From positions 742 to 64,741 of the forward strand of contig CANKQY010000001.1 of NCBI GenBank assembly GCA_947485745.1: a stretch of 64,000 nucleotides of DNA, written 5' to 3'. Below, piece after piece: positions 1 to 64,000 of the stretch. The translations under genes were made by a program, and so were the position numbers. Each line of letters opens with the position of its first letter. The first letter of the stretch is position 1. The notes under the pieces were generated by a model. It was not told the DNA's origin. It ran no database searches and worked only from the letters and a program-made list of their open reading frames with translations. This DNA is from Bacteroidota bacterium. GTDB lineage: Bacteria > Bacteroidota > Bacteroidia > UKL13-3.

Positions 1-1239
1 GCAAGAAACTCCATCATAGCCAATGTGAGCAATATTGGTCATAGAGGTTACCACAGTTTAGGTAAAAACAATATTCAATGGGGCGCTTTTGTGCAATCAG
101 AAAAAATACAAGACAAATTGCATGAATGGTACTACGATGATTCATCAGGATTTTCAAGACCTACCCTCGATACCAATGGTAATTTTGTTTTAAGCAATTA
201 CCTAGATACAAGGCTAAACCTCCAATCATTTAGGATTAATGGTTACGTTCAAAATTCACAAACCATTAACAAAACAAATAACGCAGTGCTTACTTATGGC
301 CTAAGGGCAAATTATTGGAGTTATAACAAAGAAACTGTTGTTAGTCCAAGGGTGCAATTTGGGTTTGAACCAAACCGCAAGCACAACCGATTGGTAAAAG
401 ACAAAACCATTGACGGCAAAATTAGAAAAGATTGGATGGTGAGAGCGGCATACGGATGGTATTATCAACCTCCGTTCTACCGCGAGCTAAGAGATTTTAA
501 TGGCGTATTAAATCCTAATATCAAAGCCCAAAGAGCCATACATTATGTGCTTGGCGGCGATTTAAATTTTATAGCTTGGAACAGGCCATTTAAGTTTGTG
601 ACCGAAGCTTATTACAAAAAATTAGATAACCTTATTCCCTATGAAATTGACAATGTACGCATACGTTATTTTGCCAATAACAATAGCAGTGGCTATGCAA
701 CAGGAATTGATTTTAGGGTAAATGGTGAGTTTGTAAAAGGAGCAGAAAGCTGGGCCAGTTTGAGTTTCATGAAAACACAAGAAAAAATTACCGATGCCAT
801 AGATGGGCAAGGCAAGCCAATAACTCCTAGCTATATTCCTAGACCAACCGACCAAAGGTTTACTTTTGCTATTTTCTTTCAAGATTATTTAAGGAGCAAC
901 CCAAAATTTAGGATGAACCTAAACCTAGTTTATGGAAGTGGAATGCCTTTTGGTGTGCCAGATCGCAATAGATACAATGATATTTACAGAATGCCAAGTT
1001 ACCGGAGGGTAGATTTAGGCTTTAACCGTGTACTGATAGCCGATAACACAAAGGAAAGAGACAATTGGTGGAAACGAAATATTAAGTCGGCTTGGCTTGG
1101 CTTGGAAGTATTTAACTTACTAGGCGTTAACAATACCATCAGTTATATATGGATTGAAGATGTGAGCGCCAACAGGTATGCTGTGCCAAATTATTTAACA
1201 AACAGAAGGGTGAATATTAAATTAATGGCCAAGTTTTAA
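1..1239 (+). CDS. TonB-dependent outer-membrane receptor, C-terminal beta-barrel part (5' end lies outside the window)
   Basis: The reading frame is open from base 1, with no in-frame stop before the first ATG at 25. The beta-barrel-like sequence has alternating aromatic/hydrophobic strands and ends in the typical C-terminal ...NIKLMAKF aromatic residue. Confidence 0.55.
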   Translation, partial: ARNSIIANVSNIGHRGYHSLGKNNIQWGAFVQSEKIQDKLHEWYYDDSSGFSRPTLDTNGNFVLSNYLDTRLNLQSFRINGYVQNSQTINKTNNAVLTYGLRANYWSYNKETVVSPRVQFGFEPNRKHNRLVKDKTIDGKIRKDWMVRAAYGWYYQPPFYRELRDFNGVLNPNIKAQRAIHYVLGGDLNFIAWNRPFKFVTEAYYKKLDNLIPYEIDNVRIRYFANNNSSGYATGIDFRVNGEFVKGAESWASLSFMKTQEKITDAIDGQGKPITPSYIPRPTDQRFTFAIFFQDYLRSNPKFRMNLNLVYGSGMPFGVPDRNRYNDIYRMPSYRRVDLGFNRVLIADNTKERDNWWKRNIKSAWLGLEVFNLLGVNNTISYIWIEDVSANRYAVPNYLTNRRVNIKLMAKF

Positions 1240-1255
1240 GGAGCAAATTTTTACC

Positions 1256-3010
1256 ATGAAGCCGAAAGAAAATACTTCTAAAATTCTTGATTGGAAACTT
1301 CTTGTTAAAATTTTCTCCTTGGCTTTGCCTTATCAACGAAAATTTTATACCGCAGTTTTTTTAACACTTTCAATTGCCATATTAGGACCAATCCGACCCT
1401 ATTTAATTCAGCATACGTTAGATACTTATGTGGCTGTTAAAGACCCGCATGGATTGCTAAATTTTTCTTTATTAATTTTTCTATTGCTCATCATTCAATC
1501 TGTTATGCAATGGTGGAGCACCATTTTAGCAAATTTTTTGGGTCAACAAATCATCTACGACCTGCGAAATAAAGTGTACAAACATTTACTTTCATTGAAG
1601 CTAAAGTTTTTTGACCAAACCCCTGTGGGCACTTTAGTGACAAGGAGTGTGAACGATATTGAAACCATCAGCGAGGTGTTTAGCGAAGGCATGATTAACA
1701 TTGCAGGAGATATTCTTCAAATTGTATTTTTGCTTGTTTTAATGTTTGGAACCAATGTTAAACTATCACTCGTTTGTTTGTCGGTTCTACCATTTTTATT
1801 TTACAGTGGATACCTATTCAAAGAGAAGATCAAAGAAAGTTTTGAGGAGGTGAGAAACGAAGTAGCTAAGCTTAATACTTTTGTTCAGGAGCATTTAAGT
1901 GGCATGCAAATAGTGCAACTATTTAACCGAGAGGAAAGGGAATATGAGTCGTTTAAAGAAATAAACAAACGTCACCGAGATGCAAATATCAAAAGCGTAT
2001 TTTATTACTCAGTTTTCTTCCCAGTGGTTGAGGTATTATCTGCTATTTCCATAGGCTTATTAGTCTGGTATGGAGCCAAAGGTGTGCTAACCCAAGATAT
2101 TACCATTGGCACTTTAATTGCCTTTATTCTTTATATCAACTTATTTTTTAGACCCATAAGAACGCTTGCCGATAGATTTAATAATTTACAAATGGGCATG
2201 ATAGCCTCTGAAAGAATTTTTTTGTTGATGGAAGATGAAAGAGATAAAGAAATTGAAGGAACAATAGCATTAACCCATACCAATGGCAATATTCAATTTA
2301 AAGATGTTTATTTTTCATATATACCTGGGCAAGCAGTATTAAAAAACATCAACTTCCAAGTAGAAAAAGGAAAAACGATTGCCTTGGTTGGCGCAACAGG
2401 AGCTGGCAAATCTAGTATTATTAACCTATTGAGCAGGTTCTATGAAATTGAATCGGGTTCTATTTTAATGGATGGACATTCAATTAATGATTATACCTTA
2501 GCAAGTTTACGAAAAAAAATAAGTGTGGTCATGCAAGATGTTTTTCTGTTTACTGGAACCATTATAGAAAACGTTCAGCTATACGACAAAAGCATATCTG
2601 AAGAAAAAATAATTGCTACAGCAAAGCTATTAGGAGCCCATCATTTCATTAGCAATATGCCAAATGGCTACCACCAAAAAGTAACAGAGAGAGGAGCAAA
2701 TCTATCGGTGGGTCAAAGGCAATTGATTTCATTTGTAAGGGCAATGGTAGTAGATCCTGCTATACTTGTTTTAGATGAAGCCACATCCTCCATTGACCAT
2801 GAAACGGAGGAGATTATTCAAGAAGCAATCATTAAAATGCGCGAAGGCAGAAGCAGCATTGTAATTGCGCACAGACTAAGTACCATAGCCAATGCCGATG
2901 AAATATTGGTATTAGAAAAAGGCGAAATTGTAGAGCGTGGCACCCACAACAACCTACTTCAAAATAGCGGTTACTACAAAAAATTGTACGAACACCAATT
3001 TGCAGATTAG
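1256..3010 (+). CDS. ABC transporter permease/ATP-binding protein, MsbA-like exporter (584 aa)
   Basis: An N-terminal six-TM domain is followed by a nucleotide-binding domain with Walker A GATGAGKSS, ABC signature LSVGQRQL, Walker B ILVLDEATS and an H-loop IAHRL. Confidence 0.9.
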   Translation: MKPKENTSKILDWKLLVKIFSLALPYQRKFYTAVFLTLSIAILGPIRPYLIQHTLDTYVAVKDPHGLLNFSLLIFLLLIIQSVMQWWSTILANFLGQQIIYDLRNKVYKHLLSLKLKFFDQTPVGTLVTRSVNDIETISEVFSEGMINIAGDILQIVFLLVLMFGTNVKLSLVCLSVLPFLFYSGYLFKEKIKESFEEVRNEVAKLNTFVQEHLSGMQIVQLFNREEREYESFKEINKRHRDANIKSVFYYSVFFPVVEVLSAISIGLLVWYGAKGVLTQDITIGTLIAFILYINLFFRPIRTLADRFNNLQMGMIASERIFLLMEDERDKEIEGTIALTHTNGNIQFKDVYFSYIPGQAVLKNINFQVEKGKTIALVGATGAGKSSIINLLSRFYEIESGSILMDGHSINDYTLASLRKKISVVMQDVFLFTGTIIENVQLYDKSISEEKIIATAKLLGAHHFISNMPNGYHQKVTERGANLSVGQRQLISFVRAMVVDPAILVLDEATSSIDHETEEIIQEAIIKMREGRSSIVIAHRLSTIANADEILVLEKGEIVERGTHNNLLQNSGYYKKLYEHQFAD

Positions 3011-3133
3011 GTGCAAATGTCAAAATAATGGCCAGCAAATGATTGGGTCATTGAATATTCAAAATTGTATTTGAACTGGCCCACTTCAAAATCTATTATT
3101 TTCTTATATTCGCAAAACATAAAATTTAAACGT

Positions 3134-3877
3134 ATGAATCTATCTGGAAAAACAGTTTTGGTCACTGGCGCTTCGCGCGGAATTGGCAAAGGCATTGCCC
3201 AAACTTTAGCGGCAGCTGGTGCCAATATTGCCTTTACTTTTGTGAGTTCTGTTGAAAAAGCACAAGCATTTGAAAAAGAATTAGTGGCATCGGGCGTTAA
3301 AGCCAAAGGATACCAAAGCAATGCCGCAGATTTTTCTGAAGCCGAAAAGTTAGTAGAAGAGATTATGAAAGAATTTGGTAGCCTTGATGTATTGGTAAAT
3401 AATGCCGGTATTACCAGAGATAATTTACTCATGCGCATGAGCGAACAACAGTGGGACGATGTGTTAGATACCAATTTAAAATCGGCATTTGCCATGACAA
3501 AAGCGGCCATAAAACCAATGATGAAAGCCAAAGCTGGCTCTATTATCAATATTACATCTATTGTTGGTATTACTGGCAATGCTGGCCAGGCCAACTATGC
3601 CGCTTCCAAAGCAGGTATGATAGGCTTAACTAAATCTGTAGCCAAAGAATTAGGTTCAAGAAACATTAGGTGTAATGCCATAGCACCTGGTTTTATAGAA
3701 ACCGAAATGACCGAAACATTGAGTGAAGAAGTACGCGCAGAATGGGTGAAAGGAATTCCTTTGAAACGTGGTGGAAAACCAGAAGATGTTGCCAATTGCG
3801 TATTGTTCTTAGCTTCCGATGCTTCTGCATATATTAGCGGCCAAACCATCAACGTTTGTGGTGGTATGGTTATGTAA
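3134..3877 (+). CDS. fabG: 3-oxoacyl-[acyl-carrier-protein] reductase (SDR family)
   Basis: The protein starts MNLSGKTVLVTGASRGIGKGIA (TGxxxGIG Rossmann motif) and contains NNAGITRD plus the YxxxK catalytic motif (YAASKAG). The true ATG is at 3134; the ORF-track start at 3065 is an upstream extension. Confidence 0.9.
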   Translation: MNLSGKTVLVTGASRGIGKGIAQTLAAAGANIAFTFVSSVEKAQAFEKELVASGVKAKGYQSNAADFSEAEKLVEEIMKEFGSLDVLVNNAGITRDNLLMRMSEQQWDDVLDTNLKSAFAMTKAAIKPMMKAKAGSIINITSIVGITGNAGQANYAASKAGMIGLTKSVAKELGSRNIRCNAIAPGFIETEMTETLSEEVRAEWVKGIPLKRGGKPEDVANCVLFLASDASAYISGQTINVCGGMVM

Positions 3878-5973
3878 GTATTCAATTCATGTTTTTTAAT
3901 TCTGCTTATCCGGTTTTATGGTTACTGGCCAGTTTTGCATTGGCCCTTGGGGTAAGCTATGCACTGTATAGGAATAATCCCCTTAAGTTTAGCAATAAAT
4001 GGATGGAATATACCATCATGGTTACTCGCTTCTTAGTTGTTTTCTTGATTTGTTTTTTACTGCTTGAACCCATGATAAAATGGGTAACAGAAAGAAAAGA
4101 AAAACCTATTTTAGTATTGGCCATTGATAACAGTGAATCTATGAAGCAAAGCAAAGATTCTAGCTACTTAAACAATTTATTTAGCAATGACTTAGCATCA
4201 TTTAAAGAGGCTGTCTCAAATAGATTTGATGTTGTTACTTATACTTTAGGTGAAAAAACGAAGAAAGAAAATACCTATAGCTTCAAAGAAAAATTAAGTA
4301 ATATATCTGATGCGTTGGTTCAGATAGAAAACGACCAGTATAACTTAAACCATACGGCAACTATACTCATAAGTGATGGTATTTATAACCAAGGAAGTAA
4401 TCCTACTTATGCTTTGCAAAAAGGTTCGGCTCCCATATACACCATTGCCATTGGCGATACCACGCAAAAAAAAGATGCCCTCATTGGTAAGGTAAAGCAT
4501 AGCAATACAGTTTATGCTGGCAACGACTTTGAAGTAATGGCAGATGTAAAAGCTTTTTTCTGTAATGGCGAAAACATCAACATCAGTTTGAGTGAGGGCA
4601 ATGAATTATTGTTTAGCTCAAATATAATAGCGCGTGGCAATAGCTTTTACAGCACACAAAAAATAAGGTTGATCAACGCCAAAGAAGGCTTGCATACCTA
4701 CCAAATAAGTATTGCACCCTTAAACAAAGAGTCGAATCTATTGAATAATAAAATACAAATTCAAGTAAATGTGGTTCGAACCAAACAAAAGATAGTATTA
4801 CTTTATTTAAACGCTCACCCAGATATTGGCGCCATTGTAAAAAGCCTAGAAGACAATCCAAACTATGAGCTCTCTAGCTATTCATTGTCTGATTACAAAG
4901 ATGAAGGCATGAATGAGGCAAGTATGTTTATCCTGCATCAAGTGCCAGGTGCAAGAGGAGAAGGCTTTAAATTATTGCAACGTTTGCAACAAAATAATGT
5001 CCCTATTTTTCATATCATAGGTAGGCAAACTGGCTTAGCCTTTTTAGCCAATGCAGGCACTTTAAAAATAACCGGACCAGCGCAAAATAGCAATGAATCA
5101 CAAGCGTGGGTGAACGATAATTTTCCTTATTTTCAAATAGACGAAAATCTAAAGATGAGTATCCAGAAATTTGCTCCTCTTACCTCGCCTTATGGCAATT
5201 ACCAAATACCTGCCGAAGCACCTATACTTTTATTTCAACAAATAGGTTTAGTAAAAACAAATACTCCGCTTTTATTTTTTACCAATTCAAAAGGATTTAA
5301 CCAATCATTCCTATGCGGAGAGGGCTTCTGGCGTTGGCGTTTGCAAGATTTCGTTTTGAACCAAAACCAATTCAATACCCAAACTTTTATTTCTAAAATT
5401 ATTCAATGGACAGCAGGTAAAAACGACCGAAGCAAATTTAGGGTCAACCCTAGCAAAAAATTCTATGACGAAAATGAATCGGTGGTTTTTGAAGCAGAAC
5501 TTTTTAATGAGCTCAATGAAAGAATAAACAACAAAGAAATTAGCCTAACCTTAAAAAATGAGGCGCAAAAAACATTTAACTTTCAATTTAGTAAAACAGG
5601 GCAAGCTTATAACTTAGATATTGGAAATATTGCTCCTGGAAAATACTCCTATGAGGCAAAAGTAAATAGTGCAACAAATTTAAATGTACCCAAAGGCCAA
5701 ATTCATATCAGGTCGTTACAAATAGAAGCCATGCAAACCAAGGCAGATTATCAGTTATTGGAAGCAATATCATCTGAAACAAATGGCAAGGCTTATACCA
5801 AAAATGATTGGCAAAAATTAGCTGCCGAATTGCTAGAAAATAGCAATATGAAAACAGTTGTTTACAAGCAAGATGAGCTAAAGAATTTGTTGCATCAAAA
5901 ATGGATTTTCTTTCTAATACTAGTGTTGCTCAGCCTTGAATGGCTTACAAGGAAATGGAATGGCTTTATTTAG
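3856..5973 (+). CDS. Membrane protein with a von Willebrand factor A-like (MIDAS DxSxS) domain; start may instead be the ATG at 3889
   Basis: It has N-terminal TM helices, the motif ILVLAIDNSESM (DxSxS), a long extracytoplasmic region and a C-terminal TM (IFFLILVLLSLEWL). It overlaps the 3' end of fabG if 3856 is used as the start. Confidence 0.5.
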   Translation: MWWYGYVSIQFMFFNSAYPVLWLLASFALALGVSYALYRNNPLKFSNKWMEYTIMVTRFLVVFLICFLLLEPMIKWVTERKEKPILVLAIDNSESMKQSKDSSYLNNLFSNDLASFKEAVSNRFDVVTYTLGEKTKKENTYSFKEKLSNISDALVQIENDQYNLNHTATILISDGIYNQGSNPTYALQKGSAPIYTIAIGDTTQKKDALIGKVKHSNTVYAGNDFEVMADVKAFFCNGENINISLSEGNELLFSSNIIARGNSFYSTQKIRLINAKEGLHTYQISIAPLNKESNLLNNKIQIQVNVVRTKQKIVLLYLNAHPDIGAIVKSLEDNPNYELSSYSLSDYKDEGMNEASMFILHQVPGARGEGFKLLQRLQQNNVPIFHIIGRQTGLAFLANAGTLKITGPAQNSNESQAWVNDNFPYFQIDENLKMSIQKFAPLTSPYGNYQIPAEAPILLFQQIGLVKTNTPLLFFTNSKGFNQSFLCGEGFWRWRLQDFVLNQNQFNTQTFISKIIQWTAGKNDRSKFRVNPSKKFYDENESVVFEAELFNELNERINNKEISLTLKNEAQKTFNFQFSKTGQAYNLDIGNIAPGKYSYEAKVNSATNLNVPKGQIHIRSLQIEAMQTKADYQLLEAISSETNGKAYTKNDWQKLAAELLENSNMKTVVYKQDELKNLLHQKWIFFLILVLLSLEWLTRKWNGFI

Positions 5974-6050
5974 TTGTTTTTTTACGCACAAAGCCTGCAA
6001 TCAAATTTTTTAATGCTTAGACAGCCTTTTAAATGGCTGATTGGTTAACC

Positions 6051-6644
6051 TTATTGCTCCTTCATACCTTTGTTGAAACAATGCCTACATCTTGCCTCAT
6101 AGCTATCCTTTTCGCCAAGCATAATGAGTGATTCATGACTAGTCTTTCGAAAAGAATGAGTAGCTAAATCTCCACAAACCATGCAAATGGCATGTACCTT
6201 GGTAACATATTCTGCAATGGCCATTAATTGAGGCATTACCCCAAAGGGCTTACCTAAATAATCCATATCAAGACCTGCAACTATAACCCTAATGCCTTGT
6301 TCAGCCAATTTTTCACATACATAAAGCAATTCGCTATCAAAAAATTGAGCCTCATCAATGCCAACTACAGTGGCATCATTGCTCATCAACAAAATATTCA
6401 AAGAATTACTAACTGGGGTTGATAAAATGGCATTATCATTGTGCGATACAACTTTGGTTTCATCATATCGAACATCAACGGTAGGCTTAAAAATTTCAAC
6501 TTTTTGATTGGCTATTTTTGCCCTATTTATTCTCCTAATTAGCTCCTCCGTTTTGCCCGAAAACATGGAACCACAAATAACTTCAACCCATCCTTTACGT
6601 TGGTTTAAATTATGCCTTGGTTCTATAAACATTTGTTCAATCAT
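6051..6644 (-). CDS. tdk: Thymidine kinase
   Basis: P-loop GSMFSGKTEEL, GIDEAQFF and a C-terminal zinc ribbon (CMVCG...CRHCF) are all present. Confidence 0.9.
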   Translation of the reverse strand: MIEQMFIEPRHNLNQRKGWVEVICGSMFSGKTEELIRRINRAKIANQKVEIFKPTVDVRYDETKVVSHNDNAILSTPVSNSLNILLMSNDATVVGIDEAQFFDSELLYVCEKLAEQGIRVIVAGLDMDYLGKPFGVMPQLMAIAEYVTKVHAICMVCGDLATHSFRKTSHESLIMLGEKDSYEARCRHCFNKGMKEQ

Positions 6645-6709
6645 GTGTTTGCTCTACTATGCTAAATGGCCAACTAATATCTTAAATTGTTGATTATTTT
6701 ATTTCAATT

Positions 6710-7693
6710 ATGTTAAAATTTGTAGAAATAAAGATGCAAGTTATGAATTCTCTTCAGTTGGTAAGCAAAATCAGGTCGAAAACAGACCATCTCAATCAAA
6801 ATATTTCAGAATTACTAAATGGCAAGCTTCCATTTAATAGTATAGACAAGGATGTATTGAAAAAGCAATGTCTTGATTTATACGAACTTATTTTAAAATT
6901 AAAAACAGATTCAGAGCTTATTGAAGAGAAAAACATCCAAAAAAGTTTTCAGCAAATTACCCAAGAAATTGAGGTTCCAAGTTCGGTTCAAACCAAAATT
7001 GAAGAGAAAAAAATTGAACCCGAACCAATATTGCCAATAGAAGAGCCAAAAGAAACCTTCATAGAAAAATTAATAGAACCTGTTGTAGCAACCCAAAATT
7101 TTCAAGAGGTAATTTTCTTGGCCGATAAAAAAATGGAGTCGTTGGATGAAATTATTAGTAAGGTAGAAATTCAAGAAACAGCAGAAATTCTAGTTGCTGA
7201 AGATTCATTTGTTGCTGAGGATATAGAAATAGAGGAAATGGAAATTGCATCATTCGAAAACAGAGATCTTCCTCCTGTAAACATTGAAAAGGCTATTGAA
7301 AACAAAAGAATTCAATATACCGTAATGCCAGATAGAGAGGAGCAAAAAACAGTGCCACTCAATGCCACTTTCAAGGAAAAAGAACTTACCTATAACGAAA
7401 AAATTGCCCAGGTAAATCCACCAGTGATTATCCCAATGGCCGAGAATACCATTGAAGCACCTATAGATAGTATCAAATCTGCCATTAACCTCAATAAGAA
7501 GATTTCATTTGTAAACGAGCTATTTAAAGAAAATGTGGTTGAATACGCCAAAGCAATTGACCGCATGAACAATGCAAATGATAGAAATGATGCCTTCCGA
7601 ATTTACAACGAGTTAAAGCACCATTACAATTGGGACAATAACCATGAATTGGTGCACGACATAGAAAGATTGATTAAGCGCAGGTTTACTTAA
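6710..7693 (+). CDS. Hypothetical acidic (Glu/Ile-rich) protein
   Basis: A 327-aa ORF with strong coding periodicity, a low-complexity acidic centre and a conserved-looking C-terminal region (…YNELKHHYNWDNNHELVHDIERL). No recognisable catalytic motif. Confidence 0.45.
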   Translation: MLKFVEIKMQVMNSLQLVSKIRSKTDHLNQNISELLNGKLPFNSIDKDVLKKQCLDLYELILKLKTDSELIEEKNIQKSFQQITQEIEVPSSVQTKIEEKKIEPEPILPIEEPKETFIEKLIEPVVATQNFQEVIFLADKKMESLDEIISKVEIQETAEILVAEDSFVAEDIEIEEMEIASFENRDLPPVNIEKAIENKRIQYTVMPDREEQKTVPLNATFKEKELTYNEKIAQVNPPVIIPMAENTIEAPIDSIKSAINLNKKISFVNELFKENVVEYAKAIDRMNNANDRNDAFRIYNELKHHYNWDNNHELVHDIERLIKRRFT

Positions 7694-8133
7694 TCAATTT
7701 TCTTTTCAAAAATTCTCACCAACAATTCATCTAATTTTTTAATATCCTCAGGCAAATTAGGATCACGTGTATCCCACTTCCACTCCTGCAATTCAACACC
7801 TTTTCTCAGCCTTACAAAATGCGTTTCTTCGCCAATGGTATAAATGGTATTGTTGCTTTGCTTCATTTGATCAACCGTAGCATAAATAAATTCTGCATCC
7901 TTTTCTTTTACTTTTTTGTACTCTGTATACCTATTGGTAATAGTACTTTTTTGAAATAACTGTCCATTCTCTGACAAAATATAAGTATTGGTACCACCCG
8001 TTTTTTGATTCATGTAACCAAATTCCAACCTTAATTCTGGAATGGTGTCTCTGGTATATTTCTTACTACTGCATGAAAATAGCATTATACTTGCCATCAA
8101 AAATGCCCCTAAACTACCCTTAAATACTTTCAT
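7690..8133 (-). CDS. Hypothetical lipoprotein
   Basis: A signal peptide with lipobox (…ASIMLFSCSSKK) and a 147-aa product. Confidence 0.5.
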   Translation of the reverse strand: MKVFKGSLGAFLMASIMLFSCSSKKYTRDTIPELRLEFGYMNQKTGGTNTYILSENGQLFQKSTITNRYTEYKKVKEKDAEFIYATVDQMKQSNNTIYTIGEETHFVRLRKGVELQEWKWDTRDPNLPEDIKKLDELLVRIFEKKID

Positions 8134-8269
8134 AGTTTACCTAATTAATGTTGTATTAAAATTGTTTGCCAAGTTTATCATGCAATATCATAACAAATCA
8201 AATATAATGCCAATTGCTTTGATAAAATAATCACTCAAATAATTATACTATTTAGCTTGAGGCATATGC

Positions 8270-8306
8270 AAAAAAAAACCTTCCCAATTTCTTGGGAAGG
8301 TTTTTC
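8270..8306 (-). terminator. Rho-independent terminator, probably bidirectional
   Basis: The sequence is aaaaaaaaACCTTCCCAAtttcTTGGGAAGGTttttt: a perfect 10-bp stem with an A-run on one side and a T-run on the other. It lies just after the stop of the 2037-aa gene. Confidence 0.6.
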
Positions 8307-8310
8307 TAAA

Positions 8311-11300
8311 TTACTCTCGCAATAGCGTTATGGTTCCCCTTACGGTTACCTCCTCTTTGCCTCTCAATTGGTATTTGAAAACAAAATAGTAAGTACCTTC
8401 TGGGTTATCTTCTCCGGTATTGTTGGTTTTTCCATTCCACATTACTTTCGCATCTGTGCTTTCGAAAACTTTACCACCCCAACGATTCCAAATTTTCAAA
8501 TCATAAACTTCATTACCCTTAATTTTAATATTGAAAACATCATTATAGCCGTCGCCATTTGGTGTGAAAACGTTAGGGATATCAATTTCAGTTTGAAAGT
8601 TATTATTTACTTTCTTACATACCGAATCGTAACAATTGTCAACTCCTTCAGTTAAAGCCCAAATACAAATCCAGAAATCACCTGTATCGTTTTTAAAATC
8701 AACTACACCTAAGTGGAAATATGGATCATTGTTACTTGGAACATACAATTTAGGCAAATACTCAGAACCATCTGGTCTATATATTGCCCAATAGTAGCTG
8801 CTTGCATTGGCACTATCACTCTTGTTTAAAACAGCATATTTAGGCAATTCAATAAGCGTTGCATCCAAATCTGCTTTGGTTTTCAAAGCTGTTACCTGAA
8901 CCGTATCTTTAGATTCACACTTAGGAGTGTTTGGAATAAACCTAGTTGAATGCATTACCAAATTATACTTACCTGATTGGTAGAAAACATACTTAAAGGC
9001 AGAATCTTGATCAAAATTTGTTTTGAATGCAGTATCTGCTATTGCGGTAAAGTTTTCATTGAAAGCATACATTCTAAATTTGGTAATGGTATCCATGTCA
9101 GAAAGATTGCTCACTTTAAATACTTCACCTACGCAAACTTTATCCTTATCGGTTTCCATTTCTACATGATAAGGATTTTTCACGTAAATCTTAATTGCTT
9201 TTTCAAGACCATTTATTGTATCTGGTATAATAATTGGTGGGCAAGTTGCCAACACTGGTGGGTTCTTATCATAGCCAGCTGCAGTTATGTAGTAAATACC
9301 TTCTGTATCGTATATGATGTCAATGGTATCTGGATTATTGGTAACAATGGCATTGTAAACACCATCCGACCTACCAGAACGAATTAAGGTTGATGCTGTA
9401 GCACTTAGTGTTCCCGAATCGTTTGGAAAACTCACTACCCTCACCTTATAAGGAACGCAGCCTAACGTATCACTTAACAATTTAATCCTTGGTCTTGGTC
9501 CTGAAATATACACATCTTGCCTAGTGGTATCAAAACAACCTTGGTTGGTTTCTATCACCATCATTACATTGTACCAACCATTTTTCCTATATGGATAATA
9601 TGGATTTAATAAAGTAGAGAAGTAATTGTCTTTACCGTAACCATTGTCTCCAAACCACCACCTGCGCTCTTTAATTTGATCGCAAGGATAGCCTGTCGTA
9701 GCAAAGCAATTATCAATTACATAAGATGAGTCGAAGAAAATAGTTGGATCGCTACAAGCAAATATTCCCTTACTTAAGAATTTTGCTTTTGGCTCCACTA
9801 CATCCTGGTACATAAAACAAGTATCAAAATAACCAACTGTATCTCTTGTAATCATAGAAATTTTAAACTTGCCTGGCTTGTCAAACTTATAAGATGGATT
9901 CTTTCCAGTGGCATCAATAATACCATCTGATTGGAAATCCCAATAGATTCTTTCATAGAAATTGGTGTCTACTTTTACACAGAAATTGTAAATATTAGGT
10001 GCTGTTCCTTGCTGAATAAACTGCCAGCCGGTGGCACAACTATTAGCTATGGTAGAATAATATTTCGTAACATTAGGGAAGGTTTTTATTGAATCAATTG
10101 GATAATTGATCATACCTGCTCCATGTAAATCCAAAAATCTCAAAAGAGGCTCCTCTCCCGGTGAAAGCGGCCTTGAAGGATTATATTGCCCACCCGATTT
10201 AGGATACCAATACCTGATTGAATCTACAAAGTTTACTGTTTGTCCAATACATAAAACACCATCCGACAGGTTATTGCCCTCCTTCATGTAGAAGGTATCC
10301 ATTACACCAATAACTATTTGGCGACTAGCAGCGTTTGTGCACTCTGTAACTGTAACAACGTTATGTTGAACCTCTGTTATTTCGTTCTTTTTCAAAGTAG
10401 AACCCGGAGCTGCTGGCATTTCGTACGACGACATAAAATACTGGTGACGCACAGGATGCAAAAAGAATGCGGTATCTATTAAAGTATTTACCTGTTTAAT
10501 AGCCTGTGGAGGATACTGGTGAGTTGGATCTGTACATTGCCAAATGGTATCAAACCTCACAGATTTAAATACCCTTACCCCAACTGGATATGGTATGGTT
10601 TGTGATAAAATTGTCCATGGCGCTGTTTCCGCAGAAAACTGGTAACGTACTCGATTTCTCGGATAGGTATTCTTTTCAAAAAACGCACTGTCATTGGGGA
10701 AATTAATTGGGTCTAATTTCACAAAAGTATCTTCCGCATTGGTATAAAATGAGTCAACAGTTAAAGTACCATCTGCCCAATCCCAAACATCGGCCAAAAT
10801 AAAATCTTGTTGCTTGGTATTTGCATCAAATTCAATAATATCACCTTTACCAAACAACCTGCTCCAAGGCTCACGATAACCACCATTTGGCGTAAACAAC
10901 AATGGCGGTGTACCAGCTGGGTTTGTTTGAATAAAGTTTCGAGTAGTATCCCATCCATAATCTTGGCTTGGCAACATACTAGGATTTCCATAAGCTGAAT
11001 AGCCACCCACTTTTCTATAAGTGAATTTTGCATCTAAGCTAATAAAGTGGAAAAAGTTATGGTACCAAACGGTATCGGTAAAACAGGCTGGCTGACTAGC
11101 AGGTGTGCCACATGTACTGATATTTAAACAGCCAGTACCTAATATTAACCCAACTGTAACATAACCTCTTTTATCCTTTGGACTATTTGTATAAGGCCAA
11201 GCTCCATTTGGTTTGTAATGAGTCCAGTTAACTGCACCATTTGGATCTGTCCAAGGACCACCTGGGAATGGAGGGAAATTAACCAAATTAAAGAAACCAG

Positions 11301-14300
11301 GCCATGTATTACCCCCTGGAGTAACTGTTGTACCTGTCATTGGAGAGGTACCAGACCAATCCACAAATCCATCTAATTGGCAAGGCTGACCATCAATTCT
11401 ATCTGCTAAAGAATCATAATTTAATAAAATAAAAGTTCTCTTTACGCAATCAGGGTAAGTACCAGGATTTCCCGCGCTGTTATCAAAAACAAATCTTGGA
11501 TCACCTCCACTATTACCGCTTTTTAAATCTGGGCATTCTTTACCATCTTTACCCAAACCATAAGCATCTACACCAACCAATGGTAATTGAATGGTAGCTT
11601 CTGTTCCGCAATCCATAAAATCAACAAAGAATTCATCATCGCGTTTTAAAATGTATGAACCAGTGCCATCGGTTAATATTGGGTATGGTTTGTAGTTATA
11701 AATTAATCCTTCATAAACAGAAGTAATTAATAAAGTTGCATTACTAGCACCACCAACTAAGGTTACAGTTTGTCCAGATAAATAACCAATTCCAGGTGAA
11801 AGGATTAATACTGTATTTACTGCACCAGCGGCAACACCTACTCTTACTTTTAAACCAACTCCAGAACCACCAGTAACTAAATAATCACCTGCAGCATACC
11901 CTGTACCACCACTAGCTACTTTAACTTCCCCAACTAAATTATCTATTGATTTAGGCGTAGTAGTTCTGCTGAATGTATCGCTTACCAATGTTAATGGGAA
12001 ACCTGGGGTGGTATCTGTTCTTTGCACAATGATAATTTTACCACCATTCATATTAATTCTAGAGAATGATTTATATGGATCAGCAGACTGGTTATTGAAG
12101 CTATCTTTTTCAAACAATTTCACAGTATAACATGCGGCAACCGACCTATCAAAGAAATATTCGTATAAGGTTTTGATTCCACCAGGCAATAAATCATCAC
12201 CTTTATAAAATCTTCTATTGGTACCATCAGGCAATCTATCGTTCATCGCTGGAACTAGCAGCCCAGCTCTTGTAATCCTTGTACCTGCAGGAATGGTATA
12301 TTGCCAATATCCTTTGGCATTTGCAAATGGATCTGGAATGGCACCAGCTAAGGTTATAGGTCTGTTAGGATTAATATCTGCTGGCCAAATTCTACCTAAA
12401 GTATCAATTCTAGAAGGCGTGGTTCCGGCAGAATACATTGGTTGACCCCATTTAGCCGTATCTAGTGGATGAACCAAACGAGTTGGTGCTCCAGGCAATC
12501 CAGTTATTTTTGAGGCATCTTTTGCCCAAACAGTTGAATCGTATGGCGGAAAATCATGTCCATAATAAAACCACCTGTAAATATTACTCCATTTTTCAAA
12601 TTGGTGAATAGGCAGAGTATCATGTGAAAAATTACAATTTACTCTACCAGGGTAAATCCTACCACCAGCTATAAACCTACCAAGTGTTCTATTAAACATA
12701 TCGTTGGCATTGGTATATGGCTCCAAACCTTGCCTAGCGGCACTTGGGTTTGGTATAGAATAAGAAGTACATTGAGGTGCATAATTATCTGCAAAATCCC
12801 ACCTGATGTATAAATTATTTGATTGATAAGCCAAGCTTGTATTCACAAATTCAACAGGTAAATCTGGTCCACATTGTGTAGCTAAAAAAGGTTTAATTTT
12901 TACAGGGGTAATTGGGTCTTCAATTCTAACCAAAGGCCCCATAATATTAACACCAAAACCTCTTAATTGCGATTCTCTCTTTTTAATTGGCGCCTGTGCA
13001 GTATTATCTGTAAACCATTTCCAATAACTAACTATACTGTCTCTTGGTAAGCCATTAGACCCCATAATCCACCTGTATTTTGAAATAGAATCCGTAGCTT
13101 GGAAAAAATAACCATTGATTGTATTTAGGTTCGGATTCAATATCGGCGGTGGCACATACTGGCTATCACTTAATTGTGCGGTATCTATCCTCGACCAAAA
13201 ATTTAGTCGTTTTATAGGTTGCCCCGGGCAAGCTATTAATAAGGTTGGGAAATAATGGCCAAATCCTTGGTAGCGGTAACAAGGTGTGACTTCATTTAAC
13301 TTCTTATCTGAACCCGGTGGATTGGCATTTGGATCAGCAAAATCCCATAAAAGTTGAATTTGCGAATTTACGCCTTGCAAGGGATACATGTTATATAAAC
13401 AAACACTGGCAAGATTTCTATTTTGCAAACAAACACTATCTGCTATGGTGTCATTATTATTAGTTCTGCGGCTACGAATATCAAATTTCAATACAATGTT
13501 TTCTGGCAGCTGATTACCACTCATAACGTATTCAAAAGTATCAGCACAATTGTATTGTTTGTGGCGAACAATTAAACGAGGATTGAACACACCATTTTTG
13601 ATATACTTATAGGTAAAAATACTCCAACGAGGCAAATCTGCAACAGCTATTGGCGATTGAGATTGGTAAACACTGTCATCATCATATTCCCACCTAAACC
13701 ACAATAAATTTGAGGTTGAAACTGGTGTATTGTTCACAAAAATATAAGGTGTGGTATCACACCTTGGCGTACCACTCACTGTAAAACGTGGATTGATATT
13801 GGGAGCAACAAAAATAAATTTGAACTCTTTTGTTTCGCAACCACCAATATCTGTTGTGGTTAAACCAACATTGAATCTGCGATTTCCTTGCGTAAACCTG
13901 TGGCAGATATTTCCACCTGCCAAAATTGAATTACTATCTCCATCACCCCAAGTATAAATTACTTTTCCAATAGGCAAACTAGGCGCTGCTCCTGCAGTTG
14001 TATTGTCTTTAAAACAATAATAATTGTATTTAAAACATTGCGAATCCTGGCTTATTAAACTAAAATTAGCCACTGGTCTATTGTAAACCGTATCCCAAAC
14101 ATTTGTTTCTAAGGGAGAACGATTAGTAAACCTGGCAGTAACTTTAACATTGTAAATACCAGCCGCTGGGTACTGATAGGTTCTGGTATTAGATACCGGG
14201 CTACCGATATTATTGATACTTGAATCTCCATTTCCCCAATCAAATCTGTATGAGGTTACATCATTAACACTCACACCCGTAAGAAAGATGTCAACTTGGA

Positions 14301-14424
14301 TAGGACTCCCTAAACAAATTACACGTGGCAACACGTTCATGCTAATTGACTGTGAAAAGGCCGAGTTAGCTATGAGCCAACATACTGCCGATAAAGCTAG
14401 TCTAGTAATTAATCGTTTCATCAT
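8311..14424 (-). CDS. Giant secreted adhesin-like protein (2037 aa) with PKD-like repeats and a T9SS type-B (gliding-motility-associated, CHU_C-type) C-terminal domain
   Basis: N-terminal signal peptide. The C-terminus PNVFTPNGDGYNDVF…IWNRWGGKVFES…WNGK…GTYYFVFKYQ…RGTITLLRE matches the type-B CTD pattern. Confidence 0.85.
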   Translation of the reverse strand: MMKRLITRLALSAVCWLIANSAFSQSISMNVLPRVICLGSPIQVDIFLTGVSVNDVTSYRFDWGNGDSSINNIGSPVSNTRTYQYPAAGIYNVKVTARFTNRSPLETNVWDTVYNRPVANFSLISQDSQCFKYNYYCFKDNTTAGAAPSLPIGKVIYTWGDGDSNSILAGGNICHRFTQGNRRFNVGLTTTDIGGCETKEFKFIFVAPNINPRFTVSGTPRCDTTPYIFVNNTPVSTSNLLWFRWEYDDDSVYQSQSPIAVADLPRWSIFTYKYIKNGVFNPRLIVRHKQYNCADTFEYVMSGNQLPENIVLKFDIRSRRTNNNDTIADSVCLQNRNLASVCLYNMYPLQGVNSQIQLLWDFADPNANPPGSDKKLNEVTPCYRYQGFGHYFPTLLIACPGQPIKRLNFWSRIDTAQLSDSQYVPPPILNPNLNTINGYFFQATDSISKYRWIMGSNGLPRDSIVSYWKWFTDNTAQAPIKKRESQLRGFGVNIMGPLVRIEDPITPVKIKPFLATQCGPDLPVEFVNTSLAYQSNNLYIRWDFADNYAPQCTSYSIPNPSAARQGLEPYTNANDMFNRTLGRFIAGGRIYPGRVNCNFSHDTLPIHQFEKWSNIYRWFYYGHDFPPYDSTVWAKDASKITGLPGAPTRLVHPLDTAKWGQPMYSAGTTPSRIDTLGRIWPADINPNRPITLAGAIPDPFANAKGYWQYTIPAGTRITRAGLLVPAMNDRLPDGTNRRFYKGDDLLPGGIKTLYEYFFDRSVAACYTVKLFEKDSFNNQSADPYKSFSRINMNGGKIIIVQRTDTTPGFPLTLVSDTFSRTTTPKSIDNLVGEVKVASGGTGYAAGDYLVTGGSGVGLKVRVGVAAGAVNTVLILSPGIGYLSGQTVTLVGGASNATLLITSVYEGLIYNYKPYPILTDGTGSYILKRDDEFFVDFMDCGTEATIQLPLVGVDAYGLGKDGKECPDLKSGNSGGDPRFVFDNSAGNPGTYPDCVKRTFILLNYDSLADRIDGQPCQLDGFVDWSGTSPMTGTTVTPGGNTWPGFFNLVNFPPFPGGPWTDPNGAVNWTHYKPNGAWPYTNSPKDKRGYVTVGLILGTGCLNISTCGTPASQPACFTDTVWYHNFFHFISLDAKFTYRKVGGYSAYGNPSMLPSQDYGWDTTRNFIQTNPAGTPPLLFTPNGGYREPWSRLFGKGDIIEFDANTKQQDFILADVWDWADGTLTVDSFYTNAEDTFVKLDPINFPNDSAFFEKNTYPRNRVRYQFSAETAPWTILSQTIPYPVGVRVFKSVRFDTIWQCTDPTHQYPPQAIKQVNTLIDTAFFLHPVRHQYFMSSYEMPAAPGSTLKKNEITEVQHNVVTVTECTNAASRQIVIGVMDTFYMKEGNNLSDGVLCIGQTVNFVDSIRYWYPKSGGQYNPSRPLSPGEEPLLRFLDLHGAGMINYPIDSIKTFPNVTKYYSTIANSCATGWQFIQQGTAPNIYNFCVKVDTNFYERIYWDFQSDGIIDATGKNPSYKFDKPGKFKISMITRDTVGYFDTCFMYQDVVEPKAKFLSKGIFACSDPTIFFDSSYVIDNCFATTGYPCDQIKERRWWFGDNGYGKDNYFSTLLNPYYPYRKNGWYNVMMVIETNQGCFDTTRQDVYISGPRPRIKLLSDTLGCVPYKVRVVSFPNDSGTLSATASTLIRSGRSDGVYNAIVTNNPDTIDIIYDTEGIYYITAAGYDKNPPVLATCPPIIIPDTINGLEKAIKIYVKNPYHVEMETDKDKVCVGEVFKVSNLSDMDTITKFRMYAFNENFTAIADTAFKTNFDQDSAFKYVFYQSGKYNLVMHSTRFIPNTPKCESKDTVQVTALKTKADLDATLIELPKYAVLNKSDSANASSYYWAIYRPDGSEYLPKLYVPSNNDPYFHLGVVDFKNDTGDFWICIWALTEGVDNCYDSVCKKVNNNFQTEIDIPNVFTPNGDGYNDVFNIKIKGNEVYDLKIWNRWGGKVFESTDAKVMWNGKTNNTGEDNPEGTYYFVFKYQLRGKEEVTVRGTITLLRE

Positions 14425-14496
14425 ATATATATTTTTACTTTTTTGTCTTCTTTATTTGTTTGCCAAACTACAATTTTATTTTCAAATTTCTAGTCC

Positions 14497-15372
14497 CTAC
14501 CTAAACAGATTAATAAATCCACGTTTAGTTTGTCGCTCTGTTTCATCATTTAACTGATAGTCAATTACATAAATAAATCTCCCACTTGCACAATCCACGC
14601 CTGTCTTCCAATTGGTGCCATTCCAAGTATTGTTTAATTGATTGCTTTCAAAAACCACCTCACCATTTGCATCCACAATAGAAACATGATAATAAGATGC
14701 ATGATCTATTTGCACCTTCCAGGTATCATTTAAACCATCACCATCAGGACTAAATGCGTTGGAGATTATTGGTTCAAACGCATTGGTCTTGATGTCGTTA
14801 TTTTCCTTGCCTTGAAAATTTCTATTACTGTAGGCTCCTTTTGGTTCATTCTCTTTTTCCTTGGTTTCACTATCCTTGGCGGTAGCTTTTACAGGGGGTT
14901 CGGTTTGATCCAAAGCCTTATCGATGCTAGGGATTTGCGCTGGTTGGCTAAGCTCAGAATTTATTTGATTGCTAATTGCTTCAATTTGCACTTTGCTTTC
15001 CAAAAATTGCTTTTTTGTGCTAATTTTTGCTTCACCTTTAATAACAGTTTCTGGAGCCAATATAGTTTCTTGCTTCAACTCTCCTTTTTCAATAGTATTT
15101 TCTTGTGGAGGCAAATTCGTTTTTTCAACTTCCTTTTGGTTCAAACCGAAATATAAACCAAGCGAAACAAACGACACACCAACAACTACAGCAATTTTAC
15201 CACCCAAGCTAATTTGCTTAATGGTATTCATTAATTGATTGCCCTGCCCACTTGGTGCTGGCGAAACTTGAATTTGCTTTTCTATAAAGCTCCAAGCATC
15301 GGCAGGTGGAATTGGCTCAAAATTGGCCATCCCTTCTTTGATGAGTTGATCTATGTTTAAATTATTTTTCAA
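14497..15372 (-). CDS. Anti-sigma-factor-like single-pass membrane protein whose extracytoplasmic C-terminus is a T9SS type-B CTD
   Basis: It has no signal peptide. An approximately 60-aa cytoplasmic N-terminus (…NFEPIPPADAWSFIEKQI…) is followed by one TM helix (IAVVVGVSFVSLGLYFGL), a charged low-complexity linker and a C-terminus NAFSPDGDGLNDTW…VFES…WNG…GRFIYVIDYQ…RGFINLFR. That C-terminus is homologous to the CTDs of the neighbouring 2037- and 936-aa proteins. Its start overlaps the sigma-gene stop by 4 bp (ATGA). Confidence 0.7.
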   Translation of the reverse strand: MKNNLNIDQLIKEGMANFEPIPPADAWSFIEKQIQVSPAPSGQGNQLMNTIKQISLGGKIAVVVGVSFVSLGLYFGLNQKEVEKTNLPPQENTIEKGELKQETILAPETVIKGEAKISTKKQFLESKVQIEAISNQINSELSQPAQIPSIDKALDQTEPPVKATAKDSETKEKENEPKGAYSNRNFQGKENNDIKTNAFEPIISNAFSPDGDGLNDTWKVQIDHASYYHVSIVDANGEVVFESNQLNNTWNGTNWKTGVDCASGRFIYVIDYQLNDETERQTKRGFINLFR

Positions 15373-15920
15373 AATCTACTTTTTTCTTTGTTCAATTGAT
15401 TCCAATGCTGGATAAATAAAGCCCTGGCCCTAGAGAGTTGACTTTTAGAAGTGCCCTCACTAATTCCAAGCATTGATGCAATTTCGGCATGATTAAAACC
15501 TTCAATAATATAAAGGTTCAAAACAGTTCTATACCCTGTTGCCATATTGCCTAAAACTGCTAGAATTTCTTTTTGTGTAATCTTCCCCAAAGCCTCAGGT
15601 GCTTGTCCAATTCCATGAGCATCCTCTAAATCACTTTGTTGTTGATACACCTTATTTACTCTATAATGCTCTAAGGCAGTATTTATAAAAATGCGCTTCA
15701 TCCATCCTTCCAAAGAACCTTTTCCAGTATATTGCTCTAGCTTGGTAAAAACCTTTACAAAACCATCTTGGAGTATGTCTTTTGCATCCTCCTTGGTATT
15801 GCCATATCTTAAACAAACCGCATACATACTGCTGCTAAAGTGCTGGTAAAATGCCTTCTGAGCTTTTACCTCTCTTTTTAAACATCCTTGTATTATATTA
15901 TCCTCAAGTTGCTTGCTCAC
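15369..15920 (-). CDS. RNA polymerase ECF-type sigma-70 factor
   Basis: Sigma-70 region 2 (DAKDILQDGFVKVF…) and a region 4 helix-turn-helix (…IEGFNHAEIASMLGISEGTSKSQLSRAR) are present in a 183-aa product. Confidence 0.9.
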   Translation of the reverse strand: MSKQLEDNIIQGCLKREVKAQKAFYQHFSSSMYAVCLRYGNTKEDAKDILQDGFVKVFTKLEQYTGKGSLEGWMKRIFINTALEHYRVNKVYQQQSDLEDAHGIGQAPEALGKITQKEILAVLGNMATGYRTVLNLYIIEGFNHAEIASMLGISEGTSKSQLSRARALFIQHWNQLNKEKSRF

Positions 15921-16052
15921 TTTTTCAGTCTTATTTAAGCAGATGAATTAAATTGTTTGAAGGTTGCAATGCTCCGATTTTTTTTCTTAATTATTCGTTA
16001 ATCCTTTGCCTTATAACAAATTTCCAAAATAAGTGGTAATTTAGTCGAACAA

Positions 16053-18863
16053 ATGCGTTGGCTAAGATACTCCATATTTCAATTATGTTTATTGCTTGTT
16101 GCAGGCAATATTTTAGCACAATTGCCTGAACCGAGCCAACAAGCCACCGATTTTTTTGAATGGCGCGAAAATAAAGGTCAGTGGGACCCAAACATTTATT
16201 TTCGTTGCAAACAGCATACACTTGATTTACAATTAGGGTCCGATTTTTTTTCTTATTATTTTTTTGATGAGGCGCAATTAGATAGACTGCACTCGCACGG
16301 ACCAGTAAAATCAAACCCTGCGGCAGGTGATACCCTTCTTAACATGTATGCCTTAACTTTTAAATTTATAGGCGCACAGCAATCTAAACCAATTCTTACC
16401 TCACCTAAAACACATTATTATAATTACTACATTGGCAATAATCCTACACATTATGCCAACAAGGTAAGAGCATCCAATCATGTGGGCTTAGCAAGTATTT
16501 ACAAGGGCATCAATGTGTTGGTTCACTCCAATAAAAACCAATTAAAAATGGAGTATTGGCTCGAACCAAACGCTCAATTAAGTGATATAAAAATTGAAGT
16601 AAATGGGGCAAGCAATGTTTATTTAGAATACGGCGATTTATATATACAAACACCAAAAGGCTTAATAAAGGAGCAGAAACCCTATTCATACCAAATTATT
16701 GGCGACAAAAAAATTGACGTATCTATACACTATTTGGTAAATGGCAATGAGATAAGTTTTGTAGCAGACGAGAGTTATAACCCAAGTTACCCTTTGGTTA
16801 TAGACCCTGAAATTGTTTTCTTAACCTACTCTGGCTCCACCGAAGATAACTTTGGCTGCTCTGCTACTCCGGGTGAAAATGGCACTTTATACGCAGCAGG
16901 CATCACCACTGGCGATCCCACTTCATTGGGCAAATACCCGGTTACGGCAAATGCCTTCCAACTGGCTTATGCTGGTGGTGGCAATGCAGAAGGTGAGTTA
17001 TTGGGTAGATTTCCATGTGATATTACCTTCAGTAAATATAGCTCAGATGGCAAAACATTGTTATATGCCACATACTTGGGAGGGTCAAACAACGAGGTAC
17101 CTCATTCATTAGTTGTAGATGATAGCGCCAATTTGATCATTATGGGAAATACCTATTCCAATAATTATCCTGTTTCCAAAAACGCCTATGATACCAGTCA
17201 TAACGGCCGACACGACATCATTCTAACCAAGTTTGATAAAGATGGTAAATTAGTAGGTTCAACCTATTTGGGTGGAGTCGGAAACGATGGCATTAACACC
17301 AATAACACTACTCAATATTTTTTTGCAGATAGCTACCGAGGCGATGTAATTGCTGATTCTATGGGAAATATTTATGTGGCTTCCTTTTCTCAATCAAGCA
17401 ATTTCCCCACAACTCCGCTTTGCCTTCAAAACACCCTCAAGGGATTTCAAGATGGCGTAGTGTTTAAAATGAGTCCCGATTTAAAAAAACTCACTTGGAG
17501 CACCTATTTAGGAGGGAATAACATTGACGCCTTTTACAGCCTCGACCTAGAGCCCAATGGCAGCATGTGGCTTTCTGGCGGCACCAACAGCACCGACATT
17601 CCTGGCACAATTGGTACGCTTAACCCCGGTAATTTAGGAGGAAAAGCTGATGGTATCATTGTTTTGCTGGATGCAGCAGGCAGGAATATTCTAAAATCAA
17701 CCTATTATGGCACCAGTAATTACGATCAAATAATTTCATTAGAAATTGACCAAGATGATAATATTTACATTGTAGGACAGAGCTTAGGTAAAATACCTGT
17801 AACCAATGGCGTTTATAACAACCCAAATTCTCATCAATTTATTGCTTGTTTGAGCCCAGATTTAAAAACCAATTTGTGGTCAACCGTTTTTGGTTCAGGC
17901 CGACCCCAAATTGACCTCACCATTAATGCATTTTTAGTAGATGAATGCAAAAGAATATATGTGAGCAGTTGGGGTGGGGCAACCGCAACAAAAACAGATG
18001 GCTCTTTATCTTCTACAGATGGAATTCCTGTTACCGCTGATGCGTTTCAAAACGTTACTGATGGGAGTGATTTCTATTTACTCATGCTCAATAAAAACGC
18101 CTCTGGCTTGCTTTATGCTACTTTTATTGGTGGCGACAATCCAAATAACTCAGGCGACCATGTGGATGGCGGTACCAGTAGGTTCGACAAAAAAGGGGTT
18201 GTTTACCAGAGTATGTGCGCCAGCTGTCCAAATAACAATATTCCATTTACTGATCTGCAAACAACACCAGGAGTTTATGCACCAATAAATTTGAGTCCGC
18301 GTTGCAGCAATGCTGCCCTCAAATTTGATTTTAGAATTCAAAATGCTAATTTTAATTGGGAGGCAGATACCTGCGCTTCAATTTTCAAATTCAAAAATTT
18401 GACACCAAATGCCTCTAATTTCTTTTGGACCTTCCCCAACGGTGATACTAGCTTTGAGGAGAGTCCTACCAAACAAATTGCCAGTATCTATTATGGCGAC
18501 ACCATTAGACTTATTGTGGAATTTGGCACCAATTGCGCTGATACTGCTTACGGCTTTGTGAGTTTACCAGATTCGCTCGATAAGTTAAATGTTCCTAATG
18601 TATTTACGCCAAATGGCGATGGCAAAAACGATGATTTTAGAATTGAAGGAGTAAGTGGCCAATGCAATGAAACCGAGGTCTATATTTACAACCGCTGGGG
18701 TCAACTCTATTTTAAAGACGATGTGAGCTATTTTAGCTGGGACGGCAAAGATGATAAGGGCATAGAAGCGCCCGAAGGCGTTTATTTCTTTATCCTAAAA
18801 ACCAAAAAACTCAATACCGGCCAACAAGAAGAGTTACACGGAACCATTACGCTGATTAGATGA
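16053..18863 (+). CDS. SBBP beta-propeller-repeat protein with T9SS type-B CTD (936 aa)
   Basis: Signal peptide MRWLRYSIFQLCLLLVAGNILAQ. Repeated ST/YLGG…D…GN.Y..G.T.S.NFP motifs. C-terminus NVFTPNGDGKNDDF…IYNRWGQLYF…WDGK…GVYFFILK…HGTITLIR. Confidence 0.85.
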   Translation: MRWLRYSIFQLCLLLVAGNILAQLPEPSQQATDFFEWRENKGQWDPNIYFRCKQHTLDLQLGSDFFSYYFFDEAQLDRLHSHGPVKSNPAAGDTLLNMYALTFKFIGAQQSKPILTSPKTHYYNYYIGNNPTHYANKVRASNHVGLASIYKGINVLVHSNKNQLKMEYWLEPNAQLSDIKIEVNGASNVYLEYGDLYIQTPKGLIKEQKPYSYQIIGDKKIDVSIHYLVNGNEISFVADESYNPSYPLVIDPEIVFLTYSGSTEDNFGCSATPGENGTLYAAGITTGDPTSLGKYPVTANAFQLAYAGGGNAEGELLGRFPCDITFSKYSSDGKTLLYATYLGGSNNEVPHSLVVDDSANLIIMGNTYSNNYPVSKNAYDTSHNGRHDIILTKFDKDGKLVGSTYLGGVGNDGINTNNTTQYFFADSYRGDVIADSMGNIYVASFSQSSNFPTTPLCLQNTLKGFQDGVVFKMSPDLKKLTWSTYLGGNNIDAFYSLDLEPNGSMWLSGGTNSTDIPGTIGTLNPGNLGGKADGIIVLLDAAGRNILKSTYYGTSNYDQIISLEIDQDDNIYIVGQSLGKIPVTNGVYNNPNSHQFIACLSPDLKTNLWSTVFGSGRPQIDLTINAFLVDECKRIYVSSWGGATATKTDGSLSSTDGIPVTADAFQNVTDGSDFYLLMLNKNASGLLYATFIGGDNPNNSGDHVDGGTSRFDKKGVVYQSMCASCPNNNIPFTDLQTTPGVYAPINLSPRCSNAALKFDFRIQNANFNWEADTCASIFKFKNLTPNASNFFWTFPNGDTSFEESPTKQIASIYYGDTIRLIVEFGTNCADTAYGFVSLPDSLDKLNVPNVFTPNGDGKNDDFRIEGVSGQCNETEVYIYNRWGQLYFKDDVSYFSWDGKDDKGIEAPEGVYFFILKTKKLNTGQQEELHGTITLIR

Positions 18864-19145
18864 TAAAATAGCCCGGCGCGCTTACGCCCGGGAATATTGA
18901 ATGCCCAAAATGATCCAATAGGCCTTCAGACCTTTTCTGCTTTTGTAATATTATCAGCGCTAACAAACCCTGCATTTTATCCAGCAACATTATTATTCAA
19001 GCCTATTAGGATTGCGAATAATCTGCAATTCATCAAAACTTGCAATAAATCCAAACCTGATAATTGCGACCTGCGACATTTTTTGGCATTGTTTTTGGAT
19101 AAGAAAATAATATCATTAACTTTAACTACAATAAATCACAAAATC

Positions 19146-19751
19146 ATGAAAACAAATCTTAGAATCCTGTTACGTTCAGGAGCACTTTTATTGGCATTTG
19201 CAGTTGCTTTTGCTTCTTGTAAATCTAAAAAGAACAAGGTAACTCCAATTGAAAATAGCACTGGCGCAGTTGAAATCAGTGTTCCTTTTAGTGAGGGCAA
19301 ATACTATTCCGATAAAGACAATTTCCGCGCAAAGAGCAGCGGTAGTAGTCCAGATTTACAAACAGCCAAGAAAATTGCTTTGCAAAATGCAAAATCTGAA
19401 ATGGCCGGTTTGATCCAAACTACTATTAAAAAAGTAACCGACCAATATACCCAACAACGCACCGTTGGCAACCAAGTTGATTTCAACAACAAGTTTGAAG
19501 AATTGGCTCGCGAGGTTACTAACCAAGAATTAGTAGATGTGAAAGTTTTGGGCGAAAAATTATTCAAAGAAACCAATAACTCTTATACCTATTGGATATC
19601 CATTGAGGCCAACAAGCAAGCCGTATTAAATGGCATAGAAAAAGGCATTGCCAATAACAAAAAAATTGAGCAAGATTACGACAAGAAAAAGTTTGAAGAA
19701 ATCTTCAATGCCGAAATGGATAAACTAACCAAGGAACGCAACGGCCAATAG
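19146..19751 (+). CDS. LPP20-like lipoprotein (201 aa)
   Basis: ATG at 19146 followed by a lipoprotein signal (…LLAFAVAFASCKSKK). The ORF-track start at 18897 is an upstream extension with no coding signal. Confidence 0.55.
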   Translation: MKTNLRILLRSGALLLAFAVAFASCKSKKNKVTPIENSTGAVEISVPFSEGKYYSDKDNFRAKSSGSSPDLQTAKKIALQNAKSEMAGLIQTTIKKVTDQYTQQRTVGNQVDFNNKFEELAREVTNQELVDVKVLGEKLFKETNNSYTYWISIEANKQAVLNGIEKGIANNKKIEQDYDKKKFEEIFNAEMDKLTKERNGQ

Positions 19752-19764
19752 TTTATTTTTCAAT

Positions 19765-19874
19765 ACAAAGAAACAAAGCAACAATTTTTTTTCCTTTAAG
19801 CCTTGAGCTTAATTTTTAAAAAAATTAAAGAAAAAATATAGACGCTAAATTAATTTGTTGCTTTGTTTCTTTGT
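19765..19874. repeat. 20-bp perfect inverted repeat (ACAAAGAAACAAAGCAACAA / TTGTTGCTTTGTTTCTTTGT) with 70-nt spacer and a nested palindrome TTAATTTTT/AAAAATTAA
   Basis: Arms at 19765-19784 and 19855-19874 were read directly and are exact reverse complements. Arm 2 ends 20 bp before the ATG of the next lipoprotein gene. Confidence 0.7.
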
Positions 19875-19894
19875 GTAAAAACCATCCAAAAAAA

Positions 19895-21295
19895 ATGAAA
19901 AACTATTTACATTTACGTGCAATTTGGATCTTATTGGCCGTTGGGCTCATGGGATGCGGTGTGCGCAAAGTAGATGTAAATAGTAGCAGAAAGCCAGGAT
20001 GGGTTGCTCAAAGGCCAACCAATACCAATTATTATATTGGTATCGGCAATAGTAGTAAACTCAACAATAGCGGCGATTTTCAGCGAGTGGCCAAGAAAAA
20101 TGCTTTAGACGATATGATGGGCGAAATTAAGGTGACCGTTTCTAGTAACTCCATCCTATCGCAATACCAAAACAACCAAAATTTCAGTCAGCAGTTTTTT
20201 TCCGATACCCGCATGATAGCCTCCGAAACCATGGAAGGCTTCCAAGTAATGGATAGCTGGGAAGACAAAACCGATTACTGGATTTACTACAGATTGAGCA
20301 AATCTGAATTTGAAGCTTACAAAAGAAAGAAACTATTTGAGGCTTTAGAAAAATCAATAGACTTGCTGAACCGAGCAGATAAATTATCTTCAGAAACTGA
20401 ATTTGTTCAAAAACTTCAATTGAGAATAAAAGCAGCAATTAGTTTGCAAAATTACTTGAACGAATCTATTGAAACCGATTACAATGGTCGCAGGGTATTC
20501 TTACTCAATGAAATCTTTTCTCAACTACAAAGTCAATTGTATTTGGTTCAAATAAGAGCCAGCGAGCAAGAAATAGCTGTGGTAATGGGTAGGCCTTTGG
20601 ATCATCCAATAATAGCAAGCACGCAACTAAAAATATCGGATACCGTCTTTGGTAGCATCCCCTATTTACCATTACTGATTGAAGGCAGAAATATTCTGCT
20701 CAAAGGCAATGTTTCTGCTGAAACGCAGGCGGATGGCTCTGCGCAATTTGGCATCAGTAGCATTCAATGTTCTGAACCTATACAAGTGCTCAATATCAAA
20801 ACCAATCTTAAAAGATTGATGATGGGAGATAGTGTGAATGTGAGCATGGAAAAACTCTTGCTGAACCTAGATGGACCTATCGCAAATATAAGGGTGGACT
20901 TGGCTCCCATAAAAATTTTCATGCAAAGCAAAGAGCTCAACCTCGATAATAAATTGTATTATACCATACTTGAACCTGCTCTTAAAAAGAAGCTCATGGA
21001 AAAGGGATGCGCGTTTGTAAAAACAGCCGAGCAAGCAGATTACATCATAGAATTGGAGGCCAATACAAAAGACTTAGGTGTTATCTGGGGAAACATGTTG
21101 CGTTCAACCATCGATTTAGATGTTGTTTTGAAAGATGCCAAGACCCAAAGCGAAATCATGCATGATGCCATAGGAGGCATTCAAGGATTCCAAACAACAA
21201 AAGAAAAAGCGGGCATCGAAGCATACAAAACCATGAGCCTCGAAATGATGAAACGCATTTACCCGGCCATTGAAGGGAAAATTTTTCCGATGTAG
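19895..21295 (+). CDS. Lipoprotein with N-terminal LPP20-family domain (467 aa)
   Basis: ATG at 19895. Lipobox LAVGLMGCGV. An N-terminal ~130 aa (WVAQRP…YYIGIG…VAKKNALDDMMGEIKVTVSS…DYWIYYRL) resembles LPP20. The ORF-track TTG at 19871 lies inside the inverted repeat. Confidence 0.6.
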   Translation: MKNYLHLRAIWILLAVGLMGCGVRKVDVNSSRKPGWVAQRPTNTNYYIGIGNSSKLNNSGDFQRVAKKNALDDMMGEIKVTVSSNSILSQYQNNQNFSQQFFSDTRMIASETMEGFQVMDSWEDKTDYWIYYRLSKSEFEAYKRKKLFEALEKSIDLLNRADKLSSETEFVQKLQLRIKAAISLQNYLNESIETDYNGRRVFLLNEIFSQLQSQLYLVQIRASEQEIAVVMGRPLDHPIIASTQLKISDTVFGSIPYLPLLIEGRNILLKGNVSAETQADGSAQFGISSIQCSEPIQVLNIKTNLKRLMMGDSVNVSMEKLLLNLDGPIANIRVDLAPIKIFMQSKELNLDNKLYYTILEPALKKKLMEKGCAFVKTAEQADYIIELEANTKDLGVIWGNMLRSTIDLDVVLKDAKTQSEIMHDAIGGIQGFQTTKEKAGIEAYKTMSLEMMKRIYPAIEGKIFPM

Positions 21296-21496
21296 GGGCG
21301 AAAAATCTTTCGCCCTTTTGCCGACCCGAATATTGTTCTTGAGGGAGAGAGGATGTTTTGCCTCAAATGGTTGAGGGCGAAAGATTTTTCGCCCGTACAT
21401 GTGATTGCCCGGGGAATTTGCGTGAGGGCGAAAGATTTTTCGCCCTTACATGAGATTGCCCAGGGAATTTGCGTAGGGGCGAAAAATATTTCGCCC
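21296..21496. repeat. Array of four 20-bp perfect hairpin palindromes (GGGCGAAAnnnnTTTCGCCC); the last three on a 51-bp tandem period
   Basis: Units at 21296-21315, 21375-21394, 21426-21445 and 21477-21496. The intervening ~30-bp segments are near-identical (gtacatgtgattgcccggggaatttgcgt / ttacatgagattgcccagggaatttgcgt). Unit 1 is followed by TTTTG and sits immediately after the stop of the upstream lipoprotein gene, so it probably doubles as its terminator. Confidence 0.75.
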
Positions 21497-22216
21497 TTAC
21501 AGGGACATTGTTTCTTTGAATTTTACGGCTTGGCGGCGGCTGACTTCGATTTTGCTGCCGTCTTTCATGTAAAACAAAAATCCGGAATTGAAGAATGGCT
21601 CAATCCTATCAAGGTAATTGAGGTTGATGATTTGCTGGCGATTGGCCCTAAAGAAAATTTGGTCGCTCAATCTCTCATCTAAAGAGTTAAGCGTCCGGTG
21701 GATGAGGGGTTGGTATTTATCGAAATATATTTTGGCATAATTTCCGGCAGATTCAATCATTTTTATCTCATCCAATTTAATGTACCAACAACGGTCCCCA
21801 TCTCTGATAAAAACCTTTTCATCTGGCAATAATCTTGCTCTGAGTTTTTCTAATCGCAGCTCATCAATTTGTTTCTTTGCTTTTAAGATGGCTTCACCTA
21901 ACCTGTCCTTTTGAATGGGTTTGAGTAAATAATCTAATGCATTTACCTCAAAAGCTTTGATGGCAAATTCATCGTAAGCAGTGGTAAAAATAACAGCTGG
22001 TGTTTCAATTAAATCTTCCAATAAATCGAACCCCGTTTTTTCTGGCATTTGTATATCGAGGAAAATCAACTGAGGCTTCAATTTATCAATCATATCTAAG
22101 GCTTCATCAACATTGGAAGCCTCACCAACAATTTGTATGTCTGTATATTCTTTTAACAGATTTTTTAATCCTTCGCGAGCCAAACGCTCATCATCAACTA
22201 GAATGGTTTGTATCAT
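21497..22216 (-). CDS. LytTR-family two-component response regulator
   Basis: A receiver domain (ILVDDE…FLDIQMP) is followed by a LytTR DNA-binding domain. It overlaps the upstream kinase gene by 4 bp. Confidence 0.9.
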   Translation of the reverse strand: MIQTILVDDERLAREGLKNLLKEYTDIQIVGEASNVDEALDMIDKLKPQLIFLDIQMPEKTGFDLLEDLIETPAVIFTTAYDEFAIKAFEVNALDYLLKPIQKDRLGEAILKAKKQIDELRLEKLRARLLPDEKVFIRDGDRCWYIKLDEIKMIESAGNYAKIYFDKYQPLIHRTLNSLDERLSDQIFFRANRQQIINLNYLDRIEPFFNSGFLFYMKDGSKIEVSRRQAVKFKETMSL

Positions 22217-23241
22217 AATGGCAATATTATTTTGGTAACTACTTCTGTGTCGTTTAAATTTTCAATAGTAAAACTTGCGCGGTCTTCAAACAAAATTGCT
22301 AAGCGTTGGCGGGTATTCTCTAAGCCAAATCCTAGCTCATGCTCATTTGGTTCAAACCGACCAGTATTGATAATTTGAACCAACAATTGGGTATCATTTT
22401 GAGAGGCTTTTAGCTGAACCAAACCACCATCCCTCGACTTAAAAATACCATGTTTAACGGCATTTTCAACCAAGGTTTGCAACATCATTGGTGGCACTTT
22501 TGCTTTTAAAACTGCTTGATCGATATCCATTTTTATAGCTAGCCTGTCATCGAAACGAATCTTTTCTATTGCCAAATAATCATTCACAGTTTCTAGTTCT
22601 TGTTCCATAGAAACAACCTTTTCTTTACTCATTTGAAGGGAGTTTCTAAGCAAGCTACTCAATCTATTGATGGCTTCTTTGGAAAGCTCGGGCTCTACAT
22701 CTACAAGGGTTCTGATGCTATTTAAGGAGTTAAAAAGAAAATGCGGATTGAGCTGCGTTTTGAGATTTTGGTATTGATTTTCTTTGATGATTGCCTGCAA
22801 TTGGTACTTGGCTTTTTCGGCCTCCAATGATCTTTCCCAGTATTGAAACAAATGATAAACCAGGGCCCAAAGTAAAATGTATTTGCTCCAATTGAACAGG
22901 TAATTTAAAATGAGAATGGTATCAATAGGCAATTGGTTCATCAATGGAATGGTGATTCTATCGAGGTAAATATTGAGCATGGTGAGCAAAAAAGAAACAA
23001 AGCCAATGCTCAATACCGCAATAGGAAGCAATCTTTTAATTGGCAGATTGATCCAACTCGTTTTGATGATAAAAATACGGTAGAGGTGCGTGAGGGCAAT
23101 ACCTGCAACAAAATTGATGGCTACGTTTAGGATCAGCAATTCATTGAAGCCATATATATTTCCATAGCCAATGAATTCAAGTAAAACAAATAGAAACCAA
23201 CCACCTATCTGACAAAGCCAATACAGCGTATTCTTTTTCAT
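22213..23241 (-). CDS. Sensor histidine kinase (LytS/YehU-like, His_kinase-type)
   Basis: N-terminal TM helices, an H-box region (…NPHFLFNSLNSI…) and an ATPase domain (…GFGLENTRQRL…). Confidence 0.85.
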   Translation of the reverse strand: MKKNTLYWLCQIGGWFLFVLLEFIGYGNIYGFNELLILNVAINFVAGIALTHLYRIFIIKTSWINLPIKRLLPIAVLSIGFVSFLLTMLNIYLDRITIPLMNQLPIDTILILNYLFNWSKYILLWALVYHLFQYWERSLEAEKAKYQLQAIIKENQYQNLKTQLNPHFLFNSLNSIRTLVDVEPELSKEAINRLSSLLRNSLQMSKEKVVSMEQELETVNDYLAIEKIRFDDRLAIKMDIDQAVLKAKVPPMMLQTLVENAVKHGIFKSRDGGLVQLKASQNDTQLLVQIINTGRFEPNEHELGFGLENTRQRLAILFEDRASFTIENLNDTEVVTKIILPL

Positions 23242-23350
23242 TAGGGTAAAGATAAAAGAAAAATTGCAGGAAAATAAAAGGCGCTTACATAAAAGGTTCA
23301 GCCAATTGTTAAAAGCGAAAAAAGGAATATAAGAATTTGAAAAAAGGTAA

Positions 23351-23383
23351 AAAATAAAAAGGCCGAACCATGCGGTTCGGCCT
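23351..23383 (-). terminator. Rho-independent terminator downstream of atpC
   Basis: GGCCGAACCatgcGGTTCGGCC is a perfect 9-bp stem, followed on the minus strand by a T-run (A-run 23351-23360 on the plus strand). Confidence 0.6.
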
Positions 23384-23405
23384 TTCCGATGAAATGTTAT
23401 AGCAA

Positions 23406-23636
23406 TTAGGCTAGTACTACAATTTTATTGTTAAGCACTTCTACCACACCACCGCTTACTTCAAACTCTTGTTTGCCTTCTTTATTTTTAACCACAATCT
23501 TTCCTTTTTCAAGGCTAGATATTAGGGCCGCATGGCCTTTCAATATTTGAAAGCTACCCTTACTTCCAGGAAGCGTTACAGCATCAATTTGGCCACTGAA
23601 TATGGTTTTATCGGCAGTAATGATATCTAATTGCAT
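23406..23636 (-). CDS. atpC: F0F1 ATP synthase epsilon subunit
   Basis: A 76-aa product MQLDIITADKTIFSGQIDAVTLPG…ILKGHAALIS… lying directly after atpD. Confidence 0.9.
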   Translation of the reverse strand: MQLDIITADKTIFSGQIDAVTLPGSKGSFQILKGHAALISSLEKGKIVVKNKEGKQEFEVSGGVVEVLNNKIVVLA

Positions 23637-23653
23637 GTGAGTTTTTCTATTAA

Positions 23654-25207
<1,554 letters not shown>

Positions 25208-25273
25208 TTACACCTAAAATCAAACCTTAAGCGCAAAAAAGTTAAAGAAATGTTAATGTGAAATATTATCAAC

Positions 25274-25798
25274 CTACATAAACAATGCCTTCAACTCTGT
25301 GGCGTCATCTGGCTTCATTTTGCCTGCTAGGATGAGGCGGAGTTGGCGGCGGCGGAGGGCTCCGTCGTATCTTTTGGTTTCTTCTTCGGTTTCTGGATTT
25401 AAGGCTGGCACTTGAACCGGACCTCCGTTGCGATCTAGGGCCACAAAAGTATAATAGGCTTCATGGCTCAAGAAACTTTCGCCAGTTGGAATGTTCTCTG
25501 CCCAAACTTTTATGTAAACCTCCATTGAGGTATTGAAAGCTCGAGAAACTTCTGCTTGTAGCGTTACTACATCGCCTAATTTGATTGATTTAGCAAAGCT
25601 TACACTGTCAACCGAAGCCGTAACAACCGTTTTGCCAGAATGCTTTTGGGCTGCAATGGCTGCTGCAATGTCCATCCAATGTAATAGCTTTCCGCCCATT
25701 AAATTATGTAAGGTATTGGTATCATTGGGCAATACCATTTCATTCATAATGGTTCTTGAATGAGTGGGATTTTTTATGGTTAATGGATTATTGTTCAT
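25274..25798 (-). CDS. Acyl-CoA thioesterase (hotdog fold, YciA-like); an internal ATG about 17 codons in may be the true start
   Basis: MVLPNDTNTLHNLMGGKLLHWMDIAAAIAAQKH…TASVDSVSF is typical of YciA-type thioesterases. Confidence 0.7.
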   Translation of the reverse strand: MNNNPLTIKNPTHSRTIMNEMVLPNDTNTLHNLMGGKLLHWMDIAAAIAAQKHSGKTVVTASVDSVSFAKSIKLGDVVTLQAEVSRAFNTSMEVYIKVWAENIPTGESFLSHEAYYTFVALDRNGGPVQVPALNPETEEETKRYDGALRRRQLRLILAGKMKPDDATELKALFM

Positions 25799-25862
25799 AT
25801 TTTAAATTTAGTTTTCAAAAGTAAACAAGTAATCAAGCATTTGGTTCAAGAAATGTTTGAAC

Positions 25863-25900
25863 CAAAAAAAAGGCCTAATCCAAGTGAATGGATCAGGCCT
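25863..25900 (-). terminator. Rho-independent terminator of the 2450-aa gene
   Basis: The minus strand reads AGGCCTGATCCATTCACTTGGATTAGGCCT followed by TTTTTTTT. Confidence 0.65.
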
Positions 25901-25924
25901 CTTTTGGTTCAAACCGAAATGGTT

Positions 25925-28900
25925 TTATTTACTTTCTACGATACGTTTTACAACTGTTTCGCCATCAACGGTAATTCTTACTAAATACATTCCTGCGGCA
26001 AATCCATGTTCTTTTGCGCCAAAAGTATAAGCGTGATTTCCTGCCGATAATTGTTTTTCTTCTAAAACTTCAACCAATACTCCTAAAGTACTTACTACTT
26101 CAATGCGTACAAATGAATTGCTATTTAATCCCAATTGAATATTTGTAAAATCAGTGTATGGGTTTGGAGCAATGCTCACTTGATTGATGGCTTGGTATAA
26201 GTTTAAGCCAGTAGGTATAAAGCTCAATGAATCTGACAATACAGATGCACAACCTGCTGCATTGGTTACTTTTACATTATAACTACCTTTTGTGGTTGCT
26301 GTATAATTTCTGGCTGTTGCACCATTGATGATACCTCCATTTAAATACCATTGGTAGTTGCTTTCAAGACTAGAGGTTAATACATCGCCACTTCTTGATA
26401 TACTTGGCTTGGCAGGTATTGGATTTACAATTACCCCAACCGCTGATGAATTAGCAGAGCAAGCAAAAGTATCTGTTACCATAACCGTGAAGTTACCGGT
26501 TTCTTTAGCAGTATATTTTGAAGCATTTGCTCCGTTAATTGCTACACCAGACTTACTCCATTGGTAGCTAAATGTGCTAGAGTTGCTAGCGTTTAATACC
26601 ACGCTATCACCATCACAAAAACTGTTTGAACCAACGTATGTTACAGCAACTATTGGACTTGTACAAACACCTGTTCCTTGAATAGCAAATGAGTACGTTG
26701 GCTCATCAAAATCGTTGCTAGTTAATACTAAGGTAGCGTTTCTATTACCCGAAGCTTTAGGAGTGAATCTAACAATGACACTTAAAGTACTATTTCCATT
26801 CACATTAGCTGGCATAGTGCTTGGAGATACGATACTAAACTCACTTGCATTTACACCTGTAATTTCAATGTTTTTAATTGTTAAATTTCCATTAGCTATA
26901 TTCTCAACTATAAACGTTTTAGTTTCGCTGCTTCCAGTTGCTGCAATACCAAATTGGGTGTTAACATTTGGAGTAGTTAATCCGTTTGGAATATTTACAC
27001 TGTTGGATTTTACATTGATTTCTGGATTGGCATTATAAGTATCAGGATTGTACAATGATAAAATTTGTCCGCCTTCTACTTGCTCGCCACCTACTCCGTA
27101 ATGTGCTTGATCAACCATTAAAAACATACCTGCTCCTAAGATTGATTGCATGTCTATGATACCCGATGCTTCTTCATCTTGCGTTAAAAAGTTGGGAGCA
27201 CCTGCTACAAATCTTGTTGAATCATGAACTGCAATAACTTTCACAGCATCTGTTGCTATGTTATACTGCCAAATTCTTGATAAGTAACTTTGGTTACCTG
27301 GATCTTCTTGCAACAAGATGTTTCCATAATTATCTATGGTCATGTTGTCCATCATCTTTGGACCTTCAGTTCCATCTAATACTGCGGTGATAGTTCCGCC
27401 TAATTCTGGAGTTTTGATGTCAGACATGCGCAATCTCCATAAACGACTTGGCGCTGTGAATGAATTGGTAGTTACAAAATAGAAATCGTTTGGATTACTT
27501 GGATCCCAATGACCATCTTCTGGACGTAAGAAATTAGTTACACCTAAGGCATTACTCTTTGCATTTAATGCTGCACCTGATGAGTCTCTTACGATACCCA
27601 AATCTACCATGGTAAAGGCTGTATTGGCAGCAGGAATTGAAGCACTAATTTCTGCTGTTAAACCTGCAACTGCTACACCATATAAACGACCATTGCTTAA
27701 ACCAGCTTTCTCAATTTCTGTTCCTGTATTGGTTTTGTTTCCTATGTAGAAATAAACCTGACCTGGAGTGGCATCATCTGTACCCACAACAATTGTTTTG
27801 TTTTGAGCAACTGGTGAGGCAATTGAATTCTCCCATGAGAATTTTCCTAAGTAAGGCAATTCATAAGTAGTTCCAGCATTTACTCCTGATACTATATTTG
27901 CAAAAGCCCTACCTTCAGCTCCAGCTTCTTCACCATTCATGAAAATTCTTTCTTGTGTTCCTAATCCAGTTGTTGCATTATAAAATGCGCTTACAGCGGG
28001 CAAATCAGATGAACAAAAACGATTGAATGCTTTCTTGCTTGAAGTATCAGCAGGATTGTATAAGGTGTAACCTGTGCCATTCCATAAATTAACTTTTTGG
28101 ATCAAATCTGAACCACTTACTACGCTTAAATTTGATTTGTTGATTACCCATTTAGAAACAAATGCACCCTTAGCACCGTGTGCTCTGTTTACACCTAAAG
28201 TATTACCAAACTCATGACTTACTAAAAAGGTAAAAGTACCGTTACCATTGTCGTAAGCACCTGTACCATCCGGCGTTCCAGCCATCATGTAATTTCCTAC
28301 TTTATCGCCAGCAGTTAATATGGCAGTAGTTCTTACTCCTGGAGCAACTGGCAGTAAATACGGTGATTGTGAACTGCTTGGTCCAGAATTTGGTATAATT
28401 AAACCTTCTTGTCTAGTGTTCAAGAGTTGAATTCTAAAATCACCTTTTAAATTAGTATCTCTAACATTGAATGGATTTGAAGTAAATTTAGTAGCCATGT
28501 ATTCTGCAAAGGCATCTTGCTCTTTACCAATAGTAGTAAATGTTGCTACGCCTGGTACTTTTATGGCAGTATCCAAATTTACCCTAAAATTTGTATTAGC
28601 AGGGAAAGGATAATTATCTCCACCATTTGCTAAGAAATCTAACGTAACAATTTTGTAAGTGCGAGTAGTATCTCCAAACAATTTACCTTCTTTGGCAATG
28701 GTATCTATTTTATTACCTAAAGAATCAATAATAACCAAAGATTGAATTCTGTTTCCAACTACTTTAGTAGTATCATAACTAAAAGCAACACCACCCACTT
28801 GAGGAAACTGACCAGGTGTAGCACCAGGAATGGTTGCAGAAATGCCATGCTCTAATAGTCTTTTTAACCCAGCAGCATTGGTTCTAACAATTGACAAACC

Positions 28901-31900
28901 GTTGTTGAAACGCAAAGAATTTTCAATGTCTAATTGAGAGATATCGCCACTTGCTTTTCCTGCAGAAGGATTTGCCAATGTTTTTTCTAATATAGTTGTT
29001 GAACCAACAGCGTTTACATTACCAATAGCTGATCTAATGCCACCACCATTTTTGATAGAAACCTTTACTTGGTTATCATATTGGCGGGCATACCATAAAT
29101 TGGCATCTGCAGATAAATCACCAAAATTAGTTTCCTCTGTTCTTACAAAGTTTCTTCTACCTTCTAAAAATACATTTGTTTTACCAAATTTATTTCCATC
29201 TTTTGAATTAATAACCGAGGCAATAGCAGTAGTTAAAGTTCTAACTGCACCACCTTTAGTTCCAGCTGCAAAAGCAGCATTATAGTTACCCCATAAACTT
29301 GTTACCATTGCAGTATCGGCTGCGTAGGCACCGTTGATAGTAGAATCTAACATGTTAGGCAATAACCTACCCAATGCATCGAAATCACACACAAACCTAC
29401 CAACATATTTCCACTCACTGGTAGTGTTCAAAATAGCCAATGGCTCATTGTCGTTATTAAGCGTAAGAATTGGGTATCTATCTGCTACTGGGGTTCCTGG
29501 TCTGATCCTATCATTTCCATCTGCACAAAGACTGTGCGATCCACCTGCAATAATAATATCAACGCCTTTTAATAATGGAGCCAAAGCTTTTTCGTTTGCC
29601 AATTGTTGCAAATGACTCATTAAAATTATCTTGTTAATGCCCATTGCTCTTAAAGAATCAATTACTGGTTGTAATACTGCTGCCAAGGCAGGCATATTAT
29701 CTGAACTACCACCTAAAACTGTAGTAGCACCAGGAGATGAAATAGAGGCTAATAATTGAGTTGTAGCTCCAACAATACCCACTCTATCGCCATTTAATTG
29801 AATAATAGCAGAGGGTGCAATACCTTTTTTCTGTGAGTTAGCGGTAATGGTTGGTGATGTTTTAAAACTATCTACTAACAAACGTTGGTTCGTTGTTAAA
29901 TAGCTCAAGTTAATATCATTTGCAAAATTTAAGTTGGCACTTAAGTATGGGAACTGAGCACCAATCCATCTTTTATCTGCACCATTGCTTCTAATATCAA
30001 CACCAATAATGCTATTCACCTCCGGTGTTCCTAAATCAAATTCGTGGTTACCAAAAGCAGAACCTTGAAAGCCCATAATGTTCATCATGGCAACATCTGT
30101 TCTACCAATAGCAGCTCTTATGGCTTGTGTTCCACCATAATAAAAAGAAGCAGTATTTCTTAATGGCGTTTGCATACTTGGGTCTTCACCAGCAGCAAGG
30201 AAAGGACTAGGAATAAAACAATCTCCTGAAGCCAATTTAACAGTATTTAAATAGCTACCTTCTAAGGTATCCATAACAGCAGCAAAATTTGGTGCATCAA
30301 TTGGTGCATCAATGCCACTTTCCATATCTGAAGCATGTAAAATTTGCAAAGTGAAGGTTGGAGCAGCGAGTCTATAATTAGCTAACTTTTTTGCACCCGA
30401 CAATCTATAAGTAATTAAATGGCTTAAGTTACCTGTAGCAGTTGCAATTCCATTTGCCAACGGAGAAGTTTGTCCAAAATCATTATCATTATTAATTGCA
30501 ATGGTACTATCGTTAATAATAGCCAATCCTTCAGCTTTATCTAGAGCTGCTGGCCAACCACTTGCTAATAAATCCATCACCAATGTTTTGGTTACAGGTT
30601 TAATCCCATAATTAGCCAAACCAGTTGAATCAACTAATCCTTCTAAAGTCAAACTTCCATATAAACCTGAAGTTACAGCAGTAGCTTGTTTAATATTGAT
30701 TTGGTACAAACGCTTAATATCAGTGGTCCCACGTGCGGCGGCTTCTAATACTAAAAAAATACTATCGTTAACTGCAGCCATATCACCAATTTTCCAATCT
30801 CTTAACCTAATTTGATTACCACCAGTTCCAATTATACCATCGTTTAAATAAACCAACATGCGCTGATTATTAGTAGTTGGGTCAATTTCCAATATGCGGT
30901 GAATTCTAGTATTATCGCCAATTGTAACGTTAGGATATTGAATACCACTTTGAATCATTGCATAAATTTTTCCATTTGGTGCAATTGAAATTCCTTCAAA
31001 TCCACGGTTATTTTTACGGTATTTAAAAACTGAATCTATTTGTATATCTACAGCTTGTTTTCCATCTAAATTCGCATACGGTGTATATCTATTTAATAAC
31101 ACACCATTTTGATTTAGTTTCCAAATAGTTGCACCACCTTCTTCACATAACCAAAAATGACCATTTTTGTCAACTACTAAACCTTCTGGATCTATTCCAA
31201 AAGTATCTTTTGGAGTAGTTTTTAAACTAAAATTTGCACAATTTAAAACAGTATCAGTTGATGCAACTTCTGCCGCAGTACTACCTAAACCTGTAGGATT
31301 TATTATCCCTGTAGCACCTGCTCCATTCGGACGTTTGATAGTAATACTTTGTAAAATTTGAATCGAATCTCCAGCAATACGTATGCGGTGAATTTTAGGA
31401 CTGTAAGTTGGGAATGCATATAATTTATCGTAAGTAGGGCGGCAACTTGCAGTGTTAGCATTTGCACAATCAATGTTTACTCCTCTGTCTGAACAAGTCC
31501 AGAACTCAGTTCCATTGGTATTTGGAATTGGGAATAAAGAAGAAAAACCAGCTTCTTTGTAATTGATGCCTTGAAAAGTTCCAATAGCAGGTGAATTGTT
31601 ATTAATATAATCTTCTAATTTTGAAATGCCTTCAGTTTCGGGCGTGGTTATGCTGAACAATGCTACTGTTCCGCTCACCTCATTTGATAACATAATCATG
31701 TTTACTCCATTTGGACTCTCTGATGCTGGAATAAATACAATTCCTTCAGGACCTAAATCGCCAACTGCAGCTAAGTTAGTTTGGTTAGGGGTAACACCAA
31801 AATTTCTTGTATTGATATACTGCACAAAGTAAGGATTTGCAGGATTTGTGATGTTATAAATCATGATACCACCAACACGCTCTAAACCTACAAATGCATA

Positions 31901-33277
31901 AGTACTATCTAATATTTTTCCAACGGTTACAGATTCTGGTTCTGGACCTTTGTTATCACTTCTATCATCTAAAGAGTTAGTTGTATGACCACAATTGAAG
32001 TTTGCAGGAAAAGTTGCCAATACACGTTGCTCAAATTCGTCTTTACTATCCCAAACCAAAGCTCCAGTTGAACCATTCCATATTGAAAAAGAACGGGCAC
32101 CATAAGTAAATATACTATCAAACTTACCATCGTTGTTAAAATCACCATAACGGTTAGTAACATTCAATCTTCCTAGAGCAGAACTGGCTTTAACAGCTGC
32201 AACTCCTGTTGCACCGCCAAATTTAGTGGTATCTAAAACATAAGCAACGTTGTTAACTCTTACCTCTTCGTTATTTGCTGTACCCCAATCTGCACGTGCA
32301 TCACCTTCATTGGCAGTAACAAAATAATTTTGGGTTCCAACTTTATAATTGGAAATACCATCTGGATTATACATTCCAAAAACAGGGTAATTTGCAATTC
32401 CAGCAGAAGCAGGTTGATCCGAAGGATCTAAACCATTGCCAGGTAAATTATGATTCTTAAATCCCAAAGGCATCAATGACGTTATGGTTGCAGTGTTGAT
32501 ATTTAATACTGCCACACAATTGTTTTCTTGGCATGTTACCCAAGCTGTTGTATTGTCGTCGGAGATAGTAAGATATTCTGGCTCCATGTCTTCTGCAACA
32601 GTTGAATTGCGTAAAAACGCACCACCAATTGTTTGTATCCTTCCAAATACCCTAATTTTTGAATCTAATGGTGTTGGTGCATTAAAGGCTGTAAAACCAG
32701 CAGTTTGCACATTGGCTTGCGTTAAAGATGCCGCACCATTGCTCAAATCAATGATAGATACTGAACCTTCTGGATCAATAGTGTAACCAACATTAGGCTC
32801 ACCTTCATTGGCAACCAATAGCTTTAAACCATTGGAGGTAAATGCCAAATTATCAGCATTTGCACCTGCTTTAACCTTGTTAATGAAATTTCCATTGTTG
32901 TCTAAAAACACAATAGAACTTGGATTCGTTTTGCCATTTGAATCGATTACTGCAATAGCAAACAAACCTTTTTTGTTACAAGCAACAGAAGTAACATCAA
33001 TACCATAAGGCTTAACTGAAACTGTTGAAACCAATACTGGATTTGATGGATTTGCAATGTTTACAATCTTGATGCTAGAATCAGGACCATTGATTACAAA
33101 CATACGTTTTGAGCCAGGGTCGAATGCAGAAATTTCTGCCACTCCCCCATTGCTGTTGTAAGTACCAATAGAATAGCGCCCTAATAATTGAGCTCTAATT
33201 TGCGCTTCACTGTTAGTATTAAATCCTAAGAGCAATGCGAGTAATAACACACACTTGAATTGGAAAAATATTTTCAT
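25925..33277 (-). CDS. Giant secreted multidomain phosphoesterase (2450 aa): beta-propeller modules, 5'-nucleotidase/metallophosphoesterase module, Ig-like domains, T9SS type-A CTD
   Basis: Signal peptide. Metallophosphoesterase motifs LQILHASDMESG and GNHEFDLG with a 5'-nucleotidase C-terminal-like region. Repeated Ig-like segments (…YQWSKSGVAINGANASKYTA…, …YQWYLNGGIINGATARNYTA…). C-terminus …SIAPNPYTDFTNIQLG…GMYLVRITVDGETVVKRIVESK is a Por_Secre_tail-type domain. Confidence 0.8.
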   Translation of the reverse strand: MKIFFQFKCVLLLALLLGFNTNSEAQIRAQLLGRYSIGTYNSNGGVAEISAFDPGSKRMFVINGPDSSIKIVNIANPSNPVLVSTVSVKPYGIDVTSVACNKKGLFAIAVIDSNGKTNPSSIVFLDNNGNFINKVKAGANADNLAFTSNGLKLLVANEGEPNVGYTIDPEGSVSIIDLSNGAASLTQANVQTAGFTAFNAPTPLDSKIRVFGRIQTIGGAFLRNSTVAEDMEPEYLTISDDNTTAWVTCQENNCVAVLNINTATITSLMPLGFKNHNLPGNGLDPSDQPASAGIANYPVFGMYNPDGISNYKVGTQNYFVTANEGDARADWGTANNEEVRVNNVAYVLDTTKFGGATGVAAVKASSALGRLNVTNRYGDFNNDGKFDSIFTYGARSFSIWNGSTGALVWDSKDEFEQRVLATFPANFNCGHTTNSLDDRSDNKGPEPESVTVGKILDSTYAFVGLERVGGIMIYNITNPANPYFVQYINTRNFGVTPNQTNLAAVGDLGPEGIVFIPASESPNGVNMIMLSNEVSGTVALFSITTPETEGISKLEDYINNNSPAIGTFQGINYKEAGFSSLFPIPNTNGTEFWTCSDRGVNIDCANANTASCRPTYDKLYAFPTYSPKIHRIRIAGDSIQILQSITIKRPNGAGATGIINPTGLGSTAAEVASTDTVLNCANFSLKTTPKDTFGIDPEGLVVDKNGHFWLCEEGGATIWKLNQNGVLLNRYTPYANLDGKQAVDIQIDSVFKYRKNNRGFEGISIAPNGKIYAMIQSGIQYPNVTIGDNTRIHRILEIDPTTNNQRMLVYLNDGIIGTGGNQIRLRDWKIGDMAAVNDSIFLVLEAAARGTTDIKRLYQINIKQATAVTSGLYGSLTLEGLVDSTGLANYGIKPVTKTLVMDLLASGWPAALDKAEGLAIINDSTIAINNDNDFGQTSPLANGIATATGNLSHLITYRLSGAKKLANYRLAAPTFTLQILHASDMESGIDAPIDAPNFAAVMDTLEGSYLNTVKLASGDCFIPSPFLAAGEDPSMQTPLRNTASFYYGGTQAIRAAIGRTDVAMMNIMGFQGSAFGNHEFDLGTPEVNSIIGVDIRSNGADKRWIGAQFPYLSANLNFANDINLSYLTTNQRLLVDSFKTSPTITANSQKKGIAPSAIIQLNGDRVGIVGATTQLLASISSPGATTVLGGSSDNMPALAAVLQPVIDSLRAMGINKIILMSHLQQLANEKALAPLLKGVDIIIAGGSHSLCADGNDRIRPGTPVADRYPILTLNNDNEPLAILNTTSEWKYVGRFVCDFDALGRLLPNMLDSTINGAYAADTAMVTSLWGNYNAAFAAGTKGGAVRTLTTAIASVINSKDGNKFGKTNVFLEGRRNFVRTEETNFGDLSADANLWYARQYDNQVKVSIKNGGGIRSAIGNVNAVGSTTILEKTLANPSAGKASGDISQLDIENSLRFNNGLSIVRTNAAGLKRLLEHGISATIPGATPGQFPQVGGVAFSYDTTKVVGNRIQSLVIIDSLGNKIDTIAKEGKLFGDTTRTYKIVTLDFLANGGDNYPFPANTNFRVNLDTAIKVPGVATFTTIGKEQDAFAEYMATKFTSNPFNVRDTNLKGDFRIQLLNTRQEGLIIPNSGPSSSQSPYLLPVAPGVRTTAILTAGDKVGNYMMAGTPDGTGAYDNGNGTFTFLVSHEFGNTLGVNRAHGAKGAFVSKWVINKSNLSVVSGSDLIQKVNLWNGTGYTLYNPADTSSKKAFNRFCSSDLPAVSAFYNATTGLGTQERIFMNGEEAGAEGRAFANIVSGVNAGTTYELPYLGKFSWENSIASPVAQNKTIVVGTDDATPGQVYFYIGNKTNTGTEIEKAGLSNGRLYGVAVAGLTAEISASIPAANTAFTMVDLGIVRDSSGAALNAKSNALGVTNFLRPEDGHWDPSNPNDFYFVTTNSFTAPSRLWRLRMSDIKTPELGGTITAVLDGTEGPKMMDNMTIDNYGNILLQEDPGNQSYLSRIWQYNIATDAVKVIAVHDSTRFVAGAPNFLTQDEEASGIIDMQSILGAGMFLMVDQAHYGVGGEQVEGGQILSLYNPDTYNANPEINVKSNSVNIPNGLTTPNVNTQFGIAATGSSETKTFIVENIANGNLTIKNIEITGVNASEFSIVSPSTMPANVNGNSTLSVIVRFTPKASGNRNATLVLTSNDFDEPTYSFAIQGTGVCTSPIVAVTYVGSNSFCDGDSVVLNASNSSTFSYQWSKSGVAINGANASKYTAKETGNFTVMVTDTFACSANSSAVGVIVNPIPAKPSISRSGDVLTSSLESNYQWYLNGGIINGATARNYTATTKGSYNVKVTNAAGCASVLSDSLSFIPTGLNLYQAINQVSIAPNPYTDFTNIQLGLNSNSFVRIEVVSTLGVLVEVLEEKQLSAGNHAYTFGAKEHGFAAGMYLVRITVDGETVVKRIVESK

Positions 33278-33461
33278 GGATAATAAATTTTACCTATCAA
33301 AAATGTTGTTGGTATGTGTCTAAATTGTTACCGCTATTTAAACAAATAGTTAGGAAAAGAAATTTTTACAATTATAAAAATAGGATAACAATTAAATAAC
33401 TAAAAGTTAAATTTAAATTGATATTTTATTAATAATAGATTCTGCCTGATACTGTTTTATT

Positions 33462-34154
33462 TTACCTATCCCAACATTCCATCATTAACAGATTGCCTTC
33501 TTGGTAGTGAATAGAAATTGTGCCATCAACTAAAGCCTCGTTGCTACTCCCAGATTTAAACCCTATTGCTAAATCTTCATTGTGAAGGTTGTATTTTAAA
33601 CCATGTGTGGTAATACCTTTAACCACTCCTATTGGAATTAAAGAGATAGGCGTTCCTTTCACATACCATTTATCGAACGAATTGGGCAAGCAATAAATTT
33701 TGGAATAATCATCGTACATCACCAATGTTGCTTCATCCTTATACCTTACCAAATTTGTTACATTATTGATGGTATGATCTGCTCTCCTGCCTGTAGCCCA
33801 AACAATATTAATCGCTTTATGATTTCTACTCAACAACAAATCAATTCCTTTCTCTAAATCTGTTTTATTTTGATCTGGCGTATGTATAATTTCTACCGGT
33901 TGTTGGTGCGCCAAAAATTGCTCAGGATGATGCTCTCTGTCAAAATCTCCCAATACAATATCAATCTTAATACCTAGCTCCAAAACACGCTCTAAAGCGC
34001 CATCTAATACCATTACTGTCGGACTCCATTCCAATAATTGGTTCAGCAAATCTATGCTGCAAGCTTCGCCATTGGCAATGATCAATGCAGGTTCTTGGGT
34101 ATCTCTAACAACGTGATGCGACGACATACTGCGAAGATGCAATATTTTTGGCAT
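33462..34154 (-). CDS. Thiamine diphosphokinase-like protein
   Basis: LGDFDREHHPE (GDFD motif) and VWATGRRADHTINNV (GGRxDHxxxN motif) with a C-terminal beta-rich domain. A start at the internal MSSHH is possible. Confidence 0.55.
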   Translation of the reverse strand: MPKILHLRSMSSHHVVRDTQEPALIIANGEACSIDLLNQLLEWSPTVMVLDGALERVLELGIKIDIVLGDFDREHHPEQFLAHQQPVEIIHTPDQNKTDLEKGIDLLLSRNHKAINIVWATGRRADHTINNVTNLVRYKDEATLVMYDDYSKIYCLPNSFDKWYVKGTPISLIPIGVVKGITTHGLKYNLHNEDLAIGFKSGSSNEALVDGTISIHYQEGNLLMMECWDR

Positions 34155-34167
34155 CTAAATACCAATC

Positions 34168-35838
34168 TTATGCCAATTCTTTTTCGAGCTTTAATTCCCC
34201 GGCAAATGTGGCTTTTCTTGTGCCAGAATACTGCATCACAACCACATTTGGTTCAGGCAATATTTGATTGGTTTTAATAAAATGGCCTAGATTAAAACTA
34301 ATAGGTAGTACAATAAACCTGTATAAATGTTGGTTCAATTTGAGCTCCGAAATTGCTTGTGATTTAAGTGTTCTATCTACCTCTTCCAAAAACATAGTTT
34401 TAGGTTTTACTTTAAAATGCAAGTAATAATCAATGGCTATCAACTCCTGCAAATATTCGTCGTTAGGGTATTTATGCAAACAAAATGAGGCCAATAATTC
34501 AAAGCTTTCATCTAAAGTATGTTTGTGAAAATGGCTTCGCTGGCTGAACCAATCTCCTAATTCAGAAAAGAATTGAAACATGCCACCTAAGGTTTCTACA
34601 TAAAGCATGGTGTGTATTGCACGCTTTTTATTCCAATACAACTCCATTGCTTCTTCCAACATGGTTACTTGTATCAATTCATCCTTACTCAAATAGTTAC
34701 TCTCAATTATTTGGTAAGGCGGATTTGGGTCGAACCGAAAACCATATTGCTCATATTTTTCGCGCACCGGTGTGCCTTTTAAGAACTTTAAGAAGCCCAA
34801 TTGCAGCTCTGGTGGATGCAGTGCAAATACTTGCTCAAAGCTATAGGCAATGTCGTCTATGTAATCCAATGGCAAGCCAACGATTAAGTCGAGGTGCATT
34901 TCTAAATAATCTTGCAATTGCAAAATAACTCCTTTTGTCTTTTCAAAATTCTGCTTCCTGCTTACCTCCAAATTGGCTTTTTGATTGACCGTTTGTATGC
35001 CAATCTCAAAGCGAAACAAGCCTTTGGGGACTTTCTCTTGTATAAACTTAATGATATCGGGATGCACAATATCAGCAGTGATTTCAAATTGAAAAACATT
35101 ACCAGGTTTGTGGTGATCCAAAATAAATTGGAAGATATCGAGTGTGAAATCCTTTTTAACATTAAAGGTCCTATCTAAAAATTTGATCACCTTTCCATGC
35201 TCCATTAAGAACAACAAATTTTCTTTGATAGTTGCTGTGGGCAGGTAACGTACTTTGTTGTCTAAACTCGCTAAACAAAACTCACATTTATACGGGCAAC
35301 CCCTGGAGGTTTCCATATAGCTTACTTTGTTTTTTATCGCATCGGTTGGTTCAAACAGGTATGGGTTGAAACCTTCCAAAGTATTGATATCAAAACTTTC
35401 GGCAGAAGGGGTGTATTTTACTTTTCCATCTTGCTTATAAACCAAATTGCCAATGCTTGATACATTTGGATAGTGATTTAAAAAATCAGCAAAAGGAATT
35501 TCACCTTCACCAGCAATGATAAAATCTACTTCTGGCAACTTTATAACATCATTCCAATCATAGCTCACTTCTGGTCCGCCGAGCAAAATTTTAATACCCG
35601 GATTTATCTCTTTTAAAAGTCTTGCTACAGCTAATGTTTGGGTAATGTTCCATATATAGCAACTGAAAGCCACTACTTCATAGTCCTTGCATGCCTTGGC
35701 AATTTCTTTGGGGTCTTCCTTTATGGCAAATTCCTTCCAATCGAGCCCTTCATGTTTTTGGTTCAAACCGTAAAGAATACGAATGGCCAAATTCATGTGA
35801 ATATATTTGGCATTGAGCGTAGTTAACAAAATGCGCAT
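34168..35838 (-). CDS. B12-binding-domain radical SAM protein (DUF4080-like)
   Basis: An N-terminal B12-binding-like region and radical-SAM cysteine motif CPYKCEFC (CxxxCxxC) in a 556-aa product. It shares one base with the upstream glycosyltransferase gene. Confidence 0.8.
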   Translation of the reverse strand: MRILLTTLNAKYIHMNLAIRILYGLNQKHEGLDWKEFAIKEDPKEIAKACKDYEVVAFSCYIWNITQTLAVARLLKEINPGIKILLGGPEVSYDWNDVIKLPEVDFIIAGEGEIPFADFLNHYPNVSSIGNLVYKQDGKVKYTPSAESFDINTLEGFNPYLFEPTDAIKNKVSYMETSRGCPYKCEFCLASLDNKVRYLPTATIKENLLFLMEHGKVIKFLDRTFNVKKDFTLDIFQFILDHHKPGNVFQFEITADIVHPDIIKFIQEKVPKGLFRFEIGIQTVNQKANLEVSRKQNFEKTKGVILQLQDYLEMHLDLIVGLPLDYIDDIAYSFEQVFALHPPELQLGFLKFLKGTPVREKYEQYGFRFDPNPPYQIIESNYLSKDELIQVTMLEEAMELYWNKKRAIHTMLYVETLGGMFQFFSELGDWFSQRSHFHKHTLDESFELLASFCLHKYPNDEYLQELIAIDYYLHFKVKPKTMFLEEVDRTLKSQAISELKLNQHLYRFIVLPISFNLGHFIKTNQILPEPNVVVMQYSGTRKATFAGELKLEKELA

Positions 35839-37046
35839 TATGAGTTTGGACTTAATTGGCGGTAAAAATCTAGTTTCTTTTGTATAAGCACCTTGTTGTC
35901 GTAATTTAACCTCACCAAATTGGTTGCATTGTTTCCAATCCGTTCAATTTCGCTTATATTTTTAAGAAGGTATTCTATTTTCTCTTTAAACTCATCGGCT
36001 GTATTGGCAATGAGAATATGCTCGCCATCAACAGCGTTTATACCTTGCGCACCAAGACTTGTAGACACAATGCACTTACCCAAAGCCATGCCTTCCATAA
36101 TTTTAACTCTGATACCGCTACCCGAAAATAATGGAACAACCATGATTGCCTTTTCGTTCATGAGTTGCATGGCACTGTCTATTTCACCGAGAATTCTGAT
36201 ATTGTTTTGGTTATTGTAATCATAAAATTCTACAGGAAAATTTCGGCCTGCCAAATAGAAATGTAAAGTTGGGTAATCCAATGAAATATCTGCCCAAACC
36301 TCTTGTATGAACCAATTCATGGCCTCTTGATTTGGCAACCAATCCATGGAACCTAGGTGAAAGAGGCTAGGCATTTCTAGGTTTTCATTGTTAATGATTA
36401 ACTTTTCTGTGTTTACCCCAAAAGGGAAAATGCCTACAGGAATTTTGCAATTATCAGTACACATGGTATCAAAATCTGTTTGCGTAAAAACTGTTATTCC
36501 ATCAAATTGGTTCAGCATAGAAAGCTCGTATTTTTTTAACCTCAAAGCCAACAACCTAAGATAAGAGTGTTTAATAATATTACCTTGATGTTGCGCTAAA
36601 TTTTCCCAAATTTTATACTCTATGTTGTGCTGGCGTAAAACACAAGGAGCTTTGCTATTTGCGCGAATGGCGGCTAAATAGGGAGCAACAAAAATACTTT
36701 CAAAAACTATGACATCAAATTCTTTGGACTTGCAAATATCAATGAGTTGCTTTTCAAATTCGTCGCTAATAAACCTATCCACATGATAAGAGCGCTTGCT
36801 AAATAGGTTTAATAAGGCATCTTTCGCTTTGATCCTATTGTCGATATAGGTTAAATGAATATCTGCCATAGCCTTTACCTGCTCTGGCAAAGTATCGTAA
36901 TCAATAAAATGCTTTTCGGTATTTAGGGCAGCCATAGTAAGCTCAACACCAGCTTCTTGGTAACCTTTACTTTCATTGAAATTTGCCAATGCCCCACCGT
37001 CTTTAAGGGGCCAGGGGAAGCGATTAAATATTTGAAGGATTTTCAT
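35838..37046 (-). CDS. Family-4 (GT-B) glycosyltransferase
   Basis: The true start is MKILQIFNRF… (ATG at 37044-37046). The 43 codons upstream in the ORF track (…PFPFSFSFSFPFFPFSF…) are a translation of the CT-rich simple sequence repeat. The C-terminal half matches GT4 (…EGMALGKCIVSTSLGAQGI…). Confidence 0.8.
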   Translation of the reverse strand: MKILQIFNRFPWPLKDGGALANFNESKGYQEAGVELTMAALNTEKHFIDYDTLPEQVKAMADIHLTYIDNRIKAKDALLNLFSKRSYHVDRFISDEFEKQLIDICKSKEFDVIVFESIFVAPYLAAIRANSKAPCVLRQHNIEYKIWENLAQHQGNIIKHSYLRLLALRLKKYELSMLNQFDGITVFTQTDFDTMCTDNCKIPVGIFPFGVNTEKLIINNENLEMPSLFHLGSMDWLPNQEAMNWFIQEVWADISLDYPTLHFYLAGRNFPVEFYDYNNQNNIRILGEIDSAMQLMNEKAIMVVPLFSGSGIRVKIMEGMALGKCIVSTSLGAQGINAVDGEHILIANTADEFKEKIEYLLKNISEIERIGNNATNLVRLNYDNKVLIQKKLDFYRQLSPNS

Positions 37047-37053
37047 TGATGAA

Positions 37054-37131
37054 GCAAAGAAAGTGAAAAGGAAGGAGAAAGGGAAGAAAGGGAAGGAGAA
37101 AGAGAAGGAGAAAGGGAAAGGGATGGGGAGA
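37054..37131. repeat. Homopurine/homopyrimidine hexanucleotide simple sequence repeat (minus strand approximately (CTTTCT/CCTTCT)12)
   Basis: A 78-bp tract of G and A only on the plus strand, immediately upstream of the glycosyltransferase ATG. Read directly. Confidence 0.85.
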
Positions 37132-37174
37132 TTTTTTGGACTAATTGGCTGCGCGAGGGTGTTAGGCGGGGTCA

Positions 37175-37435
37175 CTCCTGCTCTAGCTGACTATCAGGCA
37201 AGAGAATTTTAAGCTCGGTGCGTCTATTAAGTTGGTGCTCTTCCTCCGTGCAATCAACGCCATTGGAACAATGATTTATAAGACGGGTTTCGCCGTATCC
37301 TTTGGCTATAATTTTGTCTTTTGGAATGCCTTTGGCTATAATATATTTCACACAACTGTTTGAACGACGTTGGGATAATTTAATATTATACTCATCACTT
37401 TCTCTGCTATCGGTGTGGGACGATAATTCAACTAA
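37175..37435 (-). pseudogene. Remnant of an OmpA/MotB-family C-terminal domain (87 codons, no start codon, no N-terminal part)
   Basis: Manual translation of the minus strand gives …ELSSHTDSRESDEYNIKLSQRRSNSCVKYIIAKGIPKDKIIAKGYGETRLINHCSNGVDCTEEEHQLNRRTELKILLPDSQLEQE*. This is a classic OmpA-like peptidoglycan-binding motif. An in-frame TGA lies 3 codons upstream and only AT-rich non-coding DNA lies beyond it. Confidence 0.6.
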
Positions 37436-37624
37436 TCAAAATTGAATCATTTTTTTCATGTTTTGTTGTTTTATTTTTTCTTAGTATTAGTTTAGGATAG
37501 TGTAATTTTATGAAATAGGTAAAGCGGAGCCGAAGCAGAATAAATATAATAACTATTGCAAAAATGTAGCTATCATTAAAATGGCTATTGATGTATTGAA
37601 ATAGTACTTAATCATTTTTGCACT

Positions 37625-39061
37625 TTGATTTTTTTGTTTTCTCTTGCAAAGCCACAAATTGGAAGTTTAGATAATACCTTTGGTATTGTAACAACAAATG
37701 GTGGTATGAAAACATGTCTGCAGGATAGAAGCAATGCTACCGCCATTCAAAGTGATGGTAAAATTGTGGTAGCAGGCACAAGCAATGATAAATATGCTTT
37801 AATTCGTTATAATACCAATGGCAGCTTAGATGCGACTTTTGGGATTGGTGGAATTGTGGCAACTGATATAGGTTATTCTATTAACTCCATAGCCATTCAA
37901 AGTGATGGTAAAATTGTGGCAGCTGGTCAAGGTTCCCCATTAATCCGCTTCAATACCAATGGAAGCTTCGATGCAACATTTGGTAATGGCGGGACTGCAA
38001 TTATTGGAGGCGACGCTATTGCCAATGCTATAACTATCCAAAATGATGGTAAAATAATTGTGGTATGTGAATCTCAGGGCAGTACATATATTTCTTTATT
38101 ACGTTTCACTGCCAACGGAACTTTAGACAGCTCATTTGGGTCCAATGGAATTGCAACTAAATCTGGTTTAGGTGGCCGCGCTTTAGCCATTCAAAGTGAC
38201 GGCAAAATTGCGGTGGCTGGGTTTATCGTGAAAGTTACCTCGACAGGAGGCACAGCTTATGAGTTTGCCTTAGTCCGTTATTATACCAATGGTAGTTTGG
38301 ATAGCACTTTTGGGACTGGCGGAATTGTTTCTTCAGATTTTGGTAGTTTTGCTATTGCTGAAGCTATAGCCATTCAAAGTAACGGTAAATTTTTGCTGGC
38401 TGGTGAGGGTTTTGTGTTGGCTCGTTATAATACCAACGGAAGTTTAGATAGCACTTTTGGTAATAATGGAATAGTAAATACAAATATTTCAGATGTAAAA
38501 AAAGTTAATTCCTTAGTTATTCAAAGTGATGGTAAAATTATAGCTGGGGGATATAGCATTCAGGGGTCTAATTTTGCTTTGAATTTGACCGTAGTCCGTT
38601 ATAAAATAAATGGCAGTTTAGACAGCACTTTTGGTAATACGGGAATTGTCTCAACTCCAGTTGGCAATCATAATACTGATCTTCATTCTATTAAAAGTGC
38701 GCTTGCCATTCAAACTGATGGTAAAATTATTATAGCGGGTTTTAGCGCATTTAACAATAACTACGATTTTGCTTTAGTTCGTTATCACAATGATAATACA
38801 TTAGGAATGAACGTAATAGGAAATCAAAATACAAAAATAAACATTTATCCCAACCCCACCCAAAATCAAATCAATATTAATGTTCCTGTAAAATCACTCG
38901 GTTCAAATTATTCAGTTAATGACTTTACAGGAAAAGTAGTACTTGAAGGAAAAATAGATTCAGAAAACACAACAGTTGAATTGGCTCATTTACCCTCAGG
39001 CATTTATTTTTTGCGTGTTGGAGAAAATTTGAAACAAACATTTAAAGTGATAAAAGAATAA
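37625..39061 (+). CDS. Delta-60-repeat protein with T9SS type-A CTD, apparently 5'-truncated (TTG start, no signal peptide)
   Basis: Repeated …LD.TFG.GG…AIQSDGKI..AG…ALxRYNTNGSLD… units. C-terminus …INIYPNPTQNQININVP…GIYFLRVGENLKQTFKVIKE. The first codon is TTG, no upstream in-frame ATG precedes the stop at 37589, and the N-terminus MIFLFSLAKPQIGS is not a signal peptide. Confidence 0.6.
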   Translation: MIFLFSLAKPQIGSLDNTFGIVTTNGGMKTCLQDRSNATAIQSDGKIVVAGTSNDKYALIRYNTNGSLDATFGIGGIVATDIGYSINSIAIQSDGKIVAAGQGSPLIRFNTNGSFDATFGNGGTAIIGGDAIANAITIQNDGKIIVVCESQGSTYISLLRFTANGTLDSSFGSNGIATKSGLGGRALAIQSDGKIAVAGFIVKVTSTGGTAYEFALVRYYTNGSLDSTFGTGGIVSSDFGSFAIAEAIAIQSNGKFLLAGEGFVLARYNTNGSLDSTFGNNGIVNTNISDVKKVNSLVIQSDGKIIAGGYSIQGSNFALNLTVVRYKINGSLDSTFGNTGIVSTPVGNHNTDLHSIKSALAIQTDGKIIIAGFSAFNNNYDFALVRYHNDNTLGMNVIGNQNTKINIYPNPTQNQININVPVKSLGSNYSVNDFTGKVVLEGKIDSENTTVELAHLPSGIYFLRVGENLKQTFKVIKE

Positions 39062-39282
39062 AACAGTGTATTTATAATATTTTCAGTATAAAATGTAAAG
39101 AATCCTTTAAATAATTTGCTCACCAAAGACTTTATTAACGCCAGCTAGTGCTTTCATTAGTGATTCGTATTTGGAGTTTGGATTGCAAAAAAGTGAAATC
39201 TGCTTTTGCTCACTTGAAACGAAATCCATCAACATAACTCCTGCTCCCCTCGTTCGCCAAAGCCCTGGCGTAGAAGAACTTT

Positions 39283-39362
39283 CTCCTTCTCTTTCTCTTT
39301 CTCCTTCTCTTTCTCTTTCCCTTTCTCTTTCTCTTTCTCTTTCTCTTTCTCCTTCTCCTCGC
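39283..39362. repeat. Hexanucleotide simple sequence repeat, approximately (TCTCTT)13, inverted relative to the tract at 37054-37131
   Basis: ctttctccttctctttctctttctccttctctttctctttccctttctctttctctttctctttctctttctccttctcc: pyrimidines only on the plus strand. Confidence 0.85.
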
Positions 39363-39441
39363 GGCGCTAACGACCCGCTTTTGAATTCATGCTTAAAATT
39401 TTTAATCTTTAAGGCTTGTGGTTTATTTCTTGAATTGTATT

Positions 39442-40074
39442 TTAATCTATTAGATAATACTGCTCGTCATTTACGAAATTTTCATATTGAATTATTCCAT
39501 GAGCGGCATTAAAGTATATTCTATAGCGTTTAGCAGCTGTATTTGGGTATGTAATTACCCAACCAATTCCATAGTTCTTACCTCGACAAATAATGGAATC
39601 GGATTGCGAATTACCTGCCGCTACTGAAGAACCGAAATCATAAAAGTCGAAATTATCGTTATTAAAGGATATTTTCAAATTGGTAAAATCCCTATCACCA
39701 TCATATAAATTCGGAGCGTAATTACCCTCAATTTTAATCAAGTCGATTCTTCTAACATCCCTTGAATTTTTGAAAGTATAGTATTTATACTGAGTAAATT
39801 CACTCGACGTGCATTTTGATTCCAGGTCTTTAATCTCCTCCTTTAAAAAAAAATATGGCGAATCGGCTGTGAATGCAACAGAGTCAATAAAAAGACCCTT
39901 ATAATAATGCACGTAATTACTAACTTTACCTTTTTCTATCTGAAAGTAGTCCGCAACTCCAGGCTTAATTATTTTATACGTAATTCTACGACTACAATCT
40001 CGGTTGCAAGCAAATAATCCTGTAAGCAAGAATAATGCTAAAATTCGCCATTTAAAGTCTTTACTACACACCAT
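39442..40074 (-). CDS. Hypothetical lipoprotein (210 aa)
   Basis: Signal/lipobox …LFLLTGLFACNRD and consistent codon usage. No recognisable domain. Confidence 0.45.
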   Translation of the reverse strand: MVCSKDFKWRILALFLLTGLFACNRDCSRRITYKIIKPGVADYFQIEKGKVSNYVHYYKGLFIDSVAFTADSPYFFLKEEIKDLESKCTSSEFTQYKYYTFKNSRDVRRIDLIKIEGNYAPNLYDGDRDFTNLKISFNNDNFDFYDFGSSVAAGNSQSDSIICRGKNYGIGWVITYPNTAAKRYRIYFNAAHGIIQYENFVNDEQYYLID

Positions 40075-40117
40075 TCAAACATACAAAAGTTTAGACATAT
40101 TAAGATATTTACGGTTT

Positions 40118-40306
40118 TTATCTTTTATTTTCTTGCTTTTGTTTCAATGCAGCCTTTTTTACATTGTACCATGCATAAAAGTTATATCCTACTCCAACTA
40201 ATGAAATAATACCACCAATCAAAATTACTTCAGGATTTAAAAAACTTGCACTAATAACGGCAAAAGTTGCACCACCTACTGAATAAGTAGAGATGTAGTT
40301 TAGCAA
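40118..40306 (-). CDS. Possible small two-TM membrane protein (62 aa)
   Basis: Two hydrophobic helices (GGATFAVISASFL…ILIGGIISLVGVGYNFYAW) and a basic C-terminus. A short ORF, so it may be spurious. Confidence 0.3.
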   Translation of the reverse strand: MLNYISTYSVGGATFAVISASFLNPEVILIGGIISLVGVGYNFYAWYNVKKAALKQKQENKR

Positions 40307-40409
40307 AGACTTACGTTTTTACTACTTTCAGTACTTTTGAATTAATTGGTGGAATTAGTTTTAAATTTTAAATTGACCTATAAGTGAGTCATAAACTAAT
40401 TTAATTTTA

Positions 40410-43400
40410 CTACCTTATGATTTGAATTTTCTTACTTGTAATTTCACGTCCTTGATTGATAAACCTCAGTAAATATAAGCCAGTAGCTAAATCATTTGTT
40501 TCAATAGTTGCCAAACCTTTTGCCGCTGATAATTTACCGCTAAAGAGAGTTTGACCATTTAAACCAAATAGCTCAAACTGAATTTCTATTTGCTTTTGCA
40601 ATTCATAATCTATGAAAATTTTTTCATTAGCTGGTATAGGAAATATTTTCAATGATTTAAAGTCATCTTGCTCAATAAGAGTAGCACTTACGCCAGTAAT
40701 TACATTTAAACTGCTTTGACTAAAACCGCAATTATTAATTGCTTTCACCCCTAAGGTGGCGTTTTGGCTCCCTGTTAATACCATGATTGAATTGGTATTC
40801 TCACCTCCTAATAATAACCAGTCGCTCGGGATATTCCAGACATAACTATTTGCGTTGCTGGCAGCTATGCTATAATTTCTGCTGGTGTTTGCTTTAATAT
40901 ATTTTTCTCCTGCAATTCCTCCTAAAAATTGCGGCAGTCTACTAACTGTCATTCCCAAGCTTAAACTAGAGTCACTCTCGCATCCTTCATTTTTACCGCG
41001 CACCGTTACATTCCCATTACTTGATCCCACTTTTACTTGTATGGTTTGTAAAGTTGAATTACCTATAAAACTCCAATCACTTGGCAATTGCCATACATAA
41101 GAACTTGCACCAATCAGCGTATTTGAACTGAGGGTAATGGAACTTAATTCACAAGCAGGCTGACTGCTTGGCGTAATGCTTTGTGGCTTCGAGGCCTGAG
41201 TATAACTATTAAAAATAGACAAACTGCTAAACGAACTTCTACAGCCGCCTTGTATGCTTTGAACCTGCATGGTTCCTGTATTGCTGTTAGGTATAACATT
41301 AATGGAAGTGGTATTTTGACCAGAACTGATATTCCATCCTATTGGCACTGTCCAAGTATAACCTGTTGCTCCGCTTACTGCAGCAATGCTATAGGTTTTT
41401 GAAACTCCTACACAAAACGCATTATCTCCTGTGATGGCTAGGGGTGTGCTAGGTATGGAAGTAGATATGGAAGATATATTCAAAATCCGCTCTGCTCCCA
41501 CACAACCATTGGTGCTGGTGGCTTTTACGCTTATGTTTCCGCCAACTCCACTTGTTGGCCTAATTAATATACTCGTATCTGTGCTTATTCCATTACTCGG
41601 ACTCATGTCCCAGCCATTTGGAGCCGTCCAGGTATAACTTAAAGCATTTAAAACTTTATTAACCCTAAACGTTTCATATTGACTGCTGCATCCTTGCGTT
41701 AAGCCAGATACAATAGGCTGAACAGGCTTTGCTTGCACGTTTATAAAACGCTTGGTTTGAACCGAACTACATCCACTTGAACCTATCGCTACAACCCGTA
41801 AGGTATCTGCTACTCCATTAAACGTTAACCCAATGCTATTACTGCTCGAACTACCACTCCAACCAGAAGGGAATGTCCAACTATAAGAACTCGCATTGGT
41901 GGCAGAGACGCTATAAGTTTGGGTTGCGCCTTCACAGGTATTCACATTGCCCGTTATACTACCCGATATTTGTGGGGAAGCATTTACCGTTATTGATTGT
42001 GTTCGCACCGTACTAGTGCAGCCTGGGTTTGTGGCTTGAACACTTAAAATGAAATTACCAGCATTATTGCCAACAGTGGTACTTATGTTATTGGTATTAT
42101 TGGCCCCATTAAAACTCCATCCCGAAGGCAAAGTCCATAGATAAGCTGAAGCATTGGCAACGGTGGATACACCAAAATTCTGTTGACTATTTGCACAAAA
42201 AGATGAGGCACCTGTTACAGCTCCGGGTTGACTAACTTGCGCATAAATGGCAATTGGCAATTGTGCTACCGCACTGCTGCATATGCCATTTACACCACGC
42301 ACGCTCATATTTCCACTGCCAATGGTTGAACCAACAGTTGCGTTAATATTATTAGTTGTTGAACTACCTGTTAAACCGCTTGGTAAGGTCCAAATATAAC
42401 TGGCAGCACCGCTAATTGTTGGCACACTGTAGATTACTGCATTACCCACACATACATCAGAACTGCCGCTTATATTTCCAATTGTTCCAAAAGAGATTAC
42501 TGAAATAGACCTAGTGGCTGCGCTTGTGGTATCTCCACAACTATTATACGCCTTAACACTGATAGTTCCAGAGGTATTTGCATTTACTATAATTGTGGTG
42601 GTATTTTGCCCGCTAACGATAACCCAACCTAATGGTAACGTCCACCAATAACCTGCTGCATTAACCGTGCTTGAGCTCAATGAAAAAGTATAGGTGCTAT
42701 TTTGGCAATAGGTGGTTGCAGGATTATTTATTGTGCCTATGGTTCCCAAGGTACCAGTAGGAATACATTCTTGAAACTTTATTAGGAAAGCATCATCACT
42801 TCCCCCATTCACAGTTTGATGACTACCTGAAGTGGATAAACTATTTGAACCTAGTGAGTTGCCTGCCAAGTAAATACTTCCACTTACGTCTTTGCCAACA
42901 GCATAACCATAATCCGACCCAATACCTCCATAAAAAGTACCCCATTGCCTTACCCCATTCGTATTAAATTTGACTAAAAAAGCATCTCTACCGCCTGCAT
43001 TAGTAAGCTGATAACCAGAAGTAGTAGCAATATTGTTATCACTGCCAGTATTTCCAGCTAGGTATATATTTCCATTGGCTTCGCAATAAACAGAGAATAC
43101 ATCTTCATAATCGTTACCTCCATAATAGGTGGCCCATTGTCGCACCCCATTTGTATTAAATTTAACCAAATATGCGTCAACTCCACCGCCATAAATAACT
43201 TGATGAGTTCCAGCTGAGGAGATATTGCTCATACCGTTGGTAACTCCAGCTAGGTATATATTTCCAGAGGCATCAGTACATATATTTCTAGCTACATCTA
43301 AGGAGTTTCCTCCATAAAATGTGCCCCATTGCCGCACACCATTGGTATTGAATTTAACCAAGAAACCATCTTCTCCGCCGCCATTTCCGGTCTGATAAGT

Positions 43401-44930
43401 GCCCGAAGTGGATATATTATCAACACTTATCGTAGAACTAGCTAAATATATATTCCCATTGGCATCAGTACATATCGAAGAACCATATGCAGATTCACGG
43501 TCACTTCCACCATAATAAGTAGCCCATAGCCTTGAACCATTAGTATTAAATTTAACTAAGAATGCATCATTATTTCCGGCTAAATTGGTTTGATGGCTGC
43601 CAGTAGTTGAAATATTATTACTGCTATTGGTTTGACCAGAAAGGTAGATATTTCCAGTGACATCTATACACAGAGAATAGCCAAAATCATAGCTAATACC
43701 TCCATAATATGTTCCCCATTGCCTTACCCCGTTGGTGTTAAATTTAACAAAAAATGCATCATAATTACCTCCCGAACTTGCTTGATGACTGGCGGTGGTG
43801 GCAATATTGTTGGTGCTTCCGGTACTACCGGCTAAATAAACATTTCCAGAGGCATCCGAACAAATAGATTCTCCACGAGAATTATCATTGCCTCCATAAT
43901 AAGTGCTCCATTGACTAACTCCACTAGTATTGAATTTAATTAAAAAAGCGTTTACTATACCCCCAATGGTAGATTGATGACTGCCAGATGAAGCTATATT
44001 ATTAGTACTTTGAGTATTCCCAGTTAAATAAACATTTCCACTGACATCCGAGCAAAGTGCCTTTCCCTCCTCTACATTACCCCCACCATAATACGTACCC
44101 CATAATCTAGTTGGATTTGGATCCACCACCAAATCAAATGAAGCAATCTGTGCTTGCGTTTTAAAACCAATGGTTTCTTTATCTAGCAAGGTATAATCTA
44201 CCTGTACGGTTTGGTTCAGACCGTTTTTAATGAGCCAACTGGCAGGTATGCTTTCTTTAAATTCTCCTCGGTTGGTATTAAATATTAATTCTTGTCCATT
44301 GGTTTTAAATGGAGCGCCTTTGTATTGAAGTTTAATATCAGAAAGCTGAGCGCCGGCATGCACTACAAAATTGTATTTAAAGCCTTTTTCGTTGAGTAAA
44401 TACTCAATGTCAATGCCGGGATAAATAGCTTTGTATGTTATTTTTTGGTATTGGTGTACCTCTAATATTCCATCGGATGCATGATCTACATTGTAATAAT
44501 TGGTATAATCGCTGCTTTTGCCTTCTGCAATGATTTGTGGGCTTGGGTTTGCACCTAGTAAGGTTATATCTATGCGGTGAAAGTGGTAAGTTACTTCTTC
44601 GGGTTCAATCTCTTTACCTGGTAATTTTTGTATGAGTTCAGCCATACCTAATAAGGCTTTGGTTTTTCTTTGGGTAGTAAAAATATCGTAGCTAAAACCC
44701 GTTTTTCTCAGATGCACATTTAAGCCATTGCCATTTAATAAATACAATACTGCCGAGTTAGACTTTCTATATTGATCAATTACCTGACCCTTGTTTTCTA
44801 TAAATCCGGCAGATTTGCTTGTTGCTAATAAACTAGCTGGATCAACTTTAGCAAATAGCGGCAAACACCAAATACATTGGATAAAAATAAATGAAGCAAT
44901 AAACAATATTTTTCTCTGGGCTTTTTTCAT
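40410..44930 (-). CDS. SBBP-repeat / Ig-like-repeat secreted protein with T9SS type-A CTD (1506 aa)
   Basis: Signal peptide. Many FNTNGVRQW.TYYGG… SBBP-type repeats, repeated …Y.WT.PSGW… Ig/PKD-like modules, and C-terminus …LKIFPIPANEKIFIDYEL…GLYLLRFINQGREITSKKIQIIR. Confidence 0.85.
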   Translation of the reverse strand: MKKAQRKILFIASFIFIQCIWCLPLFAKVDPASLLATSKSAGFIENKGQVIDQYRKSNSAVLYLLNGNGLNVHLRKTGFSYDIFTTQRKTKALLGMAELIQKLPGKEIEPEEVTYHFHRIDITLLGANPSPQIIAEGKSSDYTNYYNVDHASDGILEVHQYQKITYKAIYPGIDIEYLLNEKGFKYNFVVHAGAQLSDIKLQYKGAPFKTNGQELIFNTNRGEFKESIPASWLIKNGLNQTVQVDYTLLDKETIGFKTQAQIASFDLVVDPNPTRLWGTYYGGGNVEEGKALCSDVSGNVYLTGNTQSTNNIASSGSHQSTIGGIVNAFLIKFNTSGVSQWSTYYGGNDNSRGESICSDASGNVYLAGSTGSTNNIATTASHQASSGGNYDAFFVKFNTNGVRQWGTYYGGISYDFGYSLCIDVTGNIYLSGQTNSSNNISTTGSHQTNLAGNNDAFLVKFNTNGSRLWATYYGGSDRESAYGSSICTDANGNIYLASSTISVDNISTSGTYQTGNGGGEDGFLVKFNTNGVRQWGTFYGGNSLDVARNICTDASGNIYLAGVTNGMSNISSAGTHQVIYGGGVDAYLVKFNTNGVRQWATYYGGNDYEDVFSVYCEANGNIYLAGNTGSDNNIATTSGYQLTNAGGRDAFLVKFNTNGVRQWGTFYGGIGSDYGYAVGKDVSGSIYLAGNSLGSNSLSTSGSHQTVNGGSDDAFLIKFQECIPTGTLGTIGTINNPATTYCQNSTYTFSLSSSTVNAAGYWWTLPLGWVIVSGQNTTTIIVNANTSGTISVKAYNSCGDTTSAATRSISVISFGTIGNISGSSDVCVGNAVIYSVPTISGAASYIWTLPSGLTGSSTTNNINATVGSTIGSGNMSVRGVNGICSSAVAQLPIAIYAQVSQPGAVTGASSFCANSQQNFGVSTVANASAYLWTLPSGWSFNGANNTNNISTTVGNNAGNFILSVQATNPGCTSTVRTQSITVNASPQISGSITGNVNTCEGATQTYSVSATNASSYSWTFPSGWSGSSSSNSIGLTFNGVADTLRVVAIGSSGCSSVQTKRFINVQAKPVQPIVSGLTQGCSSQYETFRVNKVLNALSYTWTAPNGWDMSPSNGISTDTSILIRPTSGVGGNISVKATSTNGCVGAERILNISSISTSIPSTPLAITGDNAFCVGVSKTYSIAAVSGATGYTWTVPIGWNISSGQNTTSINVIPNSNTGTMQVQSIQGGCRSSFSSLSIFNSYTQASKPQSITPSSQPACELSSITLSSNTLIGASSYVWQLPSDWSFIGNSTLQTIQVKVGSSNGNVTVRGKNEGCESDSSLSLGMTVSRLPQFLGGIAGEKYIKANTSRNYSIAASNANSYVWNIPSDWLLLGGENTNSIMVLTGSQNATLGVKAINNCGFSQSSLNVITGVSATLIEQDDFKSLKIFPIPANEKIFIDYELQKQIEIQFELFGLNGQTLFSGKLSAAKGLATIETNDLATGLYLLRFINQGREITSKKIQIIR

Positions 44931-45207
44931 GTGTTTAGCGGGAAATGCAAAGCTTTTATATTTCCTTTTTAAATAGTAATTTACTCAAAATTAGGTTTAG
45001 TTGATGTAATAAAAAAATTAATAATCATATAATTGTGTAAGTTGAAGGATTAAGAAATTAAGCAAAAAAGATATTTAACTTTTTTGATTCGTTGGACTAA
45101 TAAATCAGTCATCTAAGCAAAACCGAATTTGCTGTACCTATAGCTGTACCTACTATAAAAATAGTAAGATAAAATGCTTAAAATTAGGATTTTATAATAA
45201 CACATTG

Positions 45208-45279
45208 TGCACCTAAAGGGATTCGAACCCCCATCTTCAGAACCGGAATCTGAAATTCTATCCATTGAACTATAAGTGC
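45208..45279 (-). tRNA. tRNA-Arg (anticodon CCG)
   Basis: Manually folded cloverleaf: 7-bp acceptor stem (GCACTTA/TAGGTGC), D-stem GTTC/GAAT, anticodon stem TCAGA/TCTGA with loop TTCCGGT, T-arm GGGGG-TTCGAAT-CCCTT, discriminator A. Confidence 0.85.
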
Positions 45280-45646
45280 AGTTCGACAAGCTCACTGCAG
45301 GCGCAGTGGTTTATCGTTAATCTGATTGCGTTAGCGTGTGAGTCGCGAGGACTTGCAGTTGCTCAAAACCCAAACTGATTAAGCGGCGAAGATAAGAGAA
45401 TTATTGTAAGAGAATTGTGCTTGACTAAATTAAAATATAGGTTACCTATTAAGCTGATTTTTACATTTAAACCCTCCGGGGTCGTTTGTTAATCGGAACG
45501 TTGACTTGCTATAAACATGCGACCCCATTTGGGTCGGACAGTCATTCTTTAAACAAATCGATTTTTAAATTAAGAATTAAACCCAATTCTTATAAGTTTA
45601 ATAACCTTACATTCGAATAACCTTATTTCAATTTTGTTCTACTATT

Positions 45647-46105
45647 ATGGCCTTAAGACTATTTCTGTTTCTACTAATAAACTTCGCAGCGCTTGCCCTT
45701 GGCGGTTTAGCCACCAGCGATGGTGTTGTTTCTTTATGGTATCAAAATTTAAATCAGGCTCCGTGGACGCCGCCAGGCTGGGTGTTTGGGGCGGCTTGGA
45801 CCTTCATTTTGATTAGCTTTTCTGTTTATATGACCTATCTATGGCCAAGGGTGAAAAACCATGAGTTACTCATAGCCCTTTTTACCTTGCAATGGATACT
45901 AAATGTTGGCTGGAATCCAATGTTTTTTAACTACCACCTAGTAACAATTTCGTTGGCAATAATTACGGCATTAACGCTGTTGGTGGCAGCCATTATGATT
46001 ACATATTATACGGTAAGCAAAAGCAAATCCTTATTGATTTTGCCCTACTTCTTGTGGTTGCTCATTGCAACTTCTTTAAATGCTTATATTTATTTATACA
46101 ACTAG
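45647..46105 (+). CDS. tspO: TspO/MBR family tryptophan-rich sensory protein
   Basis: A 152-aa product with 5 TM helices and the conserved WY…L.KP.WTPP.WVFG..WT motif (WYQNLNQAPWTPPGWVFGAAWT). Confidence 0.85.
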   Translation: MALRLFLFLLINFAALALGGLATSDGVVSLWYQNLNQAPWTPPGWVFGAAWTFILISFSVYMTYLWPRVKNHELLIALFTLQWILNVGWNPMFFNYHLVTISLAIITALTLLVAAIMITYYTVSKSKSLLILPYFLWLLIATSLNAYIYLYN

Positions 46106-46941
46106 TGAAAAACAACAAGCTTTTGCGTGCTGCTTTGGCTTCCGCAAACGGTTTGAACCAAATAAATGCCGCTTTCAATTTGGGAAATATTGATTTGCTC
46201 TTTGGTGATTCCCGCTGGCAAATTTTTGCTCATTAGGTTCAGTACTTCCTTGCCATTTAGCGTAAATAATTTAATGTCTGTTTCGCCTGCATCCAATTTA
46301 TTCAACTCAAGGTTCAAATAATCTGAACTAGGATTAGGGTAAATGGATAGGTTCAAACCGACATTTAATTCATTTAAACTGGTAAAGCCTTCTTGGTATA
46401 CACGTAAGGTACTTAATTTGGTTAAATCGCCTCCTTTATGGCCATCTTGGTTTGAATTGAACGCACCATAGAACACCACTTCCTTTGTGCCATCTGTTGG
46501 GGCTATCCAATTGAAATCCCATACTGCCATGTTTTGGCCTGGTACTCCAGCTGGTTTGTAAGTAATGTATTTTCCATTGCCATTAATTTGTGTTCTGCCT
46601 GTATCGGTCGCTACTAAGGTGCCAAGCATTCTGCCATCTATGGCTTGTGGCGAAATTGAAAACCCAAAACGGTTATGAGAAAGCGAAGTATTGGTGGCAG
46701 TAATTTTATAAGTATTGCCTGGTTTAAATCCTGCAGCGGGGATGTCGGAGGTAATCCATTCTATCACTGGCGTAGCGGTGCCACCATGACAAACAGTGCA
46801 ATTTTTTAAGCTATCGCCGGGCGATCCGGTATAACCCGGATTGGTACCATCTGCCCTTTTGTTGAGACTCTTGGTATCGAAAGACTGAAGCAAAATAAGG
46901 CAGCAAGCTCCAAATAAAAATGTGTAAATGATTGATTTCAT
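46102..46941 (-). CDS. Small secreted protein with a single CxxCH motif and T9SS type-A CTD
   Basis: Signal peptide. PGYTGSPGDSLKNCTVCHGG (CxxCH). C-terminus …LSIYPNPSSDYLNLEL…GIYLVQTVCGSQSSTQKLVVFH. Confidence 0.7.
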   Translation of the reverse strand: MKSIIYTFLFGACCLILLQSFDTKSLNKRADGTNPGYTGSPGDSLKNCTVCHGGTATPVIEWITSDIPAAGFKPGNTYKITATNTSLSHNRFGFSISPQAIDGRMLGTLVATDTGRTQINGNGKYITYKPAGVPGQNMAVWDFNWIAPTDGTKEVVFYGAFNSNQDGHKGGDLTKLSTLRVYQEGFTSLNELNVGLNLSIYPNPSSDYLNLELNKLDAGETDIKLFTLNGKEVLNLMSKNLPAGITKEQINISQIESGIYLVQTVCGSQSSTQKLVVFH

Positions 46942-47025
46942 GTAATGTTATTTATATCAAACATACTACAAATTGTTGAATAAGAAAAAAATATTGTCAA
47001 TAACACTCTCCTCAAAAAAATAGCA

Positions 47026-47059
47026 CAAAAAAGGGCAACCCTTGCGGATTGCCCTTTTT
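47026..47059 (-). terminator. Rho-independent terminator (bidirectional) after the 1333-aa gene
   Basis: aaaaaaGGGCAAcccttgcggaTTGCCCttttt. Confidence 0.6.
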
Positions 47060-47079
47060 GGATATAAAAATGAAAAATA

Positions 47080-50000
47080 TTATCTCACAATTACTAAGCG
47101 AGTATTAACTGTTGATTCTCCAGAGTTAATTCTTACAAAGTACATTCCTTGAGGCAATCCTGCTGTTCCTAAAGTAATTTGGTTTGAACCAACACTGTAT
47201 TTAGCAACTTCAGTACCAACTACCAATTTACCTGTAATGTCTAGCAATTGAACTGAAACCATATTACTTGAATTTAAGGTAAATGAAACATTTACTAAAT
47301 CACTCGTAGGATTAGGATATACAGCGTAGTTTGCAAAAGCGCCATTTACTTCTGTAATTGAAGTTGGAATAGCTTTGATAGTTTTAGTAACTGAATCTTT
47401 ACCATAAACATGCTCAGCAACTAAAGATACTACGTAATCACCTTTTGTTGTATAGCTATGAACTGCATTTTTTGTAACTGCTGTTGCGCCATCACCAAAA
47501 TACCATTTGTAGCTAATAGTTAATCCTTTTTCAACAGTGGTATTGGTGAAAGTAAATTCATTTGAACCAGTAGTTGTATTTTTAGTATAAGTAAAATCTA
47601 CAACTGGAAGTATGCTTAAATCATTTATTACAACAGTTTTGCTGGTAGTAGCATTTCCACATTTGCTCTTAGCTACCAAAGTAACTGTATAAGTTCCATT
47701 AGCAGGATAAGTAAAGCTTGGGTTCATGGCCGATGAAGTATCAGCATTACCAATTACACCAAAATCCCAGAAGTAAGTTGTAGCATTTGAAGAGCTATTT
47801 AAGAAATCAACTTTTAAAGTAGCTGAATTTGCAGGTGCTGTAAAGCTTGCAGTTGCACTAGGGTTATTGATTGGTGAAGATGCGTATGTTTCTAATTGTG
47901 GGTTAAAATTACACCAGCAATTTGTCCAGTTACTATCAGGGTTTGAACCCATAGCACCGCGGAAACTTGTAGGAGTAAAATACGAATCAGAAATTTTTGA
48001 ACCTGTAAAAGAAGCACCAGTTGAAGCAGGTGAACTAGCTGCAGGAGCAAATACTGGATTGGTATAATTAAACGGATCAACCAATACACCAAATGCAGCT
48101 GCTATTGAATCGTTTGCATTGGCAAATACCTTGCTTCTTGTTAAAGCACCATTCGATCCACCAGTGCTGGTTCCGTTGATAGCTCTTAAATTACCAGCCA
48201 AGATATTGTTCTTAAACAACAAGGTATCATTTTGATGCTTGTTTACACTTCTAGCTCCATCAATAAACACACCATCAGGGAATCCCATGATAATTGAATT
48301 GAATAAACTCATTTGAGAATTTCTTCTGATACGAGCTCCGTTTTGGAATGAGTTAGCATAAGACAATGGTGTACCATTAGCCAAAGGACCTAATACCGTT
48401 ACATTAGAGAAAGTAGCATCTGTGTATGGCTTAGCTTCTGTTCCTGAAGCATCGTTGTCTGATTCAAAACCATTTGTAGTTGGGCCTGAACCAATATCAA
48501 ATAATGCTGAGTCGCGTTGTACAATTGCAAATTGAATTTTACCGCTATAACCAAAGTCAGTATCTAAGTCATCATCCACATTTCTATGTGAAACTAAGTA
48601 CTTAGCGTTTACATTACCACCAAACCACTCAAATCCGTCGTCATCAGCAAATGAAACTTGTATATATTCTAAGGTAGTTCCTTTACCAACACCACCCATG
48701 GTTAAACCATTGATTTCGTTACCTGGGGTAATTACAGTACCTGCATATTCAACACGTACATATTTTAAAGAACCAGAACTATGGTTATCGTCGTTACCAC
48801 CATACAAAGCATCACCAGCAGCATTATCTAAATCGCCTTCTACTGCATTTTGTATACCTGTCTCACTTGCTGCTACAGAAGCACCAGGACAAGTTGTACA
48901 ATCTGTAGGTCTGTTGATAATAGCCTTACCCAAAATTACCAACCCACCCCAATCGCCTTTGTTACGGGTACCAGCAGCTTTAGATGATGTAAAGACAATT
49001 GGTTGATTTTTGGTTCCATTAGCAATAATGCTAGCATTTCTAGTAATAATTAAACAAGCTTTGTTTGCACCACCTTTGATAATAGTACCTGGCTGAATAG
49101 TTAATACCGCGTTGTTTTTTACATACGTATATCCGTTTAATACATAAATTGAATCATTGTAGAAAGTTGTATTGCCGGTAATGTCGCCAGTAATTGCTCT
49201 CACAGGAGAAGCAATACCTGTAACACTAACCTGACGGCTAGTTGCGTTTAAACACACACCATTGGTAGCTGTTAAAGTTACATTGTAAACTCCATTGGCT
49301 AAATAAGTATGTGAAGGACTTGAATTGGTTGAAGTATTTCCTTCACCAAAATTCCATAAGTAAGTAACTCCGTTTGTAGAAGTATTGGTAAAATTAACCA
49401 AACCAGCAGCACCGTTGGCAGCTGTGAAATTAGCGGCAGGTGTTGGGTTAACGGTTACTAAAATACTATCAGTTAAAAAACATCCAGTTACAGTATCTGT
49501 AACAGTTACAAAATATTTAGTAGTAACAGTTGGGTTCGCTGATGGTCTTGAAGCAGTAGCAGAACTTAATCCTGCTGAAGGAGTCCAAGATGCTTTCATG
49601 CTACCAGTTAATGTTTGTCCAATAGTTAAAGATCTTCCAGAGCAAATTGCAGAATCTTTTCCAGCATCGTAAACCAATGGCATATTATTGATATTACCTA
49701 CTGAGTAATCAGCAGTTTGAGGATCGAAATTACACCAGCATTTAGTCCAATCTGAAGCACCCATTGCACCTCTATAAGCAGTACTTTCAAAAAATGGATC
49801 TGAGATTTTTGTTCCTGTAAAAGATGCACCTGTTAAAGCAGCAGATGAACCAGCAGGAGTAAAATTAGGGTTGGTATATGCAAATGGATTTGATAATACA
49901 CCTGTAGCAGAGAAAATTGAATCATTTGCACTTGCAAATACTTTTGCTCTGGTTAAGGGTCCGTTTGAACCACCAGTTGTTGTTCCATTAATTGCTCTTA

Positions 50001-51081
50001 AATTTCCTGCTAAGATATTGTTCTTAAATAACAAGGTATCATTTTGATGCTTGTTTACACTTCTAGCACCGTCGATAAATAAACCATCAGGGAAACCCAT
50101 AACGATTGAATTAAATAATCCTATTTGAGAATTTCTTCTGATACGAGCTCCGTTTTGGAATGAATTTGAATAACCTAAGGCAGTACCGTTGGCCAAAGGA
50201 CCAACTACAGTAATATTAGAAAAAGTTGCATCCGTATAAGGAGTAGCTTCAGTACCTGTTGCATCATTATCTGATTCAAAACCATTTGTAGTTGGGCCTG
50301 AACCAATATCAAATAAAGCAGAATCTCTTTGTACAATAGCAAATTGAATTTTACCACTGAAACCAAAATCTGTATCTAAATCATCATCCACATTTCTATG
50401 AGAAACCAAATATTTAGCATTTACATTTCCACCAAACCACTCAAATCCATCGTCATCTGCAAATGAAACCTGAATGTGATCCATGTTAGTTCCTCTACCA
50501 ACACCACCCATGGTTAAACCATTGATTTCGTTTCCAGGAGTAATTACTGTTCCTGCAAATTCTATTCTTACATATCTAAATGTACCTGAACTGTGGTTGT
50601 TATCTGTTCCACCATATAAAGCATCACCAGCAGCATTGTCCAAATCGCCTTCAATTGCATTTTGAATACCAGCTTCACCTGATGCTACTGAAGCACCTGG
50701 GCAAGTAGTACAATCTGTAGGTCTGTTGATAATTGCTTTACCAAGAATAACAATACCACCCCAATCGCCTTTGTTACGCAAACCTGTTGCTTTTTCTGAA
50801 GTAAAAACAATTGGTCTTGCTAAAGTTCCATTGGCTTGAATACTGCCATTTCTGGTAATAATTAGCGTAGACTTATTACCCGCTTTACCTTTAATGATAG
50901 TACCAGGCTGAATAGTCAATGTTGCGTTATTTTTTACAAACACATAACCATCTAAGGTATAAATGGTATCGCTAAAAAATGTAGTATTAGCAGTAATAGC
51001 ACCACTAATGGTTCTGGCCTTTTGTGCCAGTGAAAACAAGGAAATTAAACAACCCAATAATAATAGGTTAAACTTTTTCAT
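47080..51081 (-). CDS. Large secreted protein (1333 aa) with two tandem ~430-aa duplicated beta-helix-like modules, PKD domains and T9SS type-A CTD
   Basis: Signal peptide. Modules beginning …TIQPGTIIKG…PIVFTS…RNKGDWGG.VILGKAIINRPTDCTTCPGASVA… occur twice. PKD-like segment …YLWNFGEGNTSTNSSPSHTY…. C-terminus …YAVYPNPTSDLVNVSF…GMYFVRINSGESTVNTRLVIVR. Confidence 0.85.
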   Translation of the reverse strand: MKKFNLLLLGCLISLFSLAQKARTISGAITANTTFFSDTIYTLDGYVFVKNNATLTIQPGTIIKGKAGNKSTLIITRNGSIQANGTLARPIVFTSEKATGLRNKGDWGGIVILGKAIINRPTDCTTCPGASVASGEAGIQNAIEGDLDNAAGDALYGGTDNNHSSGTFRYVRIEFAGTVITPGNEINGLTMGGVGRGTNMDHIQVSFADDDGFEWFGGNVNAKYLVSHRNVDDDLDTDFGFSGKIQFAIVQRDSALFDIGSGPTTNGFESDNDATGTEATPYTDATFSNITVVGPLANGTALGYSNSFQNGARIRRNSQIGLFNSIVMGFPDGLFIDGARSVNKHQNDTLLFKNNILAGNLRAINGTTTGGSNGPLTRAKVFASANDSIFSATGVLSNPFAYTNPNFTPAGSSAALTGASFTGTKISDPFFESTAYRGAMGASDWTKCWCNFDPQTADYSVGNINNMPLVYDAGKDSAICSGRSLTIGQTLTGSMKASWTPSAGLSSATASRPSANPTVTTKYFVTVTDTVTGCFLTDSILVTVNPTPAANFTAANGAAGLVNFTNTSTNGVTYLWNFGEGNTSTNSSPSHTYLANGVYNVTLTATNGVCLNATSRQVSVTGIASPVRAITGDITGNTTFYNDSIYVLNGYTYVKNNAVLTIQPGTIIKGGANKACLIITRNASIIANGTKNQPIVFTSSKAAGTRNKGDWGGLVILGKAIINRPTDCTTCPGASVAASETGIQNAVEGDLDNAAGDALYGGNDDNHSSGSLKYVRVEYAGTVITPGNEINGLTMGGVGKGTTLEYIQVSFADDDGFEWFGGNVNAKYLVSHRNVDDDLDTDFGYSGKIQFAIVQRDSALFDIGSGPTTNGFESDNDASGTEAKPYTDATFSNVTVLGPLANGTPLSYANSFQNGARIRRNSQMSLFNSIIMGFPDGVFIDGARSVNKHQNDTLLFKNNILAGNLRAINGTSTGGSNGALTRSKVFANANDSIAAAFGVLVDPFNYTNPVFAPAASSPASTGASFTGSKISDSYFTPTSFRGAMGSNPDSNWTNCWCNFNPQLETYASSPINNPSATASFTAPANSATLKVDFLNSSSNATTYFWDFGVIGNADTSSAMNPSFTYPANGTYTVTLVAKSKCGNATTSKTVVINDLSILPVVDFTYTKNTTTGSNEFTFTNTTVEKGLTISYKWYFGDGATAVTKNAVHSYTTKGDYVVSLVAEHVYGKDSVTKTIKAIPTSITEVNGAFANYAVYPNPTSDLVNVSFTLNSSNMVSVQLLDITGKLVVGTEVAKYSVGSNQITLGTAGLPQGMYFVRINSGESTVNTRLVIVR

Positions 51082-51177
51082 ATGATAGTGTAATTTGTTA
51101 ATACAAAATTAACAGCACATTGTTGGTTCAGTGTTAACTTAAGATTACTAAAATGTTAAGTGTTGAAAATTTATACT

Positions 51178-51213
51178 AAAAAAAGGGCCCCATTCACCAG
51201 TGAATGAGGCCTT
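51178..51213 (-). terminator. Rho-independent terminator of the TonB-dependent receptor gene
   Basis: The minus strand reads GGCCTCATTCACTGGTGAATGGGGCCC followed by TTTTTT. Confidence 0.6.
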
Positions 51214-51261
51214 TATTGAATGCAGTTGTTGAACCAACTTCAAAATTAGAAAAATGTTTTT

Positions 51262-54186
51262 TTAAAATTTATAGCTCACGCTCATTGAAACATTGTAACC
51301 CATTTTATACCTAAAAACTACATTGTCCATTTCTAATCTCTGCTGACTAGTTGATACGCCAGTATTCACCAACATCTCTTTATTGAAGGTATCCAATTTT
51401 CCATTGTCGTTGTTATCTTGATAGAAAACTAAGTCTTGAGCCAACAAATCATTGATAGAAAACTTAACATCCAAGCCTTTAACAATTCTTTTTGAAACTG
51501 AAAAATCTATAACAGTTCTTGGATTTTCCCATAAATCTGGAACCTCGCCATTCTTTGCCCTAACAAAAGAAATTCTTCTTCCTACCCTATTCACAAACAA
51601 GGCGGCAGATAAAGCTGTTTTAGGCTCATAATATTGCAAACTTGTGTTCAATATATAAGGTGATTGTCCTTGCAATGGGCGTGAACCAAATTTACTCAAT
51701 GAAACTGATTCGTCTAACACAACTTTCGAAAATATATAAGCATAGTTACAAGTAAACGACATGTTTCTCATCCATTTGGTATCTGCCCATTCATCTACAA
51801 AACCAAAGTTTTTTCTTAGCTCCAATTCAAATCCGTAGTTATTGGCTTTTGCATCACTTGAATAACCTTGTGTTGCATCACTACCAATAAACTCATACAC
51901 ATTTTCAATAGGATTTTTGAAATCTTTATAGAATAATGAAAACGACATTAACTGTCCTTCACCTGGATAATACTCAAACCTTAAATCGTAGTTTTGAATC
52001 CTCGACCTTACCAAAGAAGGCTTACCAGTTACAACTGTGTTTAAATTAAAATCGAAAAATGAGAAAGGTGCAATTTCACGAAACTCAGGACGAGCAACCG
52101 ATTTAAATGCTGAAGCCCTGATATTAACTTTATCAGTTAGCTCATAAGTTAAATTAATGGATGGCAACCAATCATTAAAAATTGTATCACCAGAGATTGG
52201 CTGAGGCGGATTACTGTTTAATGCGAACGAATTTAATTTTTGGTTATACGATTCAAACCTTACTCCATAAACTGCTCTTATTCTGCCATAAATTCTTTGG
52301 TCGAGCATTAAATAACCTGCCTTTAAATTAGAGCTAGCAGTATAAACATCTTGCGCACGAAAATCTTCATCGAAATAAAAATTCTCATTATATTCTTTAC
52401 TCAAGAACATTGTATCTAAAGATCCTTCTAAGAATTTGTTTCTTTCTAAACCTGATAACTTTAAAATAGGAGCAAAAGCACGCGCTTCAAAATCCCTGCG
52501 TCTACTTTGAATAAATCCACCCACCTTAGCTTCTGTTTTTACTTTCTTCCCTGAGGCAAATTCCAACCCTCTTGATAAATCTATACCTGCACTCTGTATT
52601 ACTTCATTTAAGCTAGAGTAAAATCTTCCCATTTGGGTAATATCAGGATTGCTGTTTGTAATCTTTGCAGCATAAGGTGTGTAAGTACCCGTGCCTGCAT
52701 CCATTAAAGTTGAGAAAGTAGAAAACCTCCTAAAATCAGGTATTTGCCTATCAATAATATTATTGTTTAATACCCACTTAACTTTAGTTTTATAGCCAGT
52801 TAAATAGTGCTCCCCAATTAACTGAGAAGTTAATAATTTACTTTGAGAGAAATTATAATAGGTATTTCTAACCAATGGCATTTGCTCACTGGTATAATCA
52901 TCAAAACCAGATCTAAGAATAGTTTGATCCTCTCCATTAATCGTAAATGCATTTTTAAAACTAATCTTGTGGTTATTTCCAATTTTGTAACCAAAGTTGG
53001 CCATAATTCCCATCAAGGTTTCGTTCTTGGTGATGGTATCTTGGTAGCTTCTTGTAATTTGATTGTCATTCGCATCAATTGGTCTGTTGAATTGATTTCT
53101 TTCAACATAAGAATTCTTCATTGAGTTACTGTAACTGGCAGAAATAATAAATCCAAATTGGTCTTTTTTTCTAACAATATAGCTGTTACCTCCAGCCAAT
53201 TGAAAGGAGTAGTTTAATGGCAAAGAACTAATTTTCTGGGTTTTCCAATCGTCGTTGAACTTTTGACTACTACTAATTTTTTCTTCTATAGTCTGACCAT
53301 TATATGAACCTCTTTCAGGTATTCCACTTGGGATGGTGCGTGTACCATCATCAATTCCCAACCAATCTGTTTTGCCTCCATTATAAGTATTACCTTCTTT
53401 AAAAGTTGAAATACTGTGGTATGAAGCGCCAATAGAAGTTGAAGTAAATTTCTTATCAGGAATATCTTTTGTATTGATAGTAATTAAACCTCCCGAAAAG
53501 TCCCCTGGTAGATCAGGTGTAGCAGATTTATTGATAACCATATTGTCCAACATATTGGAAGGAATGATATCAAATGAAAATGCTTTTCTATCACTCTCCG
53601 AACTTGGCAATGGAGCGCCATTTATATAAGCAGTATTATAACGGTCGTTTAAGCCTCTGATAATTGCAAACTTATTGTCTTGGATAGAAGCACCACTTAC
53701 TCTCTTCATTACATCACCTGTGGTGGCATCAGGGGTCTTCTTAATCATATCCGCCGATACGCCATCAGAAATAGAGGTACTTTTCTTTTGTTGAATCAAC
53801 AAAGCACTGGCGGTTTCTCTTTTCAAATCAGCCTGAATAACAACTTCGTTTAACTCTTTTTGAGATTCTTCAAGACTAATGGAAACGTTGGTAATCTCGC
53901 CAGATTTAACCTCTATGCCTTTTAATGTTTTTTTGGAATACGACACATAACTAGCTATTAAATTGTAAAGGCCAGGTTTAACATTACTAATCATAAAATT
54001 ACCTTCATAATCTGTGGCAGCACCAAAGCTTGTACCCTCAATTACAATAGTAACTCCAATAAGCTCTTCCCCAGTTTTCTTGTCAATTACCTTTCCACCA
54101 ATTTTTCCATTAGTCTGAGCAAAAGTAGGCAATGCCATAAAAGCTAAGAAAATGAAGGCCAGTAATGTTAGTATTTTGTTTTTCAA
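51262..54186 (-). CDS. TonB-dependent receptor with N-terminal carboxypeptidase-regulatory-like domain (974 aa)
   Basis: Signal peptide. A CarbopepD_reg-like region (GKVIDKKTGEELIGVTIVIEGTSFGAATDYEGNFMIS), a plug domain, a long beta-barrel and a C-terminal …VSYKF. Confidence 0.85.
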   Translation of the reverse strand: MKNKILTLLAFIFLAFMALPTFAQTNGKIGGKVIDKKTGEELIGVTIVIEGTSFGAATDYEGNFMISNVKPGLYNLIASYVSYSKKTLKGIEVKSGEITNVSISLEESQKELNEVVIQADLKRETASALLIQQKKSTSISDGVSADMIKKTPDATTGDVMKRVSGASIQDNKFAIIRGLNDRYNTAYINGAPLPSSESDRKAFSFDIIPSNMLDNMVINKSATPDLPGDFSGGLITINTKDIPDKKFTSTSIGASYHSISTFKEGNTYNGGKTDWLGIDDGTRTIPSGIPERGSYNGQTIEEKISSSQKFNDDWKTQKISSLPLNYSFQLAGGNSYIVRKKDQFGFIISASYSNSMKNSYVERNQFNRPIDANDNQITRSYQDTITKNETLMGIMANFGYKIGNNHKISFKNAFTINGEDQTILRSGFDDYTSEQMPLVRNTYYNFSQSKLLTSQLIGEHYLTGYKTKVKWVLNNNIIDRQIPDFRRFSTFSTLMDAGTGTYTPYAAKITNSNPDITQMGRFYSSLNEVIQSAGIDLSRGLEFASGKKVKTEAKVGGFIQSRRRDFEARAFAPILKLSGLERNKFLEGSLDTMFLSKEYNENFYFDEDFRAQDVYTASSNLKAGYLMLDQRIYGRIRAVYGVRFESYNQKLNSFALNSNPPQPISGDTIFNDWLPSINLTYELTDKVNIRASAFKSVARPEFREIAPFSFFDFNLNTVVTGKPSLVRSRIQNYDLRFEYYPGEGQLMSFSLFYKDFKNPIENVYEFIGSDATQGYSSDAKANNYGFELELRKNFGFVDEWADTKWMRNMSFTCNYAYIFSKVVLDESVSLSKFGSRPLQGQSPYILNTSLQYYEPKTALSAALFVNRVGRRISFVRAKNGEVPDLWENPRTVIDFSVSKRIVKGLDVKFSINDLLAQDLVFYQDNNDNGKLDTFNKEMLVNTGVSTSQQRLEMDNVVFRYKMGYNVSMSVSYKF

Positions 54187-54327
54187 TTCTATGTCTGTTT
54201 AGAAATTGCATCGAAATTACTTTTAGTTCATTACCAAAATGTTACTCCCTTGTTAGAAAAATGTTATTTCAATGTTAAAGTAATATTAACACTATTGTAA
54301 ATCAATTAAATACAAATAACATTTAGC

Positions 54328-55518
54328 TTACTTGATTATCCCTAGCTCATTACCAACCTTTTTAAAGGCAGCTATGGCCTGATCCAAATGATGGCGCTCA
54401 TGTCCTGCACTAATTTGAACGCGGATTCTGGCCTGACCTTTTGGAACCACCGGAAAATAAAATCCTACTACATACACGCCTTCTTCTAAAAGTTTAGCGG
54501 CAAAATCTTGAGAAAGTTTGGCATCGTATAACATCACTGGAACAATTGGGTGTTCACCTGGCTTGATATCAAATCCAGCTTCGGTCATCTCTTTTCTAAA
54601 ATATTGTGTACTCTCCCAAAGTTTATCGCGAAGTGCTGTGGTTTCGGTTAGCATATCTAATACCTCTATGCTTGCACCAACAATTGCAGGAGCCAATGTA
54701 TTTGAAAATAAATAAGGTCTACTTCTTTGGCGTAAAATATCAATGACCTCTTTGCGGCCGCTTGTAAAGCCACCCATAGCGCCGCCTAAGGCTTTGCCCA
54801 AGGTTCCTGTTATGATATCAATCTTTCCAAGTACGTCTCTGTATTCATGAGTACCTCTACCATTGGCTCCCATAAAACCACTTGCATGGCATTCATCAAT
54901 CATAATCAATGAATTGTATTTTTCGGCCAAGGCAACTATGTGATCCAATTGCGCAATGGTGCCATCCATACTAAACACACCATCGGTAACAATAATTCTA
55001 TTTCTACAATGTTGAGTAGCTTTTAGTTTCTCTTCCAAATCTGCCATGTTATTGTGCTCATAGCGGTGACGCTCAGCCTTGCACAAGCGAACGCCATCAA
55101 TGATACTGGCATGGTTCAATGCATCGCTTATGATGGCATCTTGCTCATTAAACAATGGCTCAAATACACCACCATTTGCATCAAATGCCGCCGCATAGAG
55201 TATGGTGTCTTCCGTTCCTAAAAAAGAAGCTAATTTACTTTCTAAGGTTTTATGTATATCCTGTGTTCCGCAAATGAAACGAACAGAGCTCAAGCCATAG
55301 CCATGGGTATCTATGGTTTTTTTAGCTGCTTCAAGTACTCGCGGGTGAGATGATAATCCCAAATAATTATTGGCACAAAAGACCAAGACCTTTTTACCAT
55401 TTTGCATGGTTGCCTCTGCACCTTGTGGTGAAGCTATGATGCGTTCGCGTTTGAATAATCCTGCCGACTCAATTTCGTTGAGTTCTGTTTGTAATTGCTG
55501 CTGTAATTGTCCGTACAT
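54328..55518 (-). CDS. kbl: 2-amino-3-ketobutyrate CoA ligase (glycine C-acetyltransferase)
   Basis: Collinear, high similarity to E. coli Kbl along the whole length (…FCANNYLGL…VRFICGTQD…ALNHASIIDGVRLCKA…TGTLGKALGG…RSRPYLFSN…). The true start is MYGQL… at 55518, ten codons inside the ORF-track start. Confidence 0.9.
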   Translation of the reverse strand: MYGQLQQQLQTELNEIESAGLFKRERIIASPQGAEATMQNGKKVLVFCANNYLGLSSHPRVLEAAKKTIDTHGYGLSSVRFICGTQDIHKTLESKLASFLGTEDTILYAAAFDANGGVFEPLFNEQDAIISDALNHASIIDGVRLCKAERHRYEHNNMADLEEKLKATQHCRNRIIVTDGVFSMDGTIAQLDHIVALAEKYNSLIMIDECHASGFMGANGRGTHEYRDVLGKIDIITGTLGKALGGAMGGFTSGRKEVIDILRQRSRPYLFSNTLAPAIVGASIEVLDMLTETTALRDKLWESTQYFRKEMTEAGFDIKPGEHPIVPVMLYDAKLSQDFAAKLLEEGVYVVGFYFPVVPKGQARIRVQISAGHERHHLDQAIAAFKKVGNELGIIK

Positions 55519-55585
55519 AGTGCTCAAATTTTGTACGAAATTATACAAATTCTATTGCAAGACACCAGAATATTGAAATATGACC

Positions 55586-57877
55586 TTATTCCTCCACCAA
55601 AAACTTTGCAACGTATTGATTTCCTTTATTATCAGCACTTCTAATAATATAAAATCCTGGTTTAAATTGGTTCAAACCGATACTTGTTTCGTATGCATTC
55701 ATGCTGCCAGTTGCGAAATTATTCCCTAAAATATCATAAACCACGTAAGGCATTTCTTGCATGTTTTTATCTGTGCGAATCGTTAAATTGGTTCGAGCCG
55801 GATTTGGATACAATACCCAATTGCTTGCTTGATTAACTTGTGTTTGAAGCCCGCTAATAACACCTTTAATTTCCGTAGTATACAAGCGCACTCCACCACG
55901 CGAATTGCCAATCATTAACTCAGGTTTATTGTCGCCATCCAAATCAAAAGTAGTAGCCGATGTTTTTGGTCCGAACGATAAATTACTTGGCGCAACCCCT
56001 GCCCCATCCGAATAAGTATTCTCCACCTCCTCGCAAACTCTACTGGCACTTGCTTCAAAATTTCTGTATAAAAATACCCTACCCAAATCACATCCTACCA
56101 ATACTTCGTATTTGCCATCCTTGTCTAAATCGCAAACATGAGGAATGGAATAACCATCAAAATAATAGGGAACACCACCACTCATGATTTTTTCGGCCAC
56201 TGTAATTTTACCAATAGAATCAATGCTTGGTGCCGACGTGAAATTTGGGGCAGTTGTGGTTCCAGCATTTTCAAAGTAAGCCAAAGTACCATTTTTACGT
56301 CCCATTACAATATCCAACTTGCCATCTTTGTTTAAATCTACCAATTGAGGGGCAGCACTTGTGCCACCAAAAATGCTGAAGTAATCGTTGCTTTGTTTGT
56401 TAAAAGTAATGTTGGTTCCAACAGTTGTATTTTGAAAATAATGCATTTTGCCATTTAAATCGCCAATCAATAAATCGGGTTTATTATCCCCATTTAAATC
56501 GCCAAAAGTTGGCACCATTCTTTGTATTTTAATAGCTCCACCGTTGATGTTTAAAAAGTTGGAATCTGTTAAAACAAAGTTTGCTTTGGTGGAGGTTCCC
56601 AAATTTTTAAACAAATAGAGCCTATCATTGCTGTTGAATGTTTGGGTATATTCTCCTTGTGTAGATATAACCAAATCCTGGTCGCCATCAACATCAATGT
56701 CTACAAAAACAGGAATGCTCCCTCCGCCTAAATCTAGCATTTGACCAACTAAAAAAGTACTGTTTTGATAGGTAAAATTTGGAACCGTTACTGTGCCTGT
56801 ATTTTTATAGTACATTACTTGATCTTTGTTCTTAGCTGCACTTTCTGCATTAGGGGCAATCAACATGTCTTTCTTGCCATCACCATCCACATCTAAAATA
56901 AAAGAGGCTGGGAATGTTTCCATTTTGGCCTGAACCGAATTTTTAGGAAACAAAGTATCTTGAGATAGCATAGAATCTCTGCCTAAAGGACTAATACTTC
57001 TTCCGTTCTCCAAATAAATCAATGATGGAAAGCCAACATCACCATAAATCAAATCTTTGTCGCCATCATTATCTGCATCAAATAAAGTTAAGGTTGTACC
57101 ATTGTGTTTGGCAGTTTTATAATTGCGGTAACAAGCACTCTTATCATTTAATAAAAAGGCGTTGGTATTTACTAGGTACGACATATAACCCCAGCATTCA
57201 TCTCTAAATAAAAATTTCAATGAATCGCAATTAAAGCCCATTTCTTTACTTTGATTTTGGTAATAGGTAATTACATTTTTTCCAGTTGGCATAATGAGCA
57301 TGTCCATATCGCCATCGCCATCAATATCATTAAAAGCAGAAATATCCGAATTGGAAACCGAAATATTACTTGGAGGTAAAACATCTAAGCCAATATCCAT
57401 TAGCTGATTTTTATCTTGTTTCCATTTTAAATTACCAGCTACAGTGCTTACGTTCCTTATCACTCTTATACCATTGGAAGAAATAAATTTATCTTTTTCG
57501 GGCTGCGCATTGTAATCAACTTCAGTAATAATATCTTCTTTTCCATCGCAATTATAATCGTATAATACTGCCCATTTATATAACTGCGGAAATTGACTTT
57601 CATAAGCTGGAGTATACACATAATTTCCATTACTAAACACATAGGTCATTACCTTGCTGCCTATTCTATCAAAAACAAATAGGTCTTTGATCCCATCTCC
57701 ATTTAAATCAATTTTTGAAAATTGAGGGGCATTTAATCCTCCAGTAAAGGGAAACTTCAAGGTATCGGCGCCATTGAAACTTAGGCTCGCCTTGTTGCTT
57801 AAATTAAATTGAACAGGTTGTGCAAAAATGAAAAAGGGTATAATAACTGTTAACAAAAGTATATTGTATTTTCTCAT
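55586..57877 (-). CDS. FG-GAP/VCBS-repeat protein with T9SS type-A CTD (763 aa)
   Basis: Signal peptide. Repeated D.DGDG..D… calcium-binding FG-GAP-like units (IDLNGDGIKDLFVFD, DADNDGDKDLIYGD, DVDGDGKKDMLIA…). C-terminus …WVLYPNPARTNLTI…GFYIIRSADNKGNQYVAKFLVEE. Confidence 0.8.
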   Translation of the reverse strand: MRKYNILLLTVIIPFFIFAQPVQFNLSNKASLSFNGADTLKFPFTGGLNAPQFSKIDLNGDGIKDLFVFDRIGSKVMTYVFSNGNYVYTPAYESQFPQLYKWAVLYDYNCDGKEDIITEVDYNAQPEKDKFISSNGIRVIRNVSTVAGNLKWKQDKNQLMDIGLDVLPPSNISVSNSDISAFNDIDGDGDMDMLIMPTGKNVITYYQNQSKEMGFNCDSLKFLFRDECWGYMSYLVNTNAFLLNDKSACYRNYKTAKHNGTTLTLFDADNDGDKDLIYGDVGFPSLIYLENGRSISPLGRDSMLSQDTLFPKNSVQAKMETFPASFILDVDGDGKKDMLIAPNAESAAKNKDQVMYYKNTGTVTVPNFTYQNSTFLVGQMLDLGGGSIPVFVDIDVDGDQDLVISTQGEYTQTFNSNDRLYLFKNLGTSTKANFVLTDSNFLNINGGAIKIQRMVPTFGDLNGDNKPDLLIGDLNGKMHYFQNTTVGTNITFNKQSNDYFSIFGGTSAAPQLVDLNKDGKLDIVMGRKNGTLAYFENAGTTTAPNFTSAPSIDSIGKITVAEKIMSGGVPYYFDGYSIPHVCDLDKDGKYEVLVGCDLGRVFLYRNFEASASRVCEEVENTYSDGAGVAPSNLSFGPKTSATTFDLDGDNKPELMIGNSRGGVRLYTTEIKGVISGLQTQVNQASNWVLYPNPARTNLTIRTDKNMQEMPYVVYDILGNNFATGSMNAYETSIGLNQFKPGFYIIRSADNKGNQYVAKFLVEE

Positions 57878-57942
57878 GGCAAGCTTAATTTTGATGCAAT
57901 TTACTGATTCAAATTTAATTTAACTCTTTATTAATCCTTAAA

Positions 57943-59232
57943 ATGACCCTAACTGAAATATACGAGATATACCTTCAACATACTGATGTTTGCACAGATA
58001 CAAGAAAACTGAGCAAAGGCTGTTTATTTTTTGCTTTAAGAGGAGATAATTTCAATGGTAATAAATTTGCGGAACAAGCCTTAAACGAAGGTGCAGCCTA
58101 CTGTATCATTGATGAGCCAGCATACGCCATTGATAAAAAATGCATTTTAGTAAATGATGTTTTAAGTACACTTCAAGATTTAGCAAAACACCACAGGCAA
58201 CAACTCAATCTTCCTGTAATAGCCATCGTTGGTTCAAACGGAAAAACAACTACCAAGGAATTAATAAGTTCTGTATTACAAACCCAATTCCAAGTATTGA
58301 GTACACCTGGCAATTTTAATAACCACATTGGCTTGCCCTTAACTTTATTGATGTTGAATAAAACACATCAAATAGCAGTAATTGAAATGGGCGCTAATCA
58401 TGAAAATGAAAACGCTTTATTGTGCGAAATTGCTTGTCCTAGTCATGGCCTAATTACCAATAACGGTAAAGACCACCTCGAAGGATTTGGAAGCTTGGAA
58501 GGCGTTATTAATTCGAATGCCGAGCTATTTAGTTATTTACACGAACACAAAGGAATAGCCTTTGTAAATGGCGCAGATGAGGTATTGATGCAAAAAAGTA
58601 GTACCATTAAAAACCGCATTATTTATCAAAACAGTGAGCATGAAAAAATTGATGTACATCATACATACATTAAAGCAAACTCCCTTCAACCACAAATAAA
58701 TTTTGCCATAGAAAGTACTGCAATTGCCAGTAATTTAAGTGGCGATTATAATTTTGATAACATATTAGCAGCAGTGAGTATTGGCTTGCATTTTGGCCTG
58801 AACCCAACAGCAATTAAACTTGGAATTGAAAGCTACGAGCCCAAAAATTTGCGCTCGCAATTGATAGAAAAAGAACACAACAAAATATTCTTAGATGCTT
58901 ACAACGCCAATCCCAGCAGCATGGAAGCCAGCATCAGGAATTTTATGGCCATGCCCGGAAACAATAAATTGCTCATCTTAGGAGATATGTTTGAACTGGG
59001 AAAATACGAAGCAGAAGAGCACCAAAACTTGGTTACTTTCTGCGAAAATTTAGGCGTAAAAGAGGCAATTCTAGTTGGAAAAGCATTTTACAAAACACAA
59101 AGCCATTACAAAAAATTTGAAGAAACAGTTGAAGTATCCAATTACTTAAAGGCCTCTCCTGTTCAAGATAAATTTGTGTTCTTAAAAGGCTCAAGAGGCA
59201 TGAAAATAGAGAGCTTAATAGAGGCATTGTAA
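57943..59232 (+). CDS. murF: UDP-N-acetylmuramoyl-tripeptide--D-alanyl-D-alanine ligase
   Basis: Mur ligase motifs: …IAIVGSNGKTTTKELI…, a central domain and a C-terminal domain. 429 aa. Confidence 0.85.
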   Translation: MTLTEIYEIYLQHTDVCTDTRKLSKGCLFFALRGDNFNGNKFAEQALNEGAAYCIIDEPAYAIDKKCILVNDVLSTLQDLAKHHRQQLNLPVIAIVGSNGKTTTKELISSVLQTQFQVLSTPGNFNNHIGLPLTLLMLNKTHQIAVIEMGANHENENALLCEIACPSHGLITNNGKDHLEGFGSLEGVINSNAELFSYLHEHKGIAFVNGADEVLMQKSSTIKNRIIYQNSEHEKIDVHHTYIKANSLQPQINFAIESTAIASNLSGDYNFDNILAAVSIGLHFGLNPTAIKLGIESYEPKNLRSQLIEKEHNKIFLDAYNANPSSMEASIRNFMAMPGNNKLLILGDMFELGKYEAEEHQNLVTFCENLGVKEAILVGKAFYKTQSHYKKFEETVEVSNYLKASPVQDKFVFLKGSRGMKIESLIEAL

Positions 59233-60546
59233 TTAGGAAGCAATCTCCATTTTTACTTTCTTTCCTTTAATTTTTTCGGTTTGAACCAATTGCAAGGTTT
59301 TAAGAATTTTATTGGATTTAATAGCCGCATAAGCCGATTTATCCAATACCTCAATTTTACCCAATTCGTCTTTTTTGAGGTTGCCTTTTTGTAGCAACAT
59401 GCCTACAATATCCATCTTGTTTACCTTGTCTTTTTTACCTGCAGAAATATACAAGGTTTTCCATGCCATAGGTTCAGGCAAAACAAAACTATTTGGCAAA
59501 GTTTCTTCAATAGGTTTTACATCCAAAAACTTGGGCAAATAATCTTCTGGTCCCAAAAGAAAGTATGCCGTTCCTGTGGCGTTCATCCTAGCGGTACGAC
59601 CATTTCTATGAATCATCACATCTTCGGTTGCCGGCAACTGGTAATGAATAACCACTTCAATTTCTGGAATATCTAAACCACGTGCAGCCAAATCTGTAGT
59701 AATTAAAAAATGGATGCTGCCATTCCGCAATTTTATCAAGGTTTTTTCGCGGTCTATTTGCTCTAAACCACCATGGTAAAAACCATGTTCTATTTTATGT
59801 ACTTTTAATTGATCCGAAATCCTATTTACCGCCTCACGGTGGTTGCAAAAAACTATGGTAGGTTTTGATCCAATTTTACCCAACAACAACATCAAAGCTT
59901 CCACCTTATCATCGCCAACTACCTTAACAGATTTAACCACCAAAGCCGATTTTAAATCCTTGTGTTCATTGGTAAAACTGAGTGTGATGGCACTCTTTAA
60001 CCCAACAAAATTAGGTATGTCTTTTAAGTCGGTGGCAGAAGTTAAAATACGCTTTTTAAGGTTCTTTCCTTGGTGTATAATGAACTCCATTTCATCCTTA
60101 AAGCCCATTTCAAGCGACTTATCAAATTCATCTAAAATGAGTGTATGCGTTTGGTTCAAAACGAGACTCTTGGTGCGTAAATGATGGGCAATTCTACCGG
60201 GTGTACCCACCAAAACTGCAGGGGGCTGTTGTAAATTATTTTCCTCTATGCGCACTGAATGTCCGCCATAGCAACAATTTACCTTAAACGCCGTACCCAT
60301 TTGCTTGAATACTTTTTCAATTTGCAAGGCCAATTCTCTTGATGGCACCAAAATTATAACCTGTACCCCTTCTTTATCTGCATGCAACAAAGGCAAAATA
60401 GGCAATAAAAAAGCCAAGGTTTTGCCCGAGCCTGTAGGAGAAATCAACACCACATCCTTATCACCTGATATGGCCTCCATGGCTGCCTGCTGCATTTCAT
60501 TGAGTTCGCTGATATTAAAATTCAACAATATTGGGCTATAATCCAT
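59233..60546 (-). CDS. DEAD-box ATP-dependent RNA helicase
   Basis: Walker A SPTGSGKTLAF, DEFD box (LILDEFDKSL), SAT motif and motif VI HRNGRTAR, with a C-terminal RNA-binding extension. Confidence 0.9.
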   Translation of the reverse strand: MDYSPILLNFNISELNEMQQAAMEAISGDKDVVLISPTGSGKTLAFLLPILPLLHADKEGVQVIILVPSRELALQIEKVFKQMGTAFKVNCCYGGHSVRIEENNLQQPPAVLVGTPGRIAHHLRTKSLVLNQTHTLILDEFDKSLEMGFKDEMEFIIHQGKNLKKRILTSATDLKDIPNFVGLKSAITLSFTNEHKDLKSALVVKSVKVVGDDKVEALMLLLGKIGSKPTIVFCNHREAVNRISDQLKVHKIEHGFYHGGLEQIDREKTLIKLRNGSIHFLITTDLAARGLDIPEIEVVIHYQLPATEDVMIHRNGRTARMNATGTAYFLLGPEDYLPKFLDVKPIEETLPNSFVLPEPMAWKTLYISAGKKDKVNKMDIVGMLLQKGNLKKDELGKIEVLDKSAYAAIKSNKILKTLQLVQTEKIKGKKVKMEIAS

Positions 60547-60684
60547 GGTGTGTTTTTGTATGTGTTTGAACCTACGAAGGTAGGGGAAAAAGTTGATAGT
60601 TGGGAGATGGCTGCTAGCTGCTGGCCTCTGGCTGCTGGCAATATATTATTAATACTTATAAATGTGCGTAATCCTGAGCATGCC

Positions 60685-60730
60685 GAAGTGCGGTCGCTGA
60701 GCCTGTCGAAGTGCGGTCGCTGAGCCTGTC
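60685..60730. repeat. Perfect 23-bp tandem direct repeat (GAAGTGCGGTCGCTGAGCCTGTC x2) within a GC-rich intergenic island
   Basis: Read directly. Preceded by GCTGCTRGC-type repeats (60601-60640) and a CCTAC-gaag-GTAGG hairpin (60573-60586). Confidence 0.8.
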
Positions 60731-60844
60731 GAAACGTTGTTCCAATGAGCAGAAATTTTGCTTGGAGGCAATTCGATAAATTGGAGGCAAGATTCAATTT
60801 TTGCCAATTTTTACTTAGCTTGCCAGCTGTTTATTATTTTTATC

Positions 60845-62146
60845 ATGAGATCGAGCAACAAATACGAAACCATACCTCAAAAACTATTCATTGAAAACCG
60901 CAAAAAATTTGTGGCTAAAATGAAATCTCAAAGCATAGCTATTTTTCATTCCAATGAAGAACATCCTTGGAACGGAGATGCCACTCATGCCTTTAAACAA
61001 AACTCAGATTTGTTTTGGCTTACTGGCGTGGATCAAGAAGAAACCATCTTGGTATTGTCGCCTGATTGCCCAGTTGTAGAATACCGCGAAGCCTTGTTTA
61101 TAAAGCGCACTAGCGACATGATGGTGGTGTGGAATGGCTATAAATTAACTATGGAAGAAGCCACTCAAGTGAGTGGTATTGCCAATGTATTTTGGTACGA
61201 TGAGTTTACTATTAAAATGCATTCGGCCATTAATTATGCGCAAAATATCTATTTGAACCTAAACGAAAATGACCGTGCAGTAATTAGCACGCCATACAAA
61301 GATTTGCGTTTTGCCAGAGAGTTAAAGGAGCGTTATCCATTGCACGAATATGAAAGAGCTGCACCTATTTTACAACGTTTGCGTTCAATCAAATCTGGTG
61401 TTGAATTAGATTTGATGCAAGTGGCGGTGAGCATCAGTGAAAAGATGATTCGTAGGGTGGCCAAGTTTGTAAAACCTGGTGTTTGGGAATATGAAATTGA
61501 AGCAGAAGTAATACATGAATATTTACGCAATAGGGCGCGCGGACATTCATTCAATCCTATTGTGGCCAGTGGTGCTAACTCTTGTATTTTGCATTATGTT
61601 GATAATAACCAGCAGTGTAAAGATGGCGATTTATTGCTATTGGATAGTGGGGCAGATTATGCCAATTATGCCAGTGACATGACCCGCACCTTGCCTGTTA
61701 ACGGTAAATTTACAGACAGGCAAAAGGCGGTGTACAATGCGGTTTTGCGAGTGATGAAAGCTGCTAAACAACTTCTAAAGCCCGGAACCTTATTAATGGA
61801 ATACCATGTGCAAGTAGGTGAATTAATGGAAAAAGAATTGGTAGATTTAGGCTTGATAACTTTAACAGATATTAAAAATCAAAATCCGAAATGGCCTGCT
61901 TATAAAAAATATTTCATGCATGGCACCAGTCACTTTTTAGGCATAGATGTGCATGATGTAGGAATGCGTTATGAACCTATGCAAGCTGGCATGACCTTTA
62001 GTTGCGAACCAGGAATTTACATTGCAGAAGAAGCTATAGGTATTAGGTTAGAGAATGAAATTTTGATTACCGAGAATGGGTGCGCAGATTTAATGGCACA
62101 TATTCCAATTGAGGCAGATGAAATTGAGGCCTTAATGCGCGCTTAG
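60845..62146 (+). CDS. pepP: Xaa-Pro aminopeptidase (M24B family)
   Basis: An N-terminal creatinase-like domain and the pita-bread metal ligands …HGTSHFLGIDVHD… and …GMTFSCEPGIY…. The true ATG is at 60845; the ORF-track start at 60758 is an extension. Confidence 0.85.
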   Translation: MRSSNKYETIPQKLFIENRKKFVAKMKSQSIAIFHSNEEHPWNGDATHAFKQNSDLFWLTGVDQEETILVLSPDCPVVEYREALFIKRTSDMMVVWNGYKLTMEEATQVSGIANVFWYDEFTIKMHSAINYAQNIYLNLNENDRAVISTPYKDLRFARELKERYPLHEYERAAPILQRLRSIKSGVELDLMQVAVSISEKMIRRVAKFVKPGVWEYEIEAEVIHEYLRNRARGHSFNPIVASGANSCILHYVDNNQQCKDGDLLLLDSGADYANYASDMTRTLPVNGKFTDRQKAVYNAVLRVMKAAKQLLKPGTLLMEYHVQVGELMEKELVDLGLITLTDIKNQNPKWPAYKKYFMHGTSHFLGIDVHDVGMRYEPMQAGMTFSCEPGIYIAEEAIGIRLENEILITENGCADLMAHIPIEADEIEALMRA

Positions 62147-62830
62147 GTGATAGGAACTTTATTGTTTGACATGGATGGGCTTCTGGTAGATTCGGAGCCC
62201 TATTGGAAGCTTGCTGAAAAATCAGTGTTTGGTGCATTGGGTTTGCAATTAGATGATGAACTTTTGCGTCAGGTGATGGGCTTTAGGTTAAATGAAGTTG
62301 TGCAACATTGGTATAGGTATCAAGCATGGCCGAACCCAAATTTTACGCAAACAGAAAACAACATCATGGATTGCATGGAAGCCTATATGCGCAAAGAGGC
62401 TGTGGCCTTGCCTGGCGTAATGGACTCGCTAGAATATGTGAAGCAAAAAGGTTATGCCTGTGCATTGGCATCTTCCTCAAGTATGCGATTAATAGAAGCT
62501 GTGGTAGACAAGTTGAACATTCGTTCTTATTTTGATTTACTGTACTCTGCCGAATATGAAATGTATGGCAAACCACACCCAGGAATATTTATAACAGCCG
62601 CATCAAAGCTTGGTTCAGCCCCACAACATTGCTTGGTTTTAGAAGACTCTGTAAACGGCGTAATTGCCGCAAAAGCCGCAAGAATGCTATGCGTGGCAGT
62701 ACCAGAGCAGGAGAAACAAAACGACCCCAAGTTTTCTATTGCCGATTATCGCTTAAAAAGCATGGCGGAGTTTCCAGGGATATTGGAACAAATTAATGCG
62801 AAACATAACTGCGAAAACATTAATAATTAG
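62147..62830 (+). CDS. HAD-superfamily hydrolase, subfamily IA (sugar-phosphatase/beta-phosphoglucomutase-like)
   Basis: GTG start. Motif I LLFDMDGLLVDSE, motif III K and motif IV …LEDSVNGVIAAKAA…. Confidence 0.8.
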   Translation: MIGTLLFDMDGLLVDSEPYWKLAEKSVFGALGLQLDDELLRQVMGFRLNEVVQHWYRYQAWPNPNFTQTENNIMDCMEAYMRKEAVALPGVMDSLEYVKQKGYACALASSSSMRLIEAVVDKLNIRSYFDLLYSAEYEMYGKPHPGIFITAASKLGSAPQHCLVLEDSVNGVIAAKAARMLCVAVPEQEKQNDPKFSIADYRLKSMAEFPGILEQINAKHNCENINN

Positions 62831-62918
62831 GCAGAAGGAAATTTTTCATTGAGTTTTTTTATGGACAAGATTTATTAAATAAATGTTTATCTTTACATGA
62901 ATCTTTAAATAAAATAAT

Positions 62919-63542
62919 ATGAAGACAAAATTATTTCTACTTTATTTTTCGCTATTCTTTAGTGTACAAATATTTGCACAAACCAGCTACAGCAATCCCG
63001 TTGTGCATACCTATAGACTCAACCAACAGAAATGCACCCTCAAATATCAGACCTGGGTGAGTGGTGTAGAATATGGCGATAAGCGCAAGTGTTTTTTTAG
63101 AATTACCAACACAGGAACAAAAGCAATAAAAAATTTATATATCACTGTTGATCCAAGTGCAAATAATTTGAATTCTTCGGTAAGAGTAATACCAGTTATT
63201 AATCCTGGACAGCTAATTGCAACTTGGGTATATGGTAATTTTGAAGAAGGCCAATATTTACCACTAACTCTGCTTTCTTTTGAGGGGGAATTAGATAACC
63301 CAACTAATAAACCTATTGAGGTAGTTAAGCAGGAACAAAAAGAATTTAACCAAGAATTCGAAAAAATAATTTACCTCAGTGATAAGGCCGACGGCCAAGG
63401 AGGAAGCGGTGCAAAGCAAAGCGCAACAGAACCAAGCAAAGGAGTTATTAATACTATCAAAGAAATAATTAGGGAGCAAGTTACTAGTCCAGAATCTAGA
63501 AGTAAATCAAGACCTACAGTCAGCTTTGGTGTTAGAGGATAA
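62919..63542 (+). CDS. Hypothetical secreted protein
   Basis: Signal peptide MKTKLFLLYFSLFFSVQIFAQ and a 207-aa product with no recognisable domain. Confidence 0.45.
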   Translation: MKTKLFLLYFSLFFSVQIFAQTSYSNPVVHTYRLNQQKCTLKYQTWVSGVEYGDKRKCFFRITNTGTKAIKNLYITVDPSANNLNSSVRVIPVINPGQLIATWVYGNFEEGQYLPLTLLSFEGELDNPTNKPIEVVKQEQKEFNQEFEKIIYLSDKADGQGGSGAKQSATEPSKGVINTIKEIIREQVTSPESRSKSRPTVSFGVRG

Positions 63543-63543
63543 T

Positions 63544-64000
63544 TTACCTCGCTAAATTTCCGATAAAGGTGGCAAAATTTAAACTTTGCCCGTCAGGTTT
63601 ATTAAAGCTAATTACACCAATTACTTCTCCTCTTTCATTCAGTAATGGCCCACCGCTATTGCCAGGTGAAACAGGCGCGGTAAATTGTATATAATCATAA
63701 GTATTGATATCCCTTATTCCTGAAACAATCCCATTGGTAAAAGAATAAGACAAGCCTTTTGGGTGACCCACCACATATACTGGTTCACCAATTTGAGGCA
63801 GCAACTTTGCTACCCTTAAATAATGTTCAATTGGTTTGTTTTTTGGTTCAGTGGCAAAAAAACAAATATCTGCCTCCTTTATAGATTTATAAGTTCGAGC
63901 ATAGTTAAAGGTATCACCTTTAAAGTCTATAAATAACATTTTTACTACATCTGTAAACAAATGAAAGCAGGTAATGCCATTGCCTTTGGTATCAATAAAA
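63544..64000 (-). CDS. Trypsin-like serine protease (S1 family), C-terminal part; gene continues beyond the window end
   Basis: GNSGGPLL active-site serine motif. The frame remains open upstream of the ORF-track TTG (…FIDTKGNGITCFHLFTDVVK…) and no His/Asp catalytic residues are present within the window. Confidence 0.65.
   Translation of the reverse strand, partial: FIDTKGNGITCFHLFTDVVKMLFIDFKGDTFNYARTYKSIKEADICFFATEPKNKPIEHYLRVAKLLPQIGEPVYVVGHPKGLSYSFTNGIVSGIRDINTYDYIQFTAPVSPGNSGGPLLNERGEVIGVISFNKPDGQSLNFATFIGNLAR

What the first reader, a model, noticed from the sequence alone, without database searches (positions are those of the whole stretch)
8311..18863. ECF sigma / anti-sigma pair embedded in a T9SS type-B cargo cluster; the anti-sigma sensor domain is itself a T9SS sorting domain
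On the minus strand the order is ECF sigma (15369-15920), a 4-bp overlap, then an anti-sigma-like single-pass membrane protein (14497-15372). After a 72-bp gap comes a 2037-aa adhesin-like protein with a type-B CTD (8311-14424), followed by its terminator. A 936-aa SBBP protein with the same CTD type is transcribed divergently from the sigma gene.

The only recognisable extracytoplasmic domain of the anti-sigma-like protein is a type-B CTD, and it is homologous to the CTDs of its two neighbours: NAFSPDGDGLND… versus NVFTPNGDG(Y/K)ND…, and …RGFINLFR versus …RGTITLLR / HGTITLIR.

Type-B CTDs are secretion signals recognised by the T9SS outer-membrane machinery. Here one is attached to a protein with no signal peptide, the N-in single-TM topology of an anti-sigma factor, and an N-terminal segment (…NFEPIPPADAWSFIEKQI…) resembling N-termini of Bacteroidota proteins encoded downstream of ECF sigma genes (recalled, not searched).

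This architecture suggests a cell-surface-signalling-like circuit. Engagement or removal of the anti-sigma CTD by the T9SS, or competition with cargo CTDs for the translocon, would release the sigma factor and drive transcription of the adjacent giant cargo genes. That would report secretion-system capacity or load. No cognate PorP/SprF-type partner gene is present, which type-B cargo usually carries next to it.
Basis: partly seen in the sequence, partly recalled or inferred. Interest (0 to 1): 0.78.

Follow-up and report, generated by a model that had tools for sequence, protein, structure and literature searches.

The report
Anti-sigma factor carrying a T9SS sorting domain
An uncultured freshwater Bacteroidia bacterium has a self-activating three-gene operon (sigma factor, membrane anti-sigma factor, giant secreted protein) in which the anti-sigma factor resembles the recently described "dual membrane-spanning" kind but ends in a secretion-system sorting domain instead of an outer-membrane barrel, so gene expression may be tied to the type IX secretion machine.

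Summary
All four ORFs, the 4-bp overlap, the 72-bp gap and the terminator are as stated. The 291-aa protein passes both type-B CTD models.

New findings:
- The four-gene module is conserved in every sufficiently long related locus but one. All are MAGs of uncultured Bacteroidia.
- One ECF-type promoter, TGCAAC-N17-CRTCT, lies 15-23 nt before the sigma start in 20/20 module loci. It drives sigma, anti-sigma and the giant cargo gene. No such site precedes the 936-aa gene.
- The cytoplasmic N-terminus (about 35 aa) is homologous (hhalign 98.7%) to that of a large Bacteroidota family encoded after ECF sigma genes. That family has the architecture of published Dma anti-sigma factors: TM helix, disordered tether, outer-membrane beta-barrel.
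- Here the barrel is replaced by a type-B CTD on a 134±10-aa disordered tether.
- All 18 anti-sigma CTDs lack the NRW motif that all 26 neighbouring cargo CTDs keep.

The sigma/anti-sigma/operon reading is well supported. Coupling to the T9SS is plausible but untested.

Verdict: a new variant of a known kind, not found in the literature I searched.

The parts
15941..15968 (-). ECF-type autoregulatory promoter TGCAAC-N17-CATCT (-35 and -10 elements). It ends 20 nt before the GTG start of the sigma gene.
   Evidence: It is the only exact match in the 64-kb window. There is exactly one match in each of 20 module loci, always just upstream of sigma on its strand. A PWM scores these sites 24-41 bits, against 12.7 bits or less for any other site in the loci.
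15978..16002 (-). AT-rich tandem element (TTAACGAA-TAA-TTAAGAAA) immediately upstream of the -35. It could be an UP element or a binding site for a second regulator.
   Evidence: A TTAAGAAA-n-TTTTAAGAAA-like block is conserved at the same offset in most loci, but not in L006 or L013. Its function is inferred only.
15369..15920 (-). ECF sigma factor, 183 aa, with a GTG start.
   Evidence: TIGR02937 scores 75.7 bits (cut-off 42.9); Sigma70_r2 and Sigma70_r4_2 are present. It is 37-45% identical to sigmas paired with N-motif (Dma-type) proteins, against 28% to an RskA-type ECF sigma.
14497..15372 (-). Dma-like anti-sigma factor, 291 aa. Its TTG start overlaps the sigma stop codon by 4 bp.
   Evidence: Conserved architecture: 36 of the 45 aligned hits from an N-terminus-only profile search carry CHU_C. 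It lies directly after an ECF sigma gene in all 17 related loci as well as here.
15268..15372 (-). Cytoplasmic N-terminal motif, aa 1-35 (NIDqLik.g..nFeP.PPaDaW..Ie.qi), the putative sigma-binding domain.
   Evidence: AF2 predicts two helices, 7-15 and 26-34, with pLDDT 81-86. W27 is invariant. hhalign against the N-termini of the OMP-barrel (Dma-type) family gives 98.7%, E 1.8e-16 over 35 columns. There is no Pfam or PDB match.
15142..15210 (-). Single transmembrane helix, aa 55-77, acting as a signal anchor with N-in orientation.
   Evidence: Kyte-Doolittle peak of 1.93. AF2 helix at 59-76. Positive-inside rule across 48 sequences.
14773..15141 (-). Disordered periplasmic tether, aa 78-200, rich in E, K, S, P, T and N.
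   Evidence: pLDDT is about 50. The sequence is not conserved, but the length is: 134±10 aa, range 118-158, n=52.
14500..14772 (-). C-terminal type-B T9SS CTD (CHU_C), aa 201-291, lacking the NRW motif.
   Evidence: PF13585 62.6 bits; TIGR04131 37.6 bits. Beta-sandwich with pLDDT above 95. Foldseek hits include the T9SS CTDs 5m11, 8gl8_D and 6za2. NRW(G/E) is absent in 18/18 anti-sigma CTDs and present in 26/26 cargo CTDs; a single Cys is conserved in 16/18.
14463..14470 (-). TAGTTTGG box in the 72-bp gap, a candidate housekeeping-type -7 promoter element for the giant gene.
   Evidence: A conserved TGTA(G/A)GTTAGCAAA block is present in all loci with a long gap. It resembles the Bacteroidota sigma-A -7 consensus TAnnTTTG (PMC9723704). 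This assignment is tentative.
8311..14424 (-). Giant T9SS type-B cargo, 2037 aa: signal peptide, PKD domains, CHU_C at aa 1947-2036 (nt 8317-8586). It is the third gene of the operon.
   Evidence: Domains. Orthologues of 1795-2549 aa follow the anti-sigma gene in every locus long enough to show it, with a gap of only 2-7 bp in six loci.
8270..8300 (-). Intrinsic terminator of the operon: 9-bp stem, GAAA loop, T9 tail.
   Evidence: Read directly from the sequence.
16053..18863 (+). Divergent T9SS type-B cargo, 936 aa: signal peptide, DUF7948, SBBP, CHU_C at aa 846-936.
   Evidence: Domains. It is conserved as the divergent partner in all long loci except L013. It has no ECF-type promoter.

Best explanation
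Anatomy. Region 8270-15968 (minus strand) is a self-activating operon. It consists of an ECF promoter, an ECF sigma gene, a membrane anti-sigma gene, a giant type-B T9SS cargo gene and a terminator.

The anti-sigma factor is a variant of the dual membrane-spanning (Dma) class. A roughly 35-aa cytoplasmic N-terminal motif holds the sigma at the inner membrane. A single TM helix follows, then a disordered tether of about 125-135 aa, long enough to cross the periplasm. The tether presents a C-terminal type-B T9SS sorting domain where Dma proteins have an outer-membrane beta-barrel.

Proposed mechanism.
1. The CTD is recognised by the type-B branch of the T9SS, meaning the SprA translocon and/or a PorP/SprF-like shuttle. 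The protein thereby bridges the outer-membrane machine and the cytoplasm.
2. A change in that engagement exposes or strains the tether to proteolysis.
3. The membrane stub is then removed by regulated intramembrane proteolysis.
4. The sigma is released and transcribes its own operon, including the giant adhesin-like cargo.
5. The cargo's CTD is the closest relative of the anti-sigma CTD and could compete for the same receptor. Cargo synthesis would then be matched to secretion capacity.

Shown here: the anatomy, its conservation, the promoter, the operon structure, homology of the N-terminus to sigma-associated Dma-type proteins, and the CTD assignment.

Inferred: sigma binding, T9SS engagement, the direction of the signal, and proteolysis.
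For: - ORFs and domains.
- Conserved architecture, recovered with an N-terminus-only profile: 46 hits at E 1e-3 or better, of which 36 of the 45 aligned carry CHU_C.
- Conserved module in 17 non-redundant related loci.
- Single conserved ECF-type promoter 15-23 nt before the sigma start in 20/20 module loci. The next-best site scores 12.7 bits or less, against 24-41 bits.
- The gap between the anti-sigma and giant genes is 2-7 bp in six loci, and no terminator appears until after the giant gene.
- The N-terminal motif also occurs in proteins with other C-termini, and every one examined directly follows or overlaps an ECF sigma gene.
- hhalign of the TM-free N-termini against the OMP-barrel family gives 98.7%, E 1.8e-16.
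- That family has the four-part Dma architecture. In Dma1, residues 1-40 pull down the sigma Das1 (PMC10927553; 10.1101/2025.09.27.678952).
- AF2 model: two N-terminal helices, a TM helix, 120 disordered residues and a confident beta-sandwich.
- Tether length is conserved at 134±10 aa without sequence conservation.
- N-in charge bias.
- The anti-sigma CTD is closer to the giant's CTD (38%) than to the DUF7948 protein's CTD (32%).
- In six relatives the module sits beside tandem PorP/SprF genes and a GldK/J-like gene; a PorU-like gene was also seen in four of them.
- Type-B CTDs are known to work through cognate PorP/SprF shuttles, and several orphan CTDs can share one shuttle (PMC12618676).
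Against: - There is no direct evidence of sigma binding. The N-terminus matches no Pfam anti-sigma domain and no solved structure.
- B. thetaiotaomicron Dma1 itself was not available for comparison. The link to Dma rests on architecture and on Flavobacterium proteins of the same design.
- All 18 anti-sigma CTDs lack the NRW motif that is invariant in 26 neighbouring cargo CTDs. Each conserved type-B motif was needed for secretion of a SprB CTD fusion (PMC12618676). The domain may therefore not be a functional secretion signal.
- TIGR04131 is passed only narrowly, 37.6 against 35 bits.
- T9SS cargo normally has a cleavable Sec signal; this protein has a signal anchor.
- No PorP/SprF gene lies in the window.
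- The family is known only from MAGs, so no organism is available for experiments.
Confidence: 0.55

Rival explanations
1. Co-opted Ig-like sensor. The pair is a genuine sigma/anti-sigma pair, but the CHU_C-derived domain no longer interacts with the T9SS. It would be an ordinary periplasmic beta-sandwich sensor, for example binding a ligand, peptidoglycan, a glycan or another periplasmic protein. Its origin from a cargo CTD would then be historical only.
For: NRW(G/E) is lost in 18/18 anti-sigma CTDs but kept in 26/26 cargo CTDs. All five type-B motifs were individually required for secretion of a SprB CTD fusion (PMC12618676). TIGR04131 is passed only marginally. The fold is a generic Ig-like sandwich with many unrelated structural neighbours. 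No PorP/SprF gene lies in the window.
Against: The other CTD blocks are retained: PNxF(S/T)PNGDGxND, VFES, WxG, GxYxY and the terminal GxIxLxR at the extreme C-terminus. The domain is always co-operonic with a type-B cargo whose CTD is its nearest relative. A tether of conserved length suggests that the domain must reach the outer membrane. The homologous Dma family places its C-terminal domain in the outer membrane (PMC10927553).
Confidence: 0.22
2. Backlog sensor with the opposite sign. The anti-sigma CTD does not contact the machine. Instead it senses unsecreted type-B cargo in the periplasm, through CTD-CTD contact or because free cargo titrates a shared chaperone or shuttle. The circuit would then report secretion failure, as an envelope-stress-type response, rather than secretion capacity.
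For: The anti-sigma CTD is most similar to the CTD of the co-transcribed giant cargo. The logic parallels the sigma-E/RseA response to unassembled outer-membrane proteins, which is established knowledge. The Dma authors propose that outer-membrane perturbation is the signal (PMC10927553).
Against: Inducing more giant cargo when that cargo is already stuck would be a harmful positive loop. No chaperone or protease gene is seen in the operon. There is no same-locus co-variation between anti-sigma and giant CTDs: 38.9% within loci against 37.9% overall.
Confidence: 0.13
3. Not an anti-sigma factor. The 291-aa protein would be an inner-membrane-anchored accessory or tethered cargo, for example a secretion adaptor for the giant protein, that merely shares an operon with a sigma factor.
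For: No known anti-sigma domain model matches the N-terminus. The protein is always followed by the giant cargo gene.
Against: The same N-terminal motif is found on proteins with unrelated C-termini (OMP barrel, or none). Every one of these examined directly follows or overlaps an ECF sigma gene, without any giant cargo gene. The motif is homologous to the Dma-type N-terminus. Start-stop overlap or near-abutment with sigma is the rule across loci, with gaps of 80 and 126 bp in L006 and L013.
Confidence: 0.07
4. Mis-annotated start. Translation would really begin at M48, giving an ordinary small T9SS cargo with a cleavable signal peptide.
For: The sequence MNTIKQ followed by a hydrophobic stretch looks superficially like a signal peptide.
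Against: Residues 1-47 are the best-conserved part of the protein after the CTD, down to about 25% overall identity. M48 is not conserved. The hydrophobic stretch is of TM length and has no small-residue cleavage site. The start codon position next to the sigma stop is conserved, and several homologues use ATG there.
Confidence: 0.03

Closest known systems
[quoted passage not shown] Sources: PMC10927553 and 10.1101/2025.09.27.678952.
   Same: - The gene lies directly downstream of, and is co-transcribed with, a Bacteroidota ECF sigma gene.
- It has a short cytoplasmic N-terminal region; in Dma1, residues 1-40 suffice to bind the sigma.
- It has one TM helix.
- It has a long, intrinsically disordered periplasmic tether.
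- Its C-terminal domain is destined for an outer-membrane machine.
- The N-terminal 35 aa are homologous to those of Flavobacterium proteins with the Dma architecture.
- The sigmas are 37-45% identical.
   Different: - The C-terminal 8-stranded outer-membrane beta-barrel is replaced by a roughly 90-aa type-B T9SS sorting domain.
- The tether is shorter: about 134 aa, against about 300 aa in the Flavobacterium examples.
- The operon carries a giant T9SS cargo gene rather than vesiculation or oxidative-stress genes.
T9SS type-B CTD cargo with PorP/SprF-like shuttles (SprB/SprF, Fjoh_3952/3951, PG1035/PorP). Sources: PMC12618676 and PMC9143113.
   Same: - A C-terminal domain at the extreme C-terminus passes PF13585 and TIGR04131.
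- It is a beta-sandwich.
- Most conserved sequence blocks are retained.
- It neighbours other type-B cargo, and in relatives it neighbours PorP/SprF genes.
   Different: - It has no cleavable Sec signal and remains anchored in the inner membrane.
- It lacks the NRW motif.
- It has no passenger domain, only a disordered tether.
- No shuttle gene lies in this window.
PorA with PorXY-SigP signalling in Porphyromonas gingivalis. Source: PMC7712824.
   Same: A protein bearing a T9SS CTD feeds information about the cell surface or the T9SS to an ECF sigma factor.
   Different: PorA is a soluble type-A CTD cargo on the cell surface. It acts through a two-component system (PorY/PorX) that binds SigP, and no anti-sigma factor is involved. 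The sigma in this window is not a SigP orthologue: NF058625 scores 70.5 bits against a cut-off of 130.
Secretion-coupled anti-sigma control: FlgM/sigma-28 with the flagellar T3SS, and BtrA/BtrS in Bordetella. From established knowledge, not tested here.
   Same: The logic is shared. The anti-sigma factor carries the recognition signal of a secretion machine, so sigma activity reports the state of that machine.
   Different: FlgM and BtrA are soluble cytoplasmic proteins that are exported whole. Here the sigma-binding part stays in the cytoplasm and only the distal domain can meet the machine. There is no sequence or fold relationship.
FecR-type cell-surface signalling (FecA/FecR/FecI and the Bacteroidota SusC-linked ECF/anti-sigma pairs). 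From established knowledge.
   Same: A signal from an outer-membrane machine passes through an inner-membrane anti-sigma factor to an ECF sigma that controls adjacent genes.
   Different: There is no FecR domain, no TonB-dependent transducer with an N-terminal signalling domain, and no Pfam hit. Here the anti-sigma factor itself reaches the outer membrane.

Membership tests
ECF (group IV) sigma-70 factors | Sigma-2 and sigma-4 domains only, small size, and a score above the family HMM cut-off. | tested here: met
   TIGR02937 scores 75.7 bits (cut-off 42.9). PF04542 and PF08281 are present. The protein is 183 aa.
ECF (group IV) sigma-70 factors | Autoregulatory promoter with an AAC-containing -35 and a CGT-type -10. 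| tested here: met
   TGCAAC-N17-C(A/G)TCT is conserved in 20/20 loci at a fixed distance from the start codon. Its activity has not been measured.
ECF21 group (the sigmas paired with Dma/Reo) | Membership by the group-specific HMM or by phylogeny. | not testable with these tools
   No ECF21 model is present in the libraries. The only indirect evidence is 37-45% identity to sigmas next to Dma-type proteins, against 28% to another ECF sigma.
Dma (dual membrane-spanning anti-sigma) family | Encoded next to, and co-transcribed with, an ECF sigma gene. | tested here: met
   There is a 4-bp overlap here. An ECF sigma gene lies directly upstream in all 17 related loci, overlapping or within 11 bp in 15 of them and 80-126 bp away in L006 and L013.
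Dma (dual membrane-spanning anti-sigma) family | N-terminal cytoplasmic sigma-binding region of about 40 aa. | tested here: inconclusive
   The region is homologous to the N-termini of Dma-architecture proteins (hhalign 98.7%, E 1.8e-16). Binding was not tested.
Dma (dual membrane-spanning anti-sigma) family | Single TM helix followed by a long, intrinsically disordered tether. | tested here: met
   TM helix at 59-76 and a disordered stretch at 77-200 with pLDDT about 50. Tether length is 134±10 aa across the family.
Dma (dual membrane-spanning anti-sigma) family | C-terminal outer-membrane beta-barrel (OMP_b-brl / OMP_b-brl_2). | tested here: not met
   The C-terminus is CHU_C (PF13585), a beta-sandwich, and no OMP barrel hit is found. 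The protein is therefore not a Dma member in the strict sense. It is a variant in which the outer-membrane module has been swapped.
T9SS type-B CTD (TIGR04131 / PF13585 CHU_C) | Score above the curated HMM cut-offs, with the domain at the extreme C-terminus. | tested here: met
   PF13585 scores 62.6 bits (cut-off 27) and TIGR04131 37.6 bits (cut-off 35). The domain spans aa 203-289 of 291.
T9SS type-B CTD (TIGR04131 / PF13585 CHU_C) | All conserved sequence motifs of type-B CTDs are present. Motifs A-E were each required for secretion of a SprB CTD fusion (PMC12618676). | tested here: not met
   NRW(G/E) is absent in 18/18 anti-sigma CTDs and present in 26/26 cargo CTDs; the other blocks are retained. 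Equating NRWG with the paper's loop motif C is my inference, because the figure is not held.
T9SS cargo | N-terminal cleavable Sec signal peptide. | tested here: not met
   The N-terminus is hydrophilic and conserved. A TM-length hydrophobic segment at aa 55-77 has no cleavage site. No dedicated signal-peptide predictor was available.
T9SS cargo | Cognate PorP/SprF-like shuttle, often encoded adjacently. | tested here: inconclusive
   None is present in the window. A tandem pair lies beside the module in six related loci. Orphan CTDs that share a distant shuttle are known (PMC12618676).
Classical anti-sigma domains (zf-HC2/RsrA-type ASD, RskA, FecR) | A match to the corresponding Pfam or NCBIfam models. 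| tested here: not met
   The whole protein gives no hit at E 0.1 or better, and the N-terminal 85 aa give none at E 1 or better. The profile search against PDB sequences gives no hit.

The most novel reading that the evidence does not exclude
The anti-sigma factor is a built-in pseudo-substrate of the type-B branch of the T9SS. Its NRW-less CTD would be captured by the SprA translocon or by a PorP/SprF-like shuttle, possibly one riding the moving GldK track, but it cannot be released because the protein stays anchored in the inner membrane. Capture or pulling would trigger cleavage of the tether and release of the sigma. Transcription of a giant adhesin gene would then be gated by a working secretion and gliding machine. 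This would be a FlgM-like checkpoint for the T9SS.

Taken together with the beta-barrel Dma proteins, it would define a general Bacteroidota principle. Anti-sigma factors would carry a reporter substrate for an outer-membrane machine: BAM in one case, the T9SS in the other.
Probability: 0.25. Interest if true: 0.85.

Novelty: new variant of a known kind. Interest (0 to 1): 0.62.

Why it matters
How T9SS cargo expression is matched to the machine is largely unknown outside the PorXY-SigP pathway of P. gingivalis. The signal sensed by the recently discovered Dma anti-sigma factors is also unknown.

This variant swaps the Dma outer-membrane barrel for a T9SS sorting signal and sits in an operon with a type-B cargo. 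It therefore points to a concrete and testable hypothesis for both problems: the distal domain is a substrate or ligand of an outer-membrane machine.

The work also supplies several tools:
- a defined promoter motif for finding the regulon;
- a natural NRW-less CTD for dissecting recognition from translocation;
- a 35-aa sigma-associated motif that currently has no Pfam model, although it is shared with a family of at least 1730 proteins.

Tried and rejected
- **Internal start at M48, giving ordinary cargo with a signal peptide.** Rejected. Residues 1-47 are conserved and M48 is not.
- **Known anti-sigma domain models, and PDB sequences, against the N-terminus.** Nothing found.
- **AF2 of a sigma-linker-anti-sigma fusion with a paired alignment.** Sigma binding therefore remains untested.
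- **A second ECF promoter for the 936-aa gene or elsewhere in the window.** None found. The only other one-mismatch hit, at 32336, is at chance level, and PWM scores are 12.7 bits or less.
- **Genome-contig scan with the broad N-terminal alignment A4.** The narrower alignment A5 worked but returned only 11 loci, all MAGs. Absence from cultured species is therefore not shown.
- **Word-indexed profile search with A4.** It gave a single 89-aa hit and was uninformative.
- **ECF classification paper.** The main text does not mention CHU_C or T9SS-linked anti-sigma factors, and its supplements are not held.
- **Literature searches** for anti-sigma + T9SS, for CHU_C + sigma factor, and for "dual membrane-spanning anti-sigma". 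None returned a description of a CTD-bearing anti-sigma factor.
- **Same-locus co-evolution of the anti-sigma and giant CTDs.** No signal: 38.9% within loci against 37.9% overall.
- **Consensus terminator scan.** It missed the obvious hairpin, which I then read by eye.

Full report
**1. The observation**

- 2037 aa at 8311-14424 (-);
- 291 aa at 14497-15372 (-, TTG start);
- 183 aa at 15369-15920 (-, GTG start);
- 936 aa at 16053-18863 (+).

The sigma and anti-sigma genes overlap by 4 bp. A 72-bp gap precedes the giant gene, and the divergent intergenic region is 132 bp.

The 183-aa protein is an ECF sigma: TIGR02937 scores 75.7 bits against a cut-off of 42.9, with Sigma70_r2 and Sigma70_r4_2.

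All three other proteins end in a type-B CTD.

| Protein | PF13585 (cut-off 27) | TIGR04131 (cut-off 35) |
|---|---|---|
| 291 aa | 62.6 | 37.6 |
| 2037 aa | 74.1 | 50.2 |
| 936 aa | 75.4 | 51.6 |

The two large proteins have classical signal peptides. The 936-aa protein is DUF7948 + SBBP + CHU_C, and the 2037-aa protein is PKD + CHU_C.

A perfect hairpin with a T9 tail follows the giant gene at 8270-8300. I read it directly from the sequence; the consensus scan missed it.

No PorP/SprF gene was found among the window's ORFs of 130 aa or more.

**2. The 291-aa protein is real and has a fixed four-part architecture**

Close homologues (51-79% identity) show that residues 1-80 are as conserved as the CTD, while residues 80-200 drift.

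I then ran an exhaustive profile search using only the N-terminal 82 residues. It returned 46 cluster representatives, almost all 285-325 aa long. Of the 45 I aligned, 36 carry CHU_C at the C-terminus. Because the query contained no CTD, this is independent evidence for a stable architecture.

M48 is not conserved and the segment before it is, so an internal start that would create a signal peptide is excluded.

The AF2 model shows:
- two short helices at 7-15 and 26-34, pLDDT 81-86;
- a TM helix at 59-76;
- about 120 disordered residues, pLDDT about 50;
- a beta-sandwich at 201-291, pLDDT above 95.

Structural neighbours of the sandwich include the T9SS CTDs of PorZ, RemZ (inside the SprA translocon complex) and PorU.

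Flank charges across 48 sequences favour an N-in orientation: +1.65 on the N side against -0.19 on the C side.

The tether is rich in E, K, S, P, T and N. Its sequence is not conserved but its length is: 134±10 aa, range 118-158, n=52. Fully extended, about 134 residues would span roughly 45 nm, which is more than a periplasm. That figure is my inference from residue spacing.

**3. A conserved four-gene module in uncultured Bacteroidia**

In 17 non-redundant related loci the order is the same:
- a DUF7948...CHU_C gene, transcribed divergently;
- then an ECF sigma gene (178-184 aa);
- then the N-motif/TM/tether/CHU_C gene (287-324 aa);
- then an orthologous giant CHU_C gene (1795-2549 aa).

This holds even where the anti-sigma proteins are only about 25% identical. 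L013 is the only long locus in which the divergent gene was not detected.

All records are MAGs, mostly from freshwater, labelled Bacteroidia or Bacteroidota bacterium. No cultured organism was recovered, but the scan pattern was narrow.

The flanking genes (thymidine kinase, and homologues of the 327-aa and 147-aa ORFs) are often shared. The module is therefore a vertically inherited chromosomal locus, not a mobile one.

In six relatives a tandem pair of PorP/SprF genes and a GldK/J-like gene lie beside the module. A PorU-like gene was also seen in four of them. They are absent at this position in the window.

**4. Promoter and operon**

Aligning the intergenic regions revealed TGCAAC-N17-C(A/G)TCT.
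- It occurs exactly once in the 64-kb window, at 15941-15968 on the minus strand.
- It occurs exactly once in each of 20 module loci, always on the sigma strand.
- It ends 15-23 nt before a conserved GTG (ATG in L016 and L020) start codon.
- A PWM scores these sites at 24-41 bits. Nothing else in about 400 kb scores above 12.7 bits.

The AAC-type -35 and the CGT/CAT-C -10 with fixed spacing are the usual ECF promoter pattern. This rests on established knowledge; a CGT -10 box is also reported for Flavobacterium ECF promoters in PMC9723704.

The anti-sigma and giant genes are separated by only 2-7 bp in six loci. In the window, no terminator appears until after the giant gene. I therefore read the unit as promoter, sigma, anti-sigma, giant gene, terminator, driven by its own sigma.

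The divergent 936-aa gene has no such site. Both it and the giant gene (in loci with a long gap) carry a TA(A/G)nTTAG box resembling the Bacteroidota housekeeping -7 element TAnnTTTG.

An AT-rich tandem element (TTAAGAAA-like, two copies) lies just upstream of the -35 in most loci. Its role is unknown.

**5. What the N-terminus is**

It matches no Pfam or NCBIfam anti-sigma model and no PDB sequence.

The N-terminal profile search nevertheless also retrieved proteins with other C-termini: P0033 (513 aa, OMP barrel), P0041 (326 aa) and P0051 (195 aa). Each of these directly follows or overlaps an ECF sigma gene.

P0033 belongs to a family with at least 1730 hits. It includes proteins annotated as outer membrane beta-barrel proteins in cultured Flavobacterium species. 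In F. pallidum CP029187 the gene overlaps an ECF sigma gene by 4 bp. The protein has four parts:
- an N-terminus, MSERKNIDRLFQEKFKDFEAAPGEHVWKNIEAAL;
- a TM helix;
- a low-complexity tether of about 300 aa;
- a C-terminal barrel ending in a beta-signal (...GVSFKF).

A profile-profile comparison of the TM-free N-termini (residues 1-40) of the CHU_C family and this barrel family gives 98.7% probability, E 1.8e-16, over 35 columns.

The window's sigma is 37-45% identical to the sigmas of these pairs, against 28% to an RskA-associated ECF sigma.

**6. Comparison with the literature**

[quoted passage not shown] It comprises an N-terminal sigma-binding region, a TM helix, an intrinsically disordered tether and an outer-membrane beta-barrel. 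It is paired with ECF21 sigmas and is restricted to Bacteroidota.

For Dma1, residues 1-40 suffice to pull down the sigma Das1. The full-length protein spans both membranes and is proteolytically processed (PMC10927553; 10.1101/2025.09.27.678952). Neither paper mentions the T9SS or a CTD variant.

Searches for anti-sigma + T9SS, for CHU_C + sigma factor, and for the Dma phrase found no description of a CTD-bearing anti-sigma factor.

The nearest T9SS-specific precedent is PorA, a type-A CTD surface protein that feeds PorXY-SigP (PMC7712824). That wiring is different.

**7. The CTD is a degenerate type-B CTD related to the giant's**

Average identities across the loci:
- anti-sigma CTD to giant CTD: 38%;
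- anti-sigma CTD to DUF7948-protein CTD: 32%;
- same-locus anti-sigma/giant pairs: 38.9%, against 37.9% overall, so there is no excess.

All 26 cargo CTDs keep an invariant NRW(G/E). All 18 anti-sigma CTDs have D/N/T/E-x-x-G/E/N at that position.

The other blocks are retained: PNxF(S/T)PNGDGxND, VFES, WxG, GxYxY and the terminal GxIxLxR. A single Cys is conserved in 16/18.

In the model the NRW position is a hairpin loop. Paillat et al. found five conserved type-B motifs, two of them on loops, each required for secretion of a SprB CTD fusion. They also found that type-B CTDs pair with PorP/SprF-like shuttles and that several orphan CTDs can share one shuttle (PMC12618676). Equating NRWG with their loop motif C is my inference.

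**8. Mechanism**

- Best supported (about 0.8): this is a sigma/anti-sigma pair of the Dma lineage that autoregulates an operon containing a giant type-B cargo.
- Less certain (about 0.4): the CTD couples the switch to the type-B branch of the T9SS.

The CTD would be recognised at the outer membrane, so the protein bridges the two membranes as Dma proteins do with their barrel. A change in engagement would lead to cleavage of the tether, intramembrane proteolysis and release of the sigma.

The giant cargo's related CTD could compete for the same receptor and close a feedback loop.

The loss of NRW fits a domain that is recognised but not released, a pseudo-substrate. It fits the rival reading equally well, in which the domain has been co-opted as a generic periplasmic sensor.

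The direction of the signal cannot be decided from sequence. It could report capacity or backlog.

**9. Verdict**

- control of the 2037-aa gene: yes;
- control of the 936-aa gene: no evidence;
- T9SS coupling: untested.

The closest known system is the Dma family. The protein fails that family's beta-barrel criterion, so it should be described as a Dma-like variant with a swapped outer-membrane module. That is a new variant of a known kind.

Noticed in passing
P0033/L021 5001-6542; P0111/L024 4001-5797 (Flavobacterium pallidum CP029187); P0041/L022 4968-5948: The 35-aa N-terminal motif (NI[DE]xLFxEKFKxFExxPPxxxWxxI) has no Pfam model. It nevertheless heads a family with at least 1730 hits, made up of proteins encoded after ECF sigma genes. 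In some members (P0033, P0041, P0035) the motif is repeated two or three times in tandem before the TM helix, which might allow more than one sigma to be bound.
   Followed up: partly
window 14500-14772 (aa 261 of the 291-aa protein) and the homologous column in L001-L020: A single Cys, two residues before the GxY block, is conserved in 16/18 anti-sigma CTDs and 9/13 giant CTDs. The DUF7948-protein CTDs have no Cys at this position. A lone periplasmic Cys could form an intermolecular disulfide. SprF and PorG are disulfide-linked to GldK in the T9SS and gliding track (PMC12635249).
   Followed up: no
window 15978-16002 (-), and the same offset in most related loci: An AT-rich tandem element (TTAACGAA-TAA-TTAAGAAA; consensus TTAAGAAA-n-TTTTAAGAAA) lies immediately upstream of the ECF -35. 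It is absent in L006 and L013. It could be an UP element or the binding site of a second regulator.
   Followed up: partly
window 14463-14470 (-), the left end of the 15921-16052 intergenic region, and 8165-8185 (-): TA(A/G)nTT(A/T)G boxes followed by GCAAA precede the giant gene, the divergent DUF7948 gene and the small lipoprotein gene. They look like a clade-specific version of the Bacteroidota sigma-A -7 box TAnnTTTG.
   Followed up: partly
window 7690-8133 (-): A 147-aa predicted lipoprotein (LFSC lipobox) lies just downstream of the operon terminator. It is conserved in that position in the SBBP-type subclade (L003, L007, L012) but not in the subclade whose divergent gene is about 1500 aa long. 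It matches no family.
   Followed up: partly
L001, L003, L004, L007, L011, L013, L018 (about 2.5-9 kb upstream of sigma): In these relatives two tandem PorP/SprF paralogues and a roughly 481-aa FGE-sulfatase-domain (GldK/GldJ-like) protein lie next to the module. A PorU-like C25 peptidase gene was also seen in L001, L003, L004, L007 and GCA_041442895. In the window this block is replaced by a 284-aa ORF with no family match and a 474-aa LPP20 lipoprotein (18897-21295), which indicates a local rearrangement.
   Followed up: partly
L013 9323-17089: This is the only long locus in which no divergent DUF7948...CHU_C gene was detected. There the PorP/PorP/GldK-like block directly abuts the sigma promoter.
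   Followed up: no
window 25925-33277, 37625-39061, 40410-44930, 46102-46941, 47080-51081, 55586-57877: The window is dense in type-A T9SS cargo genes (Por_Secre_tail). They include a 2450-aa protein combining choice-of-anchor I, phytase-like, 5'-nucleotidase and PhoX domains. They also include a second DUF7948+SBBP protein (1506 aa) that carries a type-A rather than a type-B CTD.
   Followed up: no
window 21497-23241 (-): A LytTR response regulator and a His_kinase (LytS-type) sensor pair lie 2.6 kb from the module. No link to the module was examined.
   Followed up: no
L005 995-2253: One related MAG carries a second, unrelated ECF sigma with an RskA_C-type anti-sigma factor 8 kb from the module. 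It served as an outgroup for the sigma comparison.
   Followed up: yes

Follow-up and report, generated by a model that had tools for sequence, protein, structure and literature searches.

The 291-aa protein encoded in the 64-kb stretch of DNA analysed here (the window) is read, with a confidence a little above even, as the anti-sigma factor of the ECF sigma factor whose gene overlaps its own, carrying a cargo-mimicking T9SS sorting domain that would couple the activity of the sigma factor to the T9SS or its shuttle pathway. The anti-sigma role is suggested by gene context and by the predicted topology of the protein, in which a short cytoplasmic module, a single transmembrane (TM) helix and a long disordered tether precede the sorting domain. 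The features concerned are collected in Table 1.

Table 1. Positions and strands of the features of the window discussed in the text.
Feature	Position	Strand	Remarks
Anti-sigma candidate with type-B CTD, 291 aa, single-pass membrane protein	14497..15372	-	stop codon 14497..14499 included
N-terminal module, aa 1-36, putatively cytoplasmic and sigma-binding	15265..15372	-	NIDxLLK...F.P..P..W..I
Sole transmembrane helix, aa 57-78	15139..15204	-	KD peak 1.93; kept in 116 homologues
Tether, predicted periplasmic, aa 79-199, disordered, low-complexity	14776..15138	-	pLDDT ~45-60
Type-B T9SS CTD, aa 200-291, at the C-terminal end	14500..14775	-	CHU_C / TIGR04131
ECF sigma factor, 183 aa	15369..15920	-	Sigma70_r2, Sigma70_r4_2, Sigma70_ECF
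ECF-type promoter (candidate), TGCAACCT-N15-CATCTG	15940..15968	-	-35 GCAACC, 16-nt spacer, -10 CATCT; upstream of sigma
PKD/CHU_C protein, 2,037 aa, signal peptide, co-operonic type-B T9SS cargo	8311..14424	-	likely regulated product
DUF7948 + SBBP beta-propeller + CHU_C protein, 936 aa, signal peptide	16053..18863	+	divergent conserved neighbour

The C-terminal domain (CTD) of the protein is a genuine type-B T9SS CTD. Pfam CHU_C (PF13585) matches aa 203-289 of the 291 (E = 3.9e-17; 62.6 bits, cut-off 27), the NCBIfam model of the T9SS type B sorting domain, TIGR04131, scores 37.6 bits (cut-off 35), and aa 200-291 reach a pLDDT of 96-98 in an AF2 model built from an alignment of 130 sequences, the prediction having been repeated with this alignment as one with 8 sequences was uninformative (pLDDT 34). 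By fold, the modelled CTD is matched best in the PDB by 8glk_D, the CTD of a T9SS substrate in complex with the translocon, with many non-T9SS matches also returned by the same fold search (Foldseek); comparison of the CTD sequence with the PDB gave spurious beta-propeller matches only. The domain measures 88 aa in the family and sits at the extreme C-terminus as it does in cargo, and the type-B blocks PNGDGxND, VFES, WxG, GxYxY and GxIxLxR are kept, the last of them at the exact C-terminus.

By hydropathy, the 291-aa protein has no Sec signal peptide. Its first ~45 residues are without a hydrophobic stretch, all 19-residue Kyte-Doolittle windows starting in the first 25 residues (which cover residues 1-43) score 0.04 or less, and the only hydrophobic peak of the whole protein lies at aa 54-78, with the maximum of 1.93 at 60-78. 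A signal peptide is likewise absent in about 125 homologues, whereas each of the two flanking CHU_C proteins of the window opens with a classical signal peptide, MMKRLITRLALSAVCWLIANSAFSQ in one and MRWLRYSIFQLCLLLVAGNILAQ in the other. The ORF begins at the first start codon after a stop and is thus the longest in its frame, which rules out a start further upstream that could supply a signal peptide. The start codon is TTG (15372..15370); an internal ATG (M15) was considered in its place, the TTG being favoured with aa 5-13 conserved in distant orthologues. In the 116 homologues compared, the TM helix has a mean score of 2.0 and its first residue at position 57+/-5; its N-terminal flank carries an average net charge of +1.6 and its C-terminal flank one of -0.3. 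Counted by K and R alone, the values are 1.7 and 1.6, making the positive-inside signal a modest one. On these features the protein should be oriented N-in/C-out, with its CTD in the periplasm and tethered to the inner membrane.

The original prediction had described this protein as a type-B CTD without a signal peptide, held to the inner membrane from the periplasmic side by a single hydrophobic helix and starting across the stop codon of the sigma gene with no alternative start upstream. That description has held up: the helix was recovered at aa ~57-78, the flank charges fit the proposed placement of the CTD, and the predicted fold of the CTD agrees with a known T9SS substrate. What does not survive is its conclusion that the arrangement is a topological paradox, as an N-in single-pass membrane protein does not require a cleavable signal peptide, and the context in which the gene is found is that of an operon of sigma factor, TM-CTD protein and giant cargo. 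The original prediction recorded the overlap of the two genes without concluding from it that they form a sigma/anti-sigma pair. Both of the roles that it offered, a receptor or decoy for the T9SS and release by regulated proteolysis with subsequent export, may be the signalling step of such an anti-sigma factor.

Outside the CTD, conservation is strongest in the region that precedes the TM helix, both among 8 close homologues and in the 130-sequence alignment, in which D8, P23 and W27 are conserved at 90% or more. Two helices are predicted in it, at aa 7-16 and 26-33, with AF2 block-mean pLDDT values over aa 1-40 of 67, 86, 82 and 68 (130 sequences). The cytoplasmic part has only ~35 structured residues, a size nearer to that of class-II domains, CnrY and NepR among them. 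Searches of the N-terminal module against Pfam, NCBIfam and the PDB matched no known anti-sigma domain; in Pfam and NCBIfam there was no match to class-I anti-sigma, zf-HC2, RskA or FecR domains, with CHU_C/TIGR04131 alone at E<=0.1. Twenty-five N-terminal sequences compared with Pfam and by PDB profile gave scattered one-member matches, the best being YkpC at E=0.0021, and no anti-sigma family, the Pfam scan having been run up to E=10 with HMMER filters that discard most matches above about 0.1.

No folded passenger domain separates the TM helix from the CTD; the stretch between them is a low-complexity, non-conserved linker with a pLDDT of about 45-60, in which E, K, P, T, S and N abound, aromatic residues are nearly absent and Cys does not occur. 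Its length is conserved in the family (140+/-10 aa), its sequence is not. Taking ~3.5 A per residue for ~120-140 aa, the contour length comes to roughly 400-500 A, a reach which, estimated from the residue count alone, should be sufficient to cross the periplasm.

The sigma gene, whose product scores 75.7 bits with TIGR02937 (cut-off 42.9), ends in a TGA codon (15371..15369) that overlaps the TTG start of the 291-aa gene by 4 nt, and such coupling of a start to the end of an ECF sigma gene is a hallmark of sigma/anti-sigma pairs. In 12 further loci, belonging to two families, the corresponding junctions range from -17 to +5 nt, and each family member examined is directly preceded by a sigma orthologue (48-97% identity). 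The overlap together with the conserved operon argues that the 291-aa protein is the cognate anti-sigma-type partner of this sigma factor.

Upstream of the sigma gene lies the sole match in the 64-kb window to the promoter motif TGCAACC-N16-CRTCT, for which 0.16 matches are expected. The same motif with equal spacing precedes the orthologous sigma gene in L001-L004, L010-L013, L015 and L016, and with one mismatch in L014. The shorter form, GCAACC-N16-CRTCT, occurs once per locus, upstream of sigma, apart from L016, which has a second copy directly before the cargo gene. A CGT-type -10 box has been described as an ECF signature in flavobacteria (PMC9723704). The conserved candidate promoter suggests that the sigma factor autoregulates its own operon; a search of the window for further regulon members allowing up to three mismatches gave chance-level, mostly intragenic matches.

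The cargo gene begins 72 bp after the stop of the 291-aa ORF, and no terminator-like site is found between the two in the window; in the distant loci L011-L013 the gap is 24-33 bp. The cargo of the relatives (1,557-2,101 aa, PKD/CHU_C, with a signal peptide) follows in all eight loci that read that far, namely L001, L011-L016 and the 66-kb GCA_041442895.1 contig. The divergent DUF7948 neighbour is kept in L001, L003 and L011-L015, and no copy of the ECF promoter motif stands upstream of its gene. Among ORFs of at least 150 aa, the window contains no PorP/SprF gene; two PorP_SprF genes adjoin the cassette in L003, L015 and the 66-kb GCA_041442895.1 contig, and the cassette of the relatives also adjoins a GldJ/GldK-like FGE-sulfatase gene.

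The N-terminus, TM helix and CTD are conserved in the 8 close homologues and in about 125 full-length cluster representatives, the family having been revealed by an exhaustive search of such representatives. A word-index search with the N-terminal 84 aa alone returned nothing, a 130-sequence profile found few members, and a profile search of genome contigs with a narrow alignment found one MAG. The architecture is common to at least 125 clusters (50% identity), whose members carry no annotation in the databases beyond [quoted passage not shown] or "hypothetical". In nine of nine readable lineages (L001, L003, L010-L016), with identities of 22-80%, the sigma gene is immediately upstream, the synteny persisting down to 22-30% identity. 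A second sigma-coupled TM-linker-CHU_C family was found, in which the N-terminus is unrelated, the pre-TM segment strongly basic and the cargo different; its tethered CTD is not especially close to the co-operonic 690-aa protein. This family was not detected by an HMM of the N-terminal module, which also found no paralogue in the window. Given its unrelated N-terminus, the design therefore recurs.

The kinship of the tethered CTD was examined by BLAST against the CTDs of signal-peptide cargo. In 8/8 family-1 loci the top three or more matches are giant-class CTDs, and a DUF7948-class CTD appears among the top matches once only, as the fifth, in L014. The single best match of the window protein is P0165, a 291-aa CHU_C protein of unassigned class, which is among the top five in four other loci; for P0107, a long family variant that ends in PKD+CHU_C like a miniature cargo C-terminus, the best match is its own downstream cargo. 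By these comparisons the tethered CTD and the CTD of the co-operonic giant cargo share one subclass. Concerted evolution with the cargo CTD of the same genome was considered and is not seen: the tethered CTD groups with giant-class CTDs generally, and is no closer to the cargo CTD of its own genome than to the orthologues from other genomes.

It has to be noted that the tethered CTD also departs from that of cargo. The "NRWG" of cargo reads "DANG" in the window protein, and its tryptophan is present in 2/156 TM-anchored sequences as opposed to 15/19 signal-peptide cargo; Cys261, conserved in 88%, is specific to the tethered-CTD family. For the SprB CTD, all five conserved type-B motifs were found to be required for secretion (PMC12618676), a set that may differ from the blocks described here, and with the "NRWG" tryptophan lost, the T9SS may therefore no longer recognise the tethered CTD. 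The folded residues of the latter number about 90, as compared with the 150-235 aa that type-B secretion signals are reported to require (PMC12618676).

In the model proposed here, the sigma factor would drive an operon comprising its own gene, that of the anti-sigma candidate and that of the ~2,000-aa type-B-CTD surface protein, while the two-helix cytoplasmic module of ~35 aa, anchored by the TM helix in the predicted N-in/C-out orientation, would sequester the sigma factor. The tethered CTD, being a paralogue of the cargo CTD, would work as a cargo mimic and inform the cytoplasm of the state of the cargo pathway, through putative engagement by the T9SS translocon, a PorP/SprF-type shuttle or both. 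A secretion route that is available would engage the tethered CTD, upon which the anti-sigma factor would be inactivated by pulling, site-1 cleavage or intramembrane proteolysis, allowing the sigma factor to be released and the giant cargo to be made; if there were no such route, or a saturated one, the anti-sigma factor would build up intact and the operon would be shut down. FlgM and FecR-type cell-surface signalling are the analogies on which this switch logic and its direction are judged the most likely. Counting against the model, besides the changes in the tethered CTD described above, are the lack of a match of the N-terminal module to anti-sigma domains, the modest positive-inside signal, the absence of a PorP/SprF gene among the window ORFs of at least 150 aa, the want of a closer kinship with the cargo CTD of the same genome and the missing promoter motif before the DUF7948 gene. 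In its most specific form, put forward tentatively and judged possible though doubtful, the model amounts to a secretion-competence checkpoint of the T9SS, in which the translocon or its PorP/SprF shuttle, with the GldLM/PorLM motor as power source, captures the CTD and pulls on it, the anti-sigma factor is cleaved or extracted, and the freed sigma factor permits the ~2,000-aa adhesin-like cargo to be made only if export works and is free.

The departures of the tethered CTD from cargo can also be accounted for by a different model, in which the protein is an anti-sigma factor as well, with a CHU_C fold that is a recycled Ig-like beta-sandwich sensing a cue other than the T9SS, such as a polysaccharide, envelope stress or periplasmic cargo, and is never touched by translocon or shuttle. 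The disappearance of the "NRWG" tryptophan from essentially all tethered CTDs and the absence of the extended upstream region of type-B signals (PMC12618676) would follow from such a change of use, the family-specific cysteine suggests a function of its own, and, as the number of non-T9SS matches in the Foldseek search shows, the beta-sandwich is a binding module of general use. This model is nevertheless regarded as unlikely, given that every other type-B block is retained, that the CTD falls in the subclass of the co-operonic cargo, and that type-B cargo is always part of the cassette, with two PorP_SprF genes adjoining it in relatives.

Two further readings dispense with regulation altogether. 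A protein that serves as an inner-membrane-anchored tether, receptor or decoy, with a CTD that docks on a PorP/SprF-like shuttle or the translocon, could span the envelope, or could act as a chaperone of the giant adhesin and hold it in line for export; this is the receptor or decoy of the original prediction, and the lack of a recognisable anti-sigma domain at the N-terminus, a conserved tether length compatible with spanning the periplasm and the apparent co-transcription of its gene with that of the giant cargo all agree with this. A purely periplasmic tether would, however, have no need of the cytoplasmic N-terminus, where the strongest conservation outside the CTD is found, nor would it explain why, in two families that differ in N-terminus and cargo, the start is always coupled to the end of an ECF sigma gene, and this role seems quite improbable. 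Ordinary T9SS cargo with an unconventional export signal, made up of a long N-region and a signal anchor that is cleaved so that the remainder is secreted, would account for a bona fide C-terminal type-B CTD; yet the hydrophobic segment does not begin until about residue 57 and is followed by no AxA-type site, the region before it is the most conserved part, a disordered non-conserved linker stands in place of a passenger domain, and all T9SS effectors described carry a Sec signal peptide (PMC12618676, PMC9143113), making this by far the least credible account.

A CTD-bearing anti-sigma factor has, as far as could be found, not been described before. Neither Pfam and NCBIfam nor the searchable literature yielded a description of a CTD-bearing anti-sigma factor or of FlgM-like control of the T9SS, and the main text of the ECF classification paper (PMC7826278) mentions no such partner. 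As far as these sources go, a type-B CTD on a sigma-coupled membrane protein is an undescribed use of the domain, which bears out the suggestion of the original prediction that a new role was involved, and the database search that it had proposed turned up the architecture many times over. The rule of the field that every CTD protein has a Sec signal peptide is consistently broken by a large, conserved, unnamed family and by a second one, and CTD-based predictors will miscount such TM-anchored proteins as secreted cargo. Apart from the PorXY-SigP cascade in P. gingivalis, the regulation of T9SS cargo genes is little known. The proposed coupling, if true, would be the first direct wiring of T9SS activity or capacity to cargo transcription and would provide a natural reporter of CTD recognition from the periplasmic side, with the loss of the "NRWG" tryptophan as a natural experiment that separates the residues by which a CTD is recognised from those by which it is translocated; if the checkpoint is true, the protein would be a membrane-tethered counterpart of FlgM, and a T9SS sorting signal could serve as a signalling ligand.

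Among known systems, RseA/sigmaE, RsiW/sigmaW and RsiV/sigmaV, whose single-pass anti-sigma factors are eliminated by regulated proteolysis, share with the window a gene located directly after that of an autoregulated ECF sigma factor and translationally coupled to it (PMC4183432, PMC8999054). In these proteins, as predicted for that of the window, a short N-terminal part in the cytoplasm is followed by one TM helix and a sensor on the periplasmic side. The window protein differs from these in lacking a recognisable class-I or zinc-binding anti-sigma domain and in having, as its putative sensor, a T9SS sorting domain on a disordered tether of ~130 aa. With FecR/FecA it would share the general plan of an inner-membrane sigma regulator whose C-terminal periplasmic domain contacts an outer-membrane beta-barrel (PMC11637429, PMC9249621); however, it has no FecR domain, the cassette has no TonB-dependent transducer, and the putative partner here would instead be a PorP/SprF-type 14-stranded barrel or SprA (PMC9143113). 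The proposed logic is that of FlgM/sigma-28, in which the anti-sigma factor bears the export signal of the machine and a working machine lifts the inhibition of the cargo genes. FlgM, a soluble protein, is secreted whole through a type III system, whereas the window protein is predicted to be membrane-anchored and its machine would be the T9SS; no paper linking FlgM-type logic to the T9SS was found in the searched literature.

Within the T9SS itself, the cargo proteins of the SprB/SprF and PG1035/PorP pairs have a domain of the same family at the extreme C-terminus, with most of the conserved blocks, and differ from the window protein in having a signal peptide and a passenger, in not being membrane-anchored and in the "NRWG" tryptophan that the latter has lost. 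In P. gingivalis, a CTD protein, PorA, feeds through PorXY-SigP into ECF-sigma control of the T9SS (PMC7712824, PMC12152298). There, a protein made up essentially of a T9SS CTD signals through a regulatory cascade to an ECF sigma factor, as the model would have it for the window protein too. The CTD of PorA is of type A; the protein bears a signal peptide, reaches the surface by secretion and works through a two-component system, whereas in the window the CTD is of type B and fused directly to a putative anti-sigma factor, and the genes under its control are apparently those of cargo rather than of T9SS components.

The TM-CTD protein (the tethered-CTD product and putative anti-sigma factor considered here) is read from a TTG start (15372..15370) overlapping the TGA stop of the ECF sigma gene (15371..15369), and its ORF is already the longest possible in its own frame, leaving no alternative upstream start. 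Two domain profiles score above their cut-offs over residues 203-289: Pfam CHU_C, at 62.6 bits (cut-off 27; E 3.9e-17), and TIGR04131, the model for T9SS type B sorting domains, at 37.6 bits (cut-off 35). The hydropathy profile has no hydrophobic stretch at the N-terminus and only one peak, at residues ~57-78, with a maximum of 1.93. Both CHU_C neighbours of the gene (2,037 and 936 aa) do have a classical signal peptide. The original prediction, which described a type-B C-terminal sorting domain (CTD) on a protein with a single helix at residues ~60-78 and no signal peptide, is right, since the ORF, the two domain matches, the hydropathy and the signal-peptide-bearing neighbours all agree. That the domain folds like a known CTD is borne out by an AF2 model built from a 130-sequence alignment, in which residues 200-291 form a β-sandwich (pLDDT 96-98) whose top PDB fold match is the CTD of the T9SS substrate NucA in its translocon-bound state (8glk_D, E 3.6e-4, TM 0.61), with PorZ and the RemZ CTD also among the matches. 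The model places two N-terminal helices at residues 7-16 and 26-33 (block-mean pLDDT of 67, 86, 82 and 68 over residues 1-40), and the linker is modelled as disordered.

Features of the window and of related loci (window coordinates unless a locus is named)
Feature	Position	Strand	Description
TM-CTD ORF	14497..15372	minus	291 aa
ECF sigma gene	15369..15920	minus	183 aa; Sigma70_r2, Sigma70_r4_2, Sigma70_ECF; TIGR02937 match
Giant cargo	8311..14424	minus	2,037-aa PKD/CHU_C protein
DUF7948/SBBP neighbour	16053..18863	plus	936-aa CHU_C protein
ECF-type promoter	15940..15968	minus	TTGCAACCT-N15-C(A/G)TCTG; conserved, just upstream of sigma gene in divergent intergenic region
Block GTAATTTAGT	16036..16045	plus	8 nt 5' of ATG of DUF7948 gene; also in L001, L003, L012, L013
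Spacer, TM-CTD to giant cargo gene	14425..14496		72 bp
DANG in place of NRWG	14671..14682		aa 234-237 of TM-CTD protein
Cys261 of TM-CTD protein	14590..14592		single predicted periplasmic cysteine; 88% conserved among 130 family members
Thymidine kinase gene	6051..6644
LytTR regulator/histidine kinase pair	21497..23241	minus
Same pair, locus L013	16397..18171		directly after giant cargo gene
Fusion protein	25925..33277	minus	2,450 aa; choice-of-anchor I, phytase-like, 5'-nucleotidase C-terminal, PhoX alkaline phosphatase, type-A CTD
DUF5122 propeller protein	37625..39061		type-A CTD
DUF7948 + SBBP protein, second copy	40410..44930	minus	1,506 aa; eight PKD_6 repeats, type-A CTD (Por_Secre_tail)
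Small protein	46102..46941		279 aa; type-A CTD
PKD protein	47080..51081		1,333 aa; type-A CTD
FG-GAP protein	55586..57877		type-A CTD
P0107, long TM-CTD variant, locus L016	6953..8272		439 aa
Second promoter copy, locus L016	8281..8307		GCAACC-N16-CATCT; between TM-CTD gene and 1,557-aa cargo gene
Second-family locus L005	7441..12278
Second-family locus L006	7463..12303
Second-family locus L008	7442..12288

The same architecture of N-terminal domain, TM helix and CTD recurs in further proteins. Eight close homologues (51-80% identity) keep the N-terminal 35 residues, the helix and the CTD, with drifting linker sequence, and when 1.84 billion cluster representatives were searched exhaustively with a profile, 460 matched at E<=1e-10; among the best 150 of these, about 125 are proteins of 285-335 aa aligned over their full length. 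These full-length homologues, all devoid of an N-terminal hydrophobic segment, share the N-terminal motif NIDxLLK...F.P..P..W..I (D8, P23 and W27 at least 90% conserved), a TM helix beginning at residue 57±5 and an 88-aa CTD that reaches the protein end. Their linker is rich in E, K, P, T, S and N, is nearly without aromatics and Cys, and measures 140±10 aa, a range which is partly a product of the length filter but into which nearly all top-scoring matches fall regardless. Members come almost entirely from Bacteroidia metagenomes and MAGs, and are publicly annotated only as [quoted passage not shown] or “hypothetical”.

The genomic setting was compared in loci whose TM-CTD members are 22-80% identical (L001, L003/L004, L010-L015 and, for the long variant, L016). 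In every one the TM-CTD gene lies directly 3' of an ECF sigma orthologue that shares 48-97% identity with the window's sigma; the two genes overlap by as much as 14 nt or are separated by no more than 3 nt. The TM-CTD gene is itself followed directly by a gene for a signal-peptide-bearing PKD/CHU_C protein of 1,557-2,101 aa, except in L010, where the DNA ends. In L011-L013 this giant cargo gene begins 24-33 bp after the TM-CTD gene; in the window the distance is 72 bp, and no terminator-like site lies between the two genes there. A DUF7948/CHU_C gene is divergent from the sigma gene in all loci except L016, L010 being too short. The 72-bp spacer is near-identical in L001 and L003, despite an identity of only 51% for the L001 protein, and might hold an internal promoter or RNA element. 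The thymidine kinase gene is a recurrent neighbour of the cassette (also in L012 and L015), and the LytTR/histidine kinase pair found near it could be a further regulatory input or simply reflect synteny.

The promoter core GCAACC-N16-CRTCT has a single match across the 64 kb of the window (0.16 expected, with no further convincing copy found there) and one per family locus at a constant position upstream of the sigma gene, with one mismatch in L014 and a second copy in L016. An AAC-type -35 element and a CGT/CAT -10 element at fixed spacing are the signature of ECF promoters. In flavobacteria, the CGT -10 box has been assigned to such promoters (PMC9723704). The second L016 copy precedes the cargo gene, a direct link between cargo and sigma factor. 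The uniqueness of the core, its fixed position and this second copy thus support an autoregulated operon leading from sigma through the TM-CTD protein to the giant type-B cargo, with putative recognition by its own sigma factor. Upstream of the window's DUF7948 gene there is no copy of the ECF promoter; the block GTAATTTAGT found there is similar to TAnnTTTG, the -7 box of primary-sigma promoters in Bacteroidota, which suggests that this divergent gene is not under ECF sigma control.

T9SS cargo genes abound in the window, which encodes six type-A CTD proteins besides the type-B cargo, so the source organism clearly possesses a T9SS. Some relatives have two PorP_SprF genes and a GldJ/GldK-like FGE-sulfatase gene adjoining the cassette; none of these is found among the window's ORFs of at least 150 aa. 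Nine genes with T9SS sorting domains are present in all, six type-A and three type-B. The cassette's DUF7948 protein has a type-B CTD and the 1,506-aa DUF7948 protein a type-A CTD; one passenger family therefore carries two sorting signals in the same genome. The 2,450-aa fusion resembles a very large secreted enzyme for phosphate scavenging.

The tethered CTD aligns well with the cargo CTDs of the same loci, keeping the blocks PNxF(T/S)PNGDGxND, VFES, WxG, GxYxY and the terminal GxIxLxR, and is 32-52% identical to giant-class as against 22-36% to DUF7948-class CTDs. In BLAST comparisons with signal-peptide cargo, its top three or more matches were giant-class CTDs in 8/8 family loci tested, and a DUF7948-class CTD entered the top five only once, in fifth place (L014); the best match of the window's own CTD is P0165, a 291-aa CHU_C protein outside the class assignment. 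The long variant P0107 has PKD and CHU_C after its TM helix, the cargo C-terminus in miniature, and matches its own downstream cargo best. The comparison gave no sign of ongoing concerted evolution between the tethered and cargo CTDs of a genome, and the two appear to be related through an ancient duplication, since retained. The cargo block NRWG, which falls in a turn between two predicted strands, is replaced by D-(K/R/A)-(K/N)-G in tethered CTDs, its tryptophan being found in 15/19 CTDs of signal-peptide cargo versus 2/156 TM-anchored CTDs of the same data set, these two probably being giant genes with over-extended ORF starts. The other systematic difference is the conserved Cys261, which might form an intermolecular disulfide; its equivalent is present in some giant-cargo CTDs (L011, L013) and absent from the window's giant.

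A second sigma-coupled family (P0161, P0162 and P0167; L005-L009) has an unrelated N-terminus (…ELRRMEVPVTEEEW…KRY.KFGRK) with a strongly basic pre-TM segment, followed by a linker and a CHU_C domain likewise without the NRWG tryptophan. Its gene is start-coupled to a different ECF sigma, ~30% identical to that of the window, and is followed by a Peptidase_M16(-like) gene and a 690-aa fn3/CHU_C gene.

In the simplest reading, the ECF sigma has its cognate anti-sigma factor in the TM-CTD protein, whose cytoplasmic two-helix N-terminal module would bind sigma and whose one TM helix, followed by a flexible tether, would carry a sensor domain that is a putative paralogue of the sorting signal of the co-operonic cargo. 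The binding of sigma is something we infer, as the N-terminus is unlike any known anti-sigma domain. The tether, with an estimated contour length of roughly 400-500 Å (~3.5 Å per residue), should suffice to cross the periplasm. PorP/SprF-like barrels of the outer membrane bind type-B CTDs and are thought to gather cargo at the SprA/Sov translocon (PMC9143113, PMC12618676), and the tethered CTD is therefore placed to report on this route. There is real room for a CTD repurposed as a sensor that has lost contact with the T9SS, since tethered CTDs have lost the NRWG tryptophan and the TM-CTD protein lacks the extended region of 150-235 aa reported to be involved in type-B signals (PMC12618676). 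Equally, the tethered CTD may bind the T9SS without being translocated.

If the tethered CTD does act as an anti-sigma sensor of this route, its engagement would inactivate the anti-sigma factor, by pulling, site-1 cleavage or intramembrane proteolysis, freeing sigma so that cargo is made; we infer the direction of this switch, its partner and the inactivation step. Such checkpoint or capacity-sensing logic is favoured by analogy with FlgM, in which the release of sigma-28 depends on export, with the trans-envelope signalling of the FecR type, and with the PorA route to PorXY-SigP. In P. gingivalis, it is the CTD protein PorA that signals to PorXY-SigP (PMC7712824, PMC12152298).

In Pfam and NCBIfam (June 2026 release) there is no model for the TM-CTD architecture, and no description of it was found in the searchable full-text literature. 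An ECF sigma factor paired with a single-pass anti-sigma factor is a well-known kind of system; what is new is the use of a T9SS sorting signal as the putative sensor domain of a sigma-coupled single-pass protein, its conserved cassette with a type-B cargo, the short, unclassified N-terminal module, and a whole family of CTD proteins without signal peptides, which contradicts the general statement of the T9SS literature that every CTD protein has one.

Follow-up and report, generated by a model that had tools for sequence, protein, structure and literature searches.

The locus

The DNA analysed here, a stretch of 64 000 nt termed the window, belongs to an uncultured freshwater Chitinophagales-like bacterium. 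Between a glycosyltransferase gene and a tRNA-Arg gene it carries two CT-rich hexanucleotide tracts (A and B) of opposite orientation, set among the following features.

35838..37046, minus strand: GT4-type glycosyltransferase gene, 402 aa (Pfam Glyco_trans_1_4, E = 2.5e-18)
37055..37062, minus strand: TTTCTTTG box, 8 nt upstream of the glycosyltransferase ATG (TTTCTTTG-N8-ATG), tract A lying immediately upstream of the box
37054–37131, minus strand: tract A, a hexanucleotide microsatellite, CT-rich and degenerate, with its pyrimidines on the strand of the glycosyltransferase gene and the plus strand rich in purine
37132..37165: deletion scar, where ~1.27 kb that all close relatives retain has been lost, including a 430-aa helicase-associated-domain (HA) gene
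~37172–37427, minus strand: remnant of an OmpA C-terminal domain, with no start codon for the full piece
37428..37661: AT-rich spacer, 88–92% identical to relatives, the homology stopping at 37662
37662..39061, plus strand: 5'-truncated delta-60 (DUF5122) beta-propeller gene with a T9SS C-terminal sorting domain (Pfam)
39062..39278: non-coding stretch unique to the window lineage, with no matches in the other loci
39246–39265: GC-rich 'head' CCCCTCGTTCGCCAAAGCCC at the end of the non-coding stretch, with a small hairpin at 39255–39270
39279–39360, plus strand: tract B, (CTTTCT)13, a pure pyrimidine run of 82 nt
39361–39441, minus strand: native 3' flank (~80 nt) of the 210-aa gene, between tract B and that gene
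39442–40074, minus strand: orphan 210-aa lipoprotein-like gene, its only known relative at 77% aa identity
40118..45206, minus strand: 62-aa ORF and 1506-aa DUF7948/T9SS gene, between tract B and the tRNA gene
45207..45279, minus strand: tRNA-Arg(CCG), which anchors the variable islet at its far end

Two inverted hexanucleotide tracts

A preliminary description of this DNA had claimed an inverted pair of hexanucleotide tracts, and the pair is real: low-complexity arms of 53 nt show 85% complementarity, the longest exact identity between A and B being 19 nt, and no other such tracts occur in the 64 kb. The next longest pure purine/pyrimidine (R/Y) run in the window is 16 nt, and in 300 shuffles the longest run averaged 16.4 nt and reached 28 nt at most. 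Further copies of either tract or of the GC-rich head were not found in the window. Tract A is degenerate, since Tandem Repeats Finder (period 6, 11.3 copies) gave only 69% matches; it has at most two perfect units in a row, and its core is a pure purine run of 59 nt on the plus strand (37065–37123). Tract B was scored as (CTTTCT)13.2 with 90% matches and contains five perfect consecutive units. It also forms a near-perfect mirror repeat (arms of 37 nt, three mismatches, 1-nt spacer); in tract A the search for mirror arms of at least 12 nt at no more than 10% mismatch gave none.

Assembly error does not account for the tracts: both recur, identical to the window, in an independent ENA contig, and one Logan contig spans tract A with identical sequence; another Logan contig ends inside tract B. 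An Rfam search, at the gathering threshold over the whole window and at E <= 1 over 36900–39600, placed no RNA family at the tracts. The motif (CTTTCT)4 has more than 119 matches in viral contigs; among 119 of these, 94 lie inside long ORFs, 75 of which read it on the purine strand, where it would encode Lys/Glu/Arg-rich repeats, a different, coding phenomenon that we set aside.

The glycosyltransferase start region

The glycosyltransferase gene is the first of a conserved block, followed in order by a B12-binding radical SAM/DUF4080 gene and a thiamine pyrophosphokinase gene, and this gene order is kept in ~80 genomes. Tract A was said to abut the glycosyltransferase start, and it does end 8 nt from the ATG (37046). 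The TTTCTTTG box and its 7–8-nt spacing are kept in loci L007, L008, L012, L014 and L086 and in all close relatives, and the letters between box and ATG diverge although the length is held. We suggest that the box is a putative -7 promoter element of the Bacteroidota type (consensus TAnnTTTG; PMC7366714), in which case a near-leaderless mRNA would be implied; upstream of the glycosyltransferase gene no canonical TAnnTTTG was found other than the TTTCTTTG variant. A scan for sigma-70 promoters and intrinsic terminators, which is uninformative for Bacteroidota, found no intrinsic-terminator-like site within 36900–39600.

The possibility that tract A encodes an N-terminal extension of the glycosyltransferase was rejected, the MKILQIF start and the box being conserved family-wide. 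A pyrimidine-only tract has a stop codon in no frame, and glycosyltransferase gene calls of 441–448 aa with a long N-terminal extension are artefacts of this stop-free tract. The upstream start that such an extension would use is out of frame in the L006/L130 lineage, as is the ORF reading through tract A in the L006 lineage, and in the window it is deleted. CT-rich proto-repeats occur upstream of the same glycosyltransferase gene in the more distant loci L011 and L014; a purine-rich tract upstream of the L010 glycosyltransferase gene is unrelated and encodes a K/E-rich protein.

Gene remnants and flanks

Of the HA gene, ~8 degenerate terminal codons are left in the scar (37132..37165), and the right breakpoint of its deletion is at most ~15 nt away from tract A, measured to the distal edge. 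The relatives' gene product carries the HA domain (Pfam, E = 6.6e-68); the window holds no HA homologue elsewhere, and outside the clade the nearest homologues reach at most 32% identity. Both genes that do lie between the tracts proved to be the fragments they had been taken for. The OmpA piece covers only positions 62–92 of the 98 in the PF00691 profile, and the same start-less remnant is found in all close relatives. The mechanical delta-60 ORF (37625–39061) borrows its first 12 codons from the spacer, and from its own residue 13 onwards aligns at 78% identity to residues 271–732 of its closest homologue (P0004, 732 aa). Since this alignment begins at residue 271 of the homologue, ~270 N-terminal residues are missing, the signal peptide included. 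The 5' junction of the gene (nt 37661/2) coincides exactly with the end of homology to the relatives' spacer. Comparison with relatives had been proposed as a way of finding the two genes intact: a full-length delta-60 homologue does exist in the 732-aa protein, whereas the close relatives themselves have only the OmpA remnant and lack the delta-60 segment altogether. In annotation, both the OmpA piece and the delta-60 gene should be flagged as remnants.

The GC-rich head beside tract B has a match of 18 of 20 nt in the L006/L130/L131 lineage, in the sequence that lies upstream of tract A there (0 such matches expected by chance), and has no matches in viral contigs. A search near tract B for traces of the HA gene and of the islet genes of the relatives gave none. 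On its outer side, homology between the 210-aa gene region and its sole known relative ends exactly at the tract edge. The right flank of tract B resembles the glycosyltransferase 5' end at 16 of 19 nt, a score equalled by 4% of random window pieces; descent of the flank from that gene was rejected, since in locus L113 the 210-aa gene has this flank as its native 3' region.

The tracts in related genomes

Orthologues of tract A stand at the same site in L005, L006, L085 and L115–L136, as in all close relatives, and among 20 distinct related contigs from ~20 metagenomes we distinguish six alleles. Tract A lengths of 75, 84, 108 and 191 nt are represented. An inverted distal tract of ~30 nt, here called T2, abuts the 3' end of tRNA-Arg in the L085 and L005 lineages, beginning 6 nt past it; L130 has a degenerate T2 copy, parted from the tRNA gene. 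In the L085 and L005 lineages the block equivalent to 40118..45206 is absent between T2 and the tRNA gene, and in L130 it is partly present. Tract B would be the positional counterpart of T2, an orthology suggested by position, the inner flanks of the two not being alignable. Thus every lineage of the clade carries tract A together with an inverted distal tract (T2 or B). The proposed positional association of the tracts is upheld in that both of those in the 64 kb lie here and the relatives' tracts occur only at the same locus.

The alleles of tract A differ between lineages largely by steps of 6, 12 or 24 nt. The distance from the HA-gene ATG to the TTTG box takes values of 127, 130, 151, 234 and 238 nt; compared with L005, the L085 allele is longer by 24 nt, added in exact hexamer register, and L131 equals L130 plus one CTCTTT unit within the tract. 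Pure pyrimidine runs of 55–80 nt are kept in all lineages with tract A despite sequence change. Within a lineage, in contigs that are metagenome consensus sequences masking minority length variants or isomers, with several samples from the same lakes or time series, a single tract A allele was shared by 10 of 10 distinct contigs in one lineage and by 5 of 5 in a second, the contigs coming from different metagenomes. The distal tract was likewise identical in seven contigs, one more having a single substitution. An exact-protein look-up for strain variants of the window itself recovered the same sample alone. The 6-, 12- and 24-nt steps between lineages are of the type expected from replication slippage, which the preliminary description had put forward; within lineages the tracts are static.

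Breakpoints at the tract edges

Gene content between tRNA-Arg and the glycosyltransferase gene differs from one lineage to the next in all those examined. Five or more events of independent origin, which are deletions, replacements or insertions, have an end no farther than ~15 nt from a tract edge, four tract edges being involved. At the distal edge of tract A these are the HA-gene deletion of the window, a 26-nt deletion of the head (L005/L085) and 45-nt tandem duplications (L006). At the outer edge of T2/B, one of three neighbours is found (the tRNA gene, a 23S_rRNA_IVP gene or the 210-aa gene), homology ending within ~2 nt of the tract. On the inner side of tract B, the truncated delta-60 gene replaces the WYL-regulator operon of the relatives. 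Not all islet breakpoints are at tracts, examples elsewhere being those at 37662, at 40275 and at a 1.9-kb acyltransferase indel (~10 nt of alignment overlap at the junction). The locus had been called a rearrangement hotspot, and a hypervariable interval with several breakpoints at tract edges and two remnant genes between the tracts justifies the term.

Interpretation

We suggest, and would give this about even chances of being right, that A and B are old, degenerate homopurine/homopyrimidine microsatellites born of slippage, which act as fragile borders of a small flexible islet. The islet lies between tRNA-Arg and the glycosyltransferase/radical SAM/thiamine pyrophosphokinase block, with the tracts inverted at its two edges; the tracts would be passive fragile or recombinogenic sites that concentrate illegitimate recombination at the islet borders. 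Slipped-strand DNA, polymerase stalling and, for tract B, H-DNA are candidate mechanisms. Tract A may have arisen from CT-rich sequence beside the -7-like box (TTTCTTTG) of the glycosyltransferase gene, and could now form the upstream half of the glycosyltransferase promoter region with no role as an on/off switch. A causal role of the tracts in rearrangement is what their position alone would suggest. We also observe that an intergenic edge of an accessory islet beside a tRNA gene tolerates breakpoints anyway, which speaks against fragile-site causality.

With respect to H-DNA, triplex motifs and H-DNA-forming mirror repeats have been tied to bacterial genome instability and linked to rearranged loci (PMC4666352; see also PMC11667243). 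In sequence the tracts resemble them, being homopurine/homopyrimidine, with B a near-perfect mirror, and they lie at a locus rearranged among close relatives. The motif described in bacteria is a G/C-rich intrastrand element with many copies per genome (PMC4666352), whereas here two or three AT-rich hexamer tracts occupy one locus and A is without mirror symmetry. The earlier proposal that the tracts favour H-DNA is plausible for tract B, given its 37-nt mirror arms, and not for tract A, so that H-DNA cannot explain the events at the tract A edge.

Alternatively, the tracts may be passive scars, i.e. neutral microsatellites that persist in dispensable islet-edge DNA or were made at repair junctions, with no function and no promotion of rearrangement; we regard this as unlikely, though likelier than the other alternatives. 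The tracts are degenerate (A with its two perfect units in a row at most) and static within lineages, T2 decays in L130 once apart from the tRNA gene, and the other islet breakpoints are distant from the tracts. Against neutral persistence stand the five or more breakpoints within ~15 nt of four tract edges and the retention of the 55–80-nt pyrimidine runs in all lineages with tract A.

It is also conceivable, but in our judgement quite doubtful, that the inverted tracts are functional boundary elements of a 'tract-bounded' islet, serving either as orientation-dependent Rho-loading or R-loop terminators, by which core genes (the glycosyltransferase promoter, tRNA-Arg) would be insulated against transcription of genes newly gained, or as preferred sites at which cassettes enter and leave by a recombinase-independent mechanism; this would be compatible with an inverted pair kept despite different cargo and with the near-nucleotide-precise breakpoints at the tract edges. 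One form of this idea, to which we assign a low probability, holds that the CU tract in transcripts leaving the islet resembles a Rho loading (rut) site and that entering transcripts would be GA-rich and R-loop-prone. On this view the tracts would keep read-through transcription away from the glycosyltransferase promoter, from the tRNA and from the 210-aa gene, which is convergent. Artificial polypyrimidine Rho terminators were reportedly described by Guerin et al. in 1998. Natural rut sites are 60–90 nt long, richer in C than in G and unstructured (PMC6144790; PMC12360218), and the composition expected of them (at least 60–80 nt, C-rich, G-poor, unstructured, with spaced YC dimers; PMC6144790) is that of the predicted RNAs of tracts B and A. 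In particular, every tract is oriented so that RNA leaving the islet is a G-free, C-rich, unstructured CU tract: the outward strand of B has 82 nt with 0 G, 33 C and 32 YC dimers, that of A 78 nt with 1 G and 35 C, and the CU tract is unpaired in the predicted fold. Tract B, convergent with the 210-aa gene, comes 217 nt after the point where the truncated delta-60 gene stops, T2 follows the WYL-regulator operon and is convergent with the tRNA gene, and the lack of an intrinsic-terminator-like site in 36900–39600 fits as well. The likeness thus extends to ~80 nt of predicted G-free, C-rich, unstructured RNA with many YC dimers in an untranslated, post-gene position. Unlike natural rut sites, however, the tracts are microsatellites, T2 measures only ~30 nt, and in relatives tract A stands between divergent genes, where no terminator is needed. 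Moreover, Bacteroidota Rho has N-terminal insertions and possibly altered specificity, and the small hairpins beside T2 and B are not conserved between lineages.

Could the tracts be the terminal inverted repeats of a mobile or cassette-exchange element, the islet having been inserted or exchanged as a CT-tract-bounded unit? We consider this highly improbable. An inverted tract pair does bound a variable segment with different cargo in three lineages, and the GC-rich head, which the window has beside B and the L006 lineage beside A, implies that the two ends share ancestry or exchanged sequence; acquisition of the HA gene is suggested by its identity of no more than 32% outside the clade. As in tRNA-linked islets, hypervariable accessory genes (toxin–antitoxin, WYL-regulator, AAA-ATPase, acyltransferase and T9SS-cargo) lie directly past the tRNA-Arg 3' end. 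Yet, unlike in tRNA-targeted islands, no integrase and no direct repeat of the tRNA 3' end were found. No transposase is present among the called genes either, and the search for a tRNA-derived att repeat found none, its best partial match (16 of 17 nt, within the DUF7948 gene) being at chance level. A target-site duplication is likewise absent, as A (…GATGAAGCAA) and B (GCGGCGCTAA…) have different sequences on their outer sides; no other copies lie in the 64 kb, and the ends are alike only as low-complexity sequence.

Invertible promoters of Bacteroides polysaccharide loci and the R64 shufflon are recombinase-driven invertible systems with inverted repeats. The preliminary description envisaged a switch of this kind, with homologous inversion changing what adjoins the glycosyltransferase promoter, and phase variation; we find this reading unsupported and already largely refuted, and hold it to be barely tenable, because tract lengths are constant within lineages, no inverted isomer was seen, no recombinase was found and exact arm identity is limited to 19 nt. 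What recommends it is that inverted repeats flank a segment beside a surface-glycan gene, and that the Logan contig ending inside B could mean heterogeneity. However, all 25 of 25 related loci, including 10 distinct contigs across both tracts, are fully collinear, none showing an inverted isomer, in which the ATG-proximal flank of the glycosyltransferase gene would be joined to TTCTTCTACGCCAGGGCTTTGG; the gene calls for 10 kb to each side, and those in the relatives' islets, include no recombinase. Unlike the known systems, the locus has low-complexity arms, one orientation only, and an interior of remnants with neither a promoter nor alternative gene ends. Further, tract A lies neither between start codon and ORF nor between promoter-like box and ATG, so that unit changes cannot shift the frame or alter the spacing, and tract B lies between two convergent 3' ends.

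Comparison with repeats known to govern expression leads in the same direction. Tetra- to hexanucleotide repeats form contingency loci in the lipopolysaccharide genes of Haemophilus influenzae (PMC2651432). Like these, the present locus has short-unit tandem repeats beside a glycosyltransferase gene and changes of length by whole units; in contrast, its tracts are degenerate, non-coding and upstream of a promoter-like box, with no frame or spacing altered, and their length is equal in all contigs of a lineage. In Mycoplasma gallisepticum, the copy number of (GAA)n at vlhA genes varies within and between strains and gates expression (at 12 copies; PMC6258824). Tract A is similarly a homopurine/homopyrimidine repeat with conserved flanks upstream of a (here putative) promoter, but differs in its 6-nt unit, its imperfect tract, the single gene concerned and the absence of variation within the lineages sampled.

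As this locus shows, the presence of a long purine/pyrimidine repeat next to a glycosyltransferase gene does not by itself make a contingency locus. Finally, returning to the preferred reading, in which old microsatellites form fragile islet borders, the locus could be followed over years, given that the same lineages recur in lake time-series metagenomes. If the link between tract edges and breakpoints is causal, it would illustrate from nature how microsatellites prone to non-B DNA can direct the turnover of genes where a flexible islet begins or ends.

Results

Two inverted repeat tracts border gene remnants

The features on which the analysis turns are the following; both tracts were read directly from 36700-39800, and their repeat parameters are from Tandem Repeats Finder.

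35838..37046, minus strand: GT4-type glycosyltransferase (GT) gene
37054-37131, plus strand purine-rich: tract A, period 6, 11.3 copies, 69% matches
37661/2: junction at the start of the delta-60 homology
39246-39265: GC-rich 20-nt stretch ('head') near tract B
39279-39360, plus strand pyrimidine: tract B, period 6, 13.2 copies, 90% matches, consensus CTTTCT
45207-45279: tRNA-Arg gene, whose interval to the GT gene we call the islet

Pure purine/pyrimidine runs extend over 59 nt in A (37065-37123) and over all 82 nt of B, while the third-longest run of the 64-kb window is 16 nt and the longest run in 300 shuffles of the window averaged 16.4 nt (maximum 28). A and B form the top inverted repeat of the window (arms 53 nt, 85% complementarity), with a longest exact common stretch of only 19 nt. 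Since a nearly identical ENA contig (ERZ27280226:k141_2388781) carries both tracts unchanged and an independent Logan contig spans A unchanged, the tracts are not assembly artefacts. A second Logan contig (L002), from the same run but independently assembled from k-mers, ends at 39330, 33 nt into B; the break may be due to varying tract length, or to nothing more than low complexity or low coverage. The window and the ENA contig differ at 13 positions, which fall within 26156-27352 and 38107-38456 and cluster in the delta-60 repeats and in the C-terminal part of the gene for a 2450-aa T9SS protein; strain microdiversity, or internal repeats collapsed during assembly, may account for them.

Tract A ends 8 nt from the GT ATG (37046), and downstream of the GT gene lie a B12-binding radical SAM/DUF4080 gene and then a thiamine pyrophosphokinase gene. 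Between the tracts are an OmpA C-terminal fragment covering only PF00691 profile positions 62-92 of 98, an AT-rich spacer and a delta-60/DUF5122 ORF with a T9SS sorting domain; B is flanked by two 3' ends, those of the truncated delta-60 gene and of a convergent orphan 210-aa gene. Residues 271-732 of the closest delta-60 homologue, P0004 (732 aa, 78% identity), align with residues 13-478 of the ORF and, because the alignment begins only at residue 271, the window gene has lost about 270 N-terminal residues, signal peptide included. The junction is the exact end of the spacer homology with related genomes, so the first 12 codons of the ORF are borrowed from the spacer. Both the two inverted CT hexanucleotide tracts (by repeat finding, run lengths and inverted-repeat search) and the gene remnants of the preliminary description are therefore confirmed.

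Tract A differs between lineages and is constant within them

A search with the radical SAM protein led to freshwater Bacteroidia/Chitinophagales-like MAGs, in which the CT tract upstream of the GT gene is kept by the species-level relatives L005 (96% amino-acid identity) and L006 (95%) and is absent from relatives at <=83% identity; a third locus, L085, was added by a metagenome scan. All three have a divergent 430-aa helicase-associated-domain (HA) gene (PF03457, E = 6.6e-68) between the OmpA remnant and tract A, which in the window is deleted save for about 8 degenerate terminal codons. Look-up of five members of the HA protein cluster (n=13) gave 22 further loci (L115-L136; ENA, JGI and Logan samples), and removal of duplicates (L085 = L117, L005 = L125, L006 = L132) left 20 distinct tract A contigs, half of which (10/20) also span the distal tract. 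These are consensus contigs, which hide minority variants, and several samples come from related time series. The HA protein (L005 1450-2742, L085 8549-9841; absent from the window) consists only of about five PF03457 domains, and its nearest homologues outside the clade (Cytophagales, a diatom) are <=32% identical; its gene diverges from the GT gene, and the shared promoter region holds tract A. Outside the L130 lineage, the radical SAM gene and the thiamine pyrophosphokinase gene are neighbours in all relatives; in that lineage (L130 2281-6310) three extra genes, for two T9SS-tail proteins and a DUF7948 protein, lie between them.

Tract A alleles, measured as the distance from the HA gene ATG to the TTTG box (five values)
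127 nt: 5 distinct contigs, L005 type
130 nt: 2 distinct contigs, L135 and L136
151 nt: 10 distinct contigs, one SNP apart, L085 type
234 nt: 2 distinct contigs, L006/L130
238 nt: 1 distinct contig, L131

The window, where the HA gene is missing, has the shortest tract A. The L085 allele is the L005 allele lengthened by 24 nt in exact hexamer register, and L131 has one additional CTCTTT unit within tract A relative to L130; these hexamer-step differences indicate that tract A has changed length by slippage-type steps, at a rate between lineages comparable to that of point substitution. Within each lineage its length is the same in every contig and every sample, and a contingency locus does not behave in this way. 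The L006 lineage has, in addition, a GC-rich head and 45-nt tandem duplications at the distal edge of the tract; relative to that head, L005 and L085 have the appearance of a 26-nt deletion. The duplications, of about 45 nt (…CTTCTCCAAGTCACCACATCTTCTTTCTCCA…), lie distal to tract A at L006 3790-3920 (= L132; also in L130 and L131), and the head measures 35 nt in L006, L130 and L131, the sister lineages being without it.

Tract A adjoins a putative promoter

GT orthologues down to about 65% identity (compared in L007, L008, L012, L014 and L086) retain a TTTCTTTG box, separated from the ATG by 7-8 bases that are not conserved. It fits the Bacteroidota -7 promoter element TAnnTTTG (PMC7366714), and a near-leaderless GT mRNA would be implied. 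Tract A starts at this box and runs upstream, and changes in its length can affect neither the box-ATG spacing nor any reading frame. Given that CT-rich sequence already occupies the tract A site in the more distant L014 (CTCTTCTCTTTCTC) and L011 ((CTCGCTT)n), the microsatellite plausibly grew out of promoter-proximal CTTTCT sequence. Extension of the GT gene through tract A (441-448-aa calls; 445-aa ORF) was rejected as an artefact of a stop-free, pyrimidine-only tract; in the L006/L130 lineage the upstream start is not in frame, and in the window it is deleted.

The distal tract and turnover of the islet

The L085 and L005 lineages have, from 6 nt past the 3' end of tRNA-Arg(CCG), a CT run of about 30 nt (T2) that is inverted relative to A. 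Seven distinct contigs share one T2 sequence, and an eighth (L119) departs from it by one substitution; in the L005 lineage the variant is 35 nt long. Since B is likewise distal and inverted, at the corresponding relative position, we treat it, on position only, as T2's counterpart, enlarged to 82 nt; no alignment could be made between the inner flanks of the two. The head by B matches the head by tract A of the L006 lineage at 18/20 nt (chance expectation 0, z-score 6), so the two ends are of common descent or sequence has passed between them. L130 has a degenerate T2 with an unchanged inner flank and a different outer neighbour: a 23S_rRNA_IVP-family gene, then sequence 96% identical to window 40275-41200, the block of a 62-aa ORF and a DUF7948 gene. 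Outward from B the window has the 210-aa gene, the 62-aa ORF, the DUF7948 gene and the tRNA. Just past T2, on the tRNA-Arg transcript strand (L085 6270-6330, L117 ~11640-11690), a 5-bp GC hairpin CCACG…CGTGG and the U-rich stretch after it are plausibly the tRNA-Arg terminator; L130, in which the tRNA is no longer next to T2, has a degenerate version.

The islet is hypervariable across lineages.

Content of the tRNA-Arg to GT interval
Window: truncated delta-60 gene, two orphan ORFs, DUF7948 gene
L085/L006: WYL/WCX regulator and small ORFs
L005 type: as L085/L006, plus acyltransferase and hexapeptide transferase
L010: HigBA-like pair, K/E-rich protein
L012: AAA-ATPase/DUF4143 gene, T9SS proteins

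Breakpoints gather at the tract edges. The right breakpoint of the HA deletion in the window lies <= ~15 nt from the distal edge of A, and the head deletion and tandem duplications fall within ~15 nt of the same edge; within the same distance, the outer edge of T2/B has three alternative neighbours and the cargo on the inner side of B has been replaced. In L113, the only homologue of the 210-aa gene, the alignment extends 95 nt beyond the stop and ends exactly at tract B, and the L130/L117 alignment stops within ~2 nt of the T2 end. Other islet breakpoints lie away from the tracts (37662, 40275 and a 1.9-kb acyltransferase indel), so the association is strong but not exclusive. The indel (L126 3151-5047 versus L117; acyltransferase and hexapeptide transferase) separates the L005 and L085 lineages, and an alignment overlap of ~10 nt at its junction suggests a microhomology-mediated event.

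Other repeats

The decamer GGTTYRAACC occurs 14 times in the window against 0.22 expected (100 shuffles, maximum 1), at 362, 4773, 6985, 15138, 22349, 25906, 35760, 41754, 46150, 46350, 47181, 47940, 55669 and 59278, mostly as GGTTCAAACC or GGTTTGAACC, often lengthened to TTGGTTCAAACCGA, in coding and non-coding DNA. In character it recalls HIP1 or uptake-signal-like sequences, and it seems to be a short quasi-palindrome over-represented across the genome. At 21290-21501, in a 37% GC genome, a GC-rich hairpin (GGGCGAAAGATTTTTCGCCC) is present four times; the copies partly form a 51-bp tandem repeat (2.5 copies, 91% matches) and constitute a REP-like intergenic element. A GC-rich 23-nt tandem repeat, CTGAGCCTGTCGAAGTGCGGTCG, occupies 60674-60733 (2.6 copies, 94% matches). 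Runs of (CTTTCT)4 or longer are not rare in environmental DNA, a viral contig scan having matched >119 contigs; long ORFs contain 94/119 of the matches, for the most part in the (AGAAAG)n reading, and we rejected these coding repeats as a different thing.

Discussion

The hypervariable interval and the breakpoints at tract edges support the rearrangement hotspot first proposed for this locus. A causal role of the tracts in rearrangement is inferred from position, and islet-border intergenic DNA is a place where breakpoints are tolerated anyway; that the tracts are purely passive microsatellites is an alternative that we think unlikely.

It is more doubtful that the tracts serve as boundary terminators or insulators of the islet. 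The outward-transcribed strand has no G and 33 C in the 82 nt of B, and 1 G and 35 C in the 78 nt of A, with more than 30 YC dimers in each tract, and is predicted to be unpaired; this agrees with the composition published for sites of Rho loading (60-90 nt, C>G, unstructured; PMC6144790, PMC12360218). Moreover, B and T2 both follow islet genes converging on an outside gene. However, tract A lies between divergent genes in the relatives, and T2 is short.

That the tracts are the ends of a mobile element is very improbable: gene calls over 10 kb on each side, in the window and in the relatives' islets alike, include no recombinase, integrase or transposase, the outer flanks of A and B differ and so show no target-site duplication, and no copy of the tRNA 3' end was found at the far islet border. 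Least probable of all is a switch, as the preliminary description had envisaged in proposing inversion, a shufflon or phase variation: no inverted block was found in 25 related loci, all entirely collinear with a reference, no recombinase was called within 10 kb, and the constancy of tract A within lineages, with no change of frame or box-ATG spacing, speaks against phase variation. Likeness to invertible switches is limited to the inverted arms. The locus also resembles SSR contingency loci and the (GAA)n tracts that precede the vlhA promoters of Mycoplasma gallisepticum (PMC6258824), but it lacks the position and the polymorphism by which such loci are defined.

The suggestion of H-DNA is plausible for one tract only: B is a near-perfect mirror repeat (arms 37 nt, 3 mismatches, spacer 1 nt) and hence a good candidate, whereas A has no comparable mirror symmetry. 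The best fit among known systems is with the homopurine/homopyrimidine mirror repeats and triplex motifs linked to rearranged bacterial loci (PMC4666352), from which this locus differs in motif type and copy number. Finally, as the likeliest account we suggest, with about even confidence, that the tracts are slippage-born and now nearly static purine/pyrimidine microsatellites, which mark the borders of a tRNA-linked flexible islet and are probably fragile sites there.
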